Shown here: in pieces, positions 1 through 43,512 of the stretch
How positions within the stretch are numbered: the stretch's first letter is position 1
How the letters are laid out: the number at the start of each line of letters is the position of its first letter
Position numbers and translations under genes: made by a program
The notes under the pieces: generated by a model
Told to the model about the DNA's origin: nothing
Database searches by the model: none
What the model saw: only the letters and a program-made list of their open reading frames with translations
NCBI GenBank assembly: GCA_964361295.1
Contig: CAYIAD010000001.1
Coordinates: 1 to 43,512, forward strand
DNA: 43,512 bases
Source: Candidatus Woesearchaeota archaeon
Lineage (GTDB): Archaea > Nanobdellota > Nanobdellia > Pacearchaeales > GW2011-AR1
Direction of reading: 5' to 3'

Positions 1-61
1 GTATATAAAACTTTCTATACTCTAAAAATATTTTAGTAATTTTATAGTTACAGCAAAAAAG

Positions 62-75
62 AAAGATTTATAAAA
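62..75 (+). promoter_or_regulatory. BRE/TATA-like archaeal promoter box (AAAGATTTATAAAA) for the radical SAM operon
   Basis: The A-rich BRE-like run plus TTTATAAA ends 21 nt before the ATG at 96. The same 13-mer AAAGATTTATAAA recurs at 2548-2560 (+) and 35806-35818 (-). Confidence 0.5.
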
Positions 76-95
76 AATAATAAGCTTGTTTTTTC

Positions 96-1454
96 ATGAA
101 ACTTGAAGGATTATTTCAAGGAAAAAATAGTGTGCTCTATGGTTCTGAATCTGAAAGTGTTTTATATGAAAAACTATCTAATACAATCCACACTGGAAAA
201 AGGGAAAGATTGAACGGATTACAAAAAAGAATAGAAGAATTAAATTATCGACCAATTTTTGAAACTAGTTTTTTAAGGAGATTACAGGATGACCCTCTAA
301 GCATTTTATTTTTAGAAATTACCGAACAATGTAACTTTAGATGTTCCTATTGTATTTATTCTGCAAATTATCCCAATGAGAGAACAGAGACTTCTAAAAA
401 TATGTCTTTTGATACTGCAAAAAAGGCAGTTGAGGGTTTAGTTCCACTCTCAAAAAATAATGTTATGATTGGGTTTTATGGCGGTGAACCCCTACTCAAT
501 ATGGATTTAGTTAAGCAAATAATGGGGTATTCAAAAGAAAAGTTCCCCTATAAAGAATTTGGTTTTTCTATGACTACAAATTTTTTTAATGCTGATAGAT
601 ATATCCAAGATATAGTTGATAATGGAATGTATATTAATTTAAGCTTAGACGGTCCAAAAGAAATTCATGATAAATGCAGAAGAACAAAGAATGGAGAACC
701 GACTTATGATAAGATAATTTCTAATTTAAGAAAGTTCGAAGAATATTCTCCTGGGTATATTGATTCACATATTTTTATTTTGTCGACATGCGACAATCCA
801 ATAGATATACCAAAAATAATAGACTTTTTTGAACAAAATAGATATTTTGTTACACACATTAATAGCCCAGATCCTAAGGGGAGAATAAATTTGGGAAAAA
901 GAATCTCTATGGAGGGTTCTGGAACTAATTTATCTAAAGAATTTACAAGAAGAATCTTAAAAGGAGAAGACCCAAAAATTTTAAGAAGATTATTTGATCA
1001 AGATTTGAAATCTGTTGCAGTGAGAGATGAGAGAATAATACCCCAAGAATTAATGTTAAATGGAAGTTGTTATCCTGGAAAGAAAAGAATTTTTGTAGAT
1101 GTTGATGGAGATTATCATCCTTGTGAAAGGTTTGGACACCGTTTAAATATCGGTTCTGTTGAAGAGGGCGTCCAACAGAATTTAGTGGACGACGCAATTG
1201 AATCTTTTGCGGAAATGAGAAATGAACTCTGCGGAGAATGTTGGGCTCAGAGAATTTGTTCTCCTTGTTTGCAACATGCAAAAGATCCTGAAGGAGAATT
1301 TTCATTAGAGGGATTGTCTCAAACTTGTGAGGGAAAAAAGAGTCAATTATTGATTGCATTAGAAAATTATACAAAATTATTTCAGTCTGATATTCAAAAA
1401 ACAGAAAATTATATTAAAAACATTAATCCACTATTTGAAAGGAGGTTAATCTAA
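96..1454 (+). CDS. Radical SAM enzyme with C-terminal SPASM-type auxiliary cluster domain (peptide/protein-modifying maturase, anSME-like)
   Basis: CNFRCSYCIY carries the CxxxCxxC radical SAM motif and GFYGGEPLL is the SAM-binding glycine motif. C-terminal Cys clusters CYPGKK..DGDYHPCERF and CGECWAQRICSPC fit a SPASM domain. Confidence 0.8.
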   Translation: MKLEGLFQGKNSVLYGSESESVLYEKLSNTIHTGKRERLNGLQKRIEELNYRPIFETSFLRRLQDDPLSILFLEITEQCNFRCSYCIYSANYPNERTETSKNMSFDTAKKAVEGLVPLSKNNVMIGFYGGEPLLNMDLVKQIMGYSKEKFPYKEFGFSMTTNFFNADRYIQDIVDNGMYINLSLDGPKEIHDKCRRTKNGEPTYDKIISNLRKFEEYSPGYIDSHIFILSTCDNPIDIPKIIDFFEQNRYFVTHINSPDPKGRINLGKRISMEGSGTNLSKEFTRRILKGEDPKILRRLFDQDLKSVAVRDERIIPQELMLNGSCYPGKKRIFVDVDGDYHPCERFGHRLNIGSVEEGVQQNLVDDAIESFAEMRNELCGECWAQRICSPCLQHAKDPEGEFSLEGLSQTCEGKKSQLLIALENYTKLFQSDIQKTENYIKNINPLFERRLI

Positions 1455-1456
1455 AA

Positions 1457-1702
1457 ATGGAAAAATATAATTTAAGAGGACAAGAAGGAAAAGTAGAGAG
1501 ATTAATAGATGATTTACAAACATCTCCCTCTAGAATGTATGACACAGATTCTGTTAAATACAATTTTGATAATTGTGAATGCCCTGAATGTCCTTGTTGT
1601 GATCCAGATATGAAGTGGTTGTGGCCAGTTGGTGTAGTGGTTCTTGCAGCATCAACTTCAATATTGGTTGCCGCAACTGCTGCAGAAATAGCTGGAAAAT
1701 AA
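1457..1702 (+). CDS. Small Cys-rich protein with hydrophobic C-terminal segment; candidate substrate (RiPP-like precursor) of the adjacent radical SAM enzyme
   Basis: It starts 2 nt after the rSAM stop, with a strong GGAGGT Shine-Dalgarno about 10 nt upstream. It has five Cys within nine residues (CECPECPCC) flanked by D/T residues, then WLWPVGVVVLAASTSILVAATAAEIAGK. Confidence 0.6.
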   Translation: MEKYNLRGQEGKVERLIDDLQTSPSRMYDTDSVKYNFDNCECPECPCCDPDMKWLWPVGVVVLAASTSILVAATAAEIAGK

Positions 1703-1720
1703 ATGCTTAATTAAGACAAG

Positions 1721-2341
1721 ATGGATACGCTCTTACCTGGAAGAAAAGTTTTAGTAGATAGAACAACCTGTTTCATTCATGGATTGGTTCATGGAAATCC
1801 TTGGATAAAAATAAATCCCTTATTTAAAAAAAGTGTGGCTCAAAAACTTGAAAAAGAAACCGTTCTTTGTGAAGATGGTTTTGTTTCTTGGATACCTAAC
1901 TCAGTATCGATGGGAGAAACAGAATATTTTGGATTCGGAAAGATGCCTACATTGAACAAGATTAATTTTTTAAAACACTTTTTTTATGATTATTTTTTCT
2001 CTATAGGAAAAAATGATGAACCCGAAATTTTTCATAAGATTAGGAGAATGAATTCGATTGAAGATTTAATCCAAATAAGAAACTATTTATTTAAGAATTA
2101 CTTGGAAGAGCCTTGTGGTATGAATAATTTAATGAACAAGAAAAATAGTGGGACAATAGACAATCCTAATGGAGACATTCCTTTTCTTGTTCGAAGATAT
2201 ATTTATGAGTCTAAAATTGCTTTAGATTATGCCGAAAAAAATGACTTAGATGAATTGCATATAGTTGTTGGATGCGCTCATGAACTTCCATTAGAATATT
2301 TGCTAAAAAATAAGGATATTTTGGAAAGATACTCTTTATAG
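1721..2341 (+). CDS. Hypothetical protein; weak resemblance to the TraB/GumN/PrgY-type fold
   Basis: The ORF is co-directional and 18 nt after the peptide gene. N-terminal CFIHGLVHG and C-terminal HIVVGCAHELPLEYL are loosely reminiscent of the TraB family GTAH / VGxxH motifs. This is pattern-level only. Confidence 0.3.
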   Translation: MDTLLPGRKVLVDRTTCFIHGLVHGNPWIKINPLFKKSVAQKLEKETVLCEDGFVSWIPNSVSMGETEYFGFGKMPTLNKINFLKHFFYDYFFSIGKNDEPEIFHKIRRMNSIEDLIQIRNYLFKNYLEEPCGMNNLMNKKNSGTIDNPNGDIPFLVRRYIYESKIALDYAEKNDLDELHIVVGCAHELPLEYLLKNKDILERYSL

Positions 2342-2351
2342 AAAAAAGCAA

Positions 2352-2519
2352 ATGAAAAATTATTCAGAAGAGAAATATCATAAAAGAAGTTTAGCAGAAA
2401 CAGGATTTAGTTTACTAAAAAGAAAGTATGGAGGATATACTCTGACGAAGTCAGCCAAATCTGCGAAAGCAGAGTTGTACTTGCGGACAATTGCAAGTAA
2501 TTTAAATTTGATAAGTTAA
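2352..2519 (+). pseudogene. C-terminal remnant of an IS5/ISH-type DDE transposase
   Basis: The 55-codon ORF reads MKNYSEEKYHKRSLAETGFSLLKRKYGGYTLTKSAKSAKAELYLRTIASNLNLIS. The Y-x-(K/R)R-S-L-(A/V)-E-T-x-F-S-x-(L/I)K-R-x-x-G motif followed by E....NL is typical of the last ~55 aa of IS5-family transposases. No upstream catalytic region is present. Confidence 0.55.
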
Positions 2520-2547
2520 GAGATTTTCAACAGAGCCGTAATATAAG

Positions 2548-2560
2548 AAAGATTTATAAA
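2548..2560 (+). promoter_or_regulatory. BRE/TATA-like promoter box (AAAGATTTATAAA)
   Basis: The TATA box ends 21 nt upstream of the ATG at 2582. The 13-mer is identical to the one at 62-74. Confidence 0.5.
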
Positions 2561-2581
2561 TTTGCAACCACTACAAAGTTA

Positions 2582-3265
2582 ATGAAAAACCTATGGATAA
2601 TTTTAGTATTTTTAGTATTTTTCTCTCCTTTAGTTCTTGCCCTTAAAAATCCTGCATCAGTTTATTGCGAAAATCTAGGATTTCAGTATGTTCGTGAAAC
2701 AAATGCAGATAATTCTGTTTCAAATTTTTGCATAATTAATGAGACAAAATATCCTGCTTGGGATTTTTATTCTGGAAAAGTTGCTAAAGAATTTTCATAT
2801 TGCGCTCAAAGAGGATATAATATTATTAGTGTAGAAAATGGAAAGTTCTCTCCTATTTCTGGTGCCTGCATAAATAAATCTGTAAAATTAACTAGAGATA
2901 TAACAAGCAAAGATTATATTCTTCAAGAGGATATAATGAATCTTGAATCTTTTCTTCAAGAAAGTAAGCCAGAGGTTCAAATTAATTCTAAGAGTGATTT
3001 AATTGAAAATACCATTGATATTTCTGGAGAAACCAAAAAAAATTCCAAAGGAAGTTCTTCATCTTCTAATTCAAAGTCCCATTCTACTAATACTAAAACT
3101 GGAAATTTTATAAATGAAGCAATAACAAGAACAGAACAAAATTTAATTCGGCTAAACCCTCTTCACTTATTAGCTAAAACTTCTAATTCAGGAAATAACT
3201 TTTTCCTTATTTTAATAATGCCTATTTCTTTGCTATTAATAATAATTATTAGGAGAAAATTATGA
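2582..3265 (+). CDS. Secreted/membrane-anchored protein with DUF333-like (putative hemolysin-type) Cys motif domain
   Basis: It has an N-terminal signal peptide. NPASVYCENLGFQY...FCII...WDFYSGK..YC matches the DUF333 pattern. A Ser-rich linker and a C-terminal TM segment follow. Confidence 0.55.
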   Translation: MKNLWIILVFLVFFSPLVLALKNPASVYCENLGFQYVRETNADNSVSNFCIINETKYPAWDFYSGKVAKEFSYCAQRGYNIISVENGKFSPISGACINKSVKLTRDITSKDYILQEDIMNLESFLQESKPEVQINSKSDLIENTIDISGETKKNSKGSSSSSNSKSHSTNTKTGNFINEAITRTEQNLIRLNPLHLLAKTSNSGNNFFLILIMPISLLLIIIIRRKL

Positions 3266-5376
3266 AAAAAATGTTTGTTTTCCTAGCTTTAATTTTTTTA
3301 ATTTCTTTAGTTTCTAGTCTTCCTAATGACTTTGATTGGAGCAATGTAAATGGAACAAACTGGATTACTCCTGTAAAAGACCAAGCATCTTGTGGAGCTT
3401 GTTGGGCATTTACATCTGTTGGAGTTACAGAAGCAATGTATAATATTGAAAGAAATGATTCTAATTTTGATTTAGATTTATCTGAACAGCATCTGGTCTC
3501 AAATTATTCTAGTGCTGGAAATTGTGATGGGGGGAGTGCTTTAACAATAGTGGATATCCGAGATAAAGGGGTCGTTGATGAAGAGTGTTTTAAATATCAG
3601 TCACAGAACTCAAATATGGATAAAATTTGCAGTAGTCCTAATGGAGGAGAATGGAAAAAAAGATTATGGAATATTAAAAGTTATGGTGGAATAAAGTGGG
3701 ATGATAAAGAAGCAATTAAACAAGCTTTAATTGAACATGGACCGATGTATTATGCTATTCAGATGTCGGGGGAGTTTATAAATGGAGTTTATTCTAATTG
3801 TTTTACTGGAGGAAATAGTCATACAGTTGTTTTAGTTGGATATAATGAGAGTGGAAATTACTGGATTGCAAAAAATAGCTGGGGAGAGAGCTGGAATGGA
3901 GATGGATATTTTAAAATAGATTATAATACTTGCTCTCCAAGAGATTATCTTATTTATGTGGGTCTTGATAAAAATCTAACTTATCAGACAAATGCAAATT
4001 CTATTTTACCCTTGGGAGTTGGAAATATTTCAGATATACAAAAAAAGGATGATAAAAAAATAAATCTTTTTGGAGCGTCGAGTGCAGATGTTTTTTTTGA
4101 TTTGTCTAAACAATCTGAAGCAGAAAAAATATTTTTGATGATAAATCAAAAAAAAGTAAATAATGTCTCAATGAATCTTGACTATTGCGGGAATAATTAT
4201 AATTTTACAATTCAGGGAAGTGAGAAAATAGCTAGGTTTAATTTATGCGATAATCTTAGTGAGTGCAATCAAATAATAAATTGTGGTTTAAATGTAACTT
4301 ACCGAGGGGAATCTTCTTCAAATTTGCTTCTTGACCTGTTAATTTTAGAAGGAGTTTATACTCATTGCAAATCAAATTTAGTTAATGTTTCTAGTGAGTG
4401 GCAGGATGAAGGGGAGTGCAGAATTAATGATACAATTATTCAAAATAGAACGACAACGCAGTATGATGCAAATAATTGCGAGGGAGTAGAGAATCAAACT
4501 TTTGTAGAAAAAAGGGATTTTGGATGTGATTATTGCGCGCCTAATTTAGTAAATACTTCTTGGTCTGAATGGGAAAATAATATTTGTTCTGGAGATAAAA
4601 TGAATCAATCAAGGTATAGAATAGAGTATGATTCAAATAATTGTTATGCTCTTACCGGATTAGAAAGTGATTATTTTGAAAATATCACTCACTATGAATC
4701 TCAATTAATAAATCCGATTTTACAATATACTCCTCTGTCAAAATGGGAAAATAGCGGAGAGTGCGCTGGAAATTCTCAGACACAAATAAGAACAGCGACG
4801 GAATATGACCTAAATGCTTGCGCTGAAAATCAAACAATTCAAGAAGAAAGAGAAATAATTTGCGGGAATTTAAATTTGGAAATTAATTCTGGTTGGAATC
4901 TTCTTTCAATTCCATATTCTGGGGGACTCTCTCCAGCAGAGATGAAAGATATAACTAATGGAGCTATTTATGACAATCAAATATGGCTTTATTCACCTAA
5001 TGGAATTTCTAGAGCAGATGTTAATCAGAAAATACTTCCTGGAATTGGATTTCGGGTTTATTCGTCGGAAAAAGTGAATATAAGTTTGCCAGGAGATTTT
5101 ATGTTTTCAAATAAAAATTTAATCAAAGGATGGAATATGCTAGGGACTTATGCAGTTGAACAAAACTTAAATGATATAATTGGAAATTGCTCAATTGGTG
5201 GAGGAGTTTGGTATTGGAATAGTGAAGAACAAAAATACGAAATAGATGAGAATAAAATTCTTCCTGGAAAAGGAATCTGGCTTTATGCACTTAATAATTG
5301 CACTCTTTATCAAAATAATCCTAGAGAGGGAAGAATTGAGAGTATGAATTTAGTTCCTCCTGGAAAAATTAGATGA
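3262..5376 (+). CDS. Secreted papain-family (C1A) cysteine protease with long Cys/Trp-repeat C-terminal extension
   Basis: It has a signal peptide, the catalytic Cys motif KDQASCGACWAFTS, the His motif GGNSHTVVLVGY, and NSWGESWNGDGYF. It overlaps the upstream gene by 4 nt (ATGA). The C-terminal half carries many N-x-S/T sequons. Confidence 0.85.
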   Translation: MKKMFVFLALIFLISLVSSLPNDFDWSNVNGTNWITPVKDQASCGACWAFTSVGVTEAMYNIERNDSNFDLDLSEQHLVSNYSSAGNCDGGSALTIVDIRDKGVVDEECFKYQSQNSNMDKICSSPNGGEWKKRLWNIKSYGGIKWDDKEAIKQALIEHGPMYYAIQMSGEFINGVYSNCFTGGNSHTVVLVGYNESGNYWIAKNSWGESWNGDGYFKIDYNTCSPRDYLIYVGLDKNLTYQTNANSILPLGVGNISDIQKKDDKKINLFGASSADVFFDLSKQSEAEKIFLMINQKKVNNVSMNLDYCGNNYNFTIQGSEKIARFNLCDNLSECNQIINCGLNVTYRGESSSNLLLDLLILEGVYTHCKSNLVNVSSEWQDEGECRINDTIIQNRTTTQYDANNCEGVENQTFVEKRDFGCDYCAPNLVNTSWSEWENNICSGDKMNQSRYRIEYDSNNCYALTGLESDYFENITHYESQLINPILQYTPLSKWENSGECAGNSQTQIRTATEYDLNACAENQTIQEEREIICGNLNLEINSGWNLLSIPYSGGLSPAEMKDITNGAIYDNQIWLYSPNGISRADVNQKILPGIGFRVYSSEKVNISLPGDFMFSNKNLIKGWNMLGTYAVEQNLNDIIGNCSIGGGVWYWNSEEQKYEIDENKILPGKGIWLYALNNCTLYQNNPREGRIESMNLVPPGKIR

Positions 5377-5517
5377 GAAGATTCTTACAGCAAAAACTAT
5401 TGGTGATTAGTACAATTCCGGACTAAACTGCCTCCTTACAATACATATATCAATTAGAAAAAAGAGGTCGCGAACAAAGAGCCATTCCATTAAATTTGAG
5501 ATGTGCTCCTTTCTTTG

Positions 5518-5540
5518 CTTCTTTCTTTTTAAGAAAGAAG
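5518..5540 (+). terminator. Perfect 10-bp hairpin (CTTCTTTCTT ttt AAGAAAGAAG) downstream of the protease gene
   Basis: The inverted repeat was read directly and is followed by ATTTT. It lies about 140 nt after the stop at 5376. A terminator function is only inferred. Confidence 0.3.
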
Positions 5541-5680
5541 ATTTTGGGCGGTGGGAAAATAGATTCATAGCTAAAACATACAAAAAAGCCATAACTTAAA
5601 CAGATATACTCTTAATTATAATCACTATAAAGTTAATACAATAGGAAAATATATAAACTGGGGTAAATATTTTAGAGGTT

Positions 5681-6439
5681 ATGGAAGAACCAATAGATAC
5701 GATAATTGTTTGTGGGGGGAGAGGAACTAGAATAGTAGAACTAACAGGAAAATATGGGTGCAAATCTCTTGTTCCGATCTTAAGAATTCCTGCAATCAGT
5801 TACTTAACAAATTCGATTAGACAAGTAGTTCCAAATTCAAGGATAATTTTAGCTACAGATGACCCTAAACTGAGAGATAAATTTAAAGGTATTTACGACA
5901 AACAAGAAATTGCAAATTATCAAATTTATGAAGGATTGCCGAGAGGTCCTGTACAGGCATTTTATGAGGCAGGAAGTTTGTGCAGATCAGATAAGGTATT
6001 AATCTTTTTTGGAAATCAATTAGTTTCTCCCAACCATATAAGAAAGATGCTAAAGTATGATGATGAAACTTTAGTCCTATCCGCTTACAATTTACTTTCA
6101 GAAAATAATTGCAAAGTAGCTACTTTAAATAGAGATGGGAAAGTGCTAGATGTAACAAGACATAGTCATTTAGAGTCCTTAAAAGAATCAGAGGTTTACC
6201 TTGATGTTCCTTATGTAGTCCCAAATAATTTCTTCTCTATGGAGACCTTTCCAGAAATAAAAAGATTATTTGTAAAAACTCCTATGTATAAGACTCGCCT
6301 AAATCAAGATGAAAAAGTAGTAGTTGAAAAATCTGATTTTCCAGCGGAATTTCATTTTAAAGAAGAATTCGGAGATTTAGAGGAATTGGTTAGCGAATAT
6401 TTTGCAGAGTTTATAAACAAATTTCGGGGGAGATTTTAA
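5681..6439 (+). CDS. Sugar-phosphate/NTP nucleotidyltransferase family protein
   Basis: The N-terminal IIVCGGRGTRIVELTG...KSLVPI matches the GxGxR nucleotidyltransferase signature. TATATAAA lies about 23 nt upstream of the ATG. Confidence 0.65.
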   Translation: MEEPIDTIIVCGGRGTRIVELTGKYGCKSLVPILRIPAISYLTNSIRQVVPNSRIILATDDPKLRDKFKGIYDKQEIANYQIYEGLPRGPVQAFYEAGSLCRSDKVLIFFGNQLVSPNHIRKMLKYDDETLVLSAYNLLSENNCKVATLNRDGKVLDVTRHSHLESLKESEVYLDVPYVVPNNFFSMETFPEIKRLFVKTPMYKTRLNQDEKVVVEKSDFPAEFHFKEEFGDLEELVSEYFAEFINKFRGRF

Positions 6440-6987
6440 TGGGAAGTCCTTATTGTTTAATCTTGTCAGGACCTTCTGGAAGTGGAAAATCAACAACTGC
6501 TAAAAAACTTTGGAAAGTTCTTGATGGAAATCCTGCATATTTAAGTCTTGATTCTATGAAACATTTTATTCAAGGAGCAAAATCAAACGATTATTTTTTA
6601 GATTTAGCCAGAAATAGTGCTCTTTTATTGACAGAAAATTATCTTAAAGTAGGTCATCCAGTTATTTTAGATAAAGCATTCGGTTCTTATGATTACGTCA
6701 GACCTTTTGTTGAACTTGCTAAAGAAATTGGAGTTGATAGCTATTATTTTAAATTGATTGCTCCCCTGAATATTTTAATTGAAAGAGTAGAAAGTAGAAG
6801 AAACTCTTCATTAGAGGAAAAAATCAAAATCGGAGAGTGGCCCCTCCCTGCCGGAAATGAATTAACAGCGAGATCGATTTATGAATTTTGTGAAAGAAAC
6901 AAACACGAAGAAGGCATAGAAATAGACACGGGAGAAAATTCTCCAGATAAAGTTGTTGAGATTATTCTTTCTCATCTCCAAAAATAG
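6439..6987 (+). CDS. P-loop kinase (AAA_33/zeta-toxin-like small-molecule kinase fold)
   Basis: The Walker A motif is GPSGSGKSTTAKKL. The start shares one nt with the upstream stop (TAATG). Confidence 0.6.
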   Translation: MGSPYCLILSGPSGSGKSTTAKKLWKVLDGNPAYLSLDSMKHFIQGAKSNDYFLDLARNSALLLTENYLKVGHPVILDKAFGSYDYVRPFVELAKEIGVDSYYFKLIAPLNILIERVESRRNSSLEEKIKIGEWPLPAGNELTARSIYEFCERNKHEEGIEIDTGENSPDKVVEIILSHLQK

Positions 6988-8056
6988 TTTTATTTTTCCT
7001 TAATTCACCAAAAAAAGAATTTATTTTTTCTAAGAAAACTCGCTGATTGTCTGAATATTTCTCATGTATTTTTTCATCGAAAATTTTTTCAATATTTTCT
7101 TCCACAAAATTTTCTGGAATGACACAAAGATCACAATTATTTTTCCCACACCAAATATTATATTTTGGTAAGAGTGAATCATTAGAAGCATCAACAATTA
7201 ACTTTAAACCATTGGCCTTAACTATTAAATAAACATGATAATCTAGATCTTGATGAGGCATATCAAGAATTTCTTTTGTAATATTCTGTTCTGACCACTT
7301 AAAAGAACAGACCTTTAACTTAACACCATAACCCAAATTTTCAAGAACTTCCTTTAGTCTAAAGCTTTTTTCCCAACATCGATTATTTATCACATCTAAA
7401 GGTTCATCTCTTATTTTTTCAAATTCCTTAATTACACTAGGATTAATATCTAAATGGTCTATACAATTTAGTTTCTCAACTTTCCATTTTCCATTTTCAA
7501 AAATTAACTCATTAACACAAGTATTTCCCTGAGGGATTTTATACATTTCATCTAACGAAGAATGATCTATAACTCCAAAAACAACTTTGTTTGTTCCTCC
7601 ATGTGCAACAATTAGAATAGTGTCTTTCTCGTGATGATTCTTTTTTATATCTTCGAAAAATGAATTTATCCTTTCAAAATGATTTTTATCACTTTCTCCC
7701 CCAATAGGAATTGCTTCCCATGAGTTTATTCCCTTTTCTACTTGTTGCTTTAAAAAAAGGTTCCATCCTTTTATAATATCTTCCTCTTCTCCAATCACTC
7801 CAAAATCTCTTTCTCTTAATCTCTTATCTAAAATTGGAGTTATATCTTTAGATTCAGAAATGATCTCTGCTGTTTCTTTTGCTCTTATTAAATCAGACGA
7901 ATAAATTGCATTGACATCTAAATTTTCAAATCTTTTCTTTAGAGAATTTGCTTGTTCTTTGCCTAATTCACTTAATGGAAAATCATTTTTTTGGCCCTGA
8001 TGAATGCCTTTCGCATTTCCAATACTTTCTCCATGCCTAATCAAAAAAATTCTCAT
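6962..8056 (-). CDS. Histidine phosphatase (phosphoglycerate mutase superfamily) fused to a C-terminal Cys-His-Asp (transglutaminase-like?) domain
   Basis: The N-terminal domain has LIRHGESIGN (RHG motif), SSDLIRAKETAEII, GGES and VAHGG. The C-terminal ~160 aa carries NRCWEKS ... DYHVYL ... IVDAS, spaced like a transglutaminase-core triad. Confidence 0.7.
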   Translation of the reverse strand: MRIFLIRHGESIGNAKGIHQGQKNDFPLSELGKEQANSLKKRFENLDVNAIYSSDLIRAKETAEIISESKDITPILDKRLRERDFGVIGEEEDIIKGWNLFLKQQVEKGINSWEAIPIGGESDKNHFERINSFFEDIKKNHHEKDTILIVAHGGTNKVVFGVIDHSSLDEMYKIPQGNTCVNELIFENGKWKVEKLNCIDHLDINPSVIKEFEKIRDEPLDVINNRCWEKSFRLKEVLENLGYGVKLKVCSFKWSEQNITKEILDMPHQDLDYHVYLIVKANGLKLIVDASNDSLLPKYNIWCGKNNCDLCVIPENFVEENIEKIFDEKIHEKYSDNQRVFLEKINSFFGELRKNKTIFGDEKE

Positions 8057-8078
8057 TTTTAAAAATAGTCTTCTTAAG

Positions 8079-8089
8079 ATTATAAATCT
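8079..8089 (-). promoter_or_regulatory. TATA box (minus strand AGATTTATAAT) for the 6962-8056 gene
   Basis: The 3' end of the TATA box is 22 nt upstream of the ATG at 8056. Confidence 0.45.
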
Positions 8090-8271
8090 AACTGAAAATT
8101 ATAAAGCTATTATAAAATAAAGAGGAGATCTTTTAGATTAGGATATATTAATAAATTTCGCGAAGCGAACTATCTATTTTCTTGTAGAGAAAACCAGTGT
8201 GCACATCAATTCTTGGGTGGTAGGTCGGGGGACAGCTAAGAGAGATTTTAGCTATTTTTATTCTATTTGAG

Positions 8272-8313
8272 ATTTTAGGAGAATTAGAAATTTCGTTGAA
8301 CTCCTCCTAAAAT
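8272..8313. other. 10-bp inverted repeat / hairpin in a 400-nt divergent intergenic region
   Basis: ATTTTAGGAG (8272-8281) pairs with CTCCTAAAAT (8304-8313) across a 22-nt loop. It is preceded by a direct repeat GAGATTTTAG and a GC-rich patch (GGGTGGTAGGTCGGGGGACAGC). Confidence 0.3.
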
Positions 8314-8427
8314 AGTAAATCCGAGATGAGAAGATTTATAATTCTAAGAGAATTTAGTTAGTTATGAAAGAAATAAACTTTTTTGAGTCCAAGAACTCTC
8401 ACTTAGGTTACAATGTATTAGAAAAGG

Positions 8428-8447
8428 AATATTTATAAATTAGTTTT
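8428..8447 (+). promoter_or_regulatory. Promoter 20-mer AATATTTATAAATTAGTTTT (TATA 8432-8439)
   Basis: The TATA box ends 21 nt before the ATG at 8461. An identical 20-mer lies at 22783-22802 upstream of the other giant surface protein. Confidence 0.55.
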
Positions 8448-8460
8448 ATATATATAGAAT

Positions 8461-10689
8461 ATGAAAAGAGGAAGAATTTTATTAGTTATTTTATCTTTAC
8501 TAATTATAATAAATATGTCTGTTATTTTTGCTGGAACTTGTGTGGATACTCAAAGAATTATAAAATTATCGTCGGCAAGTAATTCTCATGGGGCGTTATA
8601 TAATGATGCGAGTACTAAAACAGAAACAATTACTTATCCCCGAATTGCATATTTTGGAGGAATGTATAGTGATCAATATAATAATCCTGCAACAGGAGCA
8701 AAGAGCTGTCCTTCCGGATTTAGTGCAAGCAGACTTTTAGATTCGGATTATAGTAATGTTTTCTTTTGTTACAAAACAAATAGTGGAGCAAATAATGGTT
8801 ATAATTATGGAGGATTAAGTGCAACAGGAATATGCACGGGTCCTCAACCGCCTTATCAAAATCCTAAATTTGTTAGTTTTACTTCTCCTACTTGTCAACC
8901 ATCAACAACTAGAGAATATTACTTTTGTTATAATAATTTTGATGACGCCATTGCGAGGAATTTTGGTGGAATGTATAGTAATTTATATAATAATCCTATA
9001 ACTGGAGGAAAAAATTGTCCCTCTGGATATAATGGAGCGGTAATAAAAGGGTGTACTGGAGACCCAAATAATAATAGAAATAGTGTATTTGGTTGTTCAA
9101 AAATACATTCAGAAACAATAGAAGTTCCTGCTTACAATTATGATGTCTGCTACACTGATTTTTTTCCAGAGTATATCCCAAATGTAGATTTTCCATCACA
9201 TCCTGTTTGTGATTCAACAAATGCAATCTTATGGTTAAGCGCAAATTCAAATGCTCATGCTTCAACAACACAATCTGCAAGTTATAATACTCCTATTTGT
9301 TTTGGAGATTTAATTTGCACTGCAAAGGCAAGTTGTAACGAATTCATAGAAAAAACAATTTTAAGTTTATCAGCAACTACAAATTCACATATTTCTTTTG
9401 GAGATGATTTAAATTATTTAACTAAACTTTGTTGCACTCAATCTCCAGAGAAAAAGAATTGCAATAATAATGGAATTTGTGATGGAACTGAGACTGAACA
9501 GAGTTGTCCTGTAGATTGTGTTAGTTGTGGTATTGGAGAGGAGTGGTGTCTTAATGGATGTAAAACTAATTCTGGGGATGGAAATACTTGTGGAATTGGA
9601 AATGAAAGATTTTGTGATGGTGGAGCCATAGATGGAACTTGCAGTGTTACAGAAAGTTGCAGATGCGCAGATTGCACAAATAAACAAGACCATTGTTCAA
9701 GCGGTTTAATTTGTGGAACAGATTTTTCTTGCAAATCAGCTTCAGATAGTTATTGGTCAACAACAGGAGATAGTTTGGGTTATATTACTGAAATTAATAT
9801 TAATGATAATGGCGGGAGTGTTTTAATGAATCTTATTAATACTAATTTAAATTTAGAAGAACAAGTTATCTTTAATATTTATAATGAACAAATTGATGAG
9901 AGTCATTTTATGGAGAGCATTTCTTCAATAGCTAAAGACACTACAAAAATTAATGCTACATGGGATATTAATTTAGCAGAAATTTCAGATAAGAGAAATA
10001 GAGATTTTTATTTTACAGTTAAGGGGCAAAATAGCCCTGCATTAAAAATAAATATTTTAGATGAGTGTTTTGGTGGTTCAACTCATTGTGATAGATATAC
10101 TGATGCTGATTCATGCATATTAGACCGTTGTGGAGTTGCAAATGCCAGCATTAAAGATACTAAAAATTTAATTTGCGGAGGAAGTTATTCAGATGCTTTT
10201 GGAATTTACACTTATAACTGCGCTTGCATATGGAACTCTACTGCTCAAACATGCAGACCACAAGAAACAAGAAATGACATAGACCCCATAGACGGAAGTC
10301 CTTATAATACTGAATGGCAGGGAAATTGCTCTTTTATTGAAGATATAGAAACAAGCTGTTCAACTGATGAATTTATGAGTTATTCTTGGAGTGGAATATG
10401 GGATTGGGGAAGTGCATCAGATACACAGGAAACAGAAAACCATTTTTTAGGAAGTTCTGTTGGAGCTCCAGAATCAAATAAATATTATTATGACCCAATA
10501 AGTTCAGATGGAGTAACTCGTGAATCTCAATCCTGCATTCTATCGTCGGGAGATAAAATAGTTCCTTGTCCGTCGCAGTTAAAACTTCCGTTTTTTAATT
10601 TCTGGAATGTAATTGCAAGTTTAGTTTTAATTGCTGGGATTTATTTGATTTGGAAAAATAAAAAGAAAATAAGAAAGATGATTAGATAG
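8461..10689 (+). CDS. Large secreted Cys-rich surface protein with C-terminal membrane anchor
   Basis: It has a signal peptide (LLVILSLLIIINMSVIFA) and a C-terminal TM segment followed by a basic tail (WKNKKKIRK). Internal repeats include FGGMYSxxYNNPxTGxKxCPSG (x2) and LSAxSNxH (x3). No enzyme motif was recognised. Confidence 0.7.
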   Translation: MKRGRILLVILSLLIIINMSVIFAGTCVDTQRIIKLSSASNSHGALYNDASTKTETITYPRIAYFGGMYSDQYNNPATGAKSCPSGFSASRLLDSDYSNVFFCYKTNSGANNGYNYGGLSATGICTGPQPPYQNPKFVSFTSPTCQPSTTREYYFCYNNFDDAIARNFGGMYSNLYNNPITGGKNCPSGYNGAVIKGCTGDPNNNRNSVFGCSKIHSETIEVPAYNYDVCYTDFFPEYIPNVDFPSHPVCDSTNAILWLSANSNAHASTTQSASYNTPICFGDLICTAKASCNEFIEKTILSLSATTNSHISFGDDLNYLTKLCCTQSPEKKNCNNNGICDGTETEQSCPVDCVSCGIGEEWCLNGCKTNSGDGNTCGIGNERFCDGGAIDGTCSVTESCRCADCTNKQDHCSSGLICGTDFSCKSASDSYWSTTGDSLGYITEININDNGGSVLMNLINTNLNLEEQVIFNIYNEQIDESHFMESISSIAKDTTKINATWDINLAEISDKRNRDFYFTVKGQNSPALKINILDECFGGSTHCDRYTDADSCILDRCGVANASIKDTKNLICGGSYSDAFGIYTYNCACIWNSTAQTCRPQETRNDIDPIDGSPYNTEWQGNCSFIEDIETSCSTDEFMSYSWSGIWDWGSASDTQETENHFLGSSVGAPESNKYYYDPISSDGVTRESQSCILSSGDKIVPCPSQLKLPFFNFWNVIASLVLIAGIYLIWKNKKKIRKMIR

Positions 10690-10724
10690 AGAGTTTTATT
10701 AAAAATGGGAGATTAAATCAATTT

Positions 10725-10767
10725 AAAGTTTAACTATTTTTCTAAAAAGAAAGCTCCTTTCGGAGCT
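10725..10767 (-). repeat. Orphan copy of the cassette terminator-promoter repeat unit
   Basis: The core AAAGTTTAACTATTTTTCTAAAAA plus the hairpin AGCTCC-tttc-GGAGCT match the units at 11469-11531 and 12233-12297. No cassette ORF follows it on the minus strand. Confidence 0.7.
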
Positions 10768-10779
10768 ATTAAAATAAAT

Positions 10780-11085
10780 TTATTTTTTAAGTTCTGCAAG
10801 AATTCTTTTAGCAGTTTCAACTATCTTTTTATCAGAATACGCTTCATGTGTATCTTCGTGCATTCCGTATTGATAAAGTGCAGAAAGTCCACCTAGAGCT
10901 AACTCAATCTCTGTTGGAACTGGCTGAGACTTCAAATAGTCATTATACACCTGAAGCCCTCCATATTCTAATTCATAAGCAACAATTTCTCGATAAGCAG
11001 TTTCATCTTCTGGATTTTCAAGAAATCTTTCATAAAGCCCAATTAATTCTTGCTTCATTCTTTGGAAATCTACTGCTTCAGTCAT
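10780..11085 (-). CDS. Cassette 3 small partner protein (101 aa, helical; paralog of 11541-11834)
   Basis: It overlaps the upstream ORF by 4 nt. It shares ..YE.EYGGL.. and ..LS.LYQYG.. blocks and the K(K/R)ILxxLKK C-terminus with the 97-aa protein. Confidence 0.7.
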   Translation of the reverse strand: MTEAVDFQRMKQELIGLYERFLENPEDETAYREIVAYELEYGGLQVYNDYLKSQPVPTEIELALGGLSALYQYGMHEDTHEAYSDKKIVETAKRILAELKK

Positions 11086-11468
11086 TTTTGCTCTCTTTCT
11101 TTAAGCCACTTTAATAATTTTGGAATATCTAATTTATCTGCAGATGAATCTGCCATTGCAGCATCATAACTATTTATCTCTGCTATTTTCTTACCACTAT
11201 AACTTTTAAATAAAGCTTTTCCACCTGGCCGTTCGTGTATATGCAATTGAAATCCCGACGCAGGGAAATCTCTTATTGTCAATGGTCCACTCGGCACAGA
11301 CGGAGTATGTCCGAACATCGGAATATCGTTAAACTTCAAAGGACCACTTCCAACTCTGTAAAGAGCACTTGCACTTAAATATTCTAAATTACCGACTACA
11401 AAATAAGTTTTTGGCTGTTGTTGTCTAGAAATTCCTGTTTGATACATTTCTAAAGTTTGCTCAAGCAT
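11082..11468 (-). CDS. Cassette 3 long ORF (128 aa): conserved N-terminal module plus HIHE-type variable C-terminus
   Basis: The N-terminus MLEQTLEMYQTGISRQQQPKTYFVVGNLEYLSASALY is near-identical to that of the 11837-12232 and 12620-12952 ORFs at both protein and DNA level. Confidence 0.75.
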   Translation of the reverse strand: MLEQTLEMYQTGISRQQQPKTYFVVGNLEYLSASALYRVGSGPLKFNDIPMFGHTPSVPSGPLTIRDFPASGFQLHIHERPGGKALFKSYSGKKIAEINSYDAAMADSSADKLDIPKLLKWLKEREQK

Positions 11469-11531
11469 AGAAACTAAAATAATTCAAAGTTTAACTATTT
11501 TTCTAAAAATAAGACGGCTCTTTTCAGAACC
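11469..11531 (-). repeat. Cassette terminator-promoter repeat unit (copy 2)
   Basis: AGAAACTAAAATAATTCAAAGTTTAACTATTTTTCTAAAAA is identical to 12233-12273 and is followed by an imperfect hairpin GGCTCT-tttc-AGAACC. On the minus strand the order is hairpin, T-run, ATAGTTAAA box, 21 nt, ATG. Confidence 0.7.
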
Positions 11532-11540
11532 ATTAAAAAA

Positions 11541-11834
11541 TTATTTTTTTAATACTAATAAAACTTCCTTAGCTTTGTGAATTAGTTCGGCATTGGAATA
11601 ACCTACTTCTTTTGGACGCAATCCGTATTGATAAATTGTTGAGAGTCTACCTATTGCCTCGGCTAATTCAGGAGAAATATATTTTATATAGTGTTCTGAT
11701 ACAAGACCCCCGTATTTTCTATCATATCTAATTGCTTCTTTTATAGCTTCTTCTCGAGACTTATCGTTTAAGAATTTTAGATAAATCTCGATTAATTCTT
11801 TTAGCATTATTTCTTCATTGACTTCTTCTGCCAT
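11541..11834 (-). CDS. Cassette 2 small partner protein (97 aa, helical; paralog of 10780-11085)
   Basis: It starts 2 nt after the stop of the 131-aa ORF and is paralogous to the 101-aa protein. Confidence 0.7.
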   Translation of the reverse strand: MAEEVNEEIMLKELIEIYLKFLNDKSREEAIKEAIRYDRKYGGLVSEHYIKYISPELAEAIGRLSTIYQYGLRPKEVGYSNAELIHKAKEVLLVLKK

Positions 11835-11836
11835 TT

Positions 11837-12232
11837 TTATATTCTACCGGTTCTTTTGCATTTATCAAGTTTAATATATCTGGGGATGCCGAGTTCATCT
11901 GCATGTAAATCTGCTATTGCAGCATCAATCGAGTCGAGAAGTTCTTTTGTTCCATCGGGATATTTAATATGTCCTGTTCCCCCTGCGCCCTCATGGATAT
12001 GAAGTTCAAAACCTGAGAATGGTCTTATTGTCAATGGTCCACTCGACATAGACTGCGTATGTCCGAACATCGGAATATCACTAAACTCCAAAGGTCCACT
12101 TCCACCTAATGGCTTACTTGAATACAAAGCACTTGCACTTAAATATTCCAAATTTACGACGACAAAATAAGTTTTTGCCTGTCGTTGTCTAGAAATTCCT
12201 GTTTGATACATTTCTAAAGTTTGCTCAAGCAT
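11837..12232 (-). CDS. Cassette 2 long ORF (131 aa): conserved N-terminal module plus HIHE-type variable C-terminus
   Basis: The N-terminus is MLEQTLEMYQTGISRQRQAKTYFVVVNLEYLSASALY. The C-terminal ..GFELHIHEGAGGTGH.. tail is related to cassette 3 but diverged. Confidence 0.75.
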   Translation of the reverse strand: MLEQTLEMYQTGISRQRQAKTYFVVVNLEYLSASALYSSKPLGGSGPLEFSDIPMFGHTQSMSSGPLTIRPFSGFELHIHEGAGGTGHIKYPDGTKELLDSIDAAIADLHADELGIPRYIKLDKCKRTGRI

Positions 12233-12297
12233 AGAAACTAAAATAATTCAAAGTTTAACTATTTTTCTAAAAATAAAAGAAAGCTCCTTTCGGAGCC
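12233..12297 (-). repeat. Cassette terminator-promoter repeat unit (copy 3)
   Basis: It contains the same 41-nt block as copy 2 plus the hairpin GCTCC-tttc-GGAGC. On the minus strand the hairpin is followed by TTTCTTTTATTTTT. Confidence 0.7.
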
Positions 12298-12306
12298 AAA
12301 AATAAA

Positions 12307-12633
12307 TTAAAGAAGGTAACTTTTAATTACATCTACTAAAAAGGTTCTATTTTTAGGATCTGACCGAATAATTAAAATTATTCTATTAGAAGCAATTATC
12401 AAATCTATATCAAACTTTTCGTTGATAAAATTATCCAAATAACTTTTTAATTCCCAGATTTTATCTTCTTGGGATTGGTATTTCTCTTTAATTGCTTCAG
12501 ATATTAATCCAAATCCTAATTTTTCAAGCAAATCCGGAAATATTTTAAAAAAATTTCTGTCTTTTTTAAATATATAAAAAGTTCTTTTCTCATTATTTCC
12601 AGATCCAACTAAATTTATCTTATTGGTCATCAT
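12307..12633 (-). CDS. Cassette 1 small partner protein (108 aa), unrelated to the other two partners
   Basis: It overlaps the upstream 110-aa ORF by 14 nt. I see no similarity to the 97/101-aa proteins and no recognisable motif. Confidence 0.6.
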   Translation of the reverse strand: MMTNKINLVGSGNNEKRTFYIFKKDRNFFKIFPDLLEKLGFGLISEAIKEKYQSQEDKIWELKSYLDNFINEKFDIDLIIASNRIILIIRSDPKNRTFLVDVIKSYLL

Positions 12634-12952
12634 TGAAAATTCTTAGCTTTTTACCCTTTTTAGGGGTAAACGAAAAGTGATCAAAAGAGATATTCCCTTC
12701 CTTATCAATTTTAAAAGTTTCATGAACATCTTTTAATTCTGGAATTCTAAAATTTCCATAAGGAATTATCGCACCAATCCTCATTGGAATAATTCTTGCA
12801 TTTAAAGGTCCGCTTCCACCTAAGGGTCCGCTTGAATACAAAGCACTTGCACTCAAATATTCCAAATTTCCGACTACAAAATAAGTTTTTGGCGGTTGTT
12901 GTCTAGAAATTCCTGTTTGATACATTTCTAAAGTTTGTTCAAGTTGTTGCAT
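12620..12952 (-). CDS. Cassette 1 long ORF (110 aa): conserved N-terminal module plus unrelated C-terminus
   Basis: The N-terminus MQQLEQTLEMYQTGISRQQPPKTYFVVGNLEYLSASALYSSGPLGGSGPL is conserved. The tail NARIIPMRIGAIIPYGNFRIPELKDVHETFKIDKEGN.. differs from cassettes 2 and 3. Confidence 0.7.
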   Translation of the reverse strand: MQQLEQTLEMYQTGISRQQPPKTYFVVGNLEYLSASALYSSGPLGGSGPLNARIIPMRIGAIIPYGNFRIPELKDVHETFKIDKEGNISFDHFSFTPKKGKKLRIFNDDQ

Positions 12953-14117
12953 TTTTTTTACCTCCTTTTAATTGCAGTGGTTTGTCGCACTCTGCTGACG
13001 CTTGTTTAAAGTATTTAAGCAAATCATCTTTTTTAAATAATCTTATTCCAGATTTCAAACTTAAAGCATTTCTTAAATAAGTTCTGGAATAATCTAATCC
13101 ATGAGTATTTTCTTTTGAATTTTCAGGAAAATTTAAAGCAAATCTCATTTGTTTTTGACTTTGTTCTAAGTTATACTCTATTGCTTGTTTTGAAATTTGC
13201 TGATATGAACATCTTTGTTTCGCTTTTTCAAAATATACTTTGTCTCCTAAAATAAATTTCCCGGTCATTATAGGATTAGTAACTGCAAGATCAAACAGAT
13301 TTAATCTTCTTTCAAAATCTTCAATAGAATAGACTCGAACATCTAACCAAGATTGAGTTTCTGGCAAAGTTTCAGAAACAACAAAAATATCAATATCACT
13401 AAACTCTTTTCTTGAACCATATAATAATGCAAATTTTACCCCTCTAAGTTTATCTTTGTAAATATCTTCCAACAATCCCCCAACCCTCTTAGTAGTTGTT
13501 CTTCTCGCCATTCCTTGTACATAAAAAGTTGCTAAATTTCCAAATTGTTCTGAAAAATTAATTACTCCTTCGACAATTTGCCTATTTTCTTTCTTTAAAG
13601 AATTATATTTTCTTTCAAAATCTTCCCTTAAATTATGCTCTCCTGAAAGTAAATATTCTGTCCAAATAGCAAATAATTCATATTGAGATAGATTTCTTTT
13701 TCTAAATTTATCTAATTCTTGGAAAGTTTGATTTTGTTGTCTAAATCTTTGAACATCTTTCAAAGTAAATCTTCCAGAAGAAAACTCTTGTTTTTCTTCT
13801 TCTAATAATCTTTTTTCTAAATCTACTAATTTTCTTCCCAATAAAGATTGCTCACAACAAAGTCCATGCCCAAAATATTCGTGAAATAGACTTAAGGGAT
13901 TTTCTATTTGAACTAAGGCAGTTTGATTCCTAGGAAGATATATTCCCGAAGAATTTGGGTTTAGTCCTATTTGTTCTGCAAATTCATTCCATTTATTTTC
14001 TGGAATTTGTTGTAAAGAAGTTTGTTCTAATTTGTATCCTAATAGTTCTTGATAAAATTCGTTAGAAAAATCTAAAATTGTTTTTATTTTTGGCGCTTGT
14101 GTTTGAACTTGCTCCAT
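12939..14117 (-). CDS. Nucleotidyltransferase-domain protein (minimal Pol-beta/MNT-like core) with N-terminal HExxxH region; lead gene of the cassette locus
   Basis: FALLYGSRKEFSDIDIFVV fits the GS...DxD NTase signature, though the spacer is short. The N-terminal part carries LFHEYFGHGLCCE and the C-terminal part is a helical region. It overlaps the next gene by 14 nt. Confidence 0.5.
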   Translation of the reverse strand: MEQVQTQAPKIKTILDFSNEFYQELLGYKLEQTSLQQIPENKWNEFAEQIGLNPNSSGIYLPRNQTALVQIENPLSLFHEYFGHGLCCEQSLLGRKLVDLEKRLLEEEKQEFSSGRFTLKDVQRFRQQNQTFQELDKFRKRNLSQYELFAIWTEYLLSGEHNLREDFERKYNSLKKENRQIVEGVINFSEQFGNLATFYVQGMARRTTTKRVGGLLEDIYKDKLRGVKFALLYGSRKEFSDIDIFVVSETLPETQSWLDVRVYSIEDFERRLNLFDLAVTNPIMTGKFILGDKVYFEKAKQRCSYQQISKQAIEYNLEQSQKQMRFALNFPENSKENTHGLDYSRTYLRNALSLKSGIRLFKKDDLLKYFKQASAECDKPLQLKGGKKNATT

Positions 14118-14144
14118 TTTTATAATTTCAAGAATTAAACATCT

Positions 14145-14162
14145 TGAGGTGTTATCACCTCA
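14145..14162. promoter_or_regulatory. Perfect 7-bp/4-nt-loop palindrome TGAGGTG-ttat-CACCTCA upstream of the cassette-locus lead gene
   Basis: The palindrome was read directly. It lies 28-45 nt upstream of the ATG at 14117 and downstream of a TATA-like CTATTTAAA (plus 14184-14192). It is relatively GC-rich for this DNA. Confidence 0.4.
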
Positions 14163-14315
14163 GAGTATTAAGATGACACTTGTTTAAATAGTTTTTGTTT
14201 TTATGGCTCTGTTTTTATAGCGTGTTATTTTTTAGAACTCCGGACAACTCCAAAAATAAGAAAGATTAATTATTTATTTGCAATCAAAACTAAGTAAATA
14301 TAGATTAGCGTAGAG

Positions 14316-14328
14316 AAAAGATTAAATA
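14316..14328 (+). promoter_or_regulatory. BRE/TATA-like box AAAAGATTAAATA
   Basis: It ends 21 nt before the ATG at 14350. The same GAAAAGATTAAATA occurs at 21783-21796 and 26732-26745. Confidence 0.5.
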
Positions 14329-14345
14329 TCTAGAATTATTCTAGA
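14329..14345. promoter_or_regulatory. Perfect 8+1+8 palindrome TCTAGAAT-T-ATTCTAGA between TATA box and start codon
   Basis: The palindrome was read directly. It fills the TATA-to-ATG interval of the 14350 gene, which is an operator-like position. Confidence 0.4.
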
Positions 14346-14349
14346 AAAA

Positions 14350-14793
14350 ATGAAAAATAAAATTATAGTCTTTGTTTATGATAAGAAAAAAGACAAGTTT
14401 TTATTAATAAACAACACTAAACATCCAAATCACTCACTTAATGGAGGGTTGTTTACTATTAATCTTTCAATAAACCATAATGAATACGCAAAGAGCATAG
14501 CAGTAGAGCAGATTAAAAAAGAAATTGGGTTAATTCCAGAAGAAGTATTTTCTCTGAATTGGGGGGCAGTTTATAGTTTAAATGATGAAGAGTTTAAGGA
14601 AATGAATTTTCTCGCTTTTGTAAATCCTGATAAAAACAATCTTGATAAACATTCGTCTAAACACAAATGGTATAGCATAAATCCATTTATAGAAAAAATT
14701 GAATGGAAAGATGACAAAGAGCTATTAAAGAAAATTTTGATAAAAGGAATAAACAAAGAAGTTTTTTTTGATAAAAAAGAAAGAGGAAATTAG
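14350..14793 (+). CDS. Hypothetical protein, possibly Nudix-fold with a degenerate Nudix box
   Basis: GGLFTINLS..EYAKSIAVEQIKKEIGL resembles Gx5Ex7REUxEExGU, but the catalytic glutamates are not conserved. Confidence 0.3.
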   Translation: MKNKIIVFVYDKKKDKFLLINNTKHPNHSLNGGLFTINLSINHNEYAKSIAVEQIKKEIGLIPEEVFSLNWGAVYSLNDEEFKEMNFLAFVNPDKNNLDKHSSKHKWYSINPFIEKIEWKDDKELLKKILIKGINKEVFFDKKERGN

Positions 14794-15779
14794 AGAATAA
14801 TATCTCGGTTATTAGAGTAAATTTCTTCTACTTTTGTTTCTTCCGGTTTACTTTGATTATCCATTAAAGTTAAATTAACTTTATGCTTTACATTTCCTAC
14901 AAGAATATTGCCAATTTCATACTTTTTAACTTCATTTAATAAAGAAGATAATTTCCATTCCGGAGGTATCTTAAAATCTTCATTTAACATGGCGTAGGTT
15001 TCAATTGTAGAACCTTTATATCTCTTATATGGTCTATCATAGAATCCAAACATTTCAGTTATTAAATCTCCACCGAGATAAATTTTCTTGCTTACATTTG
15101 CTAATTTATTCCGGGTGTATTTTATTACCTTTTCTTTTATCTCTTTTTGATTTTTATATATTTCTTTCTTGGGAAGTAAATAGTTTATATGTTCTGAGTC
15201 ATTTATTGACTCAATCTTCCACTTGTTCTGTGAAAATTCTAATATGTTAATACACGTGTTATCTTGTTTAATCTTTACAAAATCACTTTTTTCTCTTCCC
15301 TGAGAGAGATTAATGAATACCGAATTTACGCCTGAATGAGCTATTACTCCTATTACCCCTTCTTCTTTCTGAATGTCTTGTAAAAACGACTTTACTCTTT
15401 TGATTAAATCCCAAATGTTCTCTCCACCAAAAGGTCTTATTTCATATTTTGTAATTCCAGATTTGAGAATTTCATTATACTTTTCATTCCACTTTTCAGA
15501 GGAGGGGTCAACATTGCCAGGTTCGTATTCTCTCAATCTTTCATCTGAAAATATTTTAACGCTTGAGACATTACTTATTTCGTCCGCAGTTTGTATTGCT
15601 CTCTTTAGATTGCTATAAAATAATTTATTAAAATGAATCGCTTTTAATCTTTCTGCTAATTTTTTGGATTGAATCACTCCCTGCTTGTTTAGGGACGTTT
15701 GATTATTCTGTCCCCATTCCAAGCTATCTCTATTAAAATCTGTCTCTCCATGTCTTATAAGATATATTTTTAGACTCAT
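14790..15779 (-). CDS. Histidine phosphatase (PGAM superfamily) fused to an uncharacterised ~120-aa C-terminal domain
   Basis: PGAM motifs are YLIRHGETDFN, YSNLKRAIQTADEI, GGENIWD and VIAHSG. It is a paralog of 16795-17757 along its full length. Confidence 0.75.
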   Translation of the reverse strand: MSLKIYLIRHGETDFNRDSLEWGQNNQTSLNKQGVIQSKKLAERLKAIHFNKLFYSNLKRAIQTADEISNVSSVKIFSDERLREYEPGNVDPSSEKWNEKYNEILKSGITKYEIRPFGGENIWDLIKRVKSFLQDIQKEEGVIGVIAHSGVNSVFINLSQGREKSDFVKIKQDNTCINILEFSQNKWKIESINDSEHINYLLPKKEIYKNQKEIKEKVIKYTRNKLANVSKKIYLGGDLITEMFGFYDRPYKRYKGSTIETYAMLNEDFKIPPEWKLSSLLNEVKKYEIGNILVGNVKHKVNLTLMDNQSKPEETKVEEIYSNNRDIIL

Positions 15780-15800
15780 TTAATTACTCCAAAAAATATT

Positions 15801-16784
15801 TCAGGTAGAATATCTCCTCAGTTCTTTGAACACATGTTCTCCCCAGATTAAACTTTGGTTCCTACCATCCCAATCAATATCTTCAAATCTATAATCTATT
15901 TCATCTCTAAAACATAGTTGTTTAAGAGCAGTCTTTAATTTTTGTATAGATATTTTTTTCCCAGTATTTTGTAGTATATACTCTCTGGGTTTATATTTAT
16001 GGATATTTTTTAAAACCTCTTCTATCGCCATAGCTAAACCCTCGGGAGTTGGTTCAAAAAAAGCACCGGTCAAATTATTGATGTGCTTTCTTGTGGGATA
16101 ACAAACATCTTCAGGAATTAATACAGGAATGTTTGCAGATAAGCATTCCATTTTAAATCGATTAATCCCTTCTACTTTAGTCGTTAATATCCCTATTTGA
16201 GATTTATTTATTTCTTTATTTATTTCTTCTTTTGATCCTGGAAAATCTTTGTTACTCTTTGCATTATTAAAAAGAAAATCAATGTTCGCTCCAGTATCTT
16301 TAGCCAATTGAATCATTGAATCTCGGAATTCTATTTCTTGCATTGAGCCTCCATCTACAAAATGTCCCAATTTTAAGAATTTTCTTTTTGGAATTAATGA
16401 TGCAGCTCTAATTAATATTTCTGGTCTTTTAAACTCTGCCCATTGAGATATCTGAATACCAGTATACTCTTTTTCTAAATTTAATGGTTTAAAGTTTTCT
16501 GTGTCTACAAAGTCTGCTCCTGCAATATCTAACAAAATTGCATTGGGAAATCTTTTTTTGGTTTCTTCCCAAAAAGAGAGATCTTCTACTAATTTTATAT
16601 CCGCATATTTTGAATCGTTAAGTCCTCTCCAACCCCTTCTTTCAATTATATAAAATTTATCCTTTACAAAAGGCATTTTTTCTACCACGTTATCTACTTG
16701 TGAAAGAATTATAGCCCCTTTTTTATTTTCAAATGGCTCTTTTAATATTTTCATACTATAATAACCAATTGGAACTTTTTCCAT
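15801..16784 (-). CDS. GT-B fold glycosyltransferase (GT1/GT4-like)
   Basis: The C-terminal ILTTKVEGINRFKMECLSANIPVLIPED...TGAFFEPTPEGLAMAIEEVLKN matches the GT4 E-x-G...E-x-x-A-x-G-x-P-V / TG-x-L...pe-la-x-ai pattern. Confidence 0.55.
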   Translation of the reverse strand: MEKVPIGYYSMKILKEPFENKKGAIILSQVDNVVEKMPFVKDKFYIIERRGWRGLNDSKYADIKLVEDLSFWEETKKRFPNAILLDIAGADFVDTENFKPLNLEKEYTGIQISQWAEFKRPEILIRAASLIPKRKFLKLGHFVDGGSMQEIEFRDSMIQLAKDTGANIDFLFNNAKSNKDFPGSKEEINKEINKSQIGILTTKVEGINRFKMECLSANIPVLIPEDVCYPTRKHINNLTGAFFEPTPEGLAMAIEEVLKNIHKYKPREYILQNTGKKISIQKLKTALKQLCFRDEIDYRFEDIDWDGRNQSLIWGEHVFKELRRYST

Positions 16785-16794
16785 TTTTAATTAA

Positions 16795-17757
16795 TTATTT
16801 TATTACCTCCTTTATAGCATCTTCTTTTAGAAGCTCAAACGGAAGAGTAATATTGATTTTATGTTTTGTATCTCCAATACTAACTGAGCCAATCTCATAC
16901 TTCTCAAAGGCTTCATTTATTTCCGATATTTTCCATTCTTTTGGAATTTTTAAATTGTCTTTAAACTTTATGAAGACTTCTATTGGTGAACCCCAATGTC
17001 TCTTGTGTGGACGATTATAATAACTAATTTTATTCATAGCAAAGTCTCCAGTAACAGCAATCCTGTCACATAAATTTCCTATTTTATTCAAAATAAATTT
17101 ATTTATTTCTTTTTTTACCTTGATCTGATCTACATAGGCTTTTTCTTCTGGCAAAAATGTAGACATGTGATTTGAATCGTTTATCACTTTTATACTCCAT
17201 TGACCTTTAGAGTACTCAAGAATATTAATGCAGGTATTGTCCTGTTTCACCTTAATAAAATCATTTTTTTCCCTTAGCTGAGACATATTAACAAAAGCTC
17301 CATTGAAACCAGAATGAGATATTATCAAGATATTTCCTTCTTCTGTCTCTAAATCTTTCATGAATGATTTCATTCTTTTTATAATATCCCAAATATTCTC
17401 TCCTCCATAGGGTCTTATTTCTTCCTTAGGAACTCCTTGTTCAAGCAATTCATCATACTTTTTACGCCATTCTTCAGAAGATTGATCTACTCCGCCAGAG
17501 TCATATTCTCTTAGTCGCTTATCTAAAAAAACAGGAGCATTTATTATTTTTGTAATGATTTTTGTTGTTTCGGTAGCCCTTCTTAAATCACTAGAGAATA
17601 TTTTTTTAAATTTAATATTTTTAATCCTTTCAGAAAGTTTTTTTACCTGTTCGATACCAAACTCATTTAATGAAATGTCGGGATGTTGCCCCCATTTCTT
17701 TTTTTGTCTATTAGTTTCTGTCTCCCCATGCCGAACAAGATATACTTTTAGTGTCAT
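16795..17757 (-). CDS. Histidine phosphatase (PGAM superfamily) fused to an uncharacterised C-terminal domain (paralog of 14790-15779)
   Basis: PGAM motifs are YLVRHGETETN, SSDLRRATETTKII, GGENIWD and IISHSG. The C-terminal ..VTGDFAMNKISYYNRPHKRHWGSPIEVFIKF.. aligns with its paralog. Confidence 0.75.
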   Translation of the reverse strand: MTLKVYLVRHGETETNRQKKKWGQHPDISLNEFGIEQVKKLSERIKNIKFKKIFSSDLRRATETTKIITKIINAPVFLDKRLREYDSGGVDQSSEEWRKKYDELLEQGVPKEEIRPYGGENIWDIIKRMKSFMKDLETEEGNILIISHSGFNGAFVNMSQLREKNDFIKVKQDNTCINILEYSKGQWSIKVINDSNHMSTFLPEEKAYVDQIKVKKEINKFILNKIGNLCDRIAVTGDFAMNKISYYNRPHKRHWGSPIEVFIKFKDNLKIPKEWKISEINEAFEKYEIGSVSIGDTKHKINITLPFELLKEDAIKEVIK

Positions 17758-17763
17758 TTTATT

Positions 17764-18768
17764 TTAATTTATTTGCGAAATTAAAGCTTCTAAATCTTTT
17801 GAGGTGATGCTACTTTTTTCATTAAAGCCAACTGATATTGCTTTTGTTCTTTTCAGCCATCCGATGTTTATACTTCCTCCGTTTGGTCTATGTTCTTCTT
17901 TTCTTTTTATTGCCTGAAAAACTTGTTGGTCTGAGAGGGGAGTTAAAGTAAATGACCCCTCCTCTAGATAGTATAATAATATTATTCCATTTACCCCACA
18001 ATAAGGAAGTGTTTTTATTCCTTCTAGATGTGCAAATCTTCTTCTTGATATCATTACTCCTGCGTCCACATTATAAGATTTATTATTTATTATGTCTTCT
18101 ATATCTTCTGCCTCAAGGATTTGAGTAGCATCCAACTCACTAGTCTTTAGAAGTAATTGTCGGAGTTTTTCAGATTTTGCAATTGAAGAAAATCGTAAAT
18201 GAACCGGTTTTGGCAAATAACTTCCAGTTAAAATATCTTCTTCAACAGATAAAAAAGTTTTACCGTCAGAAACTAATGAACCGCCAAAATCATCCATCAT
18301 CTTTAGAGCCAAGGTAGTTTTTCCTGCCCTATGATCTCCTATAATCAGATATCCTTTCGAATCTAAAGAAACTAATGATGCGTTAATGAGTACTTTATTT
18401 GATGAATGCTCATCACTATTTAAATAAAAATATCTTAAACATTTTAATGGTCCTTTTTCATCTCCTGGAAGGTAAGATACAATTAAAAAATCATTTGGGG
18501 ATCTTTGCCAAATACTTCGAGTCAATATTCCATATCTAAAATAATCTTTTCCTCTAAAGCTAAAATCACTATTATCTCTACTCCATGTGTGTGGATAGGC
18601 TTTATCATTTAAAACTACTCTTGATTTTTCAGCACGGACTCTTATCATACAATCGGGCGATTCATCTTCTTTTGGAGATTCGTCTAAATTCATTAATACC
18701 CTCCGTTCATATGGGTCAGGCAAATCAAATCCTATTGTTGTTTCTCCAAGATATTTAATATTTTTCAT
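17764..18768 (-). CDS. HPr kinase/phosphorylase-like P-loop protein (HprK-related kinase)
   Basis: LIIGDHRAGKTTLALKMMDDFGGSLVSDGKTFL...LTGSYLPKPVHLR parallels the HprK pattern G-x-SG-x-GKS..AL.L....LVaDD.. ..G.p. It also has an extra ~130-aa N-terminal domain. Confidence 0.55.
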   Translation of the reverse strand: MKNIKYLGETTIGFDLPDPYERRVLMNLDESPKEDESPDCMIRVRAEKSRVVLNDKAYPHTWSRDNSDFSFRGKDYFRYGILTRSIWQRSPNDFLIVSYLPGDEKGPLKCLRYFYLNSDEHSSNKVLINASLVSLDSKGYLIIGDHRAGKTTLALKMMDDFGGSLVSDGKTFLSVEEDILTGSYLPKPVHLRFSSIAKSEKLRQLLLKTSELDATQILEAEDIEDIINNKSYNVDAGVMISRRRFAHLEGIKTLPYCGVNGIILLYYLEEGSFTLTPLSDQQVFQAIKRKEEHRPNGGSINIGWLKRTKAISVGFNEKSSITSKDLEALISQIN

Positions 18769-18784
18769 ATTCCTTAAATTTTAT

Positions 18785-19834
18785 TTACGATAGTAAGTCT
18801 TCTATTACTGTTTTGTTTAATTTTTTATAATCTGAAAAAGATAATTTAAAACAAGGTATCCCTTCGATCCAATCTTCATGTGTTAAAGCTTCTTGCATTT
18901 CTTCTTTTTCATAAGCTTTCTTCAGTCGACCCATATCAGGATTTTTTGCTATCTCTACTTCTCTTAAAATAGAAAATGCTTTGTATGGATCCATTCTCTC
19001 TATTCTCGGGGCATCATCTTTAGAGTATTCTGGAAATACTATTCTAGTTATTCTGCATTTGCTTCTTGTCCTAACTCCAAGAAAGCTTGCAAAATTTTTC
19101 CTAGCAATGTCTACGCTTGCATCCAAATCTAATTTTCCCGATTTGATTAACTTCTCAATATAATCTTCATCTATATTTTGTGTTGCTTCTACAATAGAAT
19201 AATCGTCTAGTATTCTTGATAACCCCTTTGTATCATAAACTGATTTCAACCTAAGGTGGATTGGAACGGGTAAATAAAAACCGGTTAATCCCTCTTTGGT
19301 TTTTTCAACTAACGTATGTTCATCCATAACAAGATTTGAAGATAAATTCTCTAAGAACCATAATAATAAAGATGTTTTTCCTGCAAAAGAATTTCCTGGA
19401 ATTAATATTCCCTCTGATCCAAAACTTACTAAAGAAGAATGGAATAATGCTTTGTTCCTTGAAGAATCTTGACTAAAGTACCATTTTTTTATTATCCTAG
19501 TAACTCCACTCTCATCTTTCGGTATATAAGATTCCACTACAAACTCATTTTCTCTTGGTATTAGGATAGTCATCACCTTTTCCTTGTATCTAAAAAAATC
19601 TATTGCTGGTAAAGGTCTAGACTCATCTAAAGAAGTTCTAGCAAAGGGATATTCTTTATTTTTAACAATTCTAACTGGAGAACCAGATATAACTTCTATC
19701 TTTAAATCTGCATAGACTTCTTTAGAACTAGTGATAACTGGCTCATCAATATTTTTTTCTATTCTCGTTAAATATTCTTGTGGAGCATCTATAAGTATTT
19801 TTTTTTCTCCAAGATAATTGAATAGTCTAAACAT
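18785..19834 (-). CDS. HPr kinase-like P-loop protein (paralog of 17764-18768)
   Basis: ILIPGNSFAGKTSLLLWFLENLSSNLVMDEHTLV...LTGFYLPVPIHLR matches its neighbour. The two also share N-terminal blocks (YLGE..I.D.P..Y). Confidence 0.55.
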   Translation of the reverse strand: MFRLFNYLGEKKILIDAPQEYLTRIEKNIDEPVITSSKEVYADLKIEVISGSPVRIVKNKEYPFARTSLDESRPLPAIDFFRYKEKVMTILIPRENEFVVESYIPKDESGVTRIIKKWYFSQDSSRNKALFHSSLVSFGSEGILIPGNSFAGKTSLLLWFLENLSSNLVMDEHTLVEKTKEGLTGFYLPVPIHLRLKSVYDTKGLSRILDDYSIVEATQNIDEDYIEKLIKSGKLDLDASVDIARKNFASFLGVRTRSKCRITRIVFPEYSKDDAPRIERMDPYKAFSILREVEIAKNPDMGRLKKAYEKEEMQEALTHEDWIEGIPCFKLSFSDYKKLNKTVIEDLLS

Positions 19835-20750
19835 TGTAATTTCTAAGATCCTCCTCTATAGAGGGTCCTACTCCTACAATTCTTCTTGATTGTTGAATTT
19901 CTTTATTCTGCATCCATCTTTCCTTTGAGAAATATCCCTTTGGATGATCTAAATGTAAAACTTCAAAACGTTCTTCGGTAGGAAATTGAAGAAAACCAAA
20001 CGATTCTTTTAATTTCCATTGCAAATCTGCATCCTGACATCCCCATCCAGCAAATCTTAAGGAAAATCCACCCACCAGATTAAATTGTTTTTTGAGCATT
20101 AATGTTCCACCTGCATGAGTCTCTAAAGTAGAGTAAAATGGTTCATATCCTTTTGCTGAATCTCTTATATAATTTTCATAATCTGTTTCTGTATAAAGAA
20201 AAGTTTTCATTCTTCCTGATTCAAATTTCTTAAAAATCTTCATGCCAACTTTATGTGAGCCAGTTGCTAGATATGGCTTAGATCTATCTAAATGACTTAG
20301 AGAAAGTTCTATTCCATTTAATTTTGTATCTTCACTAAATTCTTGAAAGCATTCCAAGGGTAATCTTTTCATAGGAGGTCTAAATAGAATACCTCCATTT
20401 AGTTCTTTTAAGAGTTGAATAGATTCTTTTAAGAAATAAGGATTTTGGAAGATTATATCTCCATCGCTACTATAAACAAAGGGATTATTGCATTCGCTGA
20501 CTGCTTTATTTCTTACTACTCCAGGACAGAAAAATTCTCCGTCTTTATTACTTATTGGAATATGAATGTATTTTATGATACTCAGAAAATTATCTTTTTT
20601 TAAGGTAGGGGATCTCGATTGTTCTACTACTACAACCTCCAAATCTACTTCTTTTTGAAGACCCATCGAATCTAACACTAAATTGACTCTGTCCTCTTTA
20701 AATACACCATAAAAAGGTATTGCTACACTTATTTTTTCTTTTGAATTCAT
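19827..20750 (-). CDS. GT-A fold glycosyltransferase (GT2-like, galactosyltransferase-type C-terminal motif)
   Basis: Motifs are ISVAIPFYG...LEVVVVEQS, a DxD (SSDGDIIF), and GWGCQDADLQWKL followed by LHLDHPKGY. Confidence 0.65.
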   Translation of the reverse strand: MNSKEKISVAIPFYGVFKEDRVNLVLDSMGLQKEVDLEVVVVEQSRSPTLKKDNFLSIIKYIHIPISNKDGEFFCPGVVRNKAVSECNNPFVYSSDGDIIFQNPYFLKESIQLLKELNGGILFRPPMKRLPLECFQEFSEDTKLNGIELSLSHLDRSKPYLATGSHKVGMKIFKKFESGRMKTFLYTETDYENYIRDSAKGYEPFYSTLETHAGGTLMLKKQFNLVGGFSLRFAGWGCQDADLQWKLKESFGFLQFPTEERFEVLHLDHPKGYFSKERWMQNKEIQQSRRIVGVGPSIEEDLRNYNV

Positions 20751-20775
20751 TTTCCTTTAAATTCTTTTAAGGCGG

Positions 20776-21738
20776 TCATTTTTCCCCATACTCTTTTTTT
20801 AATATTTCTTTATCATATTCAACTGCTAATTTTACTCCATTTTTCTTTCTTTCAGAACTTTTTTCCTCATTAAGAGCCCACATTTTTGGAGAGACATATC
20901 CTTTTGGATGATCTAAATGGATAACTTCTAATTCTGGAGGGAAAAATTCTAATTTGTACAGCTCTCTAAATTTCCATTGTAAATCTGAATCCTCACACCC
21001 CCAATTTATAAATCTCTCACAATATCCCCCCAAAGCTATAAAATGAGATCTTCTAAATAAGTTTGATCCACAATGTCTATTTTCATTCCAGTAAATTGGC
21101 CAGAAATTGAAATTGTCATCTGATCCAAGTCTTTCTTCAACATATTTTTTATAATCTTCTATTAAAGAAGTAAAAGTTTTCCTGTAATTTGCTTCTTTGC
21201 TATCTTTTTCAAAAATCTTTAGCTCTCTATATGAAGTAGATGTTTTAACTAAAAATTCTTGATTAATGACTAACTTTTTAAGTGCTTTTTCAAAACCTAG
21301 AGAATTACACCATTGATTAAACTCTTCAAAATTATCTTTAGGTAATCTTCTCATAAATGGACGGAATAATGCTTTGTTTGGATCTGTTTTAATAAAATCG
21401 AGTAATTTTTTTAGAAAATATGGATCTGGGAAGATTACATCCGCATCCATAGTATAGATATAATCTTTTGTAGAATTTAAGATAGCAATATTTCTCACTT
21501 TTCCTGGATTAAAATCACTTAAGTTTTCTCGTGGTTTGTGATAAGTAAAAGCATATCTTACTCCCTCAATTGAAGGAAATCTTCTAGTCTCTCCTTGTTC
21601 AGATACAACAATTTCTTTATCTATATCTTTTTGCATTTTTATAGAATCGATGCATCTAAGAATTCTCTGAATATCAAAATTTCCATATAATGGAATAATT
21701 ACACTTATTCCTTCATTTTGTCGCATAAAATTACTCAT
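20776..21738 (-). CDS. GT-A fold glycosyltransferase (paralog of 19827-20750)
   Basis: Motifs are ISVIIPLYG...EIVVSEQG, a DxD (TMDADVIF), and NWGCEDSDLQWKF followed by IHLDHPKGY. Confidence 0.65.
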   Translation of the reverse strand: MSNFMRQNEGISVIIPLYGNFDIQRILRCIDSIKMQKDIDKEIVVSEQGETRRFPSIEGVRYAFTYHKPRENLSDFNPGKVRNIAILNSTKDYIYTMDADVIFPDPYFLKKLLDFIKTDPNKALFRPFMRRLPKDNFEEFNQWCNSLGFEKALKKLVINQEFLVKTSTSYRELKIFEKDSKEANYRKTFTSLIEDYKKYVEERLGSDDNFNFWPIYWNENRHCGSNLFRRSHFIALGGYCERFINWGCEDSDLQWKFRELYKLEFFPPELEVIHLDHPKGYVSPKMWALNEEKSSERKKNGVKLAVEYDKEILKKEYGEK

Positions 21739-21760
21739 TATTGAAATTTATAAATTTTAC

Positions 21761-21769
21761 TATTTTAAA
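21761..21769 (-). promoter_or_regulatory. TATA-like box (minus strand TTTAAAATA) for the glycosyltransferase/kinase/phosphatase cluster
   Basis: It lies 22 nt upstream of the ATG at 21738 on the minus strand. Confidence 0.4.
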
Positions 21770-21782
21770 GAGAGAATATATA

Positions 21783-21796
21783 GAAAAGATTAAATA
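21783..21796 (+). promoter_or_regulatory. BRE/TATA-like box GAAAAGATTAAATA upstream of archease
   Basis: It ends 21 nt before an ATG at 21818, which opens a 19-codon micro-ORF. The archease ATG is at 21890. Confidence 0.45.
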
Positions 21797-21889
21797 TAAC
21801 CAGTTCTTATGAGAGAGATGAAGAATAACATTAAATTCCTCTGCTCGGAACCCGAACTTTTCAGTAAAGGTTTTTAGTAAAGGTGTAAA

Positions 21890-22327
21890 ATGATAAAAAC
21901 AAAAAGTAACAAAAAAGAGTCAAAGTTCAAATTCCTCGAACATACAGCAGATGTTAAATTTCAGGCATCTGGGAAAAGTTTAGAAGAAGCATTTTCAAAT
22001 TGTGTTTTGGCTTTGAGAGAGACGATTACTCGAGGATTAAAAATTCAGGAAAAGGAAACTCAGAAAATTAGAGTTGAAGGAAAAGATTTGGAAAATTTGT
22101 TATATGCTTTTTTGGAAGAATTTTTGTATTTACTTGATGCAAAGAGTTTTTTAGTTTCAAAAATTAAAGAAATTGAAATTAAAGATAACAAATTAACAGC
22201 AATTGTCGTCGGTGATGAAGCTAAAAATTATAAATTTTCAAATCCTGTTAAAGCAATAACTTATAATGAGATGTTTGTAAAACAAATTAATAATAAATGG
22301 GTTTGTCAGGTTGTGCTGGATGTTTAA
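21890..22327 (+). CDS. Archease (RtcB tRNA-ligase activator family)
   Basis: FKFLEHTADVKFQASGKSLEEAF is the N-terminal archease signature, and the ~145-aa size fits. Confidence 0.8.
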   Translation: MIKTKSNKKESKFKFLEHTADVKFQASGKSLEEAFSNCVLALRETITRGLKIQEKETQKIRVEGKDLENLLYAFLEEFLYLLDAKSFLVSKIKEIEIKDNKLTAIVVGDEAKNYKFSNPVKAITYNEMFVKQINNKWVCQVVLDV

Positions 22328-22376
22328 TATTCTTGAAGATATAAATACTTTTAAATGAAAAAGTTTATATAAAAAT

Positions 22377-22754
22377 ATGGAGATTGAAAAAACAATATCA
22401 AAAGCAAGTGTGGCTGTTCTTACTGGAATTGAAAGCATTAATCAAACTATGTTAATGGCTGATAGAATTGAAGAATATGAAAGAAGAATTAGAAATATTA
22501 CTGGTGCTGTTGGCTATCATACTGCACATATTGGAATTCCAATTATTGAAGGGCTTGCAATTGCGGGATTAGGTTATATGGCAATCAAAGCAACTGAAAA
22601 AATATGGGACAAATTTATTTACAATCCAAGAGCATCAACATTTGCTTCTCGGCCTCAGGAAAAAGAAATTCGACCTGTAAGAGGTCATATTTTTCCTCCA
22701 ACAACAAGAAAAGTATTTTTGGAAAATTCTGCTTCAGAAGAAAGTTCAGAATAG
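22377..22754 (+). CDS. Hypothetical membrane-associated protein
   Basis: It has a hydrophobic central segment (HIGIPIIEGLAIAGLGYMAI) and no recognisable motif. Confidence 0.4.
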   Translation: MEIEKTISKASVAVLTGIESINQTMLMADRIEEYERRIRNITGAVGYHTAHIGIPIIEGLAIAGLGYMAIKATEKIWDKFIYNPRASTFASRPQEKEIRPVRGHIFPPTTRKVFLENSASEESSE

Positions 22755-22782
22755 TAAAGGAAAAACAGAGAATTCTATAAGC

Positions 22783-22802
22783 AATATTTATAAATTAGTT
22801 TT
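22783..22802 (+). promoter_or_regulatory. Promoter 20-mer AATATTTATAAATTAGTTTT (identical to 8428-8447)
   Basis: The TATA box (22787-22794) ends 21 nt before the ATG at 22816. This argues against the TTG at 22801 used by the ORF track. Confidence 0.55.
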
Positions 22803-22815
22803 GCGTTTGTTACAT

Positions 22816-25587
22816 ATGAAAAAGTGGGTGATTTGTGTAATTTCAATGTTAGTTTTAACCGGATTATTTTGTGGAGTGGTAGATGCGAGTTTCAGCGTCG
22901 GTAATTTATCTCATTCTATACAAACTTCTTATGGACCAGGGACAAATATAACTGGTTGGATAAATATCAGTTTTGTGAATCAGTCAGGAGGAAGTTTATT
23001 AAAAGATTCAAGTGGAAATTCAATCATATTGCTTAAATTACTTCGAAACCAAACAGAGTATGATTATTCTTGTTTCCCATCGGGATGTGGTAATTCTTAC
23101 TTAGAGTCAAACTCAGAAACAACAAAAACATTTAATTTAGTAACTGGTGAAGAAAAATTAGTAGGAATAAAAATAAGTGGAGAGGTTACAGGAATAAGTT
23201 TCAAGGGACTCAAGCTAGAAAGCGATGCGGATTTAAATTGTTATAATCAGATTAAATTGGATTTTCTCGACGATGGAACTTATGAGAAAGGAAATAATAA
23301 TTCAAATGAAGATTCTTGCAGTTCTCTAAGAGATTACGGATGCTATGATTCTGGGAAATCTACTAGTGAAAGAAATATTGGCCAGATTCCTTATTGCCAG
23401 AGAATTGAATTAACAGAATCTCCTGGATTTAGACTTGGGGGATGGATAAAAAAATCAGGAACAGACTCAACAATAAAAATGTTCTTAAAAAATATTGATA
23501 GAGAAACTATTGAAGGAACAACATGCACTCTTCCAACAGCATCGGAAAGTGGCAGTGAAATTTATTGCAGTGTGAACTTTTTAATCACAGAAGCAAAAGA
23601 ATATTATGTTTGTATAAATTCTAATGTAGATACAAATTACAAAATTCTGGGGTATGATAATCTAGATAAATGCGGATTTTATGGGGATGGGTTTGAAGAG
23701 GAAAGGGCAGCATATAGCATCTTTGCAGAAGGTAAAAAATTCGGGGCAGTAGGAAATATCAGCATCACAAATTATCTTCCCAATGAAAATACTCTTTCTG
23801 GTTTGATTGAAGATTATTTAATTTCAAATTATAGTGATGAGGATTATAGCTGTTCTGGAGATTGCATTGCTGATTGTTCTTCTGGGTGTATTGTTCCAAT
23901 AAAGATAAAATCTGGAAAAAATCAAAGAGTTATTTTAAAAAACTTGGATGTTGAAATATCAACAGCGACGGGAAAAGTATCTTCTACAAACTTTTATGAT
24001 TTATCTAAAGATTATCCAAAAATAAATTCTGGATTTGGAAAGCTGAAAATAGATAATGGAGGATTTTCTGCCCCAATTAGTTATGGAAATTCTACATTTA
24101 ATTTATATCTAGGAGAAAGCAAAATTTTCTCAGAAAAAATTTCAATTGAAAGAGTGCCTACAATAATCAGCATCAAACCATCTGTAACTGTCTCTGCATT
24201 TCCAACAGATTTTTCAGTAAAAATAAATAGCTCTTCTAATATTACAAAATATTATTGGAAATTTGGAGATGGGCAAGATACATTTACCTCTACAAATAAA
24301 GTTACTCATACTTATAACTCAACTGGAACCTATAATTTAGAAATAGAAGTTACTGATAATAAAGAAAGAAGTTCTATAAAAACTTTTCAGATTTTAGTAG
24401 GAGATCCTAAAGCACTTATTGGAAGTATGCTTAATGAAAAAACTGGAAATCTAACTAAGATAAAATCTCAGCTAAGCAAGTTTAGTTCATTCTATCAAAA
24501 TCAATTAAATTTGGCACTAAAAACTGAAGAATTGAATAATGACTTAAAAGATTTGGAAAGAAGATACAAGGCATCATTTAGCGAGGGAGAGTATAATAAA
24601 ATTTTAGGTGAGTTAATTGAAGTAGAGGTTCCTTCTTATTTAGAGATTTCAACTAAAGGAAATAACCTTTTGTTCTTCCCGTCGGAAAATGCAATAAAGT
24701 TTGATGTTCTTGAAGAGATAGAAAAGGGAAGTTATGACCCCGGCAAAGAGTCTGAATATAAAGATGCGATATTAAGCTGGCAACAAGAAAATTTAGAAGT
24801 TAGCATTTCATTTGAGGAAATATCCGGCACATACGGACTGGAACAGAAAAAAATTGGAACATTTTATGAATTAGATATTAAAAGAATTATAGATACGACT
24901 TATAATCCTTATTTAATTATTAAAGAAATTAATGGGCTTGAATTTGAAGAAAATTATTTAGAATCAGAAAAATCAGGATACAAATATATACCAATTAGTT
25001 CAGATAAAAAAGTAGGATTTTTTACAACAGAAAGTTTAGAATTTAGTGAACTTCCGATGTTTATTTCTCCTGGAACTGATAGATTAACTTTAAGCGAGGT
25101 AAATGTAGGATTAGAAGAAGACAAACCAATTAATTTTGCATTGCTATCTATGGTTTTAGTTTTGGTATTTTTAATTGGAATTGTAACTTATATAATTCTT
25201 CAGGAATGGTATAAAAAGAAATATGAAAATTATTTATTCAGAGACCAGACAAATTTGTACAATTTAATTAACTATATTGATAATACAAAAAGAAAGGGGT
25301 TTAGCGACAGGGACATTGAAAAAAGGTTGCTAGAAACTGGGTGGAATTCAGAACAGGTAAATTATGCTACGAAGAAATATGCTGGTAAAAGAACAGGGAT
25401 GATTGAGATTCCTATTGGTAAAATTCTGAATAAATTTACGGGTAAGAAAGATATTTCTGCTCAACAAAATGCACCTATGCAAACTCCTCCAAGGGCAGTG
25501 GTTCCATTTCCTATAAGGCCGAAAATACCCTCGGTGATAGTAAATCAAAACAATTTAAAAGGCAGGGAAATGTTTTTTAAGAAATGA
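22816..25587 (+). CDS. Large secreted surface protein with PKD domain and C-terminal TM anchor plus cytoplasmic tail
   Basis: It has a signal peptide (MKKWVICVISMLVLTGLFCGVVDA), a PKD-like block YYWKFGDGQDTFTSTNKVTHTYNSTGTYNLEIEVTDN, and the TM segment INFALLSMVLVLVFLIGIVTYIIL. The start was moved to the first ATG. Confidence 0.75.
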   Translation: MKKWVICVISMLVLTGLFCGVVDASFSVGNLSHSIQTSYGPGTNITGWINISFVNQSGGSLLKDSSGNSIILLKLLRNQTEYDYSCFPSGCGNSYLESNSETTKTFNLVTGEEKLVGIKISGEVTGISFKGLKLESDADLNCYNQIKLDFLDDGTYEKGNNNSNEDSCSSLRDYGCYDSGKSTSERNIGQIPYCQRIELTESPGFRLGGWIKKSGTDSTIKMFLKNIDRETIEGTTCTLPTASESGSEIYCSVNFLITEAKEYYVCINSNVDTNYKILGYDNLDKCGFYGDGFEEERAAYSIFAEGKKFGAVGNISITNYLPNENTLSGLIEDYLISNYSDEDYSCSGDCIADCSSGCIVPIKIKSGKNQRVILKNLDVEISTATGKVSSTNFYDLSKDYPKINSGFGKLKIDNGGFSAPISYGNSTFNLYLGESKIFSEKISIERVPTIISIKPSVTVSAFPTDFSVKINSSSNITKYYWKFGDGQDTFTSTNKVTHTYNSTGTYNLEIEVTDNKERSSIKTFQILVGDPKALIGSMLNEKTGNLTKIKSQLSKFSSFYQNQLNLALKTEELNNDLKDLERRYKASFSEGEYNKILGELIEVEVPSYLEISTKGNNLLFFPSENAIKFDVLEEIEKGSYDPGKESEYKDAILSWQQENLEVSISFEEISGTYGLEQKKIGTFYELDIKRIIDTTYNPYLIIKEINGLEFEENYLESEKSGYKYIPISSDKKVGFFTTESLEFSELPMFISPGTDRLTLSEVNVGLEEDKPINFALLSMVLVLVFLIGIVTYIILQEWYKKKYENYLFRDQTNLYNLINYIDNTKRKGFSDRDIEKRLLETGWNSEQVNYATKKYAGKRTGMIEIPIGKILNKFTGKKDISAQQNAPMQTPPRAVVPFPIRPKIPSVIVNQNNLKGREMFFKK

Positions 25588-25606
25588 ATAATCAATAATA
25601 CAAAAA

Positions 25607-25615
25607 TTTAATAAA
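25607..25615 (+). promoter_or_regulatory. TATA-like box TTTAATAAA
   Basis: It ends 20 nt upstream of the ATG at 25636. Confidence 0.4.
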
Positions 25616-25635
25616 CCCTTTTCATAAGTCATAAT

Positions 25636-26277
25636 ATGGTGGTGAAGATATTTAAGGACTTTTTTAGGAGAATTTTCTCTAGTATGTTTAAGGTAAAAGA
25701 GGATATAAAACTTGGATTTTATGGACCTCCAAACGCAGGAAAAACTAGCTTGGCTAATAGAATTTGCAAGGACTGGACTGGAGAAGAAATTGGAAGTGTA
25801 AGCAAGATACCTCACGAGACTAGAAATGTTCAATTTAAAGAAAAAGTTGAAATAGAGTATAAAGGTAAAAAGATGACTCTTAAAATGATTGACACTCCTG
25901 GGATTTCTACAAGAATTGATTATGAAGATTTTTTAAAGTTCAATATGGATAAAAAAGAAGCTAAGAAAAGAGCGAAAGAAGCAACTCAGGGAGTTATTGA
26001 AAGCATTAAGTGGTTAGACGATATGGACATGGTTGTAGTTGTTTTGGACTCGACAGAGAATCCGTATAATCAAGTTAATATAACTATTATTGGAAATTTA
26101 GTCGCGAGAAAAATACCAGTTTTAATTGTAGCAAATAAAATTGATATGAAGAAAGCAGATATCAAAAAAATAGAATCAGCATTTCCAGAATATGAGGTTG
26201 TTGGGATTAGCGCAAAATATGGCAAAAATTTGGAGGAATTTTACGAATCAATTTTCAGATTGAGCAAAGAATTATAA
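25636..26277 (+). CDS. Small GTP-binding protein (archaeal GTPase)
   Basis: The G1 motif is GPPNAGKTSL, G3 is DTPG and G4 is NKID. Confidence 0.8.
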   Translation: MVVKIFKDFFRRIFSSMFKVKEDIKLGFYGPPNAGKTSLANRICKDWTGEEIGSVSKIPHETRNVQFKEKVEIEYKGKKMTLKMIDTPGISTRIDYEDFLKFNMDKKEAKKRAKEATQGVIESIKWLDDMDMVVVVLDSTENPYNQVNITIIGNLVARKIPVLIVANKIDMKKADIKKIESAFPEYEVVGISAKYGKNLEEFYESIFRLSKEL

Positions 26278-26322
26278 ACATTAAAATTAAAAACTATATT
26301 TTACAATATATATAATAAAAAG

Positions 26323-26730
26323 ATGGTGAAAGAAAACAAAAAAACACTGGGAAAAATAAAGGGATTTACAATTCAGTTCTTGCCTTATTCTGAAATTAGA
26401 AATCTAGACAGTGATGAGAGAATAAAAAAAATTCTTAATATAATTTTAGGAAATAGTATAATTCTTTTACAGGGGAAATTAAGCGCAGAAGAAGAATCCC
26501 GGTTAATTGGAGACACAATGGCGATGATTGGGCATGTAAATAATTTCAAAGGGATTGAACTTGCAGTGATTTCCAATAGTGAAGAAAGTTTTTTTGGTAA
26601 AGTCAGATTTGGTCTTGTGAAGGCACTTTCTGGAGGAGATTTAGGAGCGATAACAATTATTGGTCCTGCTTCTATTGTAAAAGAAATAAAAAGAAATCCA
26701 AAGAAGATTGAATTAATGTTAAATAAGTAG
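26323..26730 (+). CDS. Conserved archaeal protein of unknown function (DUF2073-like), GTPase-linked
   Basis: Its position between a GTPase and a Zn-ribbon protein matches a gene triad I recall as conserved in archaea. I see no catalytic motif. Confidence 0.45.
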   Translation: MVKENKKTLGKIKGFTIQFLPYSEIRNLDSDERIKKILNIILGNSIILLQGKLSAEEESRLIGDTMAMIGHVNNFKGIELAVISNSEESFFGKVRFGLVKALSGGDLGAITIIGPASIVKEIKRNPKKIELMLNK

Positions 26731-26731
26731 A

Positions 26732-26745
26732 GAAAAGATTAAATA
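26732..26745 (+). promoter_or_regulatory. BRE/TATA-like box GAAAAGATTAAATA
   Basis: It ends 21 nt before the ATG at 26767, which opens a 13-codon micro-ORF. The Zn-ribbon gene ATG is at 26826. Confidence 0.45.
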
Positions 26746-26825
26746 GTTTATTTCTTTAATTAAATTATGCCAATGGCATCCTTTAATTTTTGTTATTGGC
26801 TAAAATAAAATTCAAAAATCAAAAA

Positions 26826-27248
26826 ATGCCACACCAGTGCGTCAAGTGTTCTAGAATTATTCCTGCTGGAAGTCGGGAGCTTTTAGAAGGATGTGCAGAA
26901 TGCAAAGGGCATTTCTTTTTTTATATTAGAGATGATCAATTAGCTAGAATAAGAGAAAATCCAGTTGAAATTCCAGAAGGAGACAAAGCATCAATTGAAA
27001 AAGACATCAGAGAAATGGCTGGAATTGTAGAAGAAAATGCTCCAGTAATTTTGGATATTGAATCTGTTAGAGTAACTGGAGATGGAAAGTTTGAAATAGA
27101 CATTGTTAATTTGTTTAAAAAAGACAGACCTTTGATTTACAAATTAGAAGAAGGAAAATATATCATTGATTTAGCTACGACATTAAGCAGAAATCTTAAG
27201 GATATAAAAGAAATTGTTGATCCTGATGAAAAGAAAAAAGAAGATTAA
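26826..27248 (+). CDS. Zn-ribbon protein (archaeal DUF2072-like)
   Basis: MPHQCVKCS...GCAECKG gives a CxxC...CxxC ribbon and the C-terminus is acidic. The ORF-track start at 26790 is TTG, so the first ATG is used. Confidence 0.6.
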   Translation: MPHQCVKCSRIIPAGSRELLEGCAECKGHFFFYIRDDQLARIRENPVEIPEGDKASIEKDIREMAGIVEENAPVILDIESVRVTGDGKFEIDIVNLFKKDRPLIYKLEEGKYIIDLATTLSRNLKDIKEIVDPDEKKKED

Positions 27249-27288
27249 TAAACTATATTCTCTATTATACGTTATGAGTCGTAAAAAA

Positions 27289-27810
27289 TTAGAGGGAATT
27301 TTCAACATTATGAATTTTTTTAATAGTTTTAATAATCTTTGAAATCTCTGATTTTTTTCTTAGAATTAAATATTTTTTATTGTATTTTTTTATTATCTCG
27401 CTATGTGCATGTAACGATACAGGATTTTTTGTATAGTGATATTTGCATACTTCTTTCGCTAATTTAATTGCCTCAAAAAGAGTATCCTTTTTGTGCTTTA
27501 CTCTAAATAGATGTCTGCTTAAGATTCTATAAATACAAAGAATTTTGGAGGTATGCATAAGTATAATTATATCGGCTTTTTTGAAAGCATCTTCAGCGTA
27601 ATTCGACCATGTTCCCTCGGTTATCCATTCTGATAAATTACAAATTTTCTGAAGTTTTCTTACCCTCTCTTCCACATCTCGAATCTTGCTGTATTTAATT
27701 TCATACTTTAAGTCATCTAATGCATAACTTTTTATTCCAAATTTCTTAGATAAAATCTTTGCTAAAGTTGATTTCCCCGAACCATAAATCCCACAAATAT
27801 GTATTCTCAT
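27289..27810 (-). CDS. P-loop NMP-kinase-like protein (adenylate kinase / FlaR-type)
   Basis: The Walker A motif is ICGIYGSGKSTLAKIL, and the ~170-aa size fits. It is the last gene of the seven-gene operon. Confidence 0.6.
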   Translation of the reverse strand: MRIHICGIYGSGKSTLAKILSKKFGIKSYALDDLKYEIKYSKIRDVEERVRKLQKICNLSEWITEGTWSNYAEDAFKKADIIILMHTSKILCIYRILSRHLFRVKHKKDTLFEAIKLAKEVCKYHYTKNPVSLHAHSEIIKKYNKKYLILRKKSEISKIIKTIKKIHNVENSL

Positions 27811-28391
27811 TTGGTTAGATAATCTCGATTATTTAGATATTCCACTAAACACCCTTGCTCTCTCAATTCTATTTCTGAAACAGCACAATTACTAAATTTT
27901 AATTTTTTTATGGCATCAACAGGATTCATTCCTAATTGCAATCCTAAAAACATCTTTAAAAACCAACCATGTGAGATTAAAATATTACGTTCTCCACCCC
28001 GAGAGATTATAATATCTAATCCTTGAGTGGAGCGATTAACCAAATCAGATAAACTTTCTCCTCCTTCAGGTCGAGTGTTTATTGGATCGGATAAACTTAA
28101 TCTTTCAATATCCGCCTTTCTGTTCCCATTCCAAACACCATTATTTATTTCTCTAAATATAGGGCTATAATATACAGGTATATCTCTATTCCTTGAAATT
28201 TCTTTTGTTAAAACTTTACATCGATAGGCATCACTAGAATAACAATTATTAAAATCTTCAGATTGTAATCTCCTTACTAGTTGTTGAATTTGTTCGTAAC
28301 CTTTTGGAGAAATATCTCCCTCGACTTCATGCTGGACTATTCCTTGTATATTTGCTAGAGTAACTGGATGTCTAATCATAATTAATTTCAT
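27807..28391 (-). CDS. Histidine phosphatase (PGAM superfamily), RHP variant
   Basis: Motifs are IMIRHPVTLAN, YSSDAYRCKVLTKEI, PEGGESLSDL and LISHGWF. Confidence 0.75.
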   Translation of the reverse strand: MKLIMIRHPVTLANIQGIVQHEVEGDISPKGYEQIQQLVRRLQSEDFNNCYSSDAYRCKVLTKEISRNRDIPVYYSPIFREINNGVWNGNRKADIERLSLSDPINTRPEGGESLSDLVNRSTQGLDIIISRGGERNILISHGWFLKMFLGLQLGMNPVDAIKKLKFSNCAVSEIELREQGCLVEYLNNRDYLTK

Positions 28392-28392
28392 T

Positions 28393-28983
28393 CTATACCT
28401 CTTGATTGAATATATTTAAATTGAATTCCCCCTTGTTTAATTCTCCCATTGAAAACGTACAATTTTTTATTCTTATTTCAGATATGGTCTTTTTTAAGTC
28501 ATAGCCGATAAGGTACCCAATCAAAATGCGAAGAGGAAGATTATGACTTATTATTAAAATGATCGAATCTTCTGGTAAAGAGTTTATTTTAATCATTAAT
28601 GCTAATAATCTTTCTTTTACATCCCTCAAACTATCCCCTCCCGGAGCCTTTCTAGTTTCAAAAGGCTGTTTATTTATTTCTGTCCAGTCAACTTCAGAAT
28701 TCTTCAATCCTTCAAACAAACCATTGGATTTGTCTCTTAATAAGGGTGTAATTAATAAATTATAATTATTTTTATTCTTCAAAAGTTCTTGAGCAGTCTT
28801 TATACATCTTGGCGAATCACTGGAGAAACAAAAGTTTACCATATATTTATTTAGATATTCTTTCATTGAATTTAATTGATTTCTCCCATTTTCTGTAAAA
28901 TTGGCAGTGTGATGTAGTTGTTGCATTGCTAATAAATTTTCTTCTGTTTCTGGATGCCTGATAAAAATTAATCTTTTCACCAT
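28393..28983 (-). CDS. Histidine phosphatase (PGAM superfamily), RHP variant
   Basis: Motifs are IFIRHPETEEN, FSSDSPRCIKTAQEL, APGGDSLRDV and IISHNLP. Confidence 0.7.
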   Translation of the reverse strand: MVKRLIFIRHPETEENLLAMQQLHHTANFTENGRNQLNSMKEYLNKYMVNFCFSSDSPRCIKTAQELLKNKNNYNLLITPLLRDKSNGLFEGLKNSEVDWTEINKQPFETRKAPGGDSLRDVKERLLALMIKINSLPEDSIILIISHNLPLRILIGYLIGYDLKKTISEIRIKNCTFSMGELNKGEFNLNIFNQEV

Positions 28984-29561
28984 TCCGACCTCCGAATTTC
29001 TCTTATTGTTGGATCTGTTTTGCCGGAATTATCTATAAGTTTGCATTCTTCATAATTTTTTGCAATCTCTAAGTAGCCAGTTCTTTGCCTATTTAGGAAT
29101 TCTGAAGAATATCCTACAAATCCATCTCTTGCTCTTTCAGATATCCTTTTAATAAGAACATCTAAAGGTGCCATAAGAATAAATGTTTGATTCGGGATAG
29201 GAATTCCTAACCTTAAATTTTTTTCAATTATTCTAGAAATTGAAAAATCTTTTTGAAATTGTAAAACTGCACTTGTATAGTATCCTCGATCTAATAATAC
29301 AAAACCAGGTTCATCTCTCAAATCTAAATATTTTGAATATACCTGTAACCTTGCTTGTGCAACCATATTAATTATCTCCTCTGGCTCAGAGATAACACCC
29401 TTTCTTATATTTTTTCTTACTTCTATCATTTCAGGATATTCGGAGTCCTTAAAAGTTCTGCAGGAAATTCCTTCTACATTAAAGCATTCTTTTAAATTAT
29501 TTAAAATGGTACTCTTTCCTACTCCGTTTGGCCCTTCAAAACAGATTAGTTTTGTTTTCAT
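28977..29561 (-). CDS. Thymidylate kinase-like (dTMP kinase family) P-loop kinase
   Basis: LICFEGPNGVGKSTILNNL, ..ARLQVY.. and VLLDRGYYTSAVLQ match the Tmk pattern (fEG.dG.GKsT ... DRy..S..aYQ). Confidence 0.65.
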   Translation of the reverse strand: MKTKLICFEGPNGVGKSTILNNLKECFNVEGISCRTFKDSEYPEMIEVRKNIRKGVISEPEEIINMVAQARLQVYSKYLDLRDEPGFVLLDRGYYTSAVLQFQKDFSISRIIEKNLRLGIPIPNQTFILMAPLDVLIKRISERARDGFVGYSSEFLNRQRTGYLEIAKNYEECKLIDNSGKTDPTIREIRRSEW

Positions 29562-30439
29562 ATTTCTCCTCTAAGAATTTTTTCTAATTCGGGTATTGTT
29601 TCTTTTAATGCTTCTGGTCTTTGTATCGCTTGTGATCCTATTTTTCTTGTCCAAATCATTAAGCAATATAGCCTTTCTCTTACCTTATCATAAGGCTTAT
29701 TGTAACCCAACCGGAAGCTCCTAACTCCCCTTTCTCGAGCTATATTAAAAGTATGGCAATAATGTCCACTATCCCAATTAGGATCTCCAGAAGAAACGAT
29801 ATCTAAATCTAAGACTGCTGATATTTGTCCATTTTTAAAAAGTAAATTACCTAAATGAAAATCTGCATGGAGAAAATATGGCAAGGAAAAATGAGTTAAG
29901 CTAATTCTACCTTCTTGATACGCTTTTTCCAAATCTCTCCCAAATCGAGAGTATAAACCAGGCGATTTTTTAACACGATTAATAGACTCTTCAAAGAATT
30001 TGTCAGTAAAATCAACCCATGAATCATCTTCACCCATTAGATTGGGTTGCAATCTTCCATACCCTGAACAGGGCAGATTATGTATTGCAGATAATACCTC
30101 TCCTGCAGATTTATGAACACTTTCTTTTTCTGATAGAGTAGATTTTGATAGATCTACATGCTCTCCTTCCACTTTCTTAACTAATAAATATTCGGGGACT
30201 CCCTTATTCTCGGAGGAGTAATTTAATATTTCTGAAACCGGAATCTCGTGGGAATGCAAAAACTCTGTTGCCTTCACTCTTACAACATAATCTTTTACTC
30301 TCTCATGTTTAGGGATTGTTAGTATCCTATCTCCCTGTTCAAATACCCAGTTGTTTCTTCCCCTGTCTATTAAAGTGAAACCTTTCGGAAGTAATTTTAA
30401 TGCTACTTTATATGCTTGTTCATACGAATATCTATCCAT
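29558..30439 (-). CDS. APH/choline-kinase-type phosphotransferase (protein-kinase-like fold)
   Basis: The Brenner motif is FLHADFHLGNLLF, followed by AVLDLDIVSSGDPNWD. Confidence 0.75.
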   Translation of the reverse strand: MDRYSYEQAYKVALKLLPKGFTLIDRGRNNWVFEQGDRILTIPKHERVKDYVVRVKATEFLHSHEIPVSEILNYSSENKGVPEYLLVKKVEGEHVDLSKSTLSEKESVHKSAGEVLSAIHNLPCSGYGRLQPNLMGEDDSWVDFTDKFFEESINRVKKSPGLYSRFGRDLEKAYQEGRISLTHFSLPYFLHADFHLGNLLFKNGQISAVLDLDIVSSGDPNWDSGHYCHTFNIARERGVRSFRLGYNKPYDKVRERLYCLMIWTRKIGSQAIQRPEALKETIPELEKILRGEI

Positions 30440-31049
30440 ATTTATTGCTCTCCTTTTTAATTAGAGGGGATTCTTCGATAATCCATTTACCCGATTCAGA
30501 ACGGGAAATAGTCATATAAGAAGAATTTGGAAATTCGTAATTTAATAGGTATTCTTGAATATCTTCGTTAAATATTAAACAAAATAATATTCTTAAAAAA
30601 GTTCCATGTGACACTACCAAAACCATTTCTTCTTGCTTAAATTCATTTAAAATTTTAAAAAAGGCGGAAGCACGTATAATAACATCTTTTACACTTTCTC
30701 CTCTAGGAATTTTTTTATCTAAAAAACTTCCTTTGACTAATGACCAATCTACTTCGCTAACTAATTTATCTGAAAAATCCCCACTACTTTTCTCTCTTAT
30801 TAAAGGCGTTTTTTTAAACTCTTTATTTATCCTTTTAGAGATTATCTCTGCAGATTCTATCGCTCTCTTTTCATCGCTTGAAATTATTTCATCAAAGTTA
30901 AATTTGTCTAGTTTTTCCTGCAATCTTAATATCTGCATTTTACCCTCATCAGTTAATGAATCTTTTGGACTTTGTAATCTCTTTTCCAGATTATAAATCG
31001 TCTCGCCATGTCTTAATAAAATTATTTTAAGATTTTTACCGGAGTTCAT
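30432..31049 (-). CDS. Histidine phosphatase (PGAM superfamily)
   Basis: Motifs are IILLRHGETIYN, ISSDEKRAIESAEII, PRGESVKDV and VVSHGTF. The ORF-track start at 31091 is TTG, so the first ATG (MNSGKNLKII..) is used. Confidence 0.75.
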   Translation of the reverse strand: MNSGKNLKIILLRHGETIYNLEKRLQSPKDSLTDEGKMQILRLQEKLDKFNFDEIISSDEKRAIESAEIISKRINKEFKKTPLIREKSSGDFSDKLVSEVDWSLVKGSFLDKKIPRGESVKDVIIRASAFFKILNEFKQEEMVLVVSHGTFLRILFCLIFNEDIQEYLLNYEFPNSSYMTISRSESGKWIIEESPLIKKESNKYG

Positions 31050-32406
31050 TTGCTTTTTCAACCCCCTTCTCGTAAGCAGTTTTAGCAACAATTTTATAAC
31101 GATACTCCAAATGAGGATTATCTATTATTTTCTTTAAAGTTTCTTTGGAGACATTTTTATTCCTAGATATAATTCTTAATAAGTATTCGTAACCTTTTTT
31201 ACATCCCTTGTCTACAATTGCGTTTAATATTTTATCGGGACATTCATTATGGCAACATATAGAAGCAAGAACAACCCATTTATCGCTTTTAGAATATCTA
31301 TTAAATATCTCCTCATGCATTTCCGAATCCCCTGATAAACTTAAATTCCATATAACCGCCATTTGTAATAACACATCAGAATCTTCAATTTGATTAATTT
31401 CTGATTTAATAAAATTGCCTTCTAAAAAATTTCTAAATTTATCTGCCCAATCGTAACTTCTTGAAGAGTGAAGATAAGAAATAAACAATTCCCAAATTCT
31501 CTGCTTCAATTCGGCGACATTTTTTATGTGCCCTTCCAAGTAATTTTTAAGATAAATTTCATCAATTATTGAATCGTCTTTAAAGGATTTTCTTTTGAAC
31601 AAAAGAGAAACTGTTTTTTCGTCTAAATAAGTAAGACCTGCTTCGAGAGTCCATTTATTTTGAATTAAAATTTCATTTCGAAGAATAAGAACCACATTAA
31701 CGCTTTCAGAATATTTAGTATAATCTACCAAATTAATTAACCCTCTTTCATAAAGAGAACTAAGAGATTTATAGACTAAAGGAAAATTATCTTCGGTATT
31801 TATTTTTCTTCCTTCAGAAGAATCAATTAAATTAACAAACCATGTTAAAAACATAAAATCTCTTGTTCCACCATGCCCGTATTTTACATTTTTTACTCCA
31901 GGCTTTGTTCTTTGAGTGTAATATTGATCAAAATAGAGTTTTTGGAAACAAAGAACTCTTTCAAATCTTTCCCTTGTGCAATATTCTGTTTTAAGAGCCT
32001 CAATATGATTATTAACATCATAATCGCCATAAATAAACTTTGATTCAACTACTTGATTTCCTTCGGTTATGCTATCTTTTGCATATGCTTCACAGTCTTC
32101 ATAATTCCCCCAATCTGGAATATCAATCTTCTCAAAATTCTCTTTTTCAAGAAGTTTAATAAATTCATTTCTAAAGATTGAATAGTCTTCATTGTCTGCT
32201 TCTCTGATTATCATTATATCGGCATCAGATTCGTCAACCATCTCTTGTCGAGAAGGCGAACCAAAAAGAAAAATAGCTATACCCTTCAATTTTTTGCAGG
32301 GTATTGTTTGCTCTGCTTTCTCTGCAATACTTTGTATTAATTCTCTAAACTTATAGGAATAATTTGTTACATAAACAAATCCTCCATTAACTTTGCATTT
32401 TACCAT
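31036..32406 (-). CDS. GlnD/GlnE-like (protein-)nucleotidyltransferase with helical C-terminal region
   Basis: The Pol-beta NTase motif is FLFGSPSRQEMVDESDADIMII. NVKYGHGGTRDFMFLTW resembles the N-x-K-x-x-x-GG-(L/I)-RD-(I)-E/x block of GlnD/GlnE. Confidence 0.55.
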   Translation of the reverse strand: MVKCKVNGGFVYVTNYSYKFRELIQSIAEKAEQTIPCKKLKGIAIFLFGSPSRQEMVDESDADIMIIREADNEDYSIFRNEFIKLLEKENFEKIDIPDWGNYEDCEAYAKDSITEGNQVVESKFIYGDYDVNNHIEALKTEYCTRERFERVLCFQKLYFDQYYTQRTKPGVKNVKYGHGGTRDFMFLTWFVNLIDSSEGRKINTEDNFPLVYKSLSSLYERGLINLVDYTKYSESVNVVLILRNEILIQNKWTLEAGLTYLDEKTVSLLFKRKSFKDDSIIDEIYLKNYLEGHIKNVAELKQRIWELFISYLHSSRSYDWADKFRNFLEGNFIKSEINQIEDSDVLLQMAVIWNLSLSGDSEMHEEIFNRYSKSDKWVVLASICCHNECPDKILNAIVDKGCKKGYEYLLRIISRNKNVSKETLKKIIDNPHLEYRYKIVAKTAYEKGVEKANELR

Positions 32407-32625
32407 GTTAATTGAATAGATTGGTACTTTTTAAGTTTTTGCTCTGTTGTCACTTATTAGTTATTCTAACTTTTAAGTTAATACAAAATCAATTCTTACT
32501 TTTATAAAAACAAGAAAACTATTTTGTAGAGCGAAGCTAATCTTTTATCCTTTCAGCCCATGTCAAGAGGCATAAAATTTAAAGTGAATCAAAATCTAAA
32601 ACATGTTAAGTCTTGAAATCAAAAT

Positions 32626-32634
32626 AAATATAAA
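32626..32634 (+). promoter_or_regulatory. TATA-like box AAATATAAA
   Basis: It ends 21 nt upstream of the ATG at 32656. Confidence 0.4.
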
Positions 32635-32655
32635 CTATAAATTTGTTTATATTAA

Positions 32656-34002
32656 ATGGCTAACAAACAATTAACTTTAGTTTTAAATCAAGTTCTTGAA
32701 AGAGTTGAACCTCCTAAAGAAGATATAGATTTTATAACAGAATATTTGAAGGATTTTATTAATGGAGTAAAAAAAGAGATAAAAAAACAGAGAATTGTCG
32801 TCGAGGTTTTTGTTGGTGGAAGTTTTGCAAAAAAAACAATGATTAAAAAGGATAAATATGATGTAGATGTTTTTTTGAGATTTGACAAGAAGTATGGAAA
32901 TAAAATTTCAGAACTGGCTAAAAAATTAATCAAAGAAAAATACGAAGTAATCCATGGTTCAAGAGATTATTTTAGAATAAAAGTAAATCCACATTTCTCA
33001 ATAGAATTAATTCCTGTGATAAAAGTTTCAAAACCAGAACTTTCAGAAAATATAACTGACTTGTCTTACTCTCATGTTAGATACATTAATAAAAAGATGA
33101 AAAATAAAAAACTCCTTGACGAGATAAAAATCGCAAAAGCTTTTTGCTATGCAAATAATTGTTATGGAGCTGAATCTTATATAGGTGGTTTTTCTGGTTA
33201 TGCTTTAGAATTGCTGGTTTATCATTATGGAAGTTTTATTAAATTTTTGAAAGGAATATTAAAGGGAGGGGAGGGGGAAAATAAGCATAAGGGAATATGG
33301 ACAAAAGAATATGAAAAAAAATATGATGACTTAAATAAAAAAATAGTAATTGATATAGAAAAGAATTATAAAAATAAAGCAGAAATTTTAATAGATTTGA
33401 ATAGTGCAAAATTGCAATCCCCGATTGTGCTGATTGATCCTACTTTTCAGCAAAGAAATGTTAGTGCTGCTTTGTCTGAAGAAACTTTGGATAAATTTAA
33501 AAAATCTGCAAAGAAATTCCTTAAAACTCCGTCGATAAAGGCGTTTGAAACAGAAAAAATAGATTATGAAAAAGAAAAGGGAAATGCAAAGAAAAATAAA
33601 AAAGAATTTATCTTGATTGAAATTGAAACAGATAAACAAGAAGGGGATGTTGCTGGAAGCAAGCTTCTGAAATTTTACAAACATATTTCAGAGGAGATTG
33701 AAAAATTTTTTAATCTAAAGAACAAAGGATTTGAGTATAATGATAGAAAAACAGCAAGGGTATTTTTTAGTGCTAATCAAAAAAAAGAAATTTTATTTGA
33801 GGGGCCATTAGTCAAGGATGAAAAGAGTGTAGGTTTTTTTAAAAAATGGCACAAAAATACTTTTGAGAAAAAGGGGAGAGTTTTTGCTAGAGAAAAGGTG
33901 AATGTTAGTTTAGGAGAATTTATTAAGAAATGGGTAGAGAAAAATTCTAAAAAAGTAAAAGAAATGTATATTGAAAAATTAGAAATTAAAGATGTCTTGT
34001 AA
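32656..34002 (+). CDS. cca: Archaeal class I CCA-adding enzyme (tRNA nucleotidyltransferase)
   Basis: VFVGGSFAKKTMIKKDKYDVDVFLRF carries the GS...DxD motif in the class-I arrangement. The ~450-aa size and conserved blocks such as YSHVRYINKK and AKAFCYANNCYGAES also fit. Confidence 0.8.
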   Translation: MANKQLTLVLNQVLERVEPPKEDIDFITEYLKDFINGVKKEIKKQRIVVEVFVGGSFAKKTMIKKDKYDVDVFLRFDKKYGNKISELAKKLIKEKYEVIHGSRDYFRIKVNPHFSIELIPVIKVSKPELSENITDLSYSHVRYINKKMKNKKLLDEIKIAKAFCYANNCYGAESYIGGFSGYALELLVYHYGSFIKFLKGILKGGEGENKHKGIWTKEYEKKYDDLNKKIVIDIEKNYKNKAEILIDLNSAKLQSPIVLIDPTFQQRNVSAALSEETLDKFKKSAKKFLKTPSIKAFETEKIDYEKEKGNAKKNKKEFILIEIETDKQEGDVAGSKLLKFYKHISEEIEKFFNLKNKGFEYNDRKTARVFFSANQKKEILFEGPLVKDEKSVGFFKKWHKNTFEKKGRVFAREKVNVSLGEFIKKWVEKNSKKVKEMYIEKLEIKDVL

Positions 34003-34174
34003 TATCTAAAGGTTTTATTCTTATAAATTGTTTAAAATCTAATGGTTTTCTAGAAGGTGTAGGATTTGCGAGTTGTTTAAAGCAATATCCATTATATTCT
34101 TTAACTTTTGCCTCTAATTCTTCTACCTCTGCCTTATATACTTCTGAATAAGATAAAAATTGTTTTGTTTTCAT
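33986..34174 (-). CDS. Small hypothetical protein (62 aa), last gene of the TrmB operon
   Basis: It overlaps the TrmB gene stop by 4 nt, which suggests translational coupling. No motif was recognised. Confidence 0.35.
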   Translation of the reverse strand: MKTKQFLSYSEVYKAEVEELEAKVKEYNGYCFKQLANPTPSRKPLDFKQFIRIKPLDITRHL

Positions 34175-34950
34175 TTCACCTTCACTGCCTTTTCAAATAA
34201 AGTTGCAAAAGCTTGGGAGAAAAATTCTGAATTTATCCAAATTGCTGTTTCTCCTTCTTTTTCTTCTTTTGAAAGATAAAATAAAATTTCTTTTCTATCT
34301 ATGATAAAGAACTTAGTATCTACTTTTATTGGCTTGATTTTAACTTCTAATTTTTTCTCTAAATCTTTAATTAGTTTTTCATCTCCTGAAAGAGCTACTT
34401 CTATTTTTATTTTGTTTTTAGTTAAAGATTCAAAAGTTTGCTTGAATAAACTTTTCTTAGATGCAACTTCGTCTGCTGTTGTGCAGATTATAACTTCTTT
34501 TTTAGCATTTTGAAGTATCTCTCTTAGATAACTGGAAATGTTTGATCTTCCTTTTAGCGACGCTGAAAGGTCTTCTCTTTTTACTGGAAGTATTCCTTCC
34601 TTGTAAAGCTCTTCTAATTGCTCAAACTCTGCAGTTTCCTTTATTTTTGAAAGAGTTATAACTTTTTCATCAGCTTCTTTTTTAACATTATTTTTTAATT
34701 TTTCTAAAATAGTTTGCGGTTTAACTCCAATGTATTTTACTGGTTTTCCTAATTTGATTATTGCGAATCCGTTTTTTTCCAAACTCTCTAAAACATCGTA
34801 GGTTCTTGAACGAGGAACTCTTGAAAGTTCAGCGACTTCACCAGCAGATGCAATTCCTTTTGAAAGCAAAGCTAACCAAACTTTTGTCTCGTAGACATTC
34901 AAATCAAAATAATCTTTGATTTTATTTATTAGTTCTTGTTTTACTATCAT
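34171..34950 (-). CDS. TrmB-family transcriptional regulator
   Basis: The N-terminal winged-HTH is ETKVWLALLSKGIASAGEVAELSRVPRSRTYDVLESLEKNGF, and a C-terminal TrmB-like domain follows. Confidence 0.8.
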   Translation of the reverse strand: MIVKQELINKIKDYFDLNVYETKVWLALLSKGIASAGEVAELSRVPRSRTYDVLESLEKNGFAIIKLGKPVKYIGVKPQTILEKLKNNVKKEADEKVITLSKIKETAEFEQLEELYKEGILPVKREDLSASLKGRSNISSYLREILQNAKKEVIICTTADEVASKKSLFKQTFESLTKNKIKIEVALSGDEKLIKDLEKKLEVKIKPIKVDTKFFIIDRKEILFYLSKEEKEGETAIWINSEFFSQAFATLFEKAVKVK

Positions 34951-34951
34951 T

Positions 34952-35185
34952 TTAAAGTTTAACTCCTGGCGATTTATTTTCTAATTGACTTTCTAAATTA
35001 TTTTTATTTAATTGGTCTCTTATGTCGCTCATAACTTCACTTCCAAAATTTCGTGCTGATAAATATAAAGCAATTCCACCCAAAATACTAAGAGTATTTT
35101 GAGACCATGCTACTGTAGCTATTCCGGTAATTTCTCCTAAATATTGGGCAAATCTTCCTGCAATATAATTTGTTCTGTCTATCAT
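34952..35185 (-). CDS. Small hypothetical membrane protein (77 aa)
   Basis: It has two hydrophobic segments and is tightly packed, 1 nt from the TrmB start. Confidence 0.4.
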   Translation of the reverse strand: MIDRTNYIAGRFAQYLGEITGIATVAWSQNTLSILGGIALYLSARNFGSEVMSDIRDQLNKNNLESQLENKSPGVKL

Positions 35186-35186
35186 T

Positions 35187-35417
35187 TTAAAGTCCCATAA
35201 TTGCTTGTTTTAATTGACTTATTCTTGAATTTCTCTGATGATTTTCTGACTCTAACATTAATATTAATTCAGAAGTTAAACCTATTTTAGCGAATTTATA
35301 ATTAAGGTTATTCGGTTGATAATTTTGTAATGTCCTTATGTATCTAGCTATAACTGGGTCTTGCACTTCATCTGCAAATCCATGCTCTCTAAACAATCTC
35401 ATAACTTTTCCTGTCAT
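35187..35417 (-). CDS. Small hypothetical protein (76 aa)
   Basis: It is tightly packed in the operon with 1-nt gaps on both sides. No motif was recognised. Confidence 0.4.
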   Translation of the reverse strand: MTGKVMRLFREHGFADEVQDPVIARYIRTLQNYQPNNLNYKFAKIGLTSELILMLESENHQRNSRISQLKQAIMGL

Positions 35418-35418
35418 T

Positions 35419-35775
35419 TTATATCGCTACTCCTTTAAACTCTTGTTTAAATGGGTTTAAACTTCTTAAAATTTTCTTAACTAATCCTGAACTAGATTGA
35501 GATTTGACAATTTTTTGTGATTTTTGCTCTTCTTCTTTAATTATGTGATATAATCTAGTTTGTAGATTATTATACCTCTCTTCATAAGGTTCTTTTAATA
35601 GAAATAACCATCCTTTATCTTGTGCTTCAATAGATAATTGAGTAAAATATCCTTGTGGATATGTTTTATCTGGATTTTGTTCATATTCCTTAATTGCTCT
35701 TTCAGCTATCTCTAAGAAAGCAACTCCCCTTACTAATTTGATTCCATGATAAATTTCGTCCTTCATTCTTTCCAT
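35419..35775 (-). CDS. Hypothetical protein (118 aa from first ATG)
   Basis: The ORF-track start at 35799 is TTG. The first ATG (MERMKDE..) is at 35775, 30 nt downstream of a consensus promoter box. Confidence 0.45.
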   Translation of the reverse strand: MERMKDEIYHGIKLVRGVAFLEIAERAIKEYEQNPDKTYPQGYFTQLSIEAQDKGWLFLLKEPYEERYNNLQTRLYHIIKEEEQKSQKIVKSQSSSGLVKKILRSLNPFKQEFKGVAI

Positions 35776-35805
35776 TTTTTCACTACTTAGAACATACAAA
35801 ATTCA

Positions 35806-35818
35806 TTTATAAATCTTT
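35806..35818 (-). promoter_or_regulatory. BRE/TATA box AAAGATTTATAAA (minus strand) for the small-ORF/TrmB operon
   Basis: It is the exact 13-mer seen at 62-74 and 2548-2560. Confidence 0.5.
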
Positions 35819-36014
35819 CGTATATGTTGTCTTTTATTAGTAGGAACAATGGGGGGATTTAATTTTCCTATTTTGGAAACTGAATTTGTAAAAATTTTTC
35901 CTTATCTTGTTTCTAATGGCGACGGAAAAAGTGTTTATATTAAAAGAGAAATTGTTCCATCTTTCCCTCTGCCTTGAAGCAAGTCGTCTTAATTGCCTCC
36001 TCCTGAAAATTCCC

Positions 36015-37055
36015 TTACAGCAATGCCCAATTAATTAACATTCCTAAAAATATTCCAGCTGTAATGAATGGCATTGCGGGATAAAATTTCTTTTTTTCAG
36101 AATATAAAAATAATCCAAATAATCCTATGACAGCTCCGAGAATTACCAGTAAAGATGCGAGAGGAATTTGAAGTCCTAAAATTGTTGTAAAACCATAAGT
36201 TTTTAGCATAACTCCTGAAACTAAAATTGGGAATACAACATCTCCTCCTCCGAGAATAGCTACGCTAACTTTAATTTGTTTTGCACCTGCTTTTTTGAGC
36301 TGTGCTTTTGAAAGTGATTTCATTGCTTGAATTTTTTCTTTAACTTTTTTAGAAACATAAGGAACAAAAAAACCAGAGAAAATCTTTAGATTATTAATTT
36401 GATATTTTGCCATTTTTTGCATAATTCCAGAATGCCAGACAGCCCACATATCATAAACAGAAATTACAATAAGTAAAATAATCATTGTCTTTAAATTTAA
36501 AATTGGAACAAAGACCGACGCTATTCCAGGGTAAATTAAAAGCTCTGTAATGTTATGCACTATAAAATTTGTTTTGTAAATTTTTATAAAAGCTAGAGGA
36601 AGAGCAATTATCAAAGCAATTAAAGAGGGATAGAAACCCAAAGGAAGAAAAGAATTTATTGCAATCCCTAAAGCGATTGTGACAACAAAGAAAAACCAGA
36701 GTTTAATTACAAATTCTGCTTTGAATTTTGTTAGTAAAAATAAAAGAGAAATTGCTATGACAAATGCAAAAATTAAGGAATAAAAAAAACCAAAATAATC
36801 TGATTCTGTTTCAATTTCTGGGGTTTCCATTCCATAAGGAAGAACAGGAGCATCTGAGATATTTATCGAATTTCCGTCGATAATTTTCGTTGGAGAGTAA
36901 GCATTAACAACATAAAGCCCGATAAACTGAGTTATAATAAACATTCCTAAAAGCACTAAAGTTATTTTCAGATTATGTTTCATAAAAAGAACCCCCTGTT
37001 CTTTTTGAATCTCCTCGAAATACGGAAGGGTGACATCGCCATTGCGCATAGGCAT
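36015..37055 (-). CDS. Presenilin/signal-peptide-peptidase-like intramembrane aspartyl protease (A22 family)
   Basis: It is polytopic, with the YD motif (VISVYDMWAVW), the GxGD motif (AILGGGDVVFPI) and a PAL-like FYPAMPF. An alternative start at 36983 (MKHNLKI..) is preceded by GGGGGT and is equally plausible. Confidence 0.75.
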   Translation of the reverse strand: MPMRNGDVTLPYFEEIQKEQGVLFMKHNLKITLVLLGMFIITQFIGLYVVNAYSPTKIIDGNSINISDAPVLPYGMETPEIETESDYFGFFYSLIFAFVIAISLLFLLTKFKAEFVIKLWFFFVVTIALGIAINSFLPLGFYPSLIALIIALPLAFIKIYKTNFIVHNITELLIYPGIASVFVPILNLKTMIILLIVISVYDMWAVWHSGIMQKMAKYQINNLKIFSGFFVPYVSKKVKEKIQAMKSLSKAQLKKAGAKQIKVSVAILGGGDVVFPILVSGVMLKTYGFTTILGLQIPLASLLVILGAVIGLFGLFLYSEKKKFYPAMPFITAGIFLGMLINWALL

Positions 37056-37194
37056 CGCGAGATACGGAATATTTTTTTCGCGAGGTTGCTTCAGCTATCG
37101 CTGTAAAATCGCAAGGCTGTGGATACCACATGAAAAAAAATTTTTTATATTTCATTGAATCACCTAAAATAGAAAGTCAAAAGATGTTTTTAAA

Positions 37195-39078
37195 TTATCT
37201 TAATCTCAAAGCATCAAGCAATCTTGGAACATTAGTTTCTGTGTGCGTGAGTTTGTAAAGTGATGACGCTAAATCAAGAGATTTTGAAATTTCTCCATGA
37301 TTAATTAAAATTCTTTTTGGTTTAGGGTATATATTATTAAAGAATGCCATAATCTCATTTCTTCCAGCGTGGGCAGTTAGTCCGTCGATTGTGTCAACTT
37401 CCATATTGATTTCAATTTTTTCTTCTCTTCCTTCGACATTCATGAAAGTTTGTTTTATTCCATCTTGAACTTGTCGTCCTAAAGAACCAGGACCTTGATA
37501 ACATACGAAAACTATTGAATTATTTTTGCTTTCTGCGAATTCTCTGAAATATTCTACTGAAGCTCCACCAACTAACATACCTGAAGTTGCAAGAACAATG
37601 CATGGCCCTCCTTCAATAACTTGTTTTCTTTCTTGAGGAGAGCCAACTCTTGAGAAAACTTCTGAGATAAAAGGATTTTTATCTTGGAAAATTTGTGAGC
37701 GAACATTTACTCCTAAGAAATCTGGATAAGCTGTGTGGATTGCGTTGATATCCCAAATCATACCATCAATATAAATCGGAACTTTTGGAAGTTTTCCTTC
37801 ACGCATTGCATCTTCTAAAATTAACATTGTTTCTTGAGCTCTACCCAATCCTAATTCTGGAATCAAAACTTTTCCTTTTCTGTCAATTGTTTTTCTTACA
37901 ATTTCCAATAATTTTTCTTCTGCCTCTGCTCTTGGTGGAAGTATATCTTCTTTTGCACCATAAGTTGATTCTGTAATTATTGTTTCTACCCTCGGGAAAG
38001 ATGCAACTGCAGGGTCGAGCAATCTTGAACGCCCGTATTTATAATCGCCAGTGTAAACTAAATTGTGTGTTCCATTTCCAATGTTAAGGTGAATCAGCGC
38101 ACTTCCGAGAGCGTGTCCAGAATTATAAAAAGTTAATCTTATATCAGGAGTCACGTCGGTAACTTCATTATAATTTAAACAAATAGAATGCTTTACCATC
38201 TCTTTTATATCTTTAGAAGCAAATAGTGGGGCAGATGCTTGCTTGTAAGCAACACCGATAAAATCTAAAGATAACAAAGCTGCGATGTCTCGTGTAGGAG
38301 GAGTCATATAAACTGGACCTTTGTAACCCATTTTGTATAAATAAGGCAAAAGCCCGACGTGGTCAAGATGTGCATGAGAAATTATTACAGCATCTAGTTG
38401 GGAAATGTCAAATTCTGGAACATTAAAATAAGGGAACTTATCTGTTCCTGAAGAAGCAACATCAATTCCACAATCTAAAAGAATTTTTGAAACAGGAGTT
38501 TGTAATAAAAGGCAAGATCTTCCAACTTGTCGTGCCCCTCCTAAAAAACTAACTCTAACCCATTCGTCAACTTTTTCTGGATTCCAACCAGCATAGATTT
38601 TTTTTCCTATTTGGTTTAGGAATTTTCTTCTGTAAGTATTATTATCATAAAGAACCTCTCTAATATTTTCTGTAATTTTACTTGGGATTGCGGCTGAACG
38701 CTGAATTTGCGGAGTCCAAAGAGTTTCCTGCTTTATCTCGTCGAGAATTGAACCTTGTTTTCCAATAACTAGTCCTGGTTTTTTGGCTTCGATTACAACA
38801 ATGCTTCTATTGATATCAAAAATAATATTTGTAATCTCTGCATCAGTAGGAACAATTTTCCTTATATCTTTTTCAGTCTGCTCTTTATCTTTTAGAATCT
38901 TCGGGTCTGCTCTTAGTTCAATTCTTTTTTTAATTTCATTTACAATTTCACGAATTTTTGACTCGCCTTCTTTGAAGAATTTTTCATTATCTGTATAGAG
39001 AACTACATTTGCTCCTTCAAAATCTGCTTCTACAATTTTTCCTGAAAGTTTTTCTGTTATTTCTTTTAATATGTCCAT
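37195..39078 (-). CDS. aCPSF1: KH-domain beta-CASP metallo-beta-lactamase ribonuclease
   Basis: It has N-terminal KH-like repeats, HAHLDHVG (the MBL motif) and beta-CASP blocks, at ~630 aa. The ORF-track start at 39135 is TTG, so the ATG at 39078 (MDILKEI..), preceded by AGAGGT, is used. Adjacency to psmB is typical of archaea. Confidence 0.85.
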   Translation of the reverse strand: MDILKEITEKLSGKIVEADFEGANVVLYTDNEKFFKEGESKIREIVNEIKKRIELRADPKILKDKEQTEKDIRKIVPTDAEITNIIFDINRSIVVIEAKKPGLVIGKQGSILDEIKQETLWTPQIQRSAAIPSKITENIREVLYDNNTYRRKFLNQIGKKIYAGWNPEKVDEWVRVSFLGGARQVGRSCLLLQTPVSKILLDCGIDVASSGTDKFPYFNVPEFDISQLDAVIISHAHLDHVGLLPYLYKMGYKGPVYMTPPTRDIAALLSLDFIGVAYKQASAPLFASKDIKEMVKHSICLNYNEVTDVTPDIRLTFYNSGHALGSALIHLNIGNGTHNLVYTGDYKYGRSRLLDPAVASFPRVETIITESTYGAKEDILPPRAEAEEKLLEIVRKTIDRKGKVLIPELGLGRAQETMLILEDAMREGKLPKVPIYIDGMIWDINAIHTAYPDFLGVNVRSQIFQDKNPFISEVFSRVGSPQERKQVIEGGPCIVLATSGMLVGGASVEYFREFAESKNNSIVFVCYQGPGSLGRQVQDGIKQTFMNVEGREEKIEINMEVDTIDGLTAHAGRNEIMAFFNNIYPKPKRILINHGEISKSLDLASSLYKLTHTETNVPRLLDALRLR

Positions 39079-39109
39079 GTGAAAATTATTTACCTCTTTG
39101 AATTTAAAA

Positions 39110-39769
39110 TTATCCGTCTTTATACTCTGGCTCAATTGTTTGCTCTACAACTTTTTTTATTCCGTCTTTAGTTATTGTGAAGATATCGATTCCATAACCA
39201 GAGCCTGTATCTCTTTGAGTTGAGGATTTTAAAGATTCTTTTGCTAGGTGAATTCCTTCTTGAATTGTTAAATTTTTTTTGTATTGTCTTTCTAATAAAC
39301 CTAAAACATAAGGCATACCTGAACCAAAATTAGCGTCGTAGTCCTCTACTTTAACTACGCTTCCTGCCGGTTCAATTGTGTATAATTCCACTGAACCATC
39401 TTCGTTGAAACCACCTAAAAGAAATCCTGCTTGTTGAGGAATCATAGAAGGTTGTCTTATTCCGTTGTAACTTATATTTGCCAGTAAACTTGATGCTTGT
39501 TTTATAGTTGGGCGTGAGTGAGATTTAAGTTCTTTAAGCTTTAACTCTGCTGTGAGAATTTTTGGAACTCTTTGAGCATCTGAAACCATTCCTGTAAAAG
39601 AGATTAAAAGATAGTCATTTATCTGCACTGTCTTTTTGTAGGTTTTTCCGACGACAAGATTTCCTGCAGTAATTTGCCTGTCAGAAGCCATTACAACTCC
39701 GTCTTTACAGACAATTCCTAGAATAGTTGTTCCTGTCTGAAGAATATTTTTTTTCAAATCTTTGTCCAT
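39110..39769 (-). CDS. psmB: Proteasome beta subunit
   Basis: The propeptide is followed by GTTILGIVCKDGVVMASD with the catalytic Thr, and ..GSGMPYV.. follows. Confidence 0.9.
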   Translation of the reverse strand: MDKDLKKNILQTGTTILGIVCKDGVVMASDRQITAGNLVVGKTYKKTVQINDYLLISFTGMVSDAQRVPKILTAELKLKELKSHSRPTIKQASSLLANISYNGIRQPSMIPQQAGFLLGGFNEDGSVELYTIEPAGSVVKVEDYDANFGSGMPYVLGLLERQYKKNLTIQEGIHLAKESLKSSTQRDTGSGYGIDIFTITKDGIKKVVEQTIEPEYKDG

Positions 39770-39794
39770 TTTAGAATATCTAATTGTTATTAGA

Positions 39795-39803
39795 ATTTAT
39801 AAT
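39795..39803 (-). promoter_or_regulatory. TATA box (minus strand AATTATAAATT core) for psmB
   Basis: It lies about 22-25 nt upstream of the ATG at 39769. Confidence 0.4.
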
Positions 39804-39841
39804 TATTTGGGGATTTTAGGGTTTATATAATTTTCGGAGGA

Positions 39842-40918
39842 TTAAATTTTCCATTTCCCATTCTCTTGCACAACCTTACCATCTAGAATTATCTTTGCCT
39901 TCTTCATATCTTTAACAATGTCCCAGTGAAGAGCCGAATCATTTCCTCCTCCATTATCTTTGTAAGCCATTCCTAAAGCAAGATGAATTGTTCCTCCAAT
40001 TTTCTCATCAAACAATAAGTTTTTAGTGAATTTGTTTATCTTAGGATTGCAACCTATTCCAAATTCTCCAACATAACTTGAGTTTTCATCTGTCTTTAAC
40101 ATTTGTTCTAAAAAATCTTTATTTTTTGAAGCATCAAATTCTATTACCTTTCCCTCTTTAAATTTAAGAAGTATATCTGTAACTTCTTTTCCATTTCTTA
40201 TTGCAGGATATTCAAATTTTATCCAACCATTTAGAGATTCTCTAATAGGAGCCATAAAAACCTCTCCTCCTGGCATGTTTTCTTCGCCTTTATCTGCTTT
40301 AGCTAGTTTTCCATTAATATTAAATTTTAAATCTACATTTTCTCCAAGTAAGTGAACTAATTTTCCTTTCTGGAAGATTTTTAGAATTTTATCTATTTGT
40401 TTTCCTAACTTTTTCCAGTCTTGTAAACAAGAAGCATAGACAAAATTTTCATATTCATTTAAAGACATTTCAGCATCTTGGGCAAGAGCATTAGAGGGGT
40501 AAGCAATTGTTACTCTTCGAATTTTGTCCTGAGTATTACAGATGTAATCTGAAATTGGATGAGTTATTTTTTGTCTTTCTGAAATTTTTTTAGAATTTGA
40601 ATTAGTTAGCTCTCTTGTGTTTAATTCACTATCAATTCCAATATATGCTTGAGCTTGTTTTACTGTGTTCATCCAGTAATCTGGAAATTTTTCAATTTGG
40701 TGTTTTTTAGCATATTTATAATAAAAATCATTTATTCCTGGAAGATGAACTCTTACAATTGGATGAGCTCCTTGTAAAATTATTTCTTTATATAATTCAA
40801 CTAAGAAATCAACTGCTTCTGTTCCTCCAGATATAATTACATTTTCATTTGGTTTTACTGCTGTAGAATATCTAACTGCAAGTTGTGCTAGTTTGCGTGT
40901 TCGTAAATCAGTTGGCAT
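39842..40918 (-). CDS. Aminopeptidase, M29 (AmpS/PepS, thermophilic metalloprotease) family
   Basis: RKLAQLAVRYSTAVKPNENVIISGG.., ..PGGEVFMAP.., EFGIGCNP and HLALG fit the M29 pattern. The ORF-track start at 40939 is TTG, so the ATG at 40918 is used. Confidence 0.7.
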   Translation of the reverse strand: MPTDLRTRKLAQLAVRYSTAVKPNENVIISGGTEAVDFLVELYKEIILQGAHPIVRVHLPGINDFYYKYAKKHQIEKFPDYWMNTVKQAQAYIGIDSELNTRELTNSNSKKISERQKITHPISDYICNTQDKIRRVTIAYPSNALAQDAEMSLNEYENFVYASCLQDWKKLGKQIDKILKIFQKGKLVHLLGENVDLKFNINGKLAKADKGEENMPGGEVFMAPIRESLNGWIKFEYPAIRNGKEVTDILLKFKEGKVIEFDASKNKDFLEQMLKTDENSSYVGEFGIGCNPKINKFTKNLLFDEKIGGTIHLALGMAYKDNGGGNDSALHWDIVKDMKKAKIILDGKVVQENGKWKI

Positions 40919-40919
40919 T

Positions 40920-41417
40920 TTAAGAAAGTATTCTCCCAACTAATTTAAATAAATCATGGTATATTCTCCATTCAAGAGAGGGGTCTGATTGAGCATAATC
41001 TAAGTCATTAGTTATAGCTCTAAAAATTTCTACTTCTCTAGCTTTCCAAGCTTCTTCAAAAGTTAACAAAAATTTATTCATGTCGTCACTTGTTCTAATA
41101 CAAACACTATTTATTGGATTAGTCCAAGTAGTATAAATGCAATGATTTGCTAATTGCACTCCATAATTTTTAAAAGAAAGGCTTTTAAGAACCCACGAAG
41201 ATCTTTCTGCAATTCTTTTATAGTAATCTAGAGAATATTCCTTAGGATGGTATAAAATCTCTCTTTTAACCATTTGAGAATAAAAAAACGGACTTTGAGG
41301 GTTTAAATCTCGTAAATCTGAAAATAATGGAGTTATTGTGGTTTTTCTTCTTGTTATTTCAGCTCTTCTCCTTATTTCCTCATATCTTTGCTGTTTAAAG
41401 TCAATTATTGTTTTCAT
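40920..41417 (-). CDS. Hypothetical protein
   Basis: The ORF-track start at 41468 is TTG and the first ATG is at 41417. No motif was recognised. Confidence 0.4.
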   Translation of the reverse strand: MKTIIDFKQQRYEEIRRRAEITRRKTTITPLFSDLRDLNPQSPFFYSQMVKREILYHPKEYSLDYYKRIAERSSWVLKSLSFKNYGVQLANHCIYTTWTNPINSVCIRTSDDMNKFLLTFEEAWKAREVEIFRAITNDLDYAQSDPSLEWRIYHDLFKLVGRILS

Positions 41418-41502
41418 TTTAAATTTATCAGAACTCCTTTTCCTTTTTGGTAAGAATAAATTAAGCAAGAAGTTTATAAATTTAATTGTAATAAATCTTA
41501 GT

Positions 41503-43512
41503 TTAACCCCTCAAACTTATTCCTTTTTCTTTTCTAAACTTAATTACATTCTCTACAAAACTTTCCATTTTTTGCTCATGTGAAACAATAATTAGCTGAG
41601 CAACATTTAGCTGTTGCAAAACATCTCTCATTTTGTCTAATTGCTGGTCTGAAAATCCGTCTGTTGGCTCGTCGAGGATTACTAAATCTTTTGTTTTTAT
41701 CTTGCTTAATAAAGAATTAATTACCTGATTCAAGGCAAGGCGATAAGCAAGAGCAATGGCTGTTCTTTCTCCTCCTGAAAGATAAGCATAGTCAATTTCA
41801 TAATCCTGCTGTTCAATTATTGGAGTAAATTCATCATCTAACCGAACATTAAAATTATCTGAAACAAGCATGCAAAACCATTTAGAAAATAAATTAGAAA
41901 ACTCAGATTTTAATTTTACCATTACATTTTTTTCTATGTAAGAAATTATAGGAGAGAATTTTTTATTAATCCAAGATTCAAGTTCATTAATATAATTCAT
42001 CTGAAATCTAATTTGATTTGATTTTTCTATTCTCTGCTCCAAATTTCTAACAGCTTCGGAAAATACGCTTATTTCTTTTTTAAGTTCTGCAACTTTTATC
42101 TCTGCAAGTTTTTCTTGTTTTTGCGATTCTAAAAATTCCTGCTGTTTTGTTAAGAAAATATTGTCAAACTTAGAAAGTTCAAGTATTATTGATTTAAGAG
42201 ATGCTATTTGTGTTTCAAGAAGTTCGATATCTTTTTTGAAAGATAAATTTTGCTTTTGCAAAGATTCTTTTCTTAGCTTTTTCTCTTCTATAGTTTGCAG
42301 TTTTACTTTTAAAATATTTAATTCATTAACTTGTTTTTGAAAAGATGAGATTTCTTCGTCTATAAGGGCAAGCTTTTTTGCCATGTCTTGCTTTTCAAGA
42401 GTAAGAATTTTAATTTTAGATACATTTGAAAAAACATCTGAATCAAGTTTGTTAAGAACATTGCTTTTATGGACTGGATTGACATCTTGAAGACAAGTAG
42501 GGCACATTTCTAATTTTGAAAGGTTTCTTTTAAGAGAGTCGGAGTCTTCATTTTTCATATTAAGGGAATGAATTTTAGAAATAATCTCTAAATTTTTTTC
42601 ATCTAAATCTGTTTTTTGATTTTTTAAGGAGATTATTTGCTGTTCTAAAGATTTTACTTTTATTTCTTCAAAATGCAAAGAAGAAAATTCTTGAACTTCG
42701 TTTTCAAGCTGAGAAATAAAATTGCTATTTTCTGCTATTGACTGAACTTTAGTTGCTAATAAAATTTTGGCCTTTTCCACTTCTTGTTCAAGTTTTTGTT
42801 TTTCTCTAATTTTATCGTCGATGTTTTTCTTTTCCTGTTCTATTCCTTTTCTTTTTTCTATTCTTAAAATAAGTTCTATTTCAAATTTTGAAGCTTCCAT
42901 TTTTTTAGATTCAATCTGACTCACTTTTATTTCAAGTTCTTTTTTATCTGATTCTAAGTTGGAGCTTTGCCCTTCTTTAAGGCGTTTTTCTTCTCTAAGT
43001 TTAGCAGTAATAACTGAAATATTCTCTAATATTCTTTTGTATTTATCCACGCCAAAAACATGTCGCAGAGTATTTAATCTAGTGTTAGAATCTTCTAAGA
43101 TAATTTGCTTCATTTCTTCCTGAGGGGTATAAACTGTAAATCTATACAAAAGATTTTGTTTTTTAGAGAATTCTTTTGGGTAGCTTAAAATATCTAAAAC
43201 TAAATCTTTTAATTCGGTTACAGAGATTTCTCTTATTTCTCCGTCGACAGAGAGAGAACATGCATCTTGAGAAATTGATTTTCCTCTTTTAAGAGTTCTT
43301 TCAATAAAGATTTGTTTTTCATCTACTTCTATTTCTAGTTTCACTTTTCCAGAATCAGCTCCGTTTCTTAAAAGTGCGGAACCTCTTTGTCCTGGTTGCA
43401 ATCCAAATAAAGCAAATTCTATTGCTAATAAAATAGAAGTTTTTCCTGAGCCAATATCTCCAGATAAAAGAGTTGAACCTGTTGGAAATTCTATTTCTAC
43501 ATTTTCATAACT
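41503..43512 (-). CDS. rad50: Rad50 DNA double-strand-break repair ATPase (5'-partial, runs off window)
   Basis: The reading frame stays open to the window edge. The Walker A motif is GDIGSGKTSILLAIEFALFG and long coiled coils follow. The zinc hook is MCPTC, the ABC signature is LSGGERTAIALAYRLAL, Walker B is LVILDEPT, and IIVSHE completes the set. The M at 43401 in the track is an internal TTG. Confidence 0.9.
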   Translation of the reverse strand, partial: SYENVEIEFPTGSTLLSGDIGSGKTSILLAIEFALFGLQPGQRGSALLRNGADSGKVKLEIEVDEKQIFIERTLKRGKSISQDACSLSVDGEIREISVTELKDLVLDILSYPKEFSKKQNLLYRFTVYTPQEEMKQIILEDSNTRLNTLRHVFGVDKYKRILENISVITAKLREEKRLKEGQSSNLESDKKELEIKVSQIESKKMEASKFEIELILRIEKRKGIEQEKKNIDDKIREKQKLEQEVEKAKILLATKVQSIAENSNFISQLENEVQEFSSLHFEEIKVKSLEQQIISLKNQKTDLDEKNLEIISKIHSLNMKNEDSDSLKRNLSKLEMCPTCLQDVNPVHKSNVLNKLDSDVFSNVSKIKILTLEKQDMAKKLALIDEEISSFQKQVNELNILKVKLQTIEEKKLRKESLQKQNLSFKKDIELLETQIASLKSIILELSKFDNIFLTKQQEFLESQKQEKLAEIKVAELKKEISVFSEAVRNLEQRIEKSNQIRFQMNYINELESWINKKFSPIISYIEKNVMVKLKSEFSNLFSKWFCMLVSDNFNVRLDDEFTPIIEQQDYEIDYAYLSGGERTAIALAYRLALNQVINSLLSKIKTKDLVILDEPTDGFSDQQLDKMRDVLQQLNVAQLIIVSHEQKMESFVENVIKFRKEKGISLRG

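Follow-up and report, generated by a model that had tools for sequence, protein, structure and literature searches.

An operon on the minus strand of a reduced-genome archaeon consists of one gene, C, followed by three tandem two-gene cassettes, each made up of an A gene and a B gene. We read it as a three-component system of DPANN archaea, in which effector/immunity-like cassettes would be tethered through a short constant N-terminal segment of the A proteins, the N-module, to a common enzyme, C; to this reading we give an even chance. The words 'effector' and 'immunity' are used here in an architectural sense, since no tail or B protein matches a known family or a solved fold. The preliminary description of this DNA had recognised the cassette array, which stands, and had overlooked C, a conserved third component tied to the cassettes lineage-wide.

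DPANN archaea are abundant, uncultivated symbionts with reduced genomes. To our knowledge almost nothing has been established about their means of conflict or host interaction, and few known defence systems are encoded in their genomes. The locus is one of few DPANN systems that are lineage-wide, clearly modular and rapidly diversifying, and its A and B proteins are built wholly from unannotated 'dark matter'. It offers a candidate map of three-way interactions, in which the N-module would meet C and the tail would meet B; about a dozen new mini-domains, each with a putative inhibitor of its own; a role for MNT/HalB-type nucleotidyltransferases that may be new; and a natural architecture for cassette exchange, with junctions of hairpin, promoter and tag. 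Should the tails be toxins, polymorphic-toxin logic would reach archaea in which no secretion apparatus is known; otherwise the locus would define a new kind of adaptor system, centred on an enzyme that is a signature of DPANN archaea.

Layout of the locus

The window, by which we mean the whole 43,512-nucleotide stretch of DNA that was analysed, is an ordinary segment of archaeal chromosome that includes aCPSF1/FttA, the CCA-adding enzyme, archease and OapB/OapC. Its host, previously taken for an archaeon with a reduced genome, is indeed one, Pacearchaeota-like by comparison of homologues and loci. The six ORFs first reported for the array are all present on the minus strand, and the operon has the following features, from its 5' end.

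12939–14117, minus strand: gene C, 392 aa, the conserved operon head, 5' of the array
12960–12965, minus strand: Shine-Dalgarno GGAGGT of A1, within the 3' terminus of C, 7 nt ahead of the A1 ATG
12620–12952, minus strand: A1, 110 aa; N-module aa 1–39 (nt 12836–12952), then an SGPLGGSGPL linker and a type-2 tail (IPELKDVHETFKIDKEGN..)
12307–12633, minus strand: B1', 108 aa, cognate partner of type-2 tails (..KFDIDLIIASNRIILIIR..)
12234–12297, minus strand: junction J1, directly upstream of A2, repeat family D3
12282–12297, minus strand: terminator-like hairpin of J1, GGCTCCGAAAGGAGCT, with a T-run
12234–12277, minus strand: AT-rich promoter-like box of J1, TTTTTAGAAAAATAGTTAAACTTT
11837–12232, minus strand: A2, 131 aa; N-module aa 1–37 (nt 12122–12232), then a linker
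11867–12040, minus strand: type-1 'HIHE' tail domain of A2, aa ~65–122
11541–11834, minus strand: B2, 97 aa, type-1 partner, a helical protein
11470–11533, minus strand: junction J2, with hairpin ATGGTTCTGAAAAGAGCCGT (11514–11533) and promoter-like box (11470–11513)
11082–11468, minus strand: A3, 128 aa; N-module aa 1–37 (nt 11358–11468), then a type-1 'HIHE' tail
10780–11085, minus strand: B3, 101 aa, type-1 partner, paralogue of B2
10709–10767, minus strand: terminal junction J3, with hairpin AGCTCCGAAAGGAGCT (10752–10767) and promoter-like box (10709–10752)

Each A gene had been described as translationally coupled to the B gene behind it, and the spacing bears this out: A1 and B1' overlap by 14 nt, A3 and B3 by 4 nt (ATGA), and A2 and B2 are separated by 2 nt. 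The shared N-termini are equally clear. The first ~37–39 residues are 84–92% identical among A1, A2 and A3, an HMM of the N-module matches A1 with E=6e-16, and A1 and A2 differ at 13 of 137 aligned nt, exactly the number counted earlier; over the first 105 nt of the A genes every pair of A1–A3 shows 7–8 mismatches.

This homogenised repeat also takes in the ~70 nt ahead of A2 and of A3, with the hairpin and the AT-rich box. Repeat D1, which comprises J2 and the N-module (154 nt; 11359–11512 against 12123–12276), is 95% identical between its two copies, far beyond chance, and the remaining cassette sequence is unalignable. J3, a third copy of the junction, follows B3 with no A gene behind it and shows where the last cassette ends on its 3' side. 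Repeats of 120–260 nt and 88–99% identity occur likewise in four other loci (L001, L014, L044 and L050), resembling that in the window; within a genome the junction DNA (hairpin, promoter or Shine-Dalgarno, N-module) is 88–99% identical, and tails and B genes are unalignable. The homogenisation of 5' ends proposed for this array thus holds genome by genome, with an N-module identity of 0.76 within loci and 0.52 between loci, and with a DNA identity of 0.89–0.99 in cases where the tails cannot be aligned.

An assembly artefact is unlikely because A3 is also present on another contig. In further assemblies of this population the sequence breaks off directly after B1', at the repeat, so that the exact order and number of the downstream cassettes rest on one assembly. 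An origin from a virus or mobile element was rejected, C being absent from IMG/VR viral contigs and the window being ordinary chromosome. Neither the window nor the conserved pseudo-ORF that follows type-4 A genes contains a tRNA or Rfam RNA.

Tails and partners

The idea of alternative C-termini on a constant N-terminus is upheld well beyond this locus. Among 197 non-redundant N-module proteins there are at least 11 unrelated tail clusters, and the homologues surveyed are not a set of single-copy, uniformly full-length proteins; of 178 representative A proteins, some match the N-module only and others the tail only. The diversity is skewed, as about half of the A proteins (97/197) share one tail family. 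Within the window, A2 and A3 are homologous from end to end (65% amino acid identity) and B2 is paralogous to B3 (38% identity, E=6e-17), and, as first described, the A1 tail is unrelated to that of A2 (BLASTP E=6.4) and B1' to B2 and B3 (E=4.6). The pairing of an A1-type tail with a B1'-family partner is not a one-off, since it recurs in four genomes (L004, L009, L021 and L024); type-2 tail homologues are also found in P0188, P0233 and P0264. That the partner tracks the tail is evident when tail clusters are compared with B clusters across the family (ARI 0.83, AMI 0.79, 0 of 10,000 permutations).

The variable tail domains are small (45–70 aa). In the AlphaFold2 (AF2) model of A2 the tail is a β4-α-β fold of ~58 aa with pLDDT 89–96, and the N-module, at pLDDT 52–59, is probably a disordered 38-aa peptide rather than a trafficking domain. 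The modules remain as unrecognisable as they had first appeared: the A, B and tail families have no match in Pfam, NCBIfam, PADLOC, PHROGs, PDB or BFVD, B2 has no relatives in PDB or Pfam, and the A2 model has no Foldseek match with E<0.01 in PDB or BFVD. Weak Foldseek matches of that model to papain-lobe, Josephin, chemokine and SH3-like structures were judged meaningless, and a reading of the 'HIHE' hairpin and helix as a His-Me-finger nuclease was dropped because the same PDB and BFVD searches gave it no support.

In the alignment of type-1 tails His78, His80, Tyr102 and Asp108 are nearly invariant, which suggests a metal or catalytic site. Twenty aligned partners of the type-1 B family keep only hydrophobic or structural residues, with Tyr18, Ala88 and Leu95 invariant. 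We therefore read the A tail as the effector, and B is predicted from these alignments to be a non-enzymatic binding partner specific to its tail family.

The opposite polarity would make the locus a type II toxin–antitoxin (TA) system that has its own protease. In it A would be a labile antitoxin or adaptor, its N-module a degron for the metallopeptidase-like domain of C, and B the toxin, set free once C degrades A. The order of the genes, that with a disordered region first and the compact one second, and their coupling both fit antitoxin–toxin operons; C carries an invariant HExxGH..E motif and the N-module is predicted at low confidence. Type-1 B, however, lacks catalytic-looking positions, the conserved polar His, Asp and Tyr residues sit in the A tails, type-4 A genes exist without any B, and A shows no recognisable DNA-binding domain. 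We regard this polarity as improbable.

Gene C and its linkage to the cassettes

The N-terminal domain of C (~aa 1–205) contains the invariant sequence FHEYFGHGLxxE, its invariant residues being H79-E80-x-x-G83-H84, E89, E101 and E108. In the AF2 model, which is confident (pLDDT 89.7), a β-sheet is followed by the helix that bears this motif. Motif, topology and non-significant Foldseek matches make a zincin-like domain possible; the matches to M9 collagenase peptidase domains are weak (E=0.08–1), and the domain has no HMM match. The HExxGH form of the zincin motif is the one seen in M49 peptidases.

Residues ~210–375 form a Pol-beta-type nucleotidyltransferase and a helical KNTase/HEPN-like domain. 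The nucleotidyltransferase motif, GSRKEFSDID together with D259, is invariant and fits GSx(9-13)DxD; matches to Pfam Polbeta and NCBIfam MntA are weak and below cut-off. The best Foldseek match of this C-terminal half is HalB (E=1.6e-5, ~153 aligned columns, TM(target) ~0.49), with a further match to the nucleotidyltransferase-like protein 3c18 and weak matches to the MNT antitoxins 7bxo and 7ae9. HalB and the MNT antitoxins are enzymes that attach nucleotides to tyrosine, and HalB (PDB 9dbh/9dbi/9dbj) starts nucleotide addition on the Tyr hydroxyl. The last ~18 residues of C are disordered. C proteins with an A gene directly downstream end in '..LKGG', conserved because the Shine-Dalgarno sequence of A1 is embedded there. 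A ubiquitin-like reading of this '..LKGG + 2-6 aa' terminus was rejected, since its codons AAA-GGA-GGT are that Shine-Dalgarno sequence, so close to the A1 start, and the motif is lost in clades where A-B lies upstream.

More than 245 homologues of C, at 50–70% identity, occur in Pace- and Woesearchaeota, and the C locus is found in 60+ Pace-, Woese- and Nanoarchaeota genomes (62 genome loci, all DPANN MAGs), usually with one C and with 1–4 cassettes per genome. In 38 of the 56 loci that have enough flank, the gene immediately 3' of C is an A gene that encodes the N-module; inspection by eye adds at least two loci of this arrangement, and in two loci A is upstream. The C-A-B linkage is kept down to ~30% identity of C, where the order becomes A-B-C. 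Divergence of the N-module correlates with that of C (Mantel r=0.44, 0 of 5000 permutations), although this could be plain vertical co-inheritance; the tails do not track C. In four Woesearchaeota loci (L075, L076, L081 and L084), few and phylogenetically clustered, C is short: it lacks the N-domain, aligns to C residues 229–372 (hhalign 93%) and is followed by A-like proteins without an N-module. Locus L077 has A–B pairs with a different N-terminus and no adjacent C.

In the three-component system that we propose, the enzyme C joins a KNTase/MNT/HalB-like nucleotidyltransferase to a domain that is possibly zincin-like, and its gene is followed, or in distant clades preceded, by one to four coupled A–B cassettes. 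Each A protein starts with the ~38-aa N-module and ends, beyond a flexible linker rich in G/S/P, in a small variable domain; this would be the effector, which B would neutralise in the manner of an immunity protein or antitoxin. The N-module may serve in docking or processing, as a handle by which all the effectors of a genome are tied to its single C, probably by strand addition of its 'TYFVV' segment to the N-terminal domain of C. C could then control the effector by cleaving the handle or by nucleotidylylating the invariant Tyr that ends the N-module, and new tail–B units could enter by homologous recombination between the conserved junctions. The effectors might act inside the cell, as in TA or abortive infection, or pass to another cell. 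Given the genetic tie between the cassettes and C, a TA-like mechanism that works inside the cell and depends on C is at least as likely as a secreted toxin of the CDI/Rhs/LXG type. A more specific version, in which a nucleotidyltransferase-peptidase hub licenses swappable mini-effectors through the 38-aa tag, by Tyr-nucleotidylylation or tag removal, against the host archaeon, rival episymbionts or viruses, seems to us somewhat unlikely; if true, polymorphic effectors would be delivered or controlled here by a mechanism of a new class, and some dozen effector folds, with the inhibitors that match them, would be new as well.

Relation to known systems

The closest architectural parallel is with the polymorphic toxin–immunity loci (CDI CdiA-CT/CdiI, Rhs, LXG and MafB, in the Zhang/Aravind classification). 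These too combine a constant N-terminal part with interchangeable C-terminal modules, have a small cognate gene directly downstream that co-varies with the tail, and form cassette arrays whose homogenised constant/variable junction can serve recombination. In contrast, their constant part is a large secretion or trafficking domain, whereas that of the A proteins is only the 38-aa, probably disordered N-module. The cassettes here are complete genes with their own promoter-like box, not promoterless orphans, the tails are tiny and match no toxin family, and the locus is headed by the conserved enzyme gene C. Of the polymorphic toxin–immunity logic first proposed, the architecture (tails, partners and 5' ends) holds, and no tail or B protein matches a known toxin or immunity family; with no secretion domain and no match to a known toxin fold, the system is not a member of the CDI/Rhs/LXG group. 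We would file it as a new variety of the polymorphic-toxin/TA kind.

Could the A proteins nevertheless be exported toxins, sent into competitors or into the cell that hosts the episymbiont, with the N-module as export or loading signal, C as maturation or loading factor and B protecting the producer? DPANN archaea live attached to other cells, and a Cys-rich surface protein adjoins the locus in eight loci, the window included; the constant N-terminus, variable C-terminus, cognate downstream gene and arrays with homogenised 5' ends would all fit. Against this, inspection of the A proteins shows no hydrophobic signal or transmembrane segment, in keeping with the very short constant part without signal peptide noted at the outset, and Pfam and NCBIfam give no secretion or trafficking domain. 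At 38 aa the constant part is short, and it is predicted to be disordered; no tail resembles a known toxin, and C is missing from viral contigs and from any obvious conflict island. We know of no archaeal export pathway for such cargo, and consider export unlikely.

Other systems resemble parts of the locus. In the type VII TA system HepT/MntA, a Pol-beta-type minimal nucleotidyltransferase (GS..DxD) is likewise tied to small coupled pairs; MntA neutralises its toxin by AMPylating Tyr, and in the A proteins an invariant Tyr closes the N-module. However, inspection of A1–3, B1–3 and the helical domain of C reveals no HEPN Rx4-6H motif, C carries an additional N-domain in a fusion of 390 aa, and a single C serves several unrelated A/B pairs. 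The C-terminal half of C has a fold like that of HalB, the nucleotidyltransferase of the Hailong system, but sequence identity is only ~18%, C has its additional N-terminal domain, and the operon encodes no HalA-like membrane channel or other transmembrane protein. Tripartite TAC systems and F-box adaptors are an analogy only: in both a short linear handle brings dependence on a conserved third protein, one hub serving many variable modules, yet there is no SecB-like chaperone, no Skp1-like hub and no relation in sequence or fold. In the literature covered, on DPANN polymorphic toxins, NEQ050 and archaeal self/non-self systems, the locus is undescribed.

The F-box analogy has a counterpart outside conflict, in which A proteins would be interchangeable substrate receptors that bring B to C for nucleotidylylation or processing in a housekeeping or regulatory pathway of DPANN archaea. 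C is unusually conserved and lies in housekeeping neighbourhoods, not defence islands, which is atypical for conflict systems, and a short N-module, linker and binding domain look adaptor-like. A DPANN-specific 'MNT fused to HEPN' family, possibly distinct from C, is known from a housekeeping context (Makarova et al. 2019, PMC6393860). The many unrelated tail families with their own partners, the variable copy number and the homogenised junctions are, however, signatures of diversifying conflict, and B lacks the conserved functional residues that mark regulated enzymes; this reading is decidedly improbable. Finally, a RiPP-like precursor array, with the N-module as leader and the tails as cores matured by C, as leader peptidase or nucleotidyltransferase, and perhaps by an rSAM/SPASM enzyme, is very improbable: the leader-like N-terminus, the GG-containing linker, the tandem precursor-like genes and the rSAM/SPASM genes at 96–1454 of the window and beside the L001 array all favour it, but rSAM genes are not consistently found next to the locus, GG is not retained behind the N-module, and the tails fold independently (~58 aa, pLDDT ~90–96), each with a dedicated partner gene.

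The operon in the window

The window is a stretch of AT-rich archaeal chromosome (GC ~30%) whose genes include those for aCPSF1/FttA, a CCA-adding enzyme, archease, OapB/OapC and TrmB. Seven of its minus-strand genes form one operon, in the order listed below. It is headed by C, a conserved protein with an N-terminal domain (residues ~1-205) and a nucleotidyltransferase (NTase) C-terminal half, and continues with three cassettes, each an A gene (N-module of ~38 residues, linker, variable tail) and a small downstream partner, B.

12939-14117, minus strand, C, 392 aa
12620-12952, minus strand, A1, ORF
12307-12633, minus strand, B1', ORF
11837-12232, minus strand, A2, ORF
11541-11834, minus strand, B2, ORF
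11082-11468, minus strand, A3, ORF
10780-11085, minus strand, B3, ORF

The preliminary description saw here near-identical N-termini joined to exchangeable tails, with translationally coupled partners that follow the tail, and its observations are borne out. Residues 1-37/39 of the three A proteins are 84-92% identical; its count of 13 mismatches in 137 nt between A1 and A2 is reproduced, and 7-8 positions differ in the first 105 nt whichever pair is compared. A2 and A3 are homologous over their whole length (65% at the amino acid level), with no relation between their tails and that of A1 (E=6.4); B2 and B3 are paralogous (38% identity, E=6e-17) and B1' is unrelated to either (E=4.6). The start and stop codons of each A/B pair abut or overlap.

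Two features were missing from that description. A1 is also translationally coupled to the upstream C, its ribosome-binding site GGAGGT lying within the last codons of C, and 3' of each B gene there is a terminator-like hairpin with a T-run behind it (GCTCCGAAAGGAGC or a variant), accompanied by an AT-rich box, TTTTTAGAAAAATAGTTAAACTTT. Hairpin, box and N-module together make a 154-nt repeat, 95% identical between the A2 and A3 copies, and a third copy of hairpin plus box closes the array 3' of B3. Independent assemblies from the same population (L069-L073, Hainich H51 groundwater) have an identical C and end ~100 nt past B1', at the junction repeat, so that the order of the downstream cassettes in the window rests on one assembly. 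The source community is the <0.2 um fraction of Hainich groundwater well H51. The conserved LKGG end of C, considered as a ubiquitin-like tail, is ruled out as such: it is the Shine-Dalgarno sequence of A.

Distribution, tail families and junctions

Across genomes, the A-B cassettes, each a self-contained unit, vary in number (1-4 per locus) and are genetically linked to a conserved enzyme gene. When one genome per GTDB species was scanned, 62 loci were obtained, all in DPANN MAGs except for a few that are probably mis-binned, and in 38 of the 56 loci with enough downstream sequence C is directly followed by the start of an N-module gene; at least two further loci of this arrangement (L018, L043), missed by the HMM, were seen by eye. 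In clades with a C of no more than ~30-45% identity (L046, L055, L061), an A-B pair instead lies immediately upstream of C. More than 245 homologues of C were found at 50-70% identity, assigned where named to Pacearchaeota or Woesearchaeota, and C was not found on viral contigs in IMG/VR. The A-like family is small, with 21 proteins from a word-index search (one labelled Nanoarchaeota) and 178 when 1.84 billion representatives were searched with a profile, some matching by the N-module only and others by the 'HIHE' tail only. The operon also occurs in MAGs titled Paceibacteria, Gammaproteobacteria or 'bacterium' (L044, L037, L065), labels that most probably reflect mis-binning, not transfer to bacteria.

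Each A protein begins with a constant tag and ends in a variable mini-domain with which B co-varies; the flexible linker between the two is enriched in G (17%), S (12%) and P (10%). The last 60 residues of 197 non-redundant N-module proteins fall into 16 clusters, 11 of them with at least two members (sizes 97, 25, 14, 12, 12, 9, 8 and smaller).

Tail families of the A proteins (examples)
LHIHEGAGG..SYDAAMADL (type 1; window A2 and A3)
IPELKDVHETFKID..GN (type 2; window A1)
GLTIKK..HPDGHG
IGxTHHxxGLGKLK (type 4)
PLxRLDF..HLQYG..R.GxEA
TWxxxPQP..LGGIENLN
ERxRA..HLNYE..NxHI
NFGETxxGxQ..GESH

Each tail family has its own downstream B family. With tails and B proteins clustered independently, the partner tracks the tail type, as had been proposed, with an ARI of 0.83 and an AMI of 0.79 that none of 10,000 label permutations reached, and the pairing of A1 with B1' is seen again in L004, L009, L021 and L024. 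Because the pairs are co-inherited, this co-variation shows cassette integrity, not binding.

Type-4 A genes have no B gene; in both L001 (8998-9144) and L035 (1652-1792) a conserved stretch, translated as PEQxVPTxKRALTVxPSSTFDEGLNSAGAL, comes next instead. It contains no tRNA, has no Rfam match, and could represent a small protein or else an RNA not yet described. The metagenomic protein P0228 (109 aa) is a chimera whose N-terminal ~50 residues correspond to the beginning of C (..YTSLLGYSIQKTSLKEL..WNSF..) and join a type-1 HIHE tail at 'SSG'; it is either a real deletion or recombination product or an assembly chimera.

The junctions between cassettes are homogenised within genomes. Mean N-module identity is 0.76 within a locus, compared with 0.52 between loci, and at the DNA level the N-modules of one locus are 0.89-0.99 identical, with the remainder at background (~0.5-0.6). 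Direct repeats of 120-260 nt and 88-99% identity, spanning hairpin, promoter or Shine-Dalgarno sequence, and N-module, are present in independent loci, and those of L044 also take in the final codons of unrelated B genes. Since synonymous and non-coding positions of the junctions are conserved too, gene conversion or recombination is a better explanation than protein-level selection alone. N-module similarity tracks that of C across genomes (Mantel r=0.44, 0 of 5000 permutations), unlike the tail families, which are scattered.

Predicted structures and a possible mechanism

The AF2 model of C has a pLDDT of 89.7. Foldseek matches its C-terminal half to HalB of the Hailong system (E=1.6e-5) and the NTase-like protein 3c18, and more weakly to MNT antitoxins; the profile of C also touches kanamycin nucleotidyltransferase, and GS..DID and D259 are invariant. 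The N-terminal half is modelled as a three-stranded sheet, then a helix carrying the invariant H79-E80-x-x-G-H84 and E89, with E101 and E108 following. This predicted arrangement looks zincin-like, and the HExxGH spacing is known from family M49; matches to collagenase peptidase domains are non-significant (Foldseek E>=0.08). A second Pol-beta/GlnD-type nucleotidyltransferase (456 aa) adjoins the CCA-adding enzyme, which also matches the SMODS model (31036-32406, minus strand, and 32656-34002, plus strand); it appears unrelated to C and gives the window a further NTase.

In the A2 model (AF2, 63 sequences) the pLDDT is 52-59 over N-module and linker, where the only helix is a short one over EYLSASALY, and residues ~65-122 form a beta4-alpha-beta domain (pLDDT 89-96) in whose family H78, H80, Y102 and D108 are nearly invariant. 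Foldseek gave no significant match for this model in PDB or BFVD, and interpreting the HIHE domain as a His-Me-finger nuclease is without structural support. The type-1 B proteins are helical, a search for PDB relatives found none, and their conserved positions are only hydrophobic or structural (Y18, A60, A88, L95); by this pattern they look like binders, not enzymes.

What might the constant tag do? Some Woesearchaeota have a 'short C', 245-250 aa long and equivalent to C residues ~229-372 alone (hhalign 93%, E=2.5e-7). Four such loci (L075, L076, L081, L084) encode downstream an A-like protein that lacks the N-module and has an extended low-complexity N-terminal region; in L075 this protein retains a type-1 tail at its end, and a type-1 B comes next. 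L077 has an A/B pair whose N-terminus differs again, with no C adjacent to it.

L075, 3253-5468, short C and A-like variant
L077, 3001-3731, A/B pair with different N-terminus

The four short-C loci, which are few and phylogenetically clustered, fit a division of labour in which the tail would pair with B, and perhaps with the NTase, and the N-module with the N-domain of C. We give about even weight to a mechanism in which the tag would dock each effector to the C of its own genome, B would neutralise the tail, and recombination at the junctions would swap cassettes. Proteolytic removal of the tag by C is a speculative and rather unlikely extension. Equally doubtful is that C would nucleotidylylate the invariant Tyr that ends the tag, a proposal made by analogy with MntA/HepT and HalB: MntA AMPylates a Tyr of HepT, and HalB primes nucleotide addition on a Tyr. 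The putative effectors contain no known secretion markers, signal peptide or TM segment, and they may act either in cis (as in toxin-antitoxin or abortive-infection-like systems) or in another cell.

Relation to known systems and other genes of the window

The locus works like polymorphic toxin-immunity loci but does not have the secretion domain expected of them. As to a toxin fold, the tails resemble no known toxin family, and the conserved H, H, Y and D of the type-1 tail may mark a metal or catalytic site. The locus shares an NTase with type VII toxin-antitoxin systems and with Hailong, but the former's HEPN Rx4-6H motif and the latter's HalA channel are absent. C may be, or be related to, the DPANN-specific 'MNT fused to HEPN' family described in housekeeping contexts (Makarova et al., PMC6393860); neither that paper nor other searchable papers mention the downstream cassettes. 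Searches of Pfam, NCBIfam, PADLOC and PHROGs gave no match for A, B or any tail family. We rate the locus as polymorphic effector/partner cassettes from wholly undescribed families, with an additional hub enzyme.

Both the folded tails and the lack of conservation of radical-SAM neighbours contradict an interpretation as RiPPs. Radical-SAM/SPASM genes lie at 96-1454 (plus strand) in the window and directly after the array in L001 (9650-10948, minus strand), which also has an MvdD-like ATP-grasp gene; neither kind is conserved as a neighbour overall.

Convergent to the array, at 8461-10689 (plus strand), is a gene whose 742-aa product is Cys-rich and secreted; this protein carries the motif 'LS[SA]x[ST]N[SA]H' repeatedly and has a C-terminal 'PCPxQxxLPFF' and a TM anchor. 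Its homologues adjoin C-A-B in 8 of ~57 loci (e.g. L006 8000-9850, L050 9678-11114), a proximity that may reflect either synteny or a functional tie to a surface adhesin. Paralogous genes for histidine phosphatases (His_Phos_1), at least four in number (6962-8056, 14790-15779, 16795-17757, 27807-28391), are interleaved with glycosyltransferases, an expansion unusual for a reduced genome. Finally, the origin-associated proteins OapB and OapC are encoded at 26323-27248 (plus strand); the strand and the skew both switch in this neighbourhood (~21-27 kb), and a replication origin is probably close to them.

What the first reader, a model, noticed from the sequence alone, without database searches (positions are those of the whole stretch)
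14790..21738. Seven-gene minus-strand cluster built from three paralog pairs (GT-A x2, HprK-like x2, PGAM-fusion x2) plus a GT-B: candidate phospho-glycosylation system
All seven genes are co-directional with 6-25 nt gaps or an 8-nt overlap, behind one TATA box at 21761-21769. The order is GT-A, GT-A, HprK-like, HprK-like, PGAM-fusion, GT-B, PGAM-fusion. Each enzyme type except the GT-B is present as a diverged tandem paralog pair. Examples are WGCQDADLQWKL..LHLDHPKGY against WGCEDSDLQWKF..IHLDHPKGY, and GDHRAGKTTLAL against GNSFAGKTSLLL. Serine-kinase-like P-loop proteins combined with phosphatases and three glycosyltransferases do not match any standard archaeal N-glycosylation, S-layer or lipid pathway I know. 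HprK homologs are known to phosphorylate peptide substrates in some bacterial lasso-peptide clusters, where the phosphate can be further decorated. A phosphorylate-then-glycosylate (or phosphatase-reversible) modification of a protein, peptide or polymer is therefore plausible, possibly in two specificity variants.
Basis: partly seen in the sequence, partly recalled or inferred. Interest (0 to 1): 0.7.

Follow-up and report, generated by a model that had tools for sequence, protein, structure and literature searches.

The report
Conserved archaeal kinase–phosphatase glycosylation operon
A seven-gene operon in a tiny groundwater archaeon joins three sugar-adding enzymes to an unusual kinase and a phosphatase; the same core recurs in dozens of related archaea and probably builds a sugar compound through a temporarily phosphorylated intermediate, but its product is unknown.

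Summary
Seven co-directional minus-strand genes (14790-21738) have the stated gaps and domain types. The three paralog pairs are 37%, 30% and 50% identical.

The cluster is not an accident of this genome. A core of GT-A, GT-A, kinase, GT-B and histidine phosphatase recurs in the same order in about 30 loci from DPANN archaea (Pacearchaeota and Woesearchaeota named). Kinase and phosphatase are present or absent together: 20 both, 7 neither, 3 mixed.

- **GT-A pair:** ancient and universal in the cluster.
- **Second kinase (G4) and second phosphatase (G5):** lineage-specific extras.
- **Kinase:** a new family of about 40-50 clusters. By sequence profile it relates to HprK/P. A confident model matches ATP-dependent PEPCK best over the whole protein.
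- **"PGAM fusion" C-terminal domain:** a degenerate minimal Pol-beta nucleotidyltransferase. Intact standalone copies sit in the cluster in other genomes.

I found no precursor peptide, membrane protein or transporter.

Most likely (about 0.4), this is a cytoplasmic pathway in which the kinase phosphorylates an acceptor, the GT-B glycosylates it, the phosphatase removes the phosphate and the GT-As extend it. The substrate is unknown.

The parts
20776..21738 (-). G1. G1-type GT-A (GT2-like, inverting-type) glycosyltransferase, 320 aa.
   Evidence: Pfam Glycos_transf_2 at 1e-13, plus Glyco_transf_7C. Best PDB sequence hit is chondroitin synthase K4CP at 4e-8. DxD, RPxMRRxP, WGCEDxDxQWK and HxDH are conserved in 26 orthologues. 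Orthologues at 40-76% identity sit in the cluster elsewhere.
19827..20750 (-). G2. G2-type GT-A glycosyltransferase, 307 aa. An ancient paralogue of G1.
   Evidence: 36.6% identical to G1. Glyco_transf_7C and Glyco_tranf_2_2 hits. Separately orthologous across loci, for example 59% in L003 and 72% in L005. DxD, WGxxDADxQWKL and HLDH conserved in 17 orthologues.
18785..19834 (-). G3. PEPCK/HprK-fold P-loop kinase, 349 aa. This is the copy with orthologues in other genomes.
   Evidence: Family of 42 representatives at E<=1e-30. AF2 model pLDDT 93.5. Foldseek matches ATP-PEPCK at 2e-6 (TMq 0.47) and the HprK/P C-domain at 7e-5. The family profile hits HprK/P structures at 6e-7. Invariant R82, Y83 and K153; near-invariant H132, G147, G152, T154 and R195.
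17764..18768 (-). G4. Second, divergent copy of the same kinase family, 334 aa. Specific to this lineage.
   Evidence: 30.5% identical to G3. No relative closer than about 36%. Keeps the P-loop but has H132N and D222E at near-invariant positions.
17161..17757 (-). G5 N-terminal domain. Branch-1 histidine phosphatase (aa 1-199). This is the divergent extra copy.
   Evidence: His_Phos_1 at 8e-45. RHG, R60, E84 and H148 conserved. Only 3 of 49 family members are closer to G5 than to G7.
16798..17160 (-). G5 C-terminal domain. Degenerate minimal Pol-beta-type nucleotidyltransferase (aa 200-320).
   Evidence: The C-terminal-extension HMM matches standalone ~130-aa ORFs with canonical GS...GSDID motifs at 1e-16 to 1e-22. 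Those ORFs hit Pfam Polbeta and NTP_transf_2. hhalign gives 98.9% probability, E 2.3e-17. In G5 the motif reads GD...GSPIE...HKIN, so two of three carboxylates are lost.
15801..16784 (-). G6. Probable GT-B (GT4-like) glycosyltransferase with a short N-terminal domain, 327 aa. The most conserved gene of the cluster.
   Evidence: Glycos_transf_1 at 3e-6, just above the cut-off. EX7E motif E205...E213 and invariant ERRGWRG. Orthologues at 52-77% identity in more than 30 loci. No PDB sequence hit, so the fold assignment rests on Pfam and the motif.
15183..15779 (-). G7 N-terminal domain. Branch-1 histidine phosphatase. This is the copy with orthologues in other genomes.
   Evidence: His_Phos_1 at 3e-39. 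46 of 49 family members are closer to G7 than to G5. Positional equivalent of the phosphatase downstream of the GT-B in other loci.
14793..15182 (-). G7 C-terminal domain. Degenerate minimal nucleotidyltransferase (aa 200-329).
   Evidence: Same evidence as for G5. The motif reads GD...GSTIE...HKVN.
14350..14793 (+). Convergent 147-aa NUDIX-family homologue with a degenerate Nudix box. A recurrent neighbour of the cluster.
   Evidence: 56% identical to the L005 protein, which hits Pfam NUDIX at 8.5e-12. Also found near the cluster in L003, L018, L022, L036, L038, L040, L048, L053, L063 and L066. In the window copy REUXEE reads EQIKKE.
21739..21889 (-). Upstream intergenic region with TATA-like elements (21769-21761 and 21754-21747). 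Putative promoter of the operon, divergent from the archease gene.
   Evidence: Sequence read. The chance frequency of such 8-mers is about 0.9 per kb per strand. No terminator-like or promoter-like excess inside the cluster.

Best explanation
This is a conserved cytoplasmic glycoside or oligosaccharide assembly operon of DPANN archaea (Pacearchaeota and Woesearchaeota) that runs through a transiently phosphorylated intermediate.

**Proposed steps**
1. An ATP-dependent kinase of the PEPCK/HprK fold (G3, with G4 as an extra, possibly altered copy) phosphorylates a hydroxyl of the acceptor. The acceptor is more likely a small molecule or sugar than a locally encoded peptide.
2. The adjacent GT-B (G6) glycosylates the phospho-acceptor.
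3. The adjacent histidine phosphatase (G7, with G5 as an extra copy) removes the phosphate.
4. The two inverting-type GT-A enzymes (G1, G2) add two further sugars.

In other genomes the same core is extended by GT28, GT4, methyltransferase, radical-SAM/SPASM, APH-kinase and GH5/GH26 genes. The catalytically degenerate nucleotidyltransferase domain on the phosphatase probably serves for nucleotide or substrate binding, or for docking.

**Shown:** gene content, homology, intact catalytic motifs, and conserved order and co-occurrence.

**Inferred:** the order of reactions, the nature of the substrate, and the role of the pseudo-nucleotidyltransferase.
For: **Conserved order.** The order kinase, GT-B, phosphatase is conserved.

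| Loci (G6 orthologue identity) | Kinase immediately upstream | Phosphatase adjacent | GT-As upstream |
|---|---|---|---|
| >=60% | 20/21 | 14/15 | 12/12 |
| 52-60% | 8/11 | 7/10 | 8/9 |

**Kinase and phosphatase travel together.** Next to G6-type genes the counts are 20 both, 7 neither, 1 phosphatase only and 2 kinase only. Fisher p = 1.3e-4, although the loci are not phylogenetically independent.

**Catalytic residues are intact.**
- Kinase: P-loop, His and acidic residue align to the HprK/P core.
- Phosphatase: RHG, R, E and H.
- Both GT-A types: DxD.
- GT-B: EX7E.

**Kinase fold.** The whole-length model (pLDDT 93.5) is closest to ATP-PEPCK, a two-domain small-molecule kinase. Distant sequence relatives also hit FomB, a phosphonate kinase. 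One distant relative sits next to a sugar-phosphatase-type HAD and a phosphoribosyltransferase.

**Cytoplasmic, no peptide.**
- All seven proteins lack hydrophobic segments.
- No conserved small ORF flanks the cluster in about 30 loci.

**Accessory genes elsewhere are carbohydrate or small-molecule enzymes.** These include a methyltransferase with weak rhamnosyl-O-MTase similarity, GH5, GH26, GT28, GT4, a sugar epimerase, PIG-L and an IPMS-like HMGL enzyme.

**Precedent.** GT plus histidine-phosphatase logic is known from GpgS/GpgP, which start mycobacterial MGLP synthesis (PMC3240985).
Against: - No substrate is identified, and no step has been assayed.
- No characterised enzyme of this logic uses a PEPCK/HprK-fold kinase.
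- G1 and G2 do not match GpgS (E 0.09).
- Characterised HprK-like enzymes outside PEPCK and FomB act on proteins or peptides (PMC8498205).
- About half of the loci carry a radical-SAM/SPASM gene, and several carry an intact Pol-beta nucleotidyltransferase. Both are typical partners of HprK-like kinases in peptide-modification cassettes.
- The PEPCK structural match is only moderate (TMq 0.47).
- G6's GT-B assignment is marginal (27.3 against 26.4 bits; no PDB sequence hit).
Confidence: 0.4

Rival explanations
1. Peptide or protein phospho-glycosylation. The HprK-like kinase phosphorylates a Ser/Thr of a protein or ribosomal peptide encoded elsewhere. Sugars are then built on or next to the phosphate by the nucleotidyltransferase and glycosyltransferases. 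The histidine phosphatase makes the mark reversible or proofreads it.
For: - The family profile hits HprK/P at 6e-7.
- Distant relatives match HprK_rel_A/B and ScmC models.
- The cluster carries a Pol-beta nucleotidyltransferase module. HprK-like kinase plus Pol-beta-fold NTase is exactly the pair that phospho-hexosylates pseudomycoidin and recurs in LPP RiPP clusters (PMC6993621, PMC13381572, PMC8498205).
- A radical-SAM/SPASM gene is present in about half of the loci.
- Some loci lie near type IV pilus or surface-protein genes.
Against: - No conserved precursor-like ORF was found.
- No PqqD/RRE, leader peptidase or exporter appears in any locus.
- The nucleotidyltransferase domain in the window has lost two of three catalytic carboxylates, and the window has no intact copy in the cluster.
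- The fold is closest to PEPCK over both domains.
- The tight kinase/phosphatase coupling suits a transient intermediate better than a final mark.
Confidence: 0.25
2. Donor-side module. The kinase, nucleotidyltransferase, NUDIX protein and phosphatase do not touch the acceptor. Instead they make and police an unusual sugar nucleotide from a scavenged sugar: sugar to sugar-phosphate to NDP-sugar. The three GTs then use that donor.
For: - Kinase, nucleotidyltransferase and NUDIX is the classic salvage and quality-control set for NDP-sugars (own knowledge).
- A NUDIX gene recurs next to the cluster.
- Intact minimal nucleotidyltransferases are present in several loci.
- APH-type kinases are accessory genes in L008, L014 and L047.
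- DPANN archaea are scavengers (own knowledge).
Against: - The nucleotidyltransferase is degenerate in the fused form found in most loci, and it is absent from short-phosphatase loci such as L003.
- The Nudix box is degenerate in the window.
- Known sugar-1-P nucleotidyltransferases and anomeric kinases belong to other folds (own knowledge).
- This reading does not explain why the phosphatase is obligatory.
Confidence: 0.12
3. Early cytoplasmic steps of a lipid-linked cell-surface glycan or glycolipid (N-/O-glycan precursor or glycosylated archaeol). The kinase and phosphatase act on the lipid phosphate or on a sugar of the lipid-linked glycan.
For: - GT2, GT4 and MurG/Alg13-like GT28 genes are typical of lipid-linked assembly.
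- Surface-protein or pilus genes are nearby in the window, L005 and L018.
Against: - None of the seven proteins has a membrane segment.
- No flippase, oligosaccharyltransferase or polyprenyl-phosphate initiating transferase is present in the window genes scanned or in the other loci.
- Known lipid kinases and phosphatases are membrane proteins of other families (own knowledge).
Confidence: 0.1
4. No joint function. The genes are neighbours by descent in small, gene-dense genomes, and the similarity of gene order reflects relatedness only.
For: - Many of the loci come from related Pacearchaeota-like genomes.
- Some flanking genes also show synteny (archease or RtcB, NUDIX).
Against: - The order survives down to 25-35% identity of the kinase, while the flanks differ completely.
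- Genes overlap or are 6-25 nt apart.
- Kinase and phosphatase are gained and lost together.
- Domain fusion and fission of the nucleotidyltransferase module occurs within the cluster.
Confidence: 0.03

Closest known systems
Phospho-intermediate glycoside pathways, e.g. GpgS (GT-A) plus GpgP (histidine phosphatase Rv2419c), which start mycobacterial methylglucose lipopolysaccharide. The same logic applies to OtsA/OtsB, SPS/SPP, MshA/MshA2 and VldE/VldH.
   Same: A soluble glycosyltransferase sits next to a dedicated phosphatase of the histidine-phosphatase superfamily. Further GTs and methyltransferases extend the product in the cytoplasm (PMC3240985).
   Different: - Here a dedicated kinase of the PEPCK/HprK fold is part of the conserved core.
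- The GT next to the phosphatase is a short GT-B, not GT81.
- G1 and G2 do not match GpgS (E 0.09).
- The phosphatase carries a pseudo-nucleotidyltransferase domain.
- The acceptor is unknown.
HprK-like kinase plus Pol-beta-fold nucleotidyltransferase tailoring of lasso peptides (paeninodin, pseudomycoidin) and LPP RiPPs.
   Same: A kinase distantly related to HprK occurs together with a Pol-beta-type nucleotidyltransferase module. The chemistry combines phosphate and hexoses (PMC6993621, PMC8498205, PMC13381572).
   Different: - No precursor peptide, RRE, cyclase, peptidase or exporter is present.
- The organisms are archaeal, not Bacillota or Proteobacteria.
- Three to five canonical GTs and an obligatory histidine phosphatase are present.
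- The nucleotidyltransferase is degenerate in the window.
HPr kinase/phosphorylase (HprK/P).
   Same: - The P-loop core, with a preceding His-containing strand and a following LVxD/E strand, aligns to HprK/P at 6e-7 to 6e-6 using the family profile.
- Structural match to the C-domain with TMt 0.5-0.59.
   Different: - As single sequences, G3 and G4 are far below the Pfam and TIGRFAM cut-offs.
- The N-terminal domain and overall architecture match PEPCK better.
- No PTS or HPr context was seen in the window.
ATP-dependent phosphoenolpyruvate carboxykinase.
   Same: Best whole-protein structural match (E 2e-6, about 380-400 aligned columns, TMq 0.47). Both are two-domain P-loop kinases.
   Different: - 10-12% identity.
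- 349 aa against about 530 aa.
- No sequence-level hit.
- The context is glycosyltransferases, not central metabolism.
Transient xylose phosphorylation in glycosaminoglycan linker assembly (FAM20B kinase, PXYLP1 histidine acid phosphatase, GT7/GT31/GT43 enzymes). Cited from my own knowledge, not tested.
   Same: A kinase and a histidine-type phosphatase bracket GT-A steps, so that a phosphate is put on and taken off during glycan assembly. G1 and G2 carry the beta4GalT7-type C-terminal motif.
   Different: The kinase fold is unrelated, the phosphatase belongs to branch 2, the substrate is a Golgi proteoglycan, and there is no evolutionary link.

Membership tests
HPr kinase/phosphorylase (Pfam PF07475, TIGR00679) | Scores above the curated family cut-off. 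| tested here: not met
   G3 scores 12.8 bits against a cut-off of 33.3. G4 has no Pfam hit. TIGR00679 gives E 0.06 against a cut-off of 240 bits.
HPr kinase/phosphorylase (Pfam PF07475, TIGR00679) | P-loop core homologous to the HprK/P catalytic domain. | tested here: met
   The 41-sequence profile hits 3tqf, 1ko7 and 1jb1 at 6e-7 to 6e-6 over positions 123-185. Foldseek hits HprK/P chains at 7e-5 to 1e-3 with TMt 0.5-0.59.
HPr kinase/phosphorylase (Pfam PF07475, TIGR00679) | Acts on HPr, with a PTS context. | tested here: inconclusive
   No PTS or HPr domain was found among the window proteins scanned. The whole genome is not available.
RiPP phospho(glyco)sylation cassette (lasso/LPP type) | A precursor peptide gene next to the enzymes. 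| tested here: not met
   No conserved small ORF was found in the flanks of 8 and then about 30 loci. All apparent matches are antisense shadows of known genes.
RiPP phospho(glyco)sylation cassette (lasso/LPP type) | RRE/PqqD domain, leader peptidase and exporter. | tested here: not met
   None appears in the Pfam hits of the seven genes or in the called genes of the related loci.
RiPP phospho(glyco)sylation cassette (lasso/LPP type) | HprK-like kinase together with a Pol-beta-fold nucleotidyltransferase that has an intact DxD. | tested here: inconclusive
   The kinase is present. In the window the nucleotidyltransferase domain is present but reads GS[TP]IE. Intact GSDID copies exist only in other loci: L021, L024, L027, L028, L030 and L047.
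Histidine phosphatase superfamily, branch 1 (PF00300) | Family score, plus the RHG nucleophile motif and the conserved Arg, Glu and His. | tested here: met
   G5 at 8e-45 and G7 at 3e-39. R9, H10, R60, E84 and H148 are invariant in 37 family members. Foldseek matches PspA, CobC and PhoE-type phosphatases at 1e-13.
Cofactor-dependent phosphoglycerate mutase (the 'PGAM' label) | Scores above the dPGM equivalog cut-offs. | tested here: not met
   The best dPGM model scores 78.6 bits against a cut-off of 225. The ribazole-phosphatase and PspA models score as well or better, and all are below their cut-offs.
GT-A / GT2-like glycosyltransferases | Family score and a conserved DxD. | tested here: met
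   G1 hits PF00535 at 1e-13. G2 hits only the C-terminal models PF02709 and PF10111. DxD is conserved in both ortholog groups.
GT-B / GT4 glycosyltransferases | Glycos_transf_1 C-terminal domain with EX7E, and a full-size N-terminal Rossmann domain. | tested here: inconclusive
   PF00534 scores 27.3 against a cut-off of 26.4, and E205-x7-E213 is invariant. Only about 95 aa precede the domain, and there is no PDB sequence hit. No structure model was made.
Minimal nucleotidyltransferase (Pol-beta superfamily; PF18765, PF01909) | Homology to the family. | tested here: met
   hhalign of the C-terminal extension against the standalone ORFs gives 98.9% probability and E 2.3e-17. The standalone ORF of L047 hits PF18765 at 7.8e-8 and PF01909 at 8.3e-8, both above their cut-offs.
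Minimal nucleotidyltransferase (Pol-beta superfamily; PF18765, PF01909) | Catalytic hG[GS] motif and three carboxylates (DxD plus D). | tested here: not met
   G5 and G7 read GD ... GS[PT]IE ... HK[IV]N, where the standalone copies read GS ... GSDID ... HKVD.
Archaeal N-glycosylation (Agl) pathway | Membrane-bound lipid-linked assembly with an AglB oligosaccharyltransferase and a flippase. | tested here: not met
   None of the seven proteins has a hydrophobic segment. No STT3/AglB or flippase domain was found in the window proteins scanned.
Known anti-phage defence systems (PADLOC) | A match to any model. | tested here: not met
   No hit for any of the seven proteins.

The most novel reading that the evidence does not exclude
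The cluster is an archaeal counterpart of bacterial peptide phospho-glycosylation, but it acts on a macromolecule encoded elsewhere, such as a surface or pilus protein or even an RNA. The PEPCK/HprK-fold kinase would place a phosphate, glycosyltransferases and a Pol-beta-type transferase would build a glycan on or beside it, and the fused phosphatase/pseudo-nucleotidyltransferase would act as the eraser or reader. That would be a new reversible phospho-glycan modification in DPANN archaea.
Probability: 0.15. Interest if true: 0.85.

Novelty: new variant of a known kind. Interest (0 to 1): 0.6.

Why it matters
DPANN archaea have very small genomes and depend on hosts. A gene set that they keep in a fixed order across Pacearchaeota and Woesearchaeota is therefore likely to matter for their biology, for example through a surface or storage glycan or a protective solute.

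The cluster defines three uncharacterised things:
- a kinase family linking HprK/P and PEPCK;
- a histidine phosphatase fused to a dead nucleotidyltransferase;
- a short GT-B.

If the kinase, GT and phosphatase logic is right, it extends the phospho-intermediate way of making glycosides to a new enzyme set and gives a directly testable pathway. If the peptide or protein reading is right, it would be the first archaeal relative of RiPP phospho-glycosylation. I found no paper that describes the cluster.

Tried and rejected
**Searches that led nowhere**
- A word-indexed homologue search with G4 found only G4 itself.
- The same search with the C-terminal extension alignment found nothing, not even the window's own proteins.
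With four close sequences it returned only two loci, which were useful for taxon names.
- PDB sequence searches for the C-terminal extension and for G6 were empty.
- The Foldseek run on the G5 model returned only matches to the histidine-phosphatase domain among the top 50, so it did not identify the C-terminal domain. That domain was solved instead through the standalone homologues.

**Ideas rejected**
- *G4 and G5 were inserted together as a kinase/phosphatase unit.* In L019 a G3-like kinase is followed directly by a G5-like phosphatase and a G6-like GT-B, with no G4.
- *The 392-aa Pol-beta protein at 12939-14117 is part of the cluster.* It has no counterpart near the cluster in any other locus.
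- *A precursor peptide lies nearby.* All conserved small ORFs are shadows of real genes.
- *The cluster is a defence system.* There are no PADLOC hits.
- *The 2-hydroxyacid dehydrogenase and HMGL-like neighbours supply a hydroxy-acid aglycone.* Each occurs in only two or three loci, and the dehydrogenase is fragmented in L005-L007. I keep this only as a lead.

Full report
**1. The observation**

The window is about 30% GC throughout and has no tRNA or Rfam hit. It carries archaeal markers: archease, OapB/OapC, FttA, a proteasome subunit, TrmB and a class I CCA enzyme. The same cluster occurs on contigs from the 0.1 µm fraction of Hainich groundwater wells.

The seven minus-strand ORFs are at the stated coordinates. 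Their spacings are 25, -8, 16, 6, 10 and 21 nt.
- G1 and G2 are GT-A.
- G5 and G7 are branch-1 histidine phosphatases with an unassigned tail of about 120 aa.
- G6 is a marginal Glycos_transf_1 hit.
- G3 and G4 give only sub-threshold HprK hits as single sequences.

The paralog pairs are real: 36.6%, 30.5% and 49.8% identity, with E-values of 2e-55 to 9e-118. The TATA-like element exists but is weak evidence in AT-rich DNA. None of the seven proteins has a hydrophobic segment.

**2. The kinase**

G4 has no close relative in the word-indexed search. A full HMMER scan with the G3+G4 profile found 278 proteins, 42 of them at E<=1e-30 and full length at about 335-360 aa. G3 has orthologues at 60%, 41% and 39% identity. 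G4 has none above 36%.

A 41-sequence alignment gave an AlphaFold model with pLDDT 93.5 and pTM 0.91. Foldseek against the PDB ranks ATP-dependent PEPCK first (E 2e-6, TMq 0.47, about 380-400 columns). The HprK/P catalytic domain follows (E 7e-5 and weaker, TMt 0.5-0.59).

At sequence level the family profile hits HprK/P structures at 6e-7 to 6e-6. The aligned region covers the His-containing strand, the P-loop and the LVxD/E strand.

More distant members hit several NCBIfam models, all below cut-off:

| Model | Members hit |
|---|---|
| HprK_rel_B | 44/46 |
| hpr-ser | 22 |
| HprK_rel_A | 15 |
| ScmC | 8 |
| FomB phosphonate kinase | 7 |
| PEPCK | 4 |

R82, Y83 and K153 are invariant. H132, G147, G152, T154, R195, Q219, D222 and R245 are near-invariant. 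G4 departs at H132N and D222E.

So this is a distinct family within the PEPCK/HprK superfamily. It is not a member of HprK/P proper.

**3. Neighbourhood conservation**

Look-ups of family members show the same order elsewhere.

| Locus | Source | Gene order |
|---|---|---|
| L003 | Woesearchaeota MAG | HMGL-like, GT-A, GT-A, kinase, GT-B, short HisPhos, GT28 |
| L005-L007 | one named Pacearchaeota | GT-A, methyltransferase, GT-A, kinase, GT-B, HisPhos fusion, convergent NUDIX |
| L008 | JGI metagenome | adds radical-SAM/SPASM, methyltransferase, GH5, APH, GT28, GT4, GH26 |
| L017, L018 | ENA contigs | found by starting from the phosphatase fusion; same core |

tblastn shows that G1-type and G2-type GT-As are separately orthologous in these loci. 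G6 is the most conserved gene, at 54-74% identity.

A metagenome scan anchored on G6 gave 56 loci.

| G6 identity | Kinase upstream | GT-As upstream | Phosphatase adjacent |
|---|---|---|---|
| >=60% | 20/21 | 12/12 | 14/15 |
| 52-60% | 8/11 | 8/9 | 7/10 |
| <52% | 0/6 | 0/6 | 1/10 |

With HMM detection in loci that have at least 2.5 kb on both sides, kinase and phosphatase are both present in 20, both absent in 7 and split in 3. Fisher p = 1.3e-4, with the caveat that the loci are related.

**4. Which duplicates are conserved**

The GT-A pair is ancient. Both types keep DxD, RPxMRR, WGxxDxDxQWK and HxDH.

Of 49 relatives of the phosphatase fusion, 46 are closer to G7 than to G5. G5's one close relative, at 71%, sits between a G3-like kinase and a G6-like GT-B on L019. 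The kinase, phosphatase, GT-B order recurs in L072, and phosphatase then GT-B in L039; both are Hainich contigs.

G4 is unique to this genome. The window thus carries the conserved five-gene core plus one extra kinase and one extra phosphatase, acquired separately.

**5. The 'fusion' domain**

The C-terminal extension gave no Pfam or PDB hit on its own. In L021, L024, L027, L028, L030 and L047, a standalone ORF of about 130 aa directly follows the GT-B. L049 carries another one far from the cluster. These ORFs match an HMM of the extension at 1e-16 to 1e-22 over its whole length.

These ORFs have the canonical minimal-nucleotidyltransferase motifs (hGS ... GSDIDhh ... HKVD). They hit Pfam Polbeta and NTP_transf_2, and the L047 ORF scores above both cut-offs. 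Profile-profile comparison gives 98.9% probability and E 2.3e-17 over 109 columns.

In G5, G7 and the other fusions the motifs read GD ... GS[TP]IE ... HK[IV]N. Two of the three metal-binding carboxylates are gone, so the fused domain is probably not catalytic. The G5 model is confident (pLDDT 91.0), and its N-domain matches small-molecule histidine phosphatases.

**6. What it is not**

- No conserved small ORF flanks the cluster.
- No RRE, peptidase or exporter is present.
- There is no PADLOC hit.
- There is no membrane protein, flippase or oligosaccharyltransferase.
- I found no paper describing the cluster.

**7. Interpretation**

The tight, conserved adjacency of kinase, GT-B and phosphatase, their joint presence or absence, and their intact catalytic residues point to a single pathway. 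In it a phosphate is put on, a sugar is added and the phosphate is removed. This logic is known from GpgS/GpgP (PMC3240985). From my own knowledge it also applies to trehalose, sucrose, mycothiol and validamycin synthesis, and to the FAM20B/PXYLP1 step of proteoglycan linkers.

Several observations favour a small-molecule or glycan acceptor:
- the PEPCK-like two-domain fold;
- soluble proteins only;
- carbohydrate-type accessory genes;
- the lack of a precursor peptide.

I put this at about 0.4.

HprK-like kinases paired with Pol-beta-fold nucleotidyltransferases phospho-hexosylate lasso peptides (PMC6993621, PMC8498205) and occur in LPP clusters (PMC13381572). Half of the loci also carry a radical-SAM/SPASM gene.

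A donor-side (NDP-sugar salvage) reading gets about 0.12, a lipid-linked reading about 0.1, and no joint function about 0.03.

The order of reactions, the substrate and the role of the pseudo-nucleotidyltransferase are inferences. Nothing here was assayed.

**8. Verdict**

This is a real, conserved and undescribed operon of DPANN archaea built from unusual members of known enzyme superfamilies. I rate it a new variant of a known kind, with interest 0.6.

Noticed in passing
window 27289-32406 (-): A second seven-gene co-directional cluster made of kinases and histidine phosphatases. Its order is GlnD/Pol-beta-like nucleotidyltransferase (456 aa), HisPhos (219), APH-type kinase (293), thymidylate-kinase-like (194), HisPhos (196), HisPhos (194) and AAA_18 kinase (173). 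APH kinases and nucleotidyltransferases are accessory genes of the GT cluster in other genomes (L008, L014, L047), so the two clusters may be linked.
   Followed up: partly
window 6439-8056: A sixth histidine phosphatase (6962-8056, minus strand, 364 aa) has a different, unassigned C-terminal extension. It converges on and overlaps an AAA_33/zeta-toxin-like kinase (6439-6987, plus strand), which follows an NTP_transferase gene (5681-6439). In all, the window has six His_Phos_1 genes.
   Followed up: partly
window 11837-14117 (-): A 392-aa protein with an intact Pol-beta nucleotidyltransferase motif (LYGS...SDIDIFVV) is followed by small ORFs. Two of these (12620-12952 and 11837-12232) share a nearly identical ~50-aa N-terminus (LEQTLEMYQTGISRQ...LEYLSASALYSS.PLGGSGPL) and then diverge. 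It has no counterpart next to the cluster in other loci.
   Followed up: partly
window 14350-14793 (+): The NUDIX-family neighbour of the cluster has lost the Nudix box in this genome (REUXEE reads EQIKKE) and no longer hits Pfam NUDIX. Orthologues in L018 and L003 are intact or nearly intact, and the L005 copy is partly degenerate.
   Followed up: yes
window 21890-22327 (+); L005 5017-6153 and 13605-13856: Archease lies divergently next to the cluster in the window. Its functional partner RtcB lies next to the related cluster in L005. This may be inherited synteny rather than a functional link.
   Followed up: no
L014 7511-21089: A distant member of the kinase family (P0029, 26-32% identity) sits in a different sugar-type cluster. 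That cluster holds a sugar epimerase, an IPMS-like HMGL enzyme, GT28, GT-A, two APH kinases, radical SAM, a PIG-L deacetylase and a GFO/IDH oxidoreductase, which is reminiscent of thiol-glycoside or aminoglycoside pathways. Another distant member (P0054) sits next to a Ser/Thr-kinase-like gene, a HAD sugar phosphatase, a phosphoribosyltransferase and a radical SAM gene.
   Followed up: partly
window 26323-27248 (+): The OapB and OapC origin-associated protein genes lie about 5 kb from the cluster, so a replication origin may be nearby.
   Followed up: no
window 96-1454 (+): A 452-aa radical SAM/SPASM protein lies 13 kb from the cluster. It is only weakly similar (25%) to the radical SAM of L014, and it is not the ~300-aa type found inside related clusters.
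   Followed up: partly
window 15373-15618 (+) and 16733-17020 (+): These ORFs of more than 80 aa run antisense to G7 and to G5/G6. The first (15373-15618) recurs in other loci only as the antisense shadow of the conserved phosphatase gene, so it is not a real gene; the second was not compared.
   Followed up: yes
L016 7556-12093: A Pacearchaeota locus on a 211-kb contig appears to be an eroded version of the cluster. It has a truncated GT-A (199 aa), a shortened GT-B (278 aa), the phosphatase fusion, a split GT28 and GT4, but no kinase.
   Followed up: partly

Follow-up and report, generated by a model that had tools for sequence, protein, structure and literature searches.

Several described systems combine enzymes that add and remove phosphates with a nucleotidyltransferase (NTase). 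In the synthesis of ADP- and GDP-heptose (HldE/HddA, GmhB and HldE/HddC) and in peptidoglycan recycling by AmgK, MurU and MupP, a molecule is phosphorylated, another phosphate is removed and the product is nucleotidylylated. T4 Pnk, bacterial Pnkp-Hen1 and mammalian PNKP also bring together a kinase, a phosphatase and an NTase. On a smaller scale, PFK-2/FBPase-2 provides a precedent for a kinase–phosphatase pair that controls how much of a single phosphorylated metabolite is present. Here, we describe an archaeal gene cassette that shares elements with all of these systems. We found no prior description of it, and no described pathway fits it, in line with the sequence-only reading, which had called it non-standard.

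The cassette lies in a stretch of 43,512 nucleotides (the window) from Candidatus Woesearchaeota, a very small, symbiotic DPANN archaeon with 30% GC. Seven minus-strand genes at 27289-32406 encode one GlnE-like NTase, three kinases and three histidine phosphatases of the PGAM family. From the NTase onward, the NTase and PGAM1 genes overlap by 14 nt, PGAM1 and the APH-fold kinase by 8, the APH-fold and Tmk-like kinases by 4, and the Tmk-like kinase and PGAM2 by 7; PGAM2 and PGAM3 are separated by a 1-nt gap, and PGAM3 overlaps the adenylate-kinase-like (AK-like) kinase by 4 nt. The open reading frame coordinates thus reproduce exactly every junction that the sequence-only reading had given, Pfam matches agree with all of the folds it had assigned, and the co-expressed unit it had proposed is translationally coupled. 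The longest reading frame of PGAM1 begins at a TTG (31091), but the ATG that yields the 14-nt overlap is kept in orthologous loci. Upstream, the block is bounded by a divergent, AT-rich intergenic region of 249 nt (32407-32655), the only sizeable non-coding gap adjoining it and presumably the site of the operon promoter. Immediately 3' of the last stop codon, a T6 run on the minus strand (27277-27288) may act as an archaeal oligo-T terminator. A CCA-adding enzyme and an archease, both RNA-processing genes, are encoded close by in the window.

About 30 independent loci of other genomes, with differing flanks, share this gene order, and purifying selection acts on all seven genes (dN/dS 0.06-0.25 against orthologues). 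The block is therefore a real unit rather than a chance arrangement, and its genes are conserved and evolve together as one; the scattering in related genomes that would have spoken against it was not seen. In a search of 5.8 billion proteins, the NTase and AK-like kinase families were similarly small (44 and 63 matches, respectively), as fits co-evolving partners. What is conserved is a five-gene core (NTase-PGAM-APH-PGAM-AK-like kinase), and the smallest version seen has only the NTase, a PGAM and one kinase of nucleoside-monophosphate (NMP)-kinase fold. The Tmk-like kinase and PGAM2 make up an optional module. The former is missing from most cassettes, and the latter is found only in the window (L001) and in L021, L026 and L029. 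Thus, the seven-gene unit first proposed is a real operon in the window, but its full form is a lineage-specific elaboration of the core. A close relative also carries a decayed form of the cassette. At loci without the partner genes (L008, L027 and L028), the NTase is truncated and lacks the motif Arg. Its hosts span a GC content of 0.25-0.60, including a metagenome-assembled genome (MAG) labelled Phycisphaerae. The compared loci share no transporter, nuclease or target gene alongside it.

The NTase (31036-32406, 456 aa) matches NTP_transf_2, Polbeta and GlnD_UR_UTase in Pfam. Its family alignment shows invariant G49-S50, D61xD63 and KYGHGGTRD (175-183), and Foldseek places its AF2 model (pLDDT 91) closest to the GlnE AT-N domain (1v4a, E 5e-5), DrrA (6yx5_B) and GlnE AT-C (3k7d). 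It is a single, catalytically intact GlnE/DrrA-type module, followed by a C-terminal helical domain covered by LRV-like (LRV/ARM-like) repeat matches. GlnE, GlnD and DrrA, which are all of its biochemically characterised structural neighbours, modify protein tyrosine rather than a small molecule, which counts against the nucleotide-processing reading favoured below.

The three phosphatases match His_Phos_1 (E about 1e-29 to 2e-35) and belong to the broad-specificity PhoE/PspA/CobC branch. PGAM1 (30432-31049, 205 aa from the ATG, E 1.6e-34) has an RHG motif, and its closest solved relatives are PhoE (1h2e/1ebb) and PspA. By contrast, PGAM2 (28393-28983, 196 aa, E 1e-29) and PGAM3 (27807-28391, 194 aa, E 7e-33) carry RHP, as previously noted from the sequence, and in the alignment PGAM2 departs further, with RDK where RE is expected and with SHN. 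The adjacency of PGAM1 to the NTase and their 14-nt overlap persist down to 39% NTase identity, and NTase–PGAM adjacency recurs in a remote relative (L049). In five loci (L012, L016, L017, L043 and L052), PGAM3 and the AK-like kinase are a single in-frame fusion, so the two act as one unit.

Among the kinases, the APH/choline-kinase-fold enzyme (29558-30439, 293 aa; PF01636, E 4e-17) has invariant HxDxHxxN and DLD motifs; the window's LHADFHLGN...DLD contains the HADFHLGN..DLD first quoted. The profile of its family hits APH(2'')-IIa, APH(4) and the kinase domain of ACAD11 at about 1e-9. Its closest solved relatives are antibiotic kinases, which has little bearing on its substrate. The other two kinases have NMP-kinase folds, which suggests nucleotide substrates. 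The AK-like kinase (27289-27810, 173 aa; FlaR-like, AAA_18) reaches E 2e-20 with PRK08118, under that model's cut-off, and its AF2 model (pLDDT 92) is closest to adenylate kinases, UMP kinase and AK6 (E 2e-8, TM about 0.6). The Tmk-fold kinase (28977-29561, 194 aa; PF02223, E 4e-16) was rejected as a bona fide dTMP kinase: it scores 57 against a TIGR00041 cut-off of 83, and KDSEYPEM, kept in the four cassette copies, replaces the dTMP-binding motif REPGGT. None of the seven enzymes reaches a housekeeping equivalog cut-off, so the possibility that each maps to an independent housekeeping function, raised at the outset as a potential refutation, found no support in the part that was checked.

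Relatives of the NTase add to this picture. Its wider clade comprises 224 representative clusters. In the members examined, a phosphoesterase of varying fold always lies beside the NTase, and an APH kinase is a frequent associate (P0218, P0250 and L049). Nucleotide-handling genes also accompany it (NUDIX and HD in L012; two NUDIX genes and CYTH in L046), and remote relatives adjoin or are fused to glycosyltransferases and methyltransferases.

We tentatively favour, with a probability of about 40%, the reading of the block as an accessory cassette that moves horizontally and processes a nucleotide or nucleoside-like molecule by paired phosphorylation and dephosphorylation, with a final nucleotidyl transfer. 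In this scheme, the substrate of the APH-fold kinase would resemble a nucleoside or a sugar and be phosphorylated on a hydroxyl. The AK-like kinase, and the Tmk-like kinase where present, would further phosphorylate a nucleotide-type intermediate, while the partner PGAMs would strip phosphates at other positions or reset intermediates. The NTase would then use the NTP so formed, or one from the cell, to place an NMP on a hydroxyl acceptor (a small molecule or a protein), with the translationally coupled PGAM1 as its putative processing or antagonist partner. We infer this order of steps. The role of the cassette is probably tied to a niche or to conflict and not to housekeeping, given the unreached equivalog cut-offs, the range of host GC and the Phycisphaerae-labelled MAG.

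A doubtful alternative is that the cassette is a protein-modification switch, in which the NTase attaches AMP or another NMP to a protein hydroxyl and a phosphoesterase, be it PGAM1 or a different one, erases the mark; the APH kinase and the PGAMs would phosphorylate and dephosphorylate the same or related proteins, and the NMP kinases would merely recycle the released NMP. The best structural matches of the NTase are all protein AMPylases, and its C-terminal repeats suit protein binding. Moreover, in all clade members examined a phosphoesterase adjoins the NTase, and its fold is interchangeable, as expected of an eraser: a PGAM in L049, MBL in L046-L048 and EEP plus Ham1 in L050, while giant NTase fusions carry HD, ARMT1 or calcineurin-like phosphoesterases. 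The PGAM superfamily also includes protein phosphatases, such as SixA, PGAM5 and Sts-1. On the other hand, no candidate target gene is kept across the compared loci, PGAM enzymes of branch 1 are monoesterases with no known cleavage of nucleotidyl diesters, and every close-family cassette has a kinase of NMP-kinase fold, a fold that almost never acts on proteins.

It is rather unlikely that the cassette is an anti-virus or anti-host effector, in which each kinase and its phosphatase would share one nucleotide pair as substrates and, when released from control, burn ATP or deplete or convert a nucleotide pool, with the NTase as gate or sensor. Its patchy, cross-domain distribution, its decay in a close lineage, the recent gain or loss of the optional module and a kinase:phosphatase ratio of about 1:1, with one pair fused, would all fit. 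Bacterial clade NTases lie among conflict-type genes or within giant multi-enzyme proteins, and bacterial and type-B cassettes adjoin conflict-type genes, an association based on about five loci: a PIN gene (L016), CHAT-TPR, GT4-conflict+PNP and AbiE (L017), RelE-like genes (L043), McrBC and a type ISP enzyme (L049), and an E1-JAB-like gene with AAA+ genes (L052/L053). Yet the flanking genes at Woesearchaeota loci are ordinary, no cassette protein convincingly matches a PADLOC model and no relatives were found on viral contigs. An obvious sensor is absent, and a toxin-like futile cycle under constitutive coupling would have to be regulated, yet no regulator was found. A conflict role and the handling or synthesis of a phosphorylated or nucleotidylated molecule are mutually compatible.

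Very unlikely is the healing and tailing of RNA or DNA ends, with a P-loop 5'-OH kinase, a PGAM 2',3'- or 3'-phosphatase and an NTase repairing or marking broken ends. The triad has this logic, the phosphatase–kinase fusion has the same order as mammalian PNKP, and an LDD about 19 residues past the P-loop lysine is similar to the Asp that hydroxyl kinases use as general base. However, the kinases are of AK/Tmk rather than PNK/Clp1 type, the cassette has no ligase, Hen1 or RNA-binding domain, the scheme does not account for the APH kinase, and the CCA-adding enzyme and archease near the block, which would suit this scheme, are not kept at other loci. Least probable of all is the first suggestion of the sequence-only reading, housekeeping salvage in an auxotrophic DPANN symbiont, with phosphatases stripping imported nucleotides and kinases rebuilding NMP, NDP and NTP: the low-GC DPANN host, the NMP-kinase folds and the broad-specificity phosphatases suit it, but it is disfavoured by a tiny, patchy family (tens of sequences among 5.8 billion proteins), absence or decay in close relatives, contigs of about 0.55-0.60 GC (one from the Phycisphaerae-labelled MAG), sub-cut-off enzymes, a Tmk-like protein lacking the dTMP motif and a GlnE-type NTase with no place in salvage.

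Returning to the nucleotide-processing reading, we compared the cassette with known systems. The heptose and AmgK-MurU-MupP pathways share its kinase–phosphatase–NTase logic, and AmgK is itself an APH-fold kinase. This fold is all they have in common structurally, since these pathways rely on sugar-1-phosphate NTases of Rossmann-like fold and on phosphatases of the HAD type, and the cassette has no sugar isomerase or glycosyltransferase. Pnk, Pnkp and PNKP share the triad and a phosphatase–kinase fusion, but the cassette's kinases are AK- or Tmk-like, its phosphatases are PGAMs rather than HAD or calcineurin-type enzymes, its NTase is GlnE-type rather than a ligase and Hen1 is absent. PFK-2/FBPase-2 resembles the fused versions of the cassette pair, with a P-loop, NMP-kinase-like kinase and His_Phos_1 in one polypeptide. 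Its domain order is reversed, the cassette kinase has no Pfam 6PF2K match and the window's pair consists of separate, overlapping genes.

The NTase itself invites comparison with protein modifiers. Legionella DrrA/SidM, its second-best structural match, works with the de-AMPylase SidD in the same writer and phosphatase-fold eraser logic, and it serves inter-organism conflict, which we count as a likeness. The cassette NTase lacks a GEF domain, a P4M domain and a secretion signal, its partner is a PGAM rather than PP2C-like, and there are extra kinases. Unlike GlnE and GlnD, it has no second NTase module, HD or ACT domain, bears C-terminal repeats and has no glnA or glnB near the cassette; against TIGR01693 it scores 16, with a cut-off of 519. 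It shares with these enzymes a Pol-beta G-S...DxD core followed by a GlnD_UR_UTase helical domain with K-x-G-x-G-G-x-R-D; the entire protein superposes on one GlnE module and, as in GlnD, the NTase is always coupled to a phosphoesterase, an HD domain in GlnD and a separate PGAM-family protein here.

The seven cassette genes (27289-32406) all lie on the minus strand. They open with a 456-aa nucleotidyltransferase (NTase) of GlnE/GlnD/DrrA type (31036-32406; Pfam NTP_transf_2/Polbeta plus GlnD_UR_UTase) and the histidine phosphatase PGAM1 (30432-31049; 205 aa from ATG; His_Phos_1). These are followed by an APH-fold kinase (29558-30439; 293 aa; Pfam APH, E 4e-17), a Tmk-like kinase (28977-29561; 194 aa; Pfam Thymidylate_kin, E 4e-16), the phosphatases PGAM2 (28393-28983; 196 aa) and PGAM3 (27807-28391; 194 aa), both His_Phos_1, and an AK-like kinase (27289-27810; 173 aa; Pfam AAA_18). 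The fold calls that the sequence-only reading had made for all seven proteins are borne out by Pfam, and the motifs it quoted are present (HADFHLGN..DLD in the APH kinase, RHP in two of the three cassette PGAMs). The ORF listing likewise returns the junctions it claimed: overlaps of 14, 8, 4 and 7 nt, then a 1-nt gap and a last overlap of 4 nt. Upstream, the cassette is limited by a 249-nt AT-rich region, which it shares with a divergent CCA-adding-enzyme gene, and a T6 run lies directly 3' of the last stop codon. A scan for sigma-70 promoters and intrinsic terminators gave about as many sites as chance would, in keeping with an archaeal source. The window has a GC content of about 30%, and the same contig has also been recovered in Hainich groundwater metagenomes. 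Those few relatives that are named bear the label Nanoarchaeota, and MAGs related to it that of Woesearchaeota, which makes the source a DPANN archaeon. Other genes in the window encode a papain-family C1 peptidase of 704 aa (3262-5376, plus strand), a 928-aa PKD-domain surface protein (22801-25587, plus), OapA-like GTPase/OapB/OapC (25636-27248, plus) and FttA/aCPSF1 (37195-39135, minus); none of these is kept beside the cassette in other genomes.

The NTase carries the hallmarks of the GlnE/GlnD group in both sequence and predicted structure. The Pol-beta motif G-S...D-x-D (G49, S50, D61, D63) is invariant in 20 sequences, as are E115-G-N-Q118 and K175-Y-G-H-G-G-T-R-D183, the latter being the GlnE/GlnD signature (K-x-G-x-G-G-x-R-D). 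NTP_transf_2 scores 23.5 bits and GlnD_UR_UTase (PF08335) 24.6 bits, each against a cut-off of 21, and PF08335 matches remote members of the clade with E-values as good as 2.6e-13. Pfam holds no family dedicated to this NTase. Sequence searches of the PDB returned minimal NTases only for this protein and a P-loop match only for the AK-like kinase, so structure prediction was needed for both. In Foldseek searches with the AF2 model (pLDDT 91), the NTase matches the GlnE AT-N domain (1v4a; E 4.8e-5, TM 0.50, 338 aligned columns), DrrA (6yx5_B; E 1.1e-3) and GlnE AT-C (3k7d; E 1.5e-3), while its C-terminal third resembles LRV/ARM repeats. It is not of the GlnE or GlnD orthologue type: it is a single module, with neither tandem NTase modules nor an NTase + HD + ACT arrangement, and it scores far under the equivalog models (TIGR01693, 16.2 versus 519; PRK03059, 15.8 versus 1010). 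In the gene tables that were inspected, no locus shows glnA or glnB. Aminoglycoside resistance through an APH and ANT pair was considered and rejected, given that the NTase matches GlnE and DrrA, and the aminoglycoside NTases (ANT/KNTase/AadA) at E ~1 only. Two cysteines (C105 and C389) are invariant, and C384, C385 and H386 nearly so. A metal site could be built from these five positions; there are LRV-repeat proteins known to carry an Fe-S cluster. The window encodes a second pol-beta NTase (12939-14117, minus); it is 392 aa long, and its Polbeta NTase domain (YGS...DIDIF) is a weak match at the C-terminus.

The three cassette phosphatases belong to branch 1 of the histidine phosphatase superfamily (His_Phos_1, E 1e-30 to 2e-35, 104-120 bits). 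R13, H14, R62, R85 and H148 are invariant across the five PGAM paralogues of the window, and the acid residue in PGAM2 is D instead of E. Among solved structures they come closest to PhoE, PspA and CobC, which are phosphatases of broad specificity and not mutases, and all three proteins stay below the CobC, PspA and dPGM equivalog cut-offs (best TIGR03162, 70-82 versus 163). CobC is the best NCBIfam match of all three, yet far under cut-off, and CobS, CobT and CobU are missing; cobamide nucleotide-loop assembly was rejected. Outside the operon, the window holds two extra His_Phos_1 genes (6962-8056 and 14790-15779, both minus; E 5e-46 and 3e-39) whose products each have an unassigned C-terminal extension of ~135-165 aa and no P-loop, bringing the PGAM-family genes to five in 43.5 kb. 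One of these PGAM-fusion genes ends a run of seven co-directional genes (14790-21738, minus) coding for proteins of ~310-350 aa, including GT1- and GT2-family glycosyltransferases; this run may be a glycan-synthesis cluster.

The kinases have the folds of their families and stay below the equivalog cut-offs. The Tmk-like kinase (PF02223, 59.7 bits versus a cut-off of 27) has a GPNGVGKS P-loop and a LID segment, RISERARD, with the LID arginines, and reaches 57.1 on TIGR00041, below the cut-off of 83.25. The R-E-P-G-G-T dTMP-binding motif is missing: DSEYP stands in the alignment where Aquifex Tmk has EPGGT, and [KR][DE]xEY is kept in all four cassette Tmk copies. The AK-like kinase (AF2 model pLDDT 92) has AK, UMPK and AK6 structures as its top 50 Foldseek matches (E down to 2e-8, TM ~0.6). 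By sequence it is FlaR-like (PRK08118, 73.6, below the cut-off of 215), with a score of 15.6 on the adk model PRK14529 (cut-off 331). In the APH kinase (PF01636, 63 bits), the catalytic loop (H191, D193, N198) and the metal site (D211-L-D213) are invariant; its closest solved relatives are APH(2''), APH(4) and the ACAD11 kinase domain, and it belongs to no named resistance family (best model APH_3p, 33.6 versus 205).

Among 5.8 billion clustered proteins, relatives of the NTase number 44 at 37% identity or more, and the AK-like kinase family is about as small (63 matches). Using contig look-ups together with scans of GTDB genomes and JGI metagenomes, 44 loci were collected, and their ORFs were labelled by script with the seven window proteins as references. 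Wherever downstream DNA suffices, the NTase is followed by PGAM1, APH kinase, PGAM3 and AK-like kinase, a core order seen in L004, L005, L009, L010, L018, L020, L022, L023, L030, L033 and L035. The Tmk-like kinase and PGAM2 are inserted between APH kinase and PGAM3 in the window and L021, and PGAM2 is added without Tmk in L026 and L029. Five loci (L012, L016, L017, L043 and L052) carry an in-frame fusion of PGAM3 with the AK-like kinase. Shorter versions exist as NTase-PGAM-Tmk (L006/L015) and NTase-Tmk (L044). The gene order, whose conservation the sequence-only reading had proposed to check, thus recurs between flanks that vary from locus to locus. The 14-nt NTase/PGAM1 overlap is retained down to 39% identity, and dN/dS lies at 0.06-0.25 for all seven genes.

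The Tmk-PGAM2 pair is present in L021 (82% identity) and missing from L018 (91% identity), which makes it an optional module gained and lost quickly. In L008, L027 and L028, three independent assemblies, the NTase is 76% identical to that of the window and has no partner genes; it is cut to 405 aa (8221-9575 in L008) and has lost the motif arginine (KYGHGGTID). It looks like a decaying remnant, and decay where the partners are missing is expected if the NTase is useless alone. Divergent cassettes also occur in three GTDB representative MAGs of 0.41-0.49 GC (L013, L014 and L015, the last being the same as L006) titled 'uncultured Methanosarcinales archaeon'; if these labels are right, the cassette also extends to lineages that may serve DPANN archaea as hosts.

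Beyond these close relatives, an exhaustive profile search recovered 224 representative clusters at E <=1e-3, ranging over DPANN archaea, a code-25 bacterial contig and other bacteria. Among the clade members examined, the constant partner of the NTase is a phosphoesterase of interchangeable fold, and kinases and nucleotide-handling enzymes are frequent additions. For example, L046-L048 combine a small pol-beta NTase, the NTase and an MBL-fold (Apyc1-like) hydrolase, with two NUDIX genes, CYTH and PIG-L nearby in L046. L050 (GCA_040384045.1) has a small NTase, the NTase, an EEP phosphoesterase and a Ham1 NTP pyrophosphatase. Its in-frame stops are best read as Gly (e.g. LF*SPSR for LFGSPSR), so that its genetic code is probably code 25, the one known from CPR bacteria of Gracilibacteria type. 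In L012 the cassette is immediately preceded by a NUDIX gene and immediately followed by an HD gene, and L049 combines an APH-like kinase, a small pol-beta NTase, an unassigned 169-aa protein, the NTase, a PGAM, and TylF-type and other methyltransferases. Some remote members are giant fusions. Specifically, P0218 (2924 aa; L045, 3-8777) joins B12-radical SAM, APH and NTase; P0243 (4223 aa) joins HD, ARMT1 phosphatase, B12-radical SAM, NTase, Bac_transf and GT4-conflict; and P0250 (5747 aa), annotated by eye, contains GNAT, NTase, methyltransferases, APH and a calcineurin-like phosphatase. A gene-calling artefact fails as an explanation for P0218, an uninterrupted ORF of 2924 codons under table 11. 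An RSE[MIV]R peptide recurs through this protein (9 matches in L045 versus 0.64 expected). The codons used for it vary, and it may serve as a linker or as a site of processing.

Taken as a whole, we favour an accessory mobile cassette that would process a nucleotide-type substrate and whose final step would be nucleotidyl transfer, a tentative reading to which we assign a probability of about 0.4. An enzyme of NMP-kinase fold in every close version argues for nucleotide-type substrates. The fusion of PGAM with a kinase, the same two folds as in PFK-2/FBPase-2, argues for a pairing of each kinase with a phosphatase of its own. Moreover, the conserved overlap of NTase and PGAM1, and the exchange of one phosphoesterase fold for another across the clade, argue that a phosphoesterase processes what the NTase makes or the precursor of that product. 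The acceptor may be a protein or a small molecule; fusions with radical SAM, glycosyltransferase and methyltransferase domains hint at the latter. All characterised structural relatives of the NTase modify proteins, which speaks for a pure protein-modification switch, an explanation that we nevertheless regard as unlikely.

Slightly less likely still is a conflict effector that manipulates nucleotide pools, as might be proposed from the company of the fused (type-B) cassettes and L049, about five loci that sit, suggestively, among conflict-type genes. L017 lies on a 186-kb contig (0.60 GC) of a MAG labelled Phycisphaerae, next to a CHAT-TPR protein, a full-length GT4-conflict + PNP fusion (PF20706, E 7e-92) and AbiEii/AbiEi. 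Neighbours of L052/L053 are AAA+ proteins resembling PDC-M37B and IetA and a JAB-ThiF E1-like protein; RelE-like ORFs occur in L043, a PIN gene in L016, and L049 adjoins McrBC and a type ISP enzyme. On the other hand, the cassette proteins match no PADLOC model (the seven give only weak P-loop or minimal-NTase matches in PADLOC-DB 2.0, E 3e-5 or worse), and none is found on viral contigs. Searches of viral contigs and viral structures revealed no relative of the NTase, and a PHROGs scan of the seven proteins gave generic P-loop, PGAM and Tmk matches only. Healing of nucleic-acid ends is very unlikely, because AK and Tmk, not PNK/Clp1, are the types to which the kinases belong, and the loci inspected have no ligase or Hen1. 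Housekeeping salvage, which the sequence-only reading had entertained for an auxotrophic symbiont, is the least probable of all, as the family is tiny and patchy, crosses domains and shows decay in close relatives; a clean mapping to housekeeping functions finds no support in the NCBIfam equivalog models, whose cut-offs all seven proteins miss.

The preferred reading of a mobile cassette ending in nucleotidyl transfer can be extended, more doubtfully, to an undescribed mobile class of nucleotide-tagging systems, of which the cassette would be the first member. Here, dedicated kinases and phosphatases would make or license a particular nucleotide, the NTase would write it onto a macromolecule and a phosphoesterase would erase it, in conflicts of DPANN archaea and some bacteria with hosts, viruses or competitors. 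If this were true, the 224-cluster clade, with its interchangeable erasers and giant fusions, would be a family of such systems. Identifying the substrate could reveal a new nucleotide-derived metabolite. Alternatively, a reversible nucleotidyl mark of a new kind might come to light, together with a new means by which defence islands or ultra-small symbionts manipulate nucleotides. Experiments are within reach, since the cassette is a defined set of soluble enzymes from five genes (seven in the window) that can be directly expressed and assayed.

GlnE/GlnD/DrrA-type enzymes are textbook protein nucleotidylylases with few known targets, and our analysis brings out a whole clade of their single-module relatives. 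A description of the cassette was not found in the literature on DPANN phosphatases and NTases, GlnE/DrrA neighbourhoods, FlaR and Woesearchaeota salvage, nor in that on RNA-repair and glycosyltransferase/radical SAM conflict systems. Neither the clade as a whole nor the joining of such an NTase to kinase-phosphatase pairs appears to have been described. What is known are the parts, which come from known superfamilies, and the logic of a writer plus a phosphoesterase, which is that of DrrA/SidD and of GlnD, where the enzyme's own HD domain does the phosphoesterase processing.
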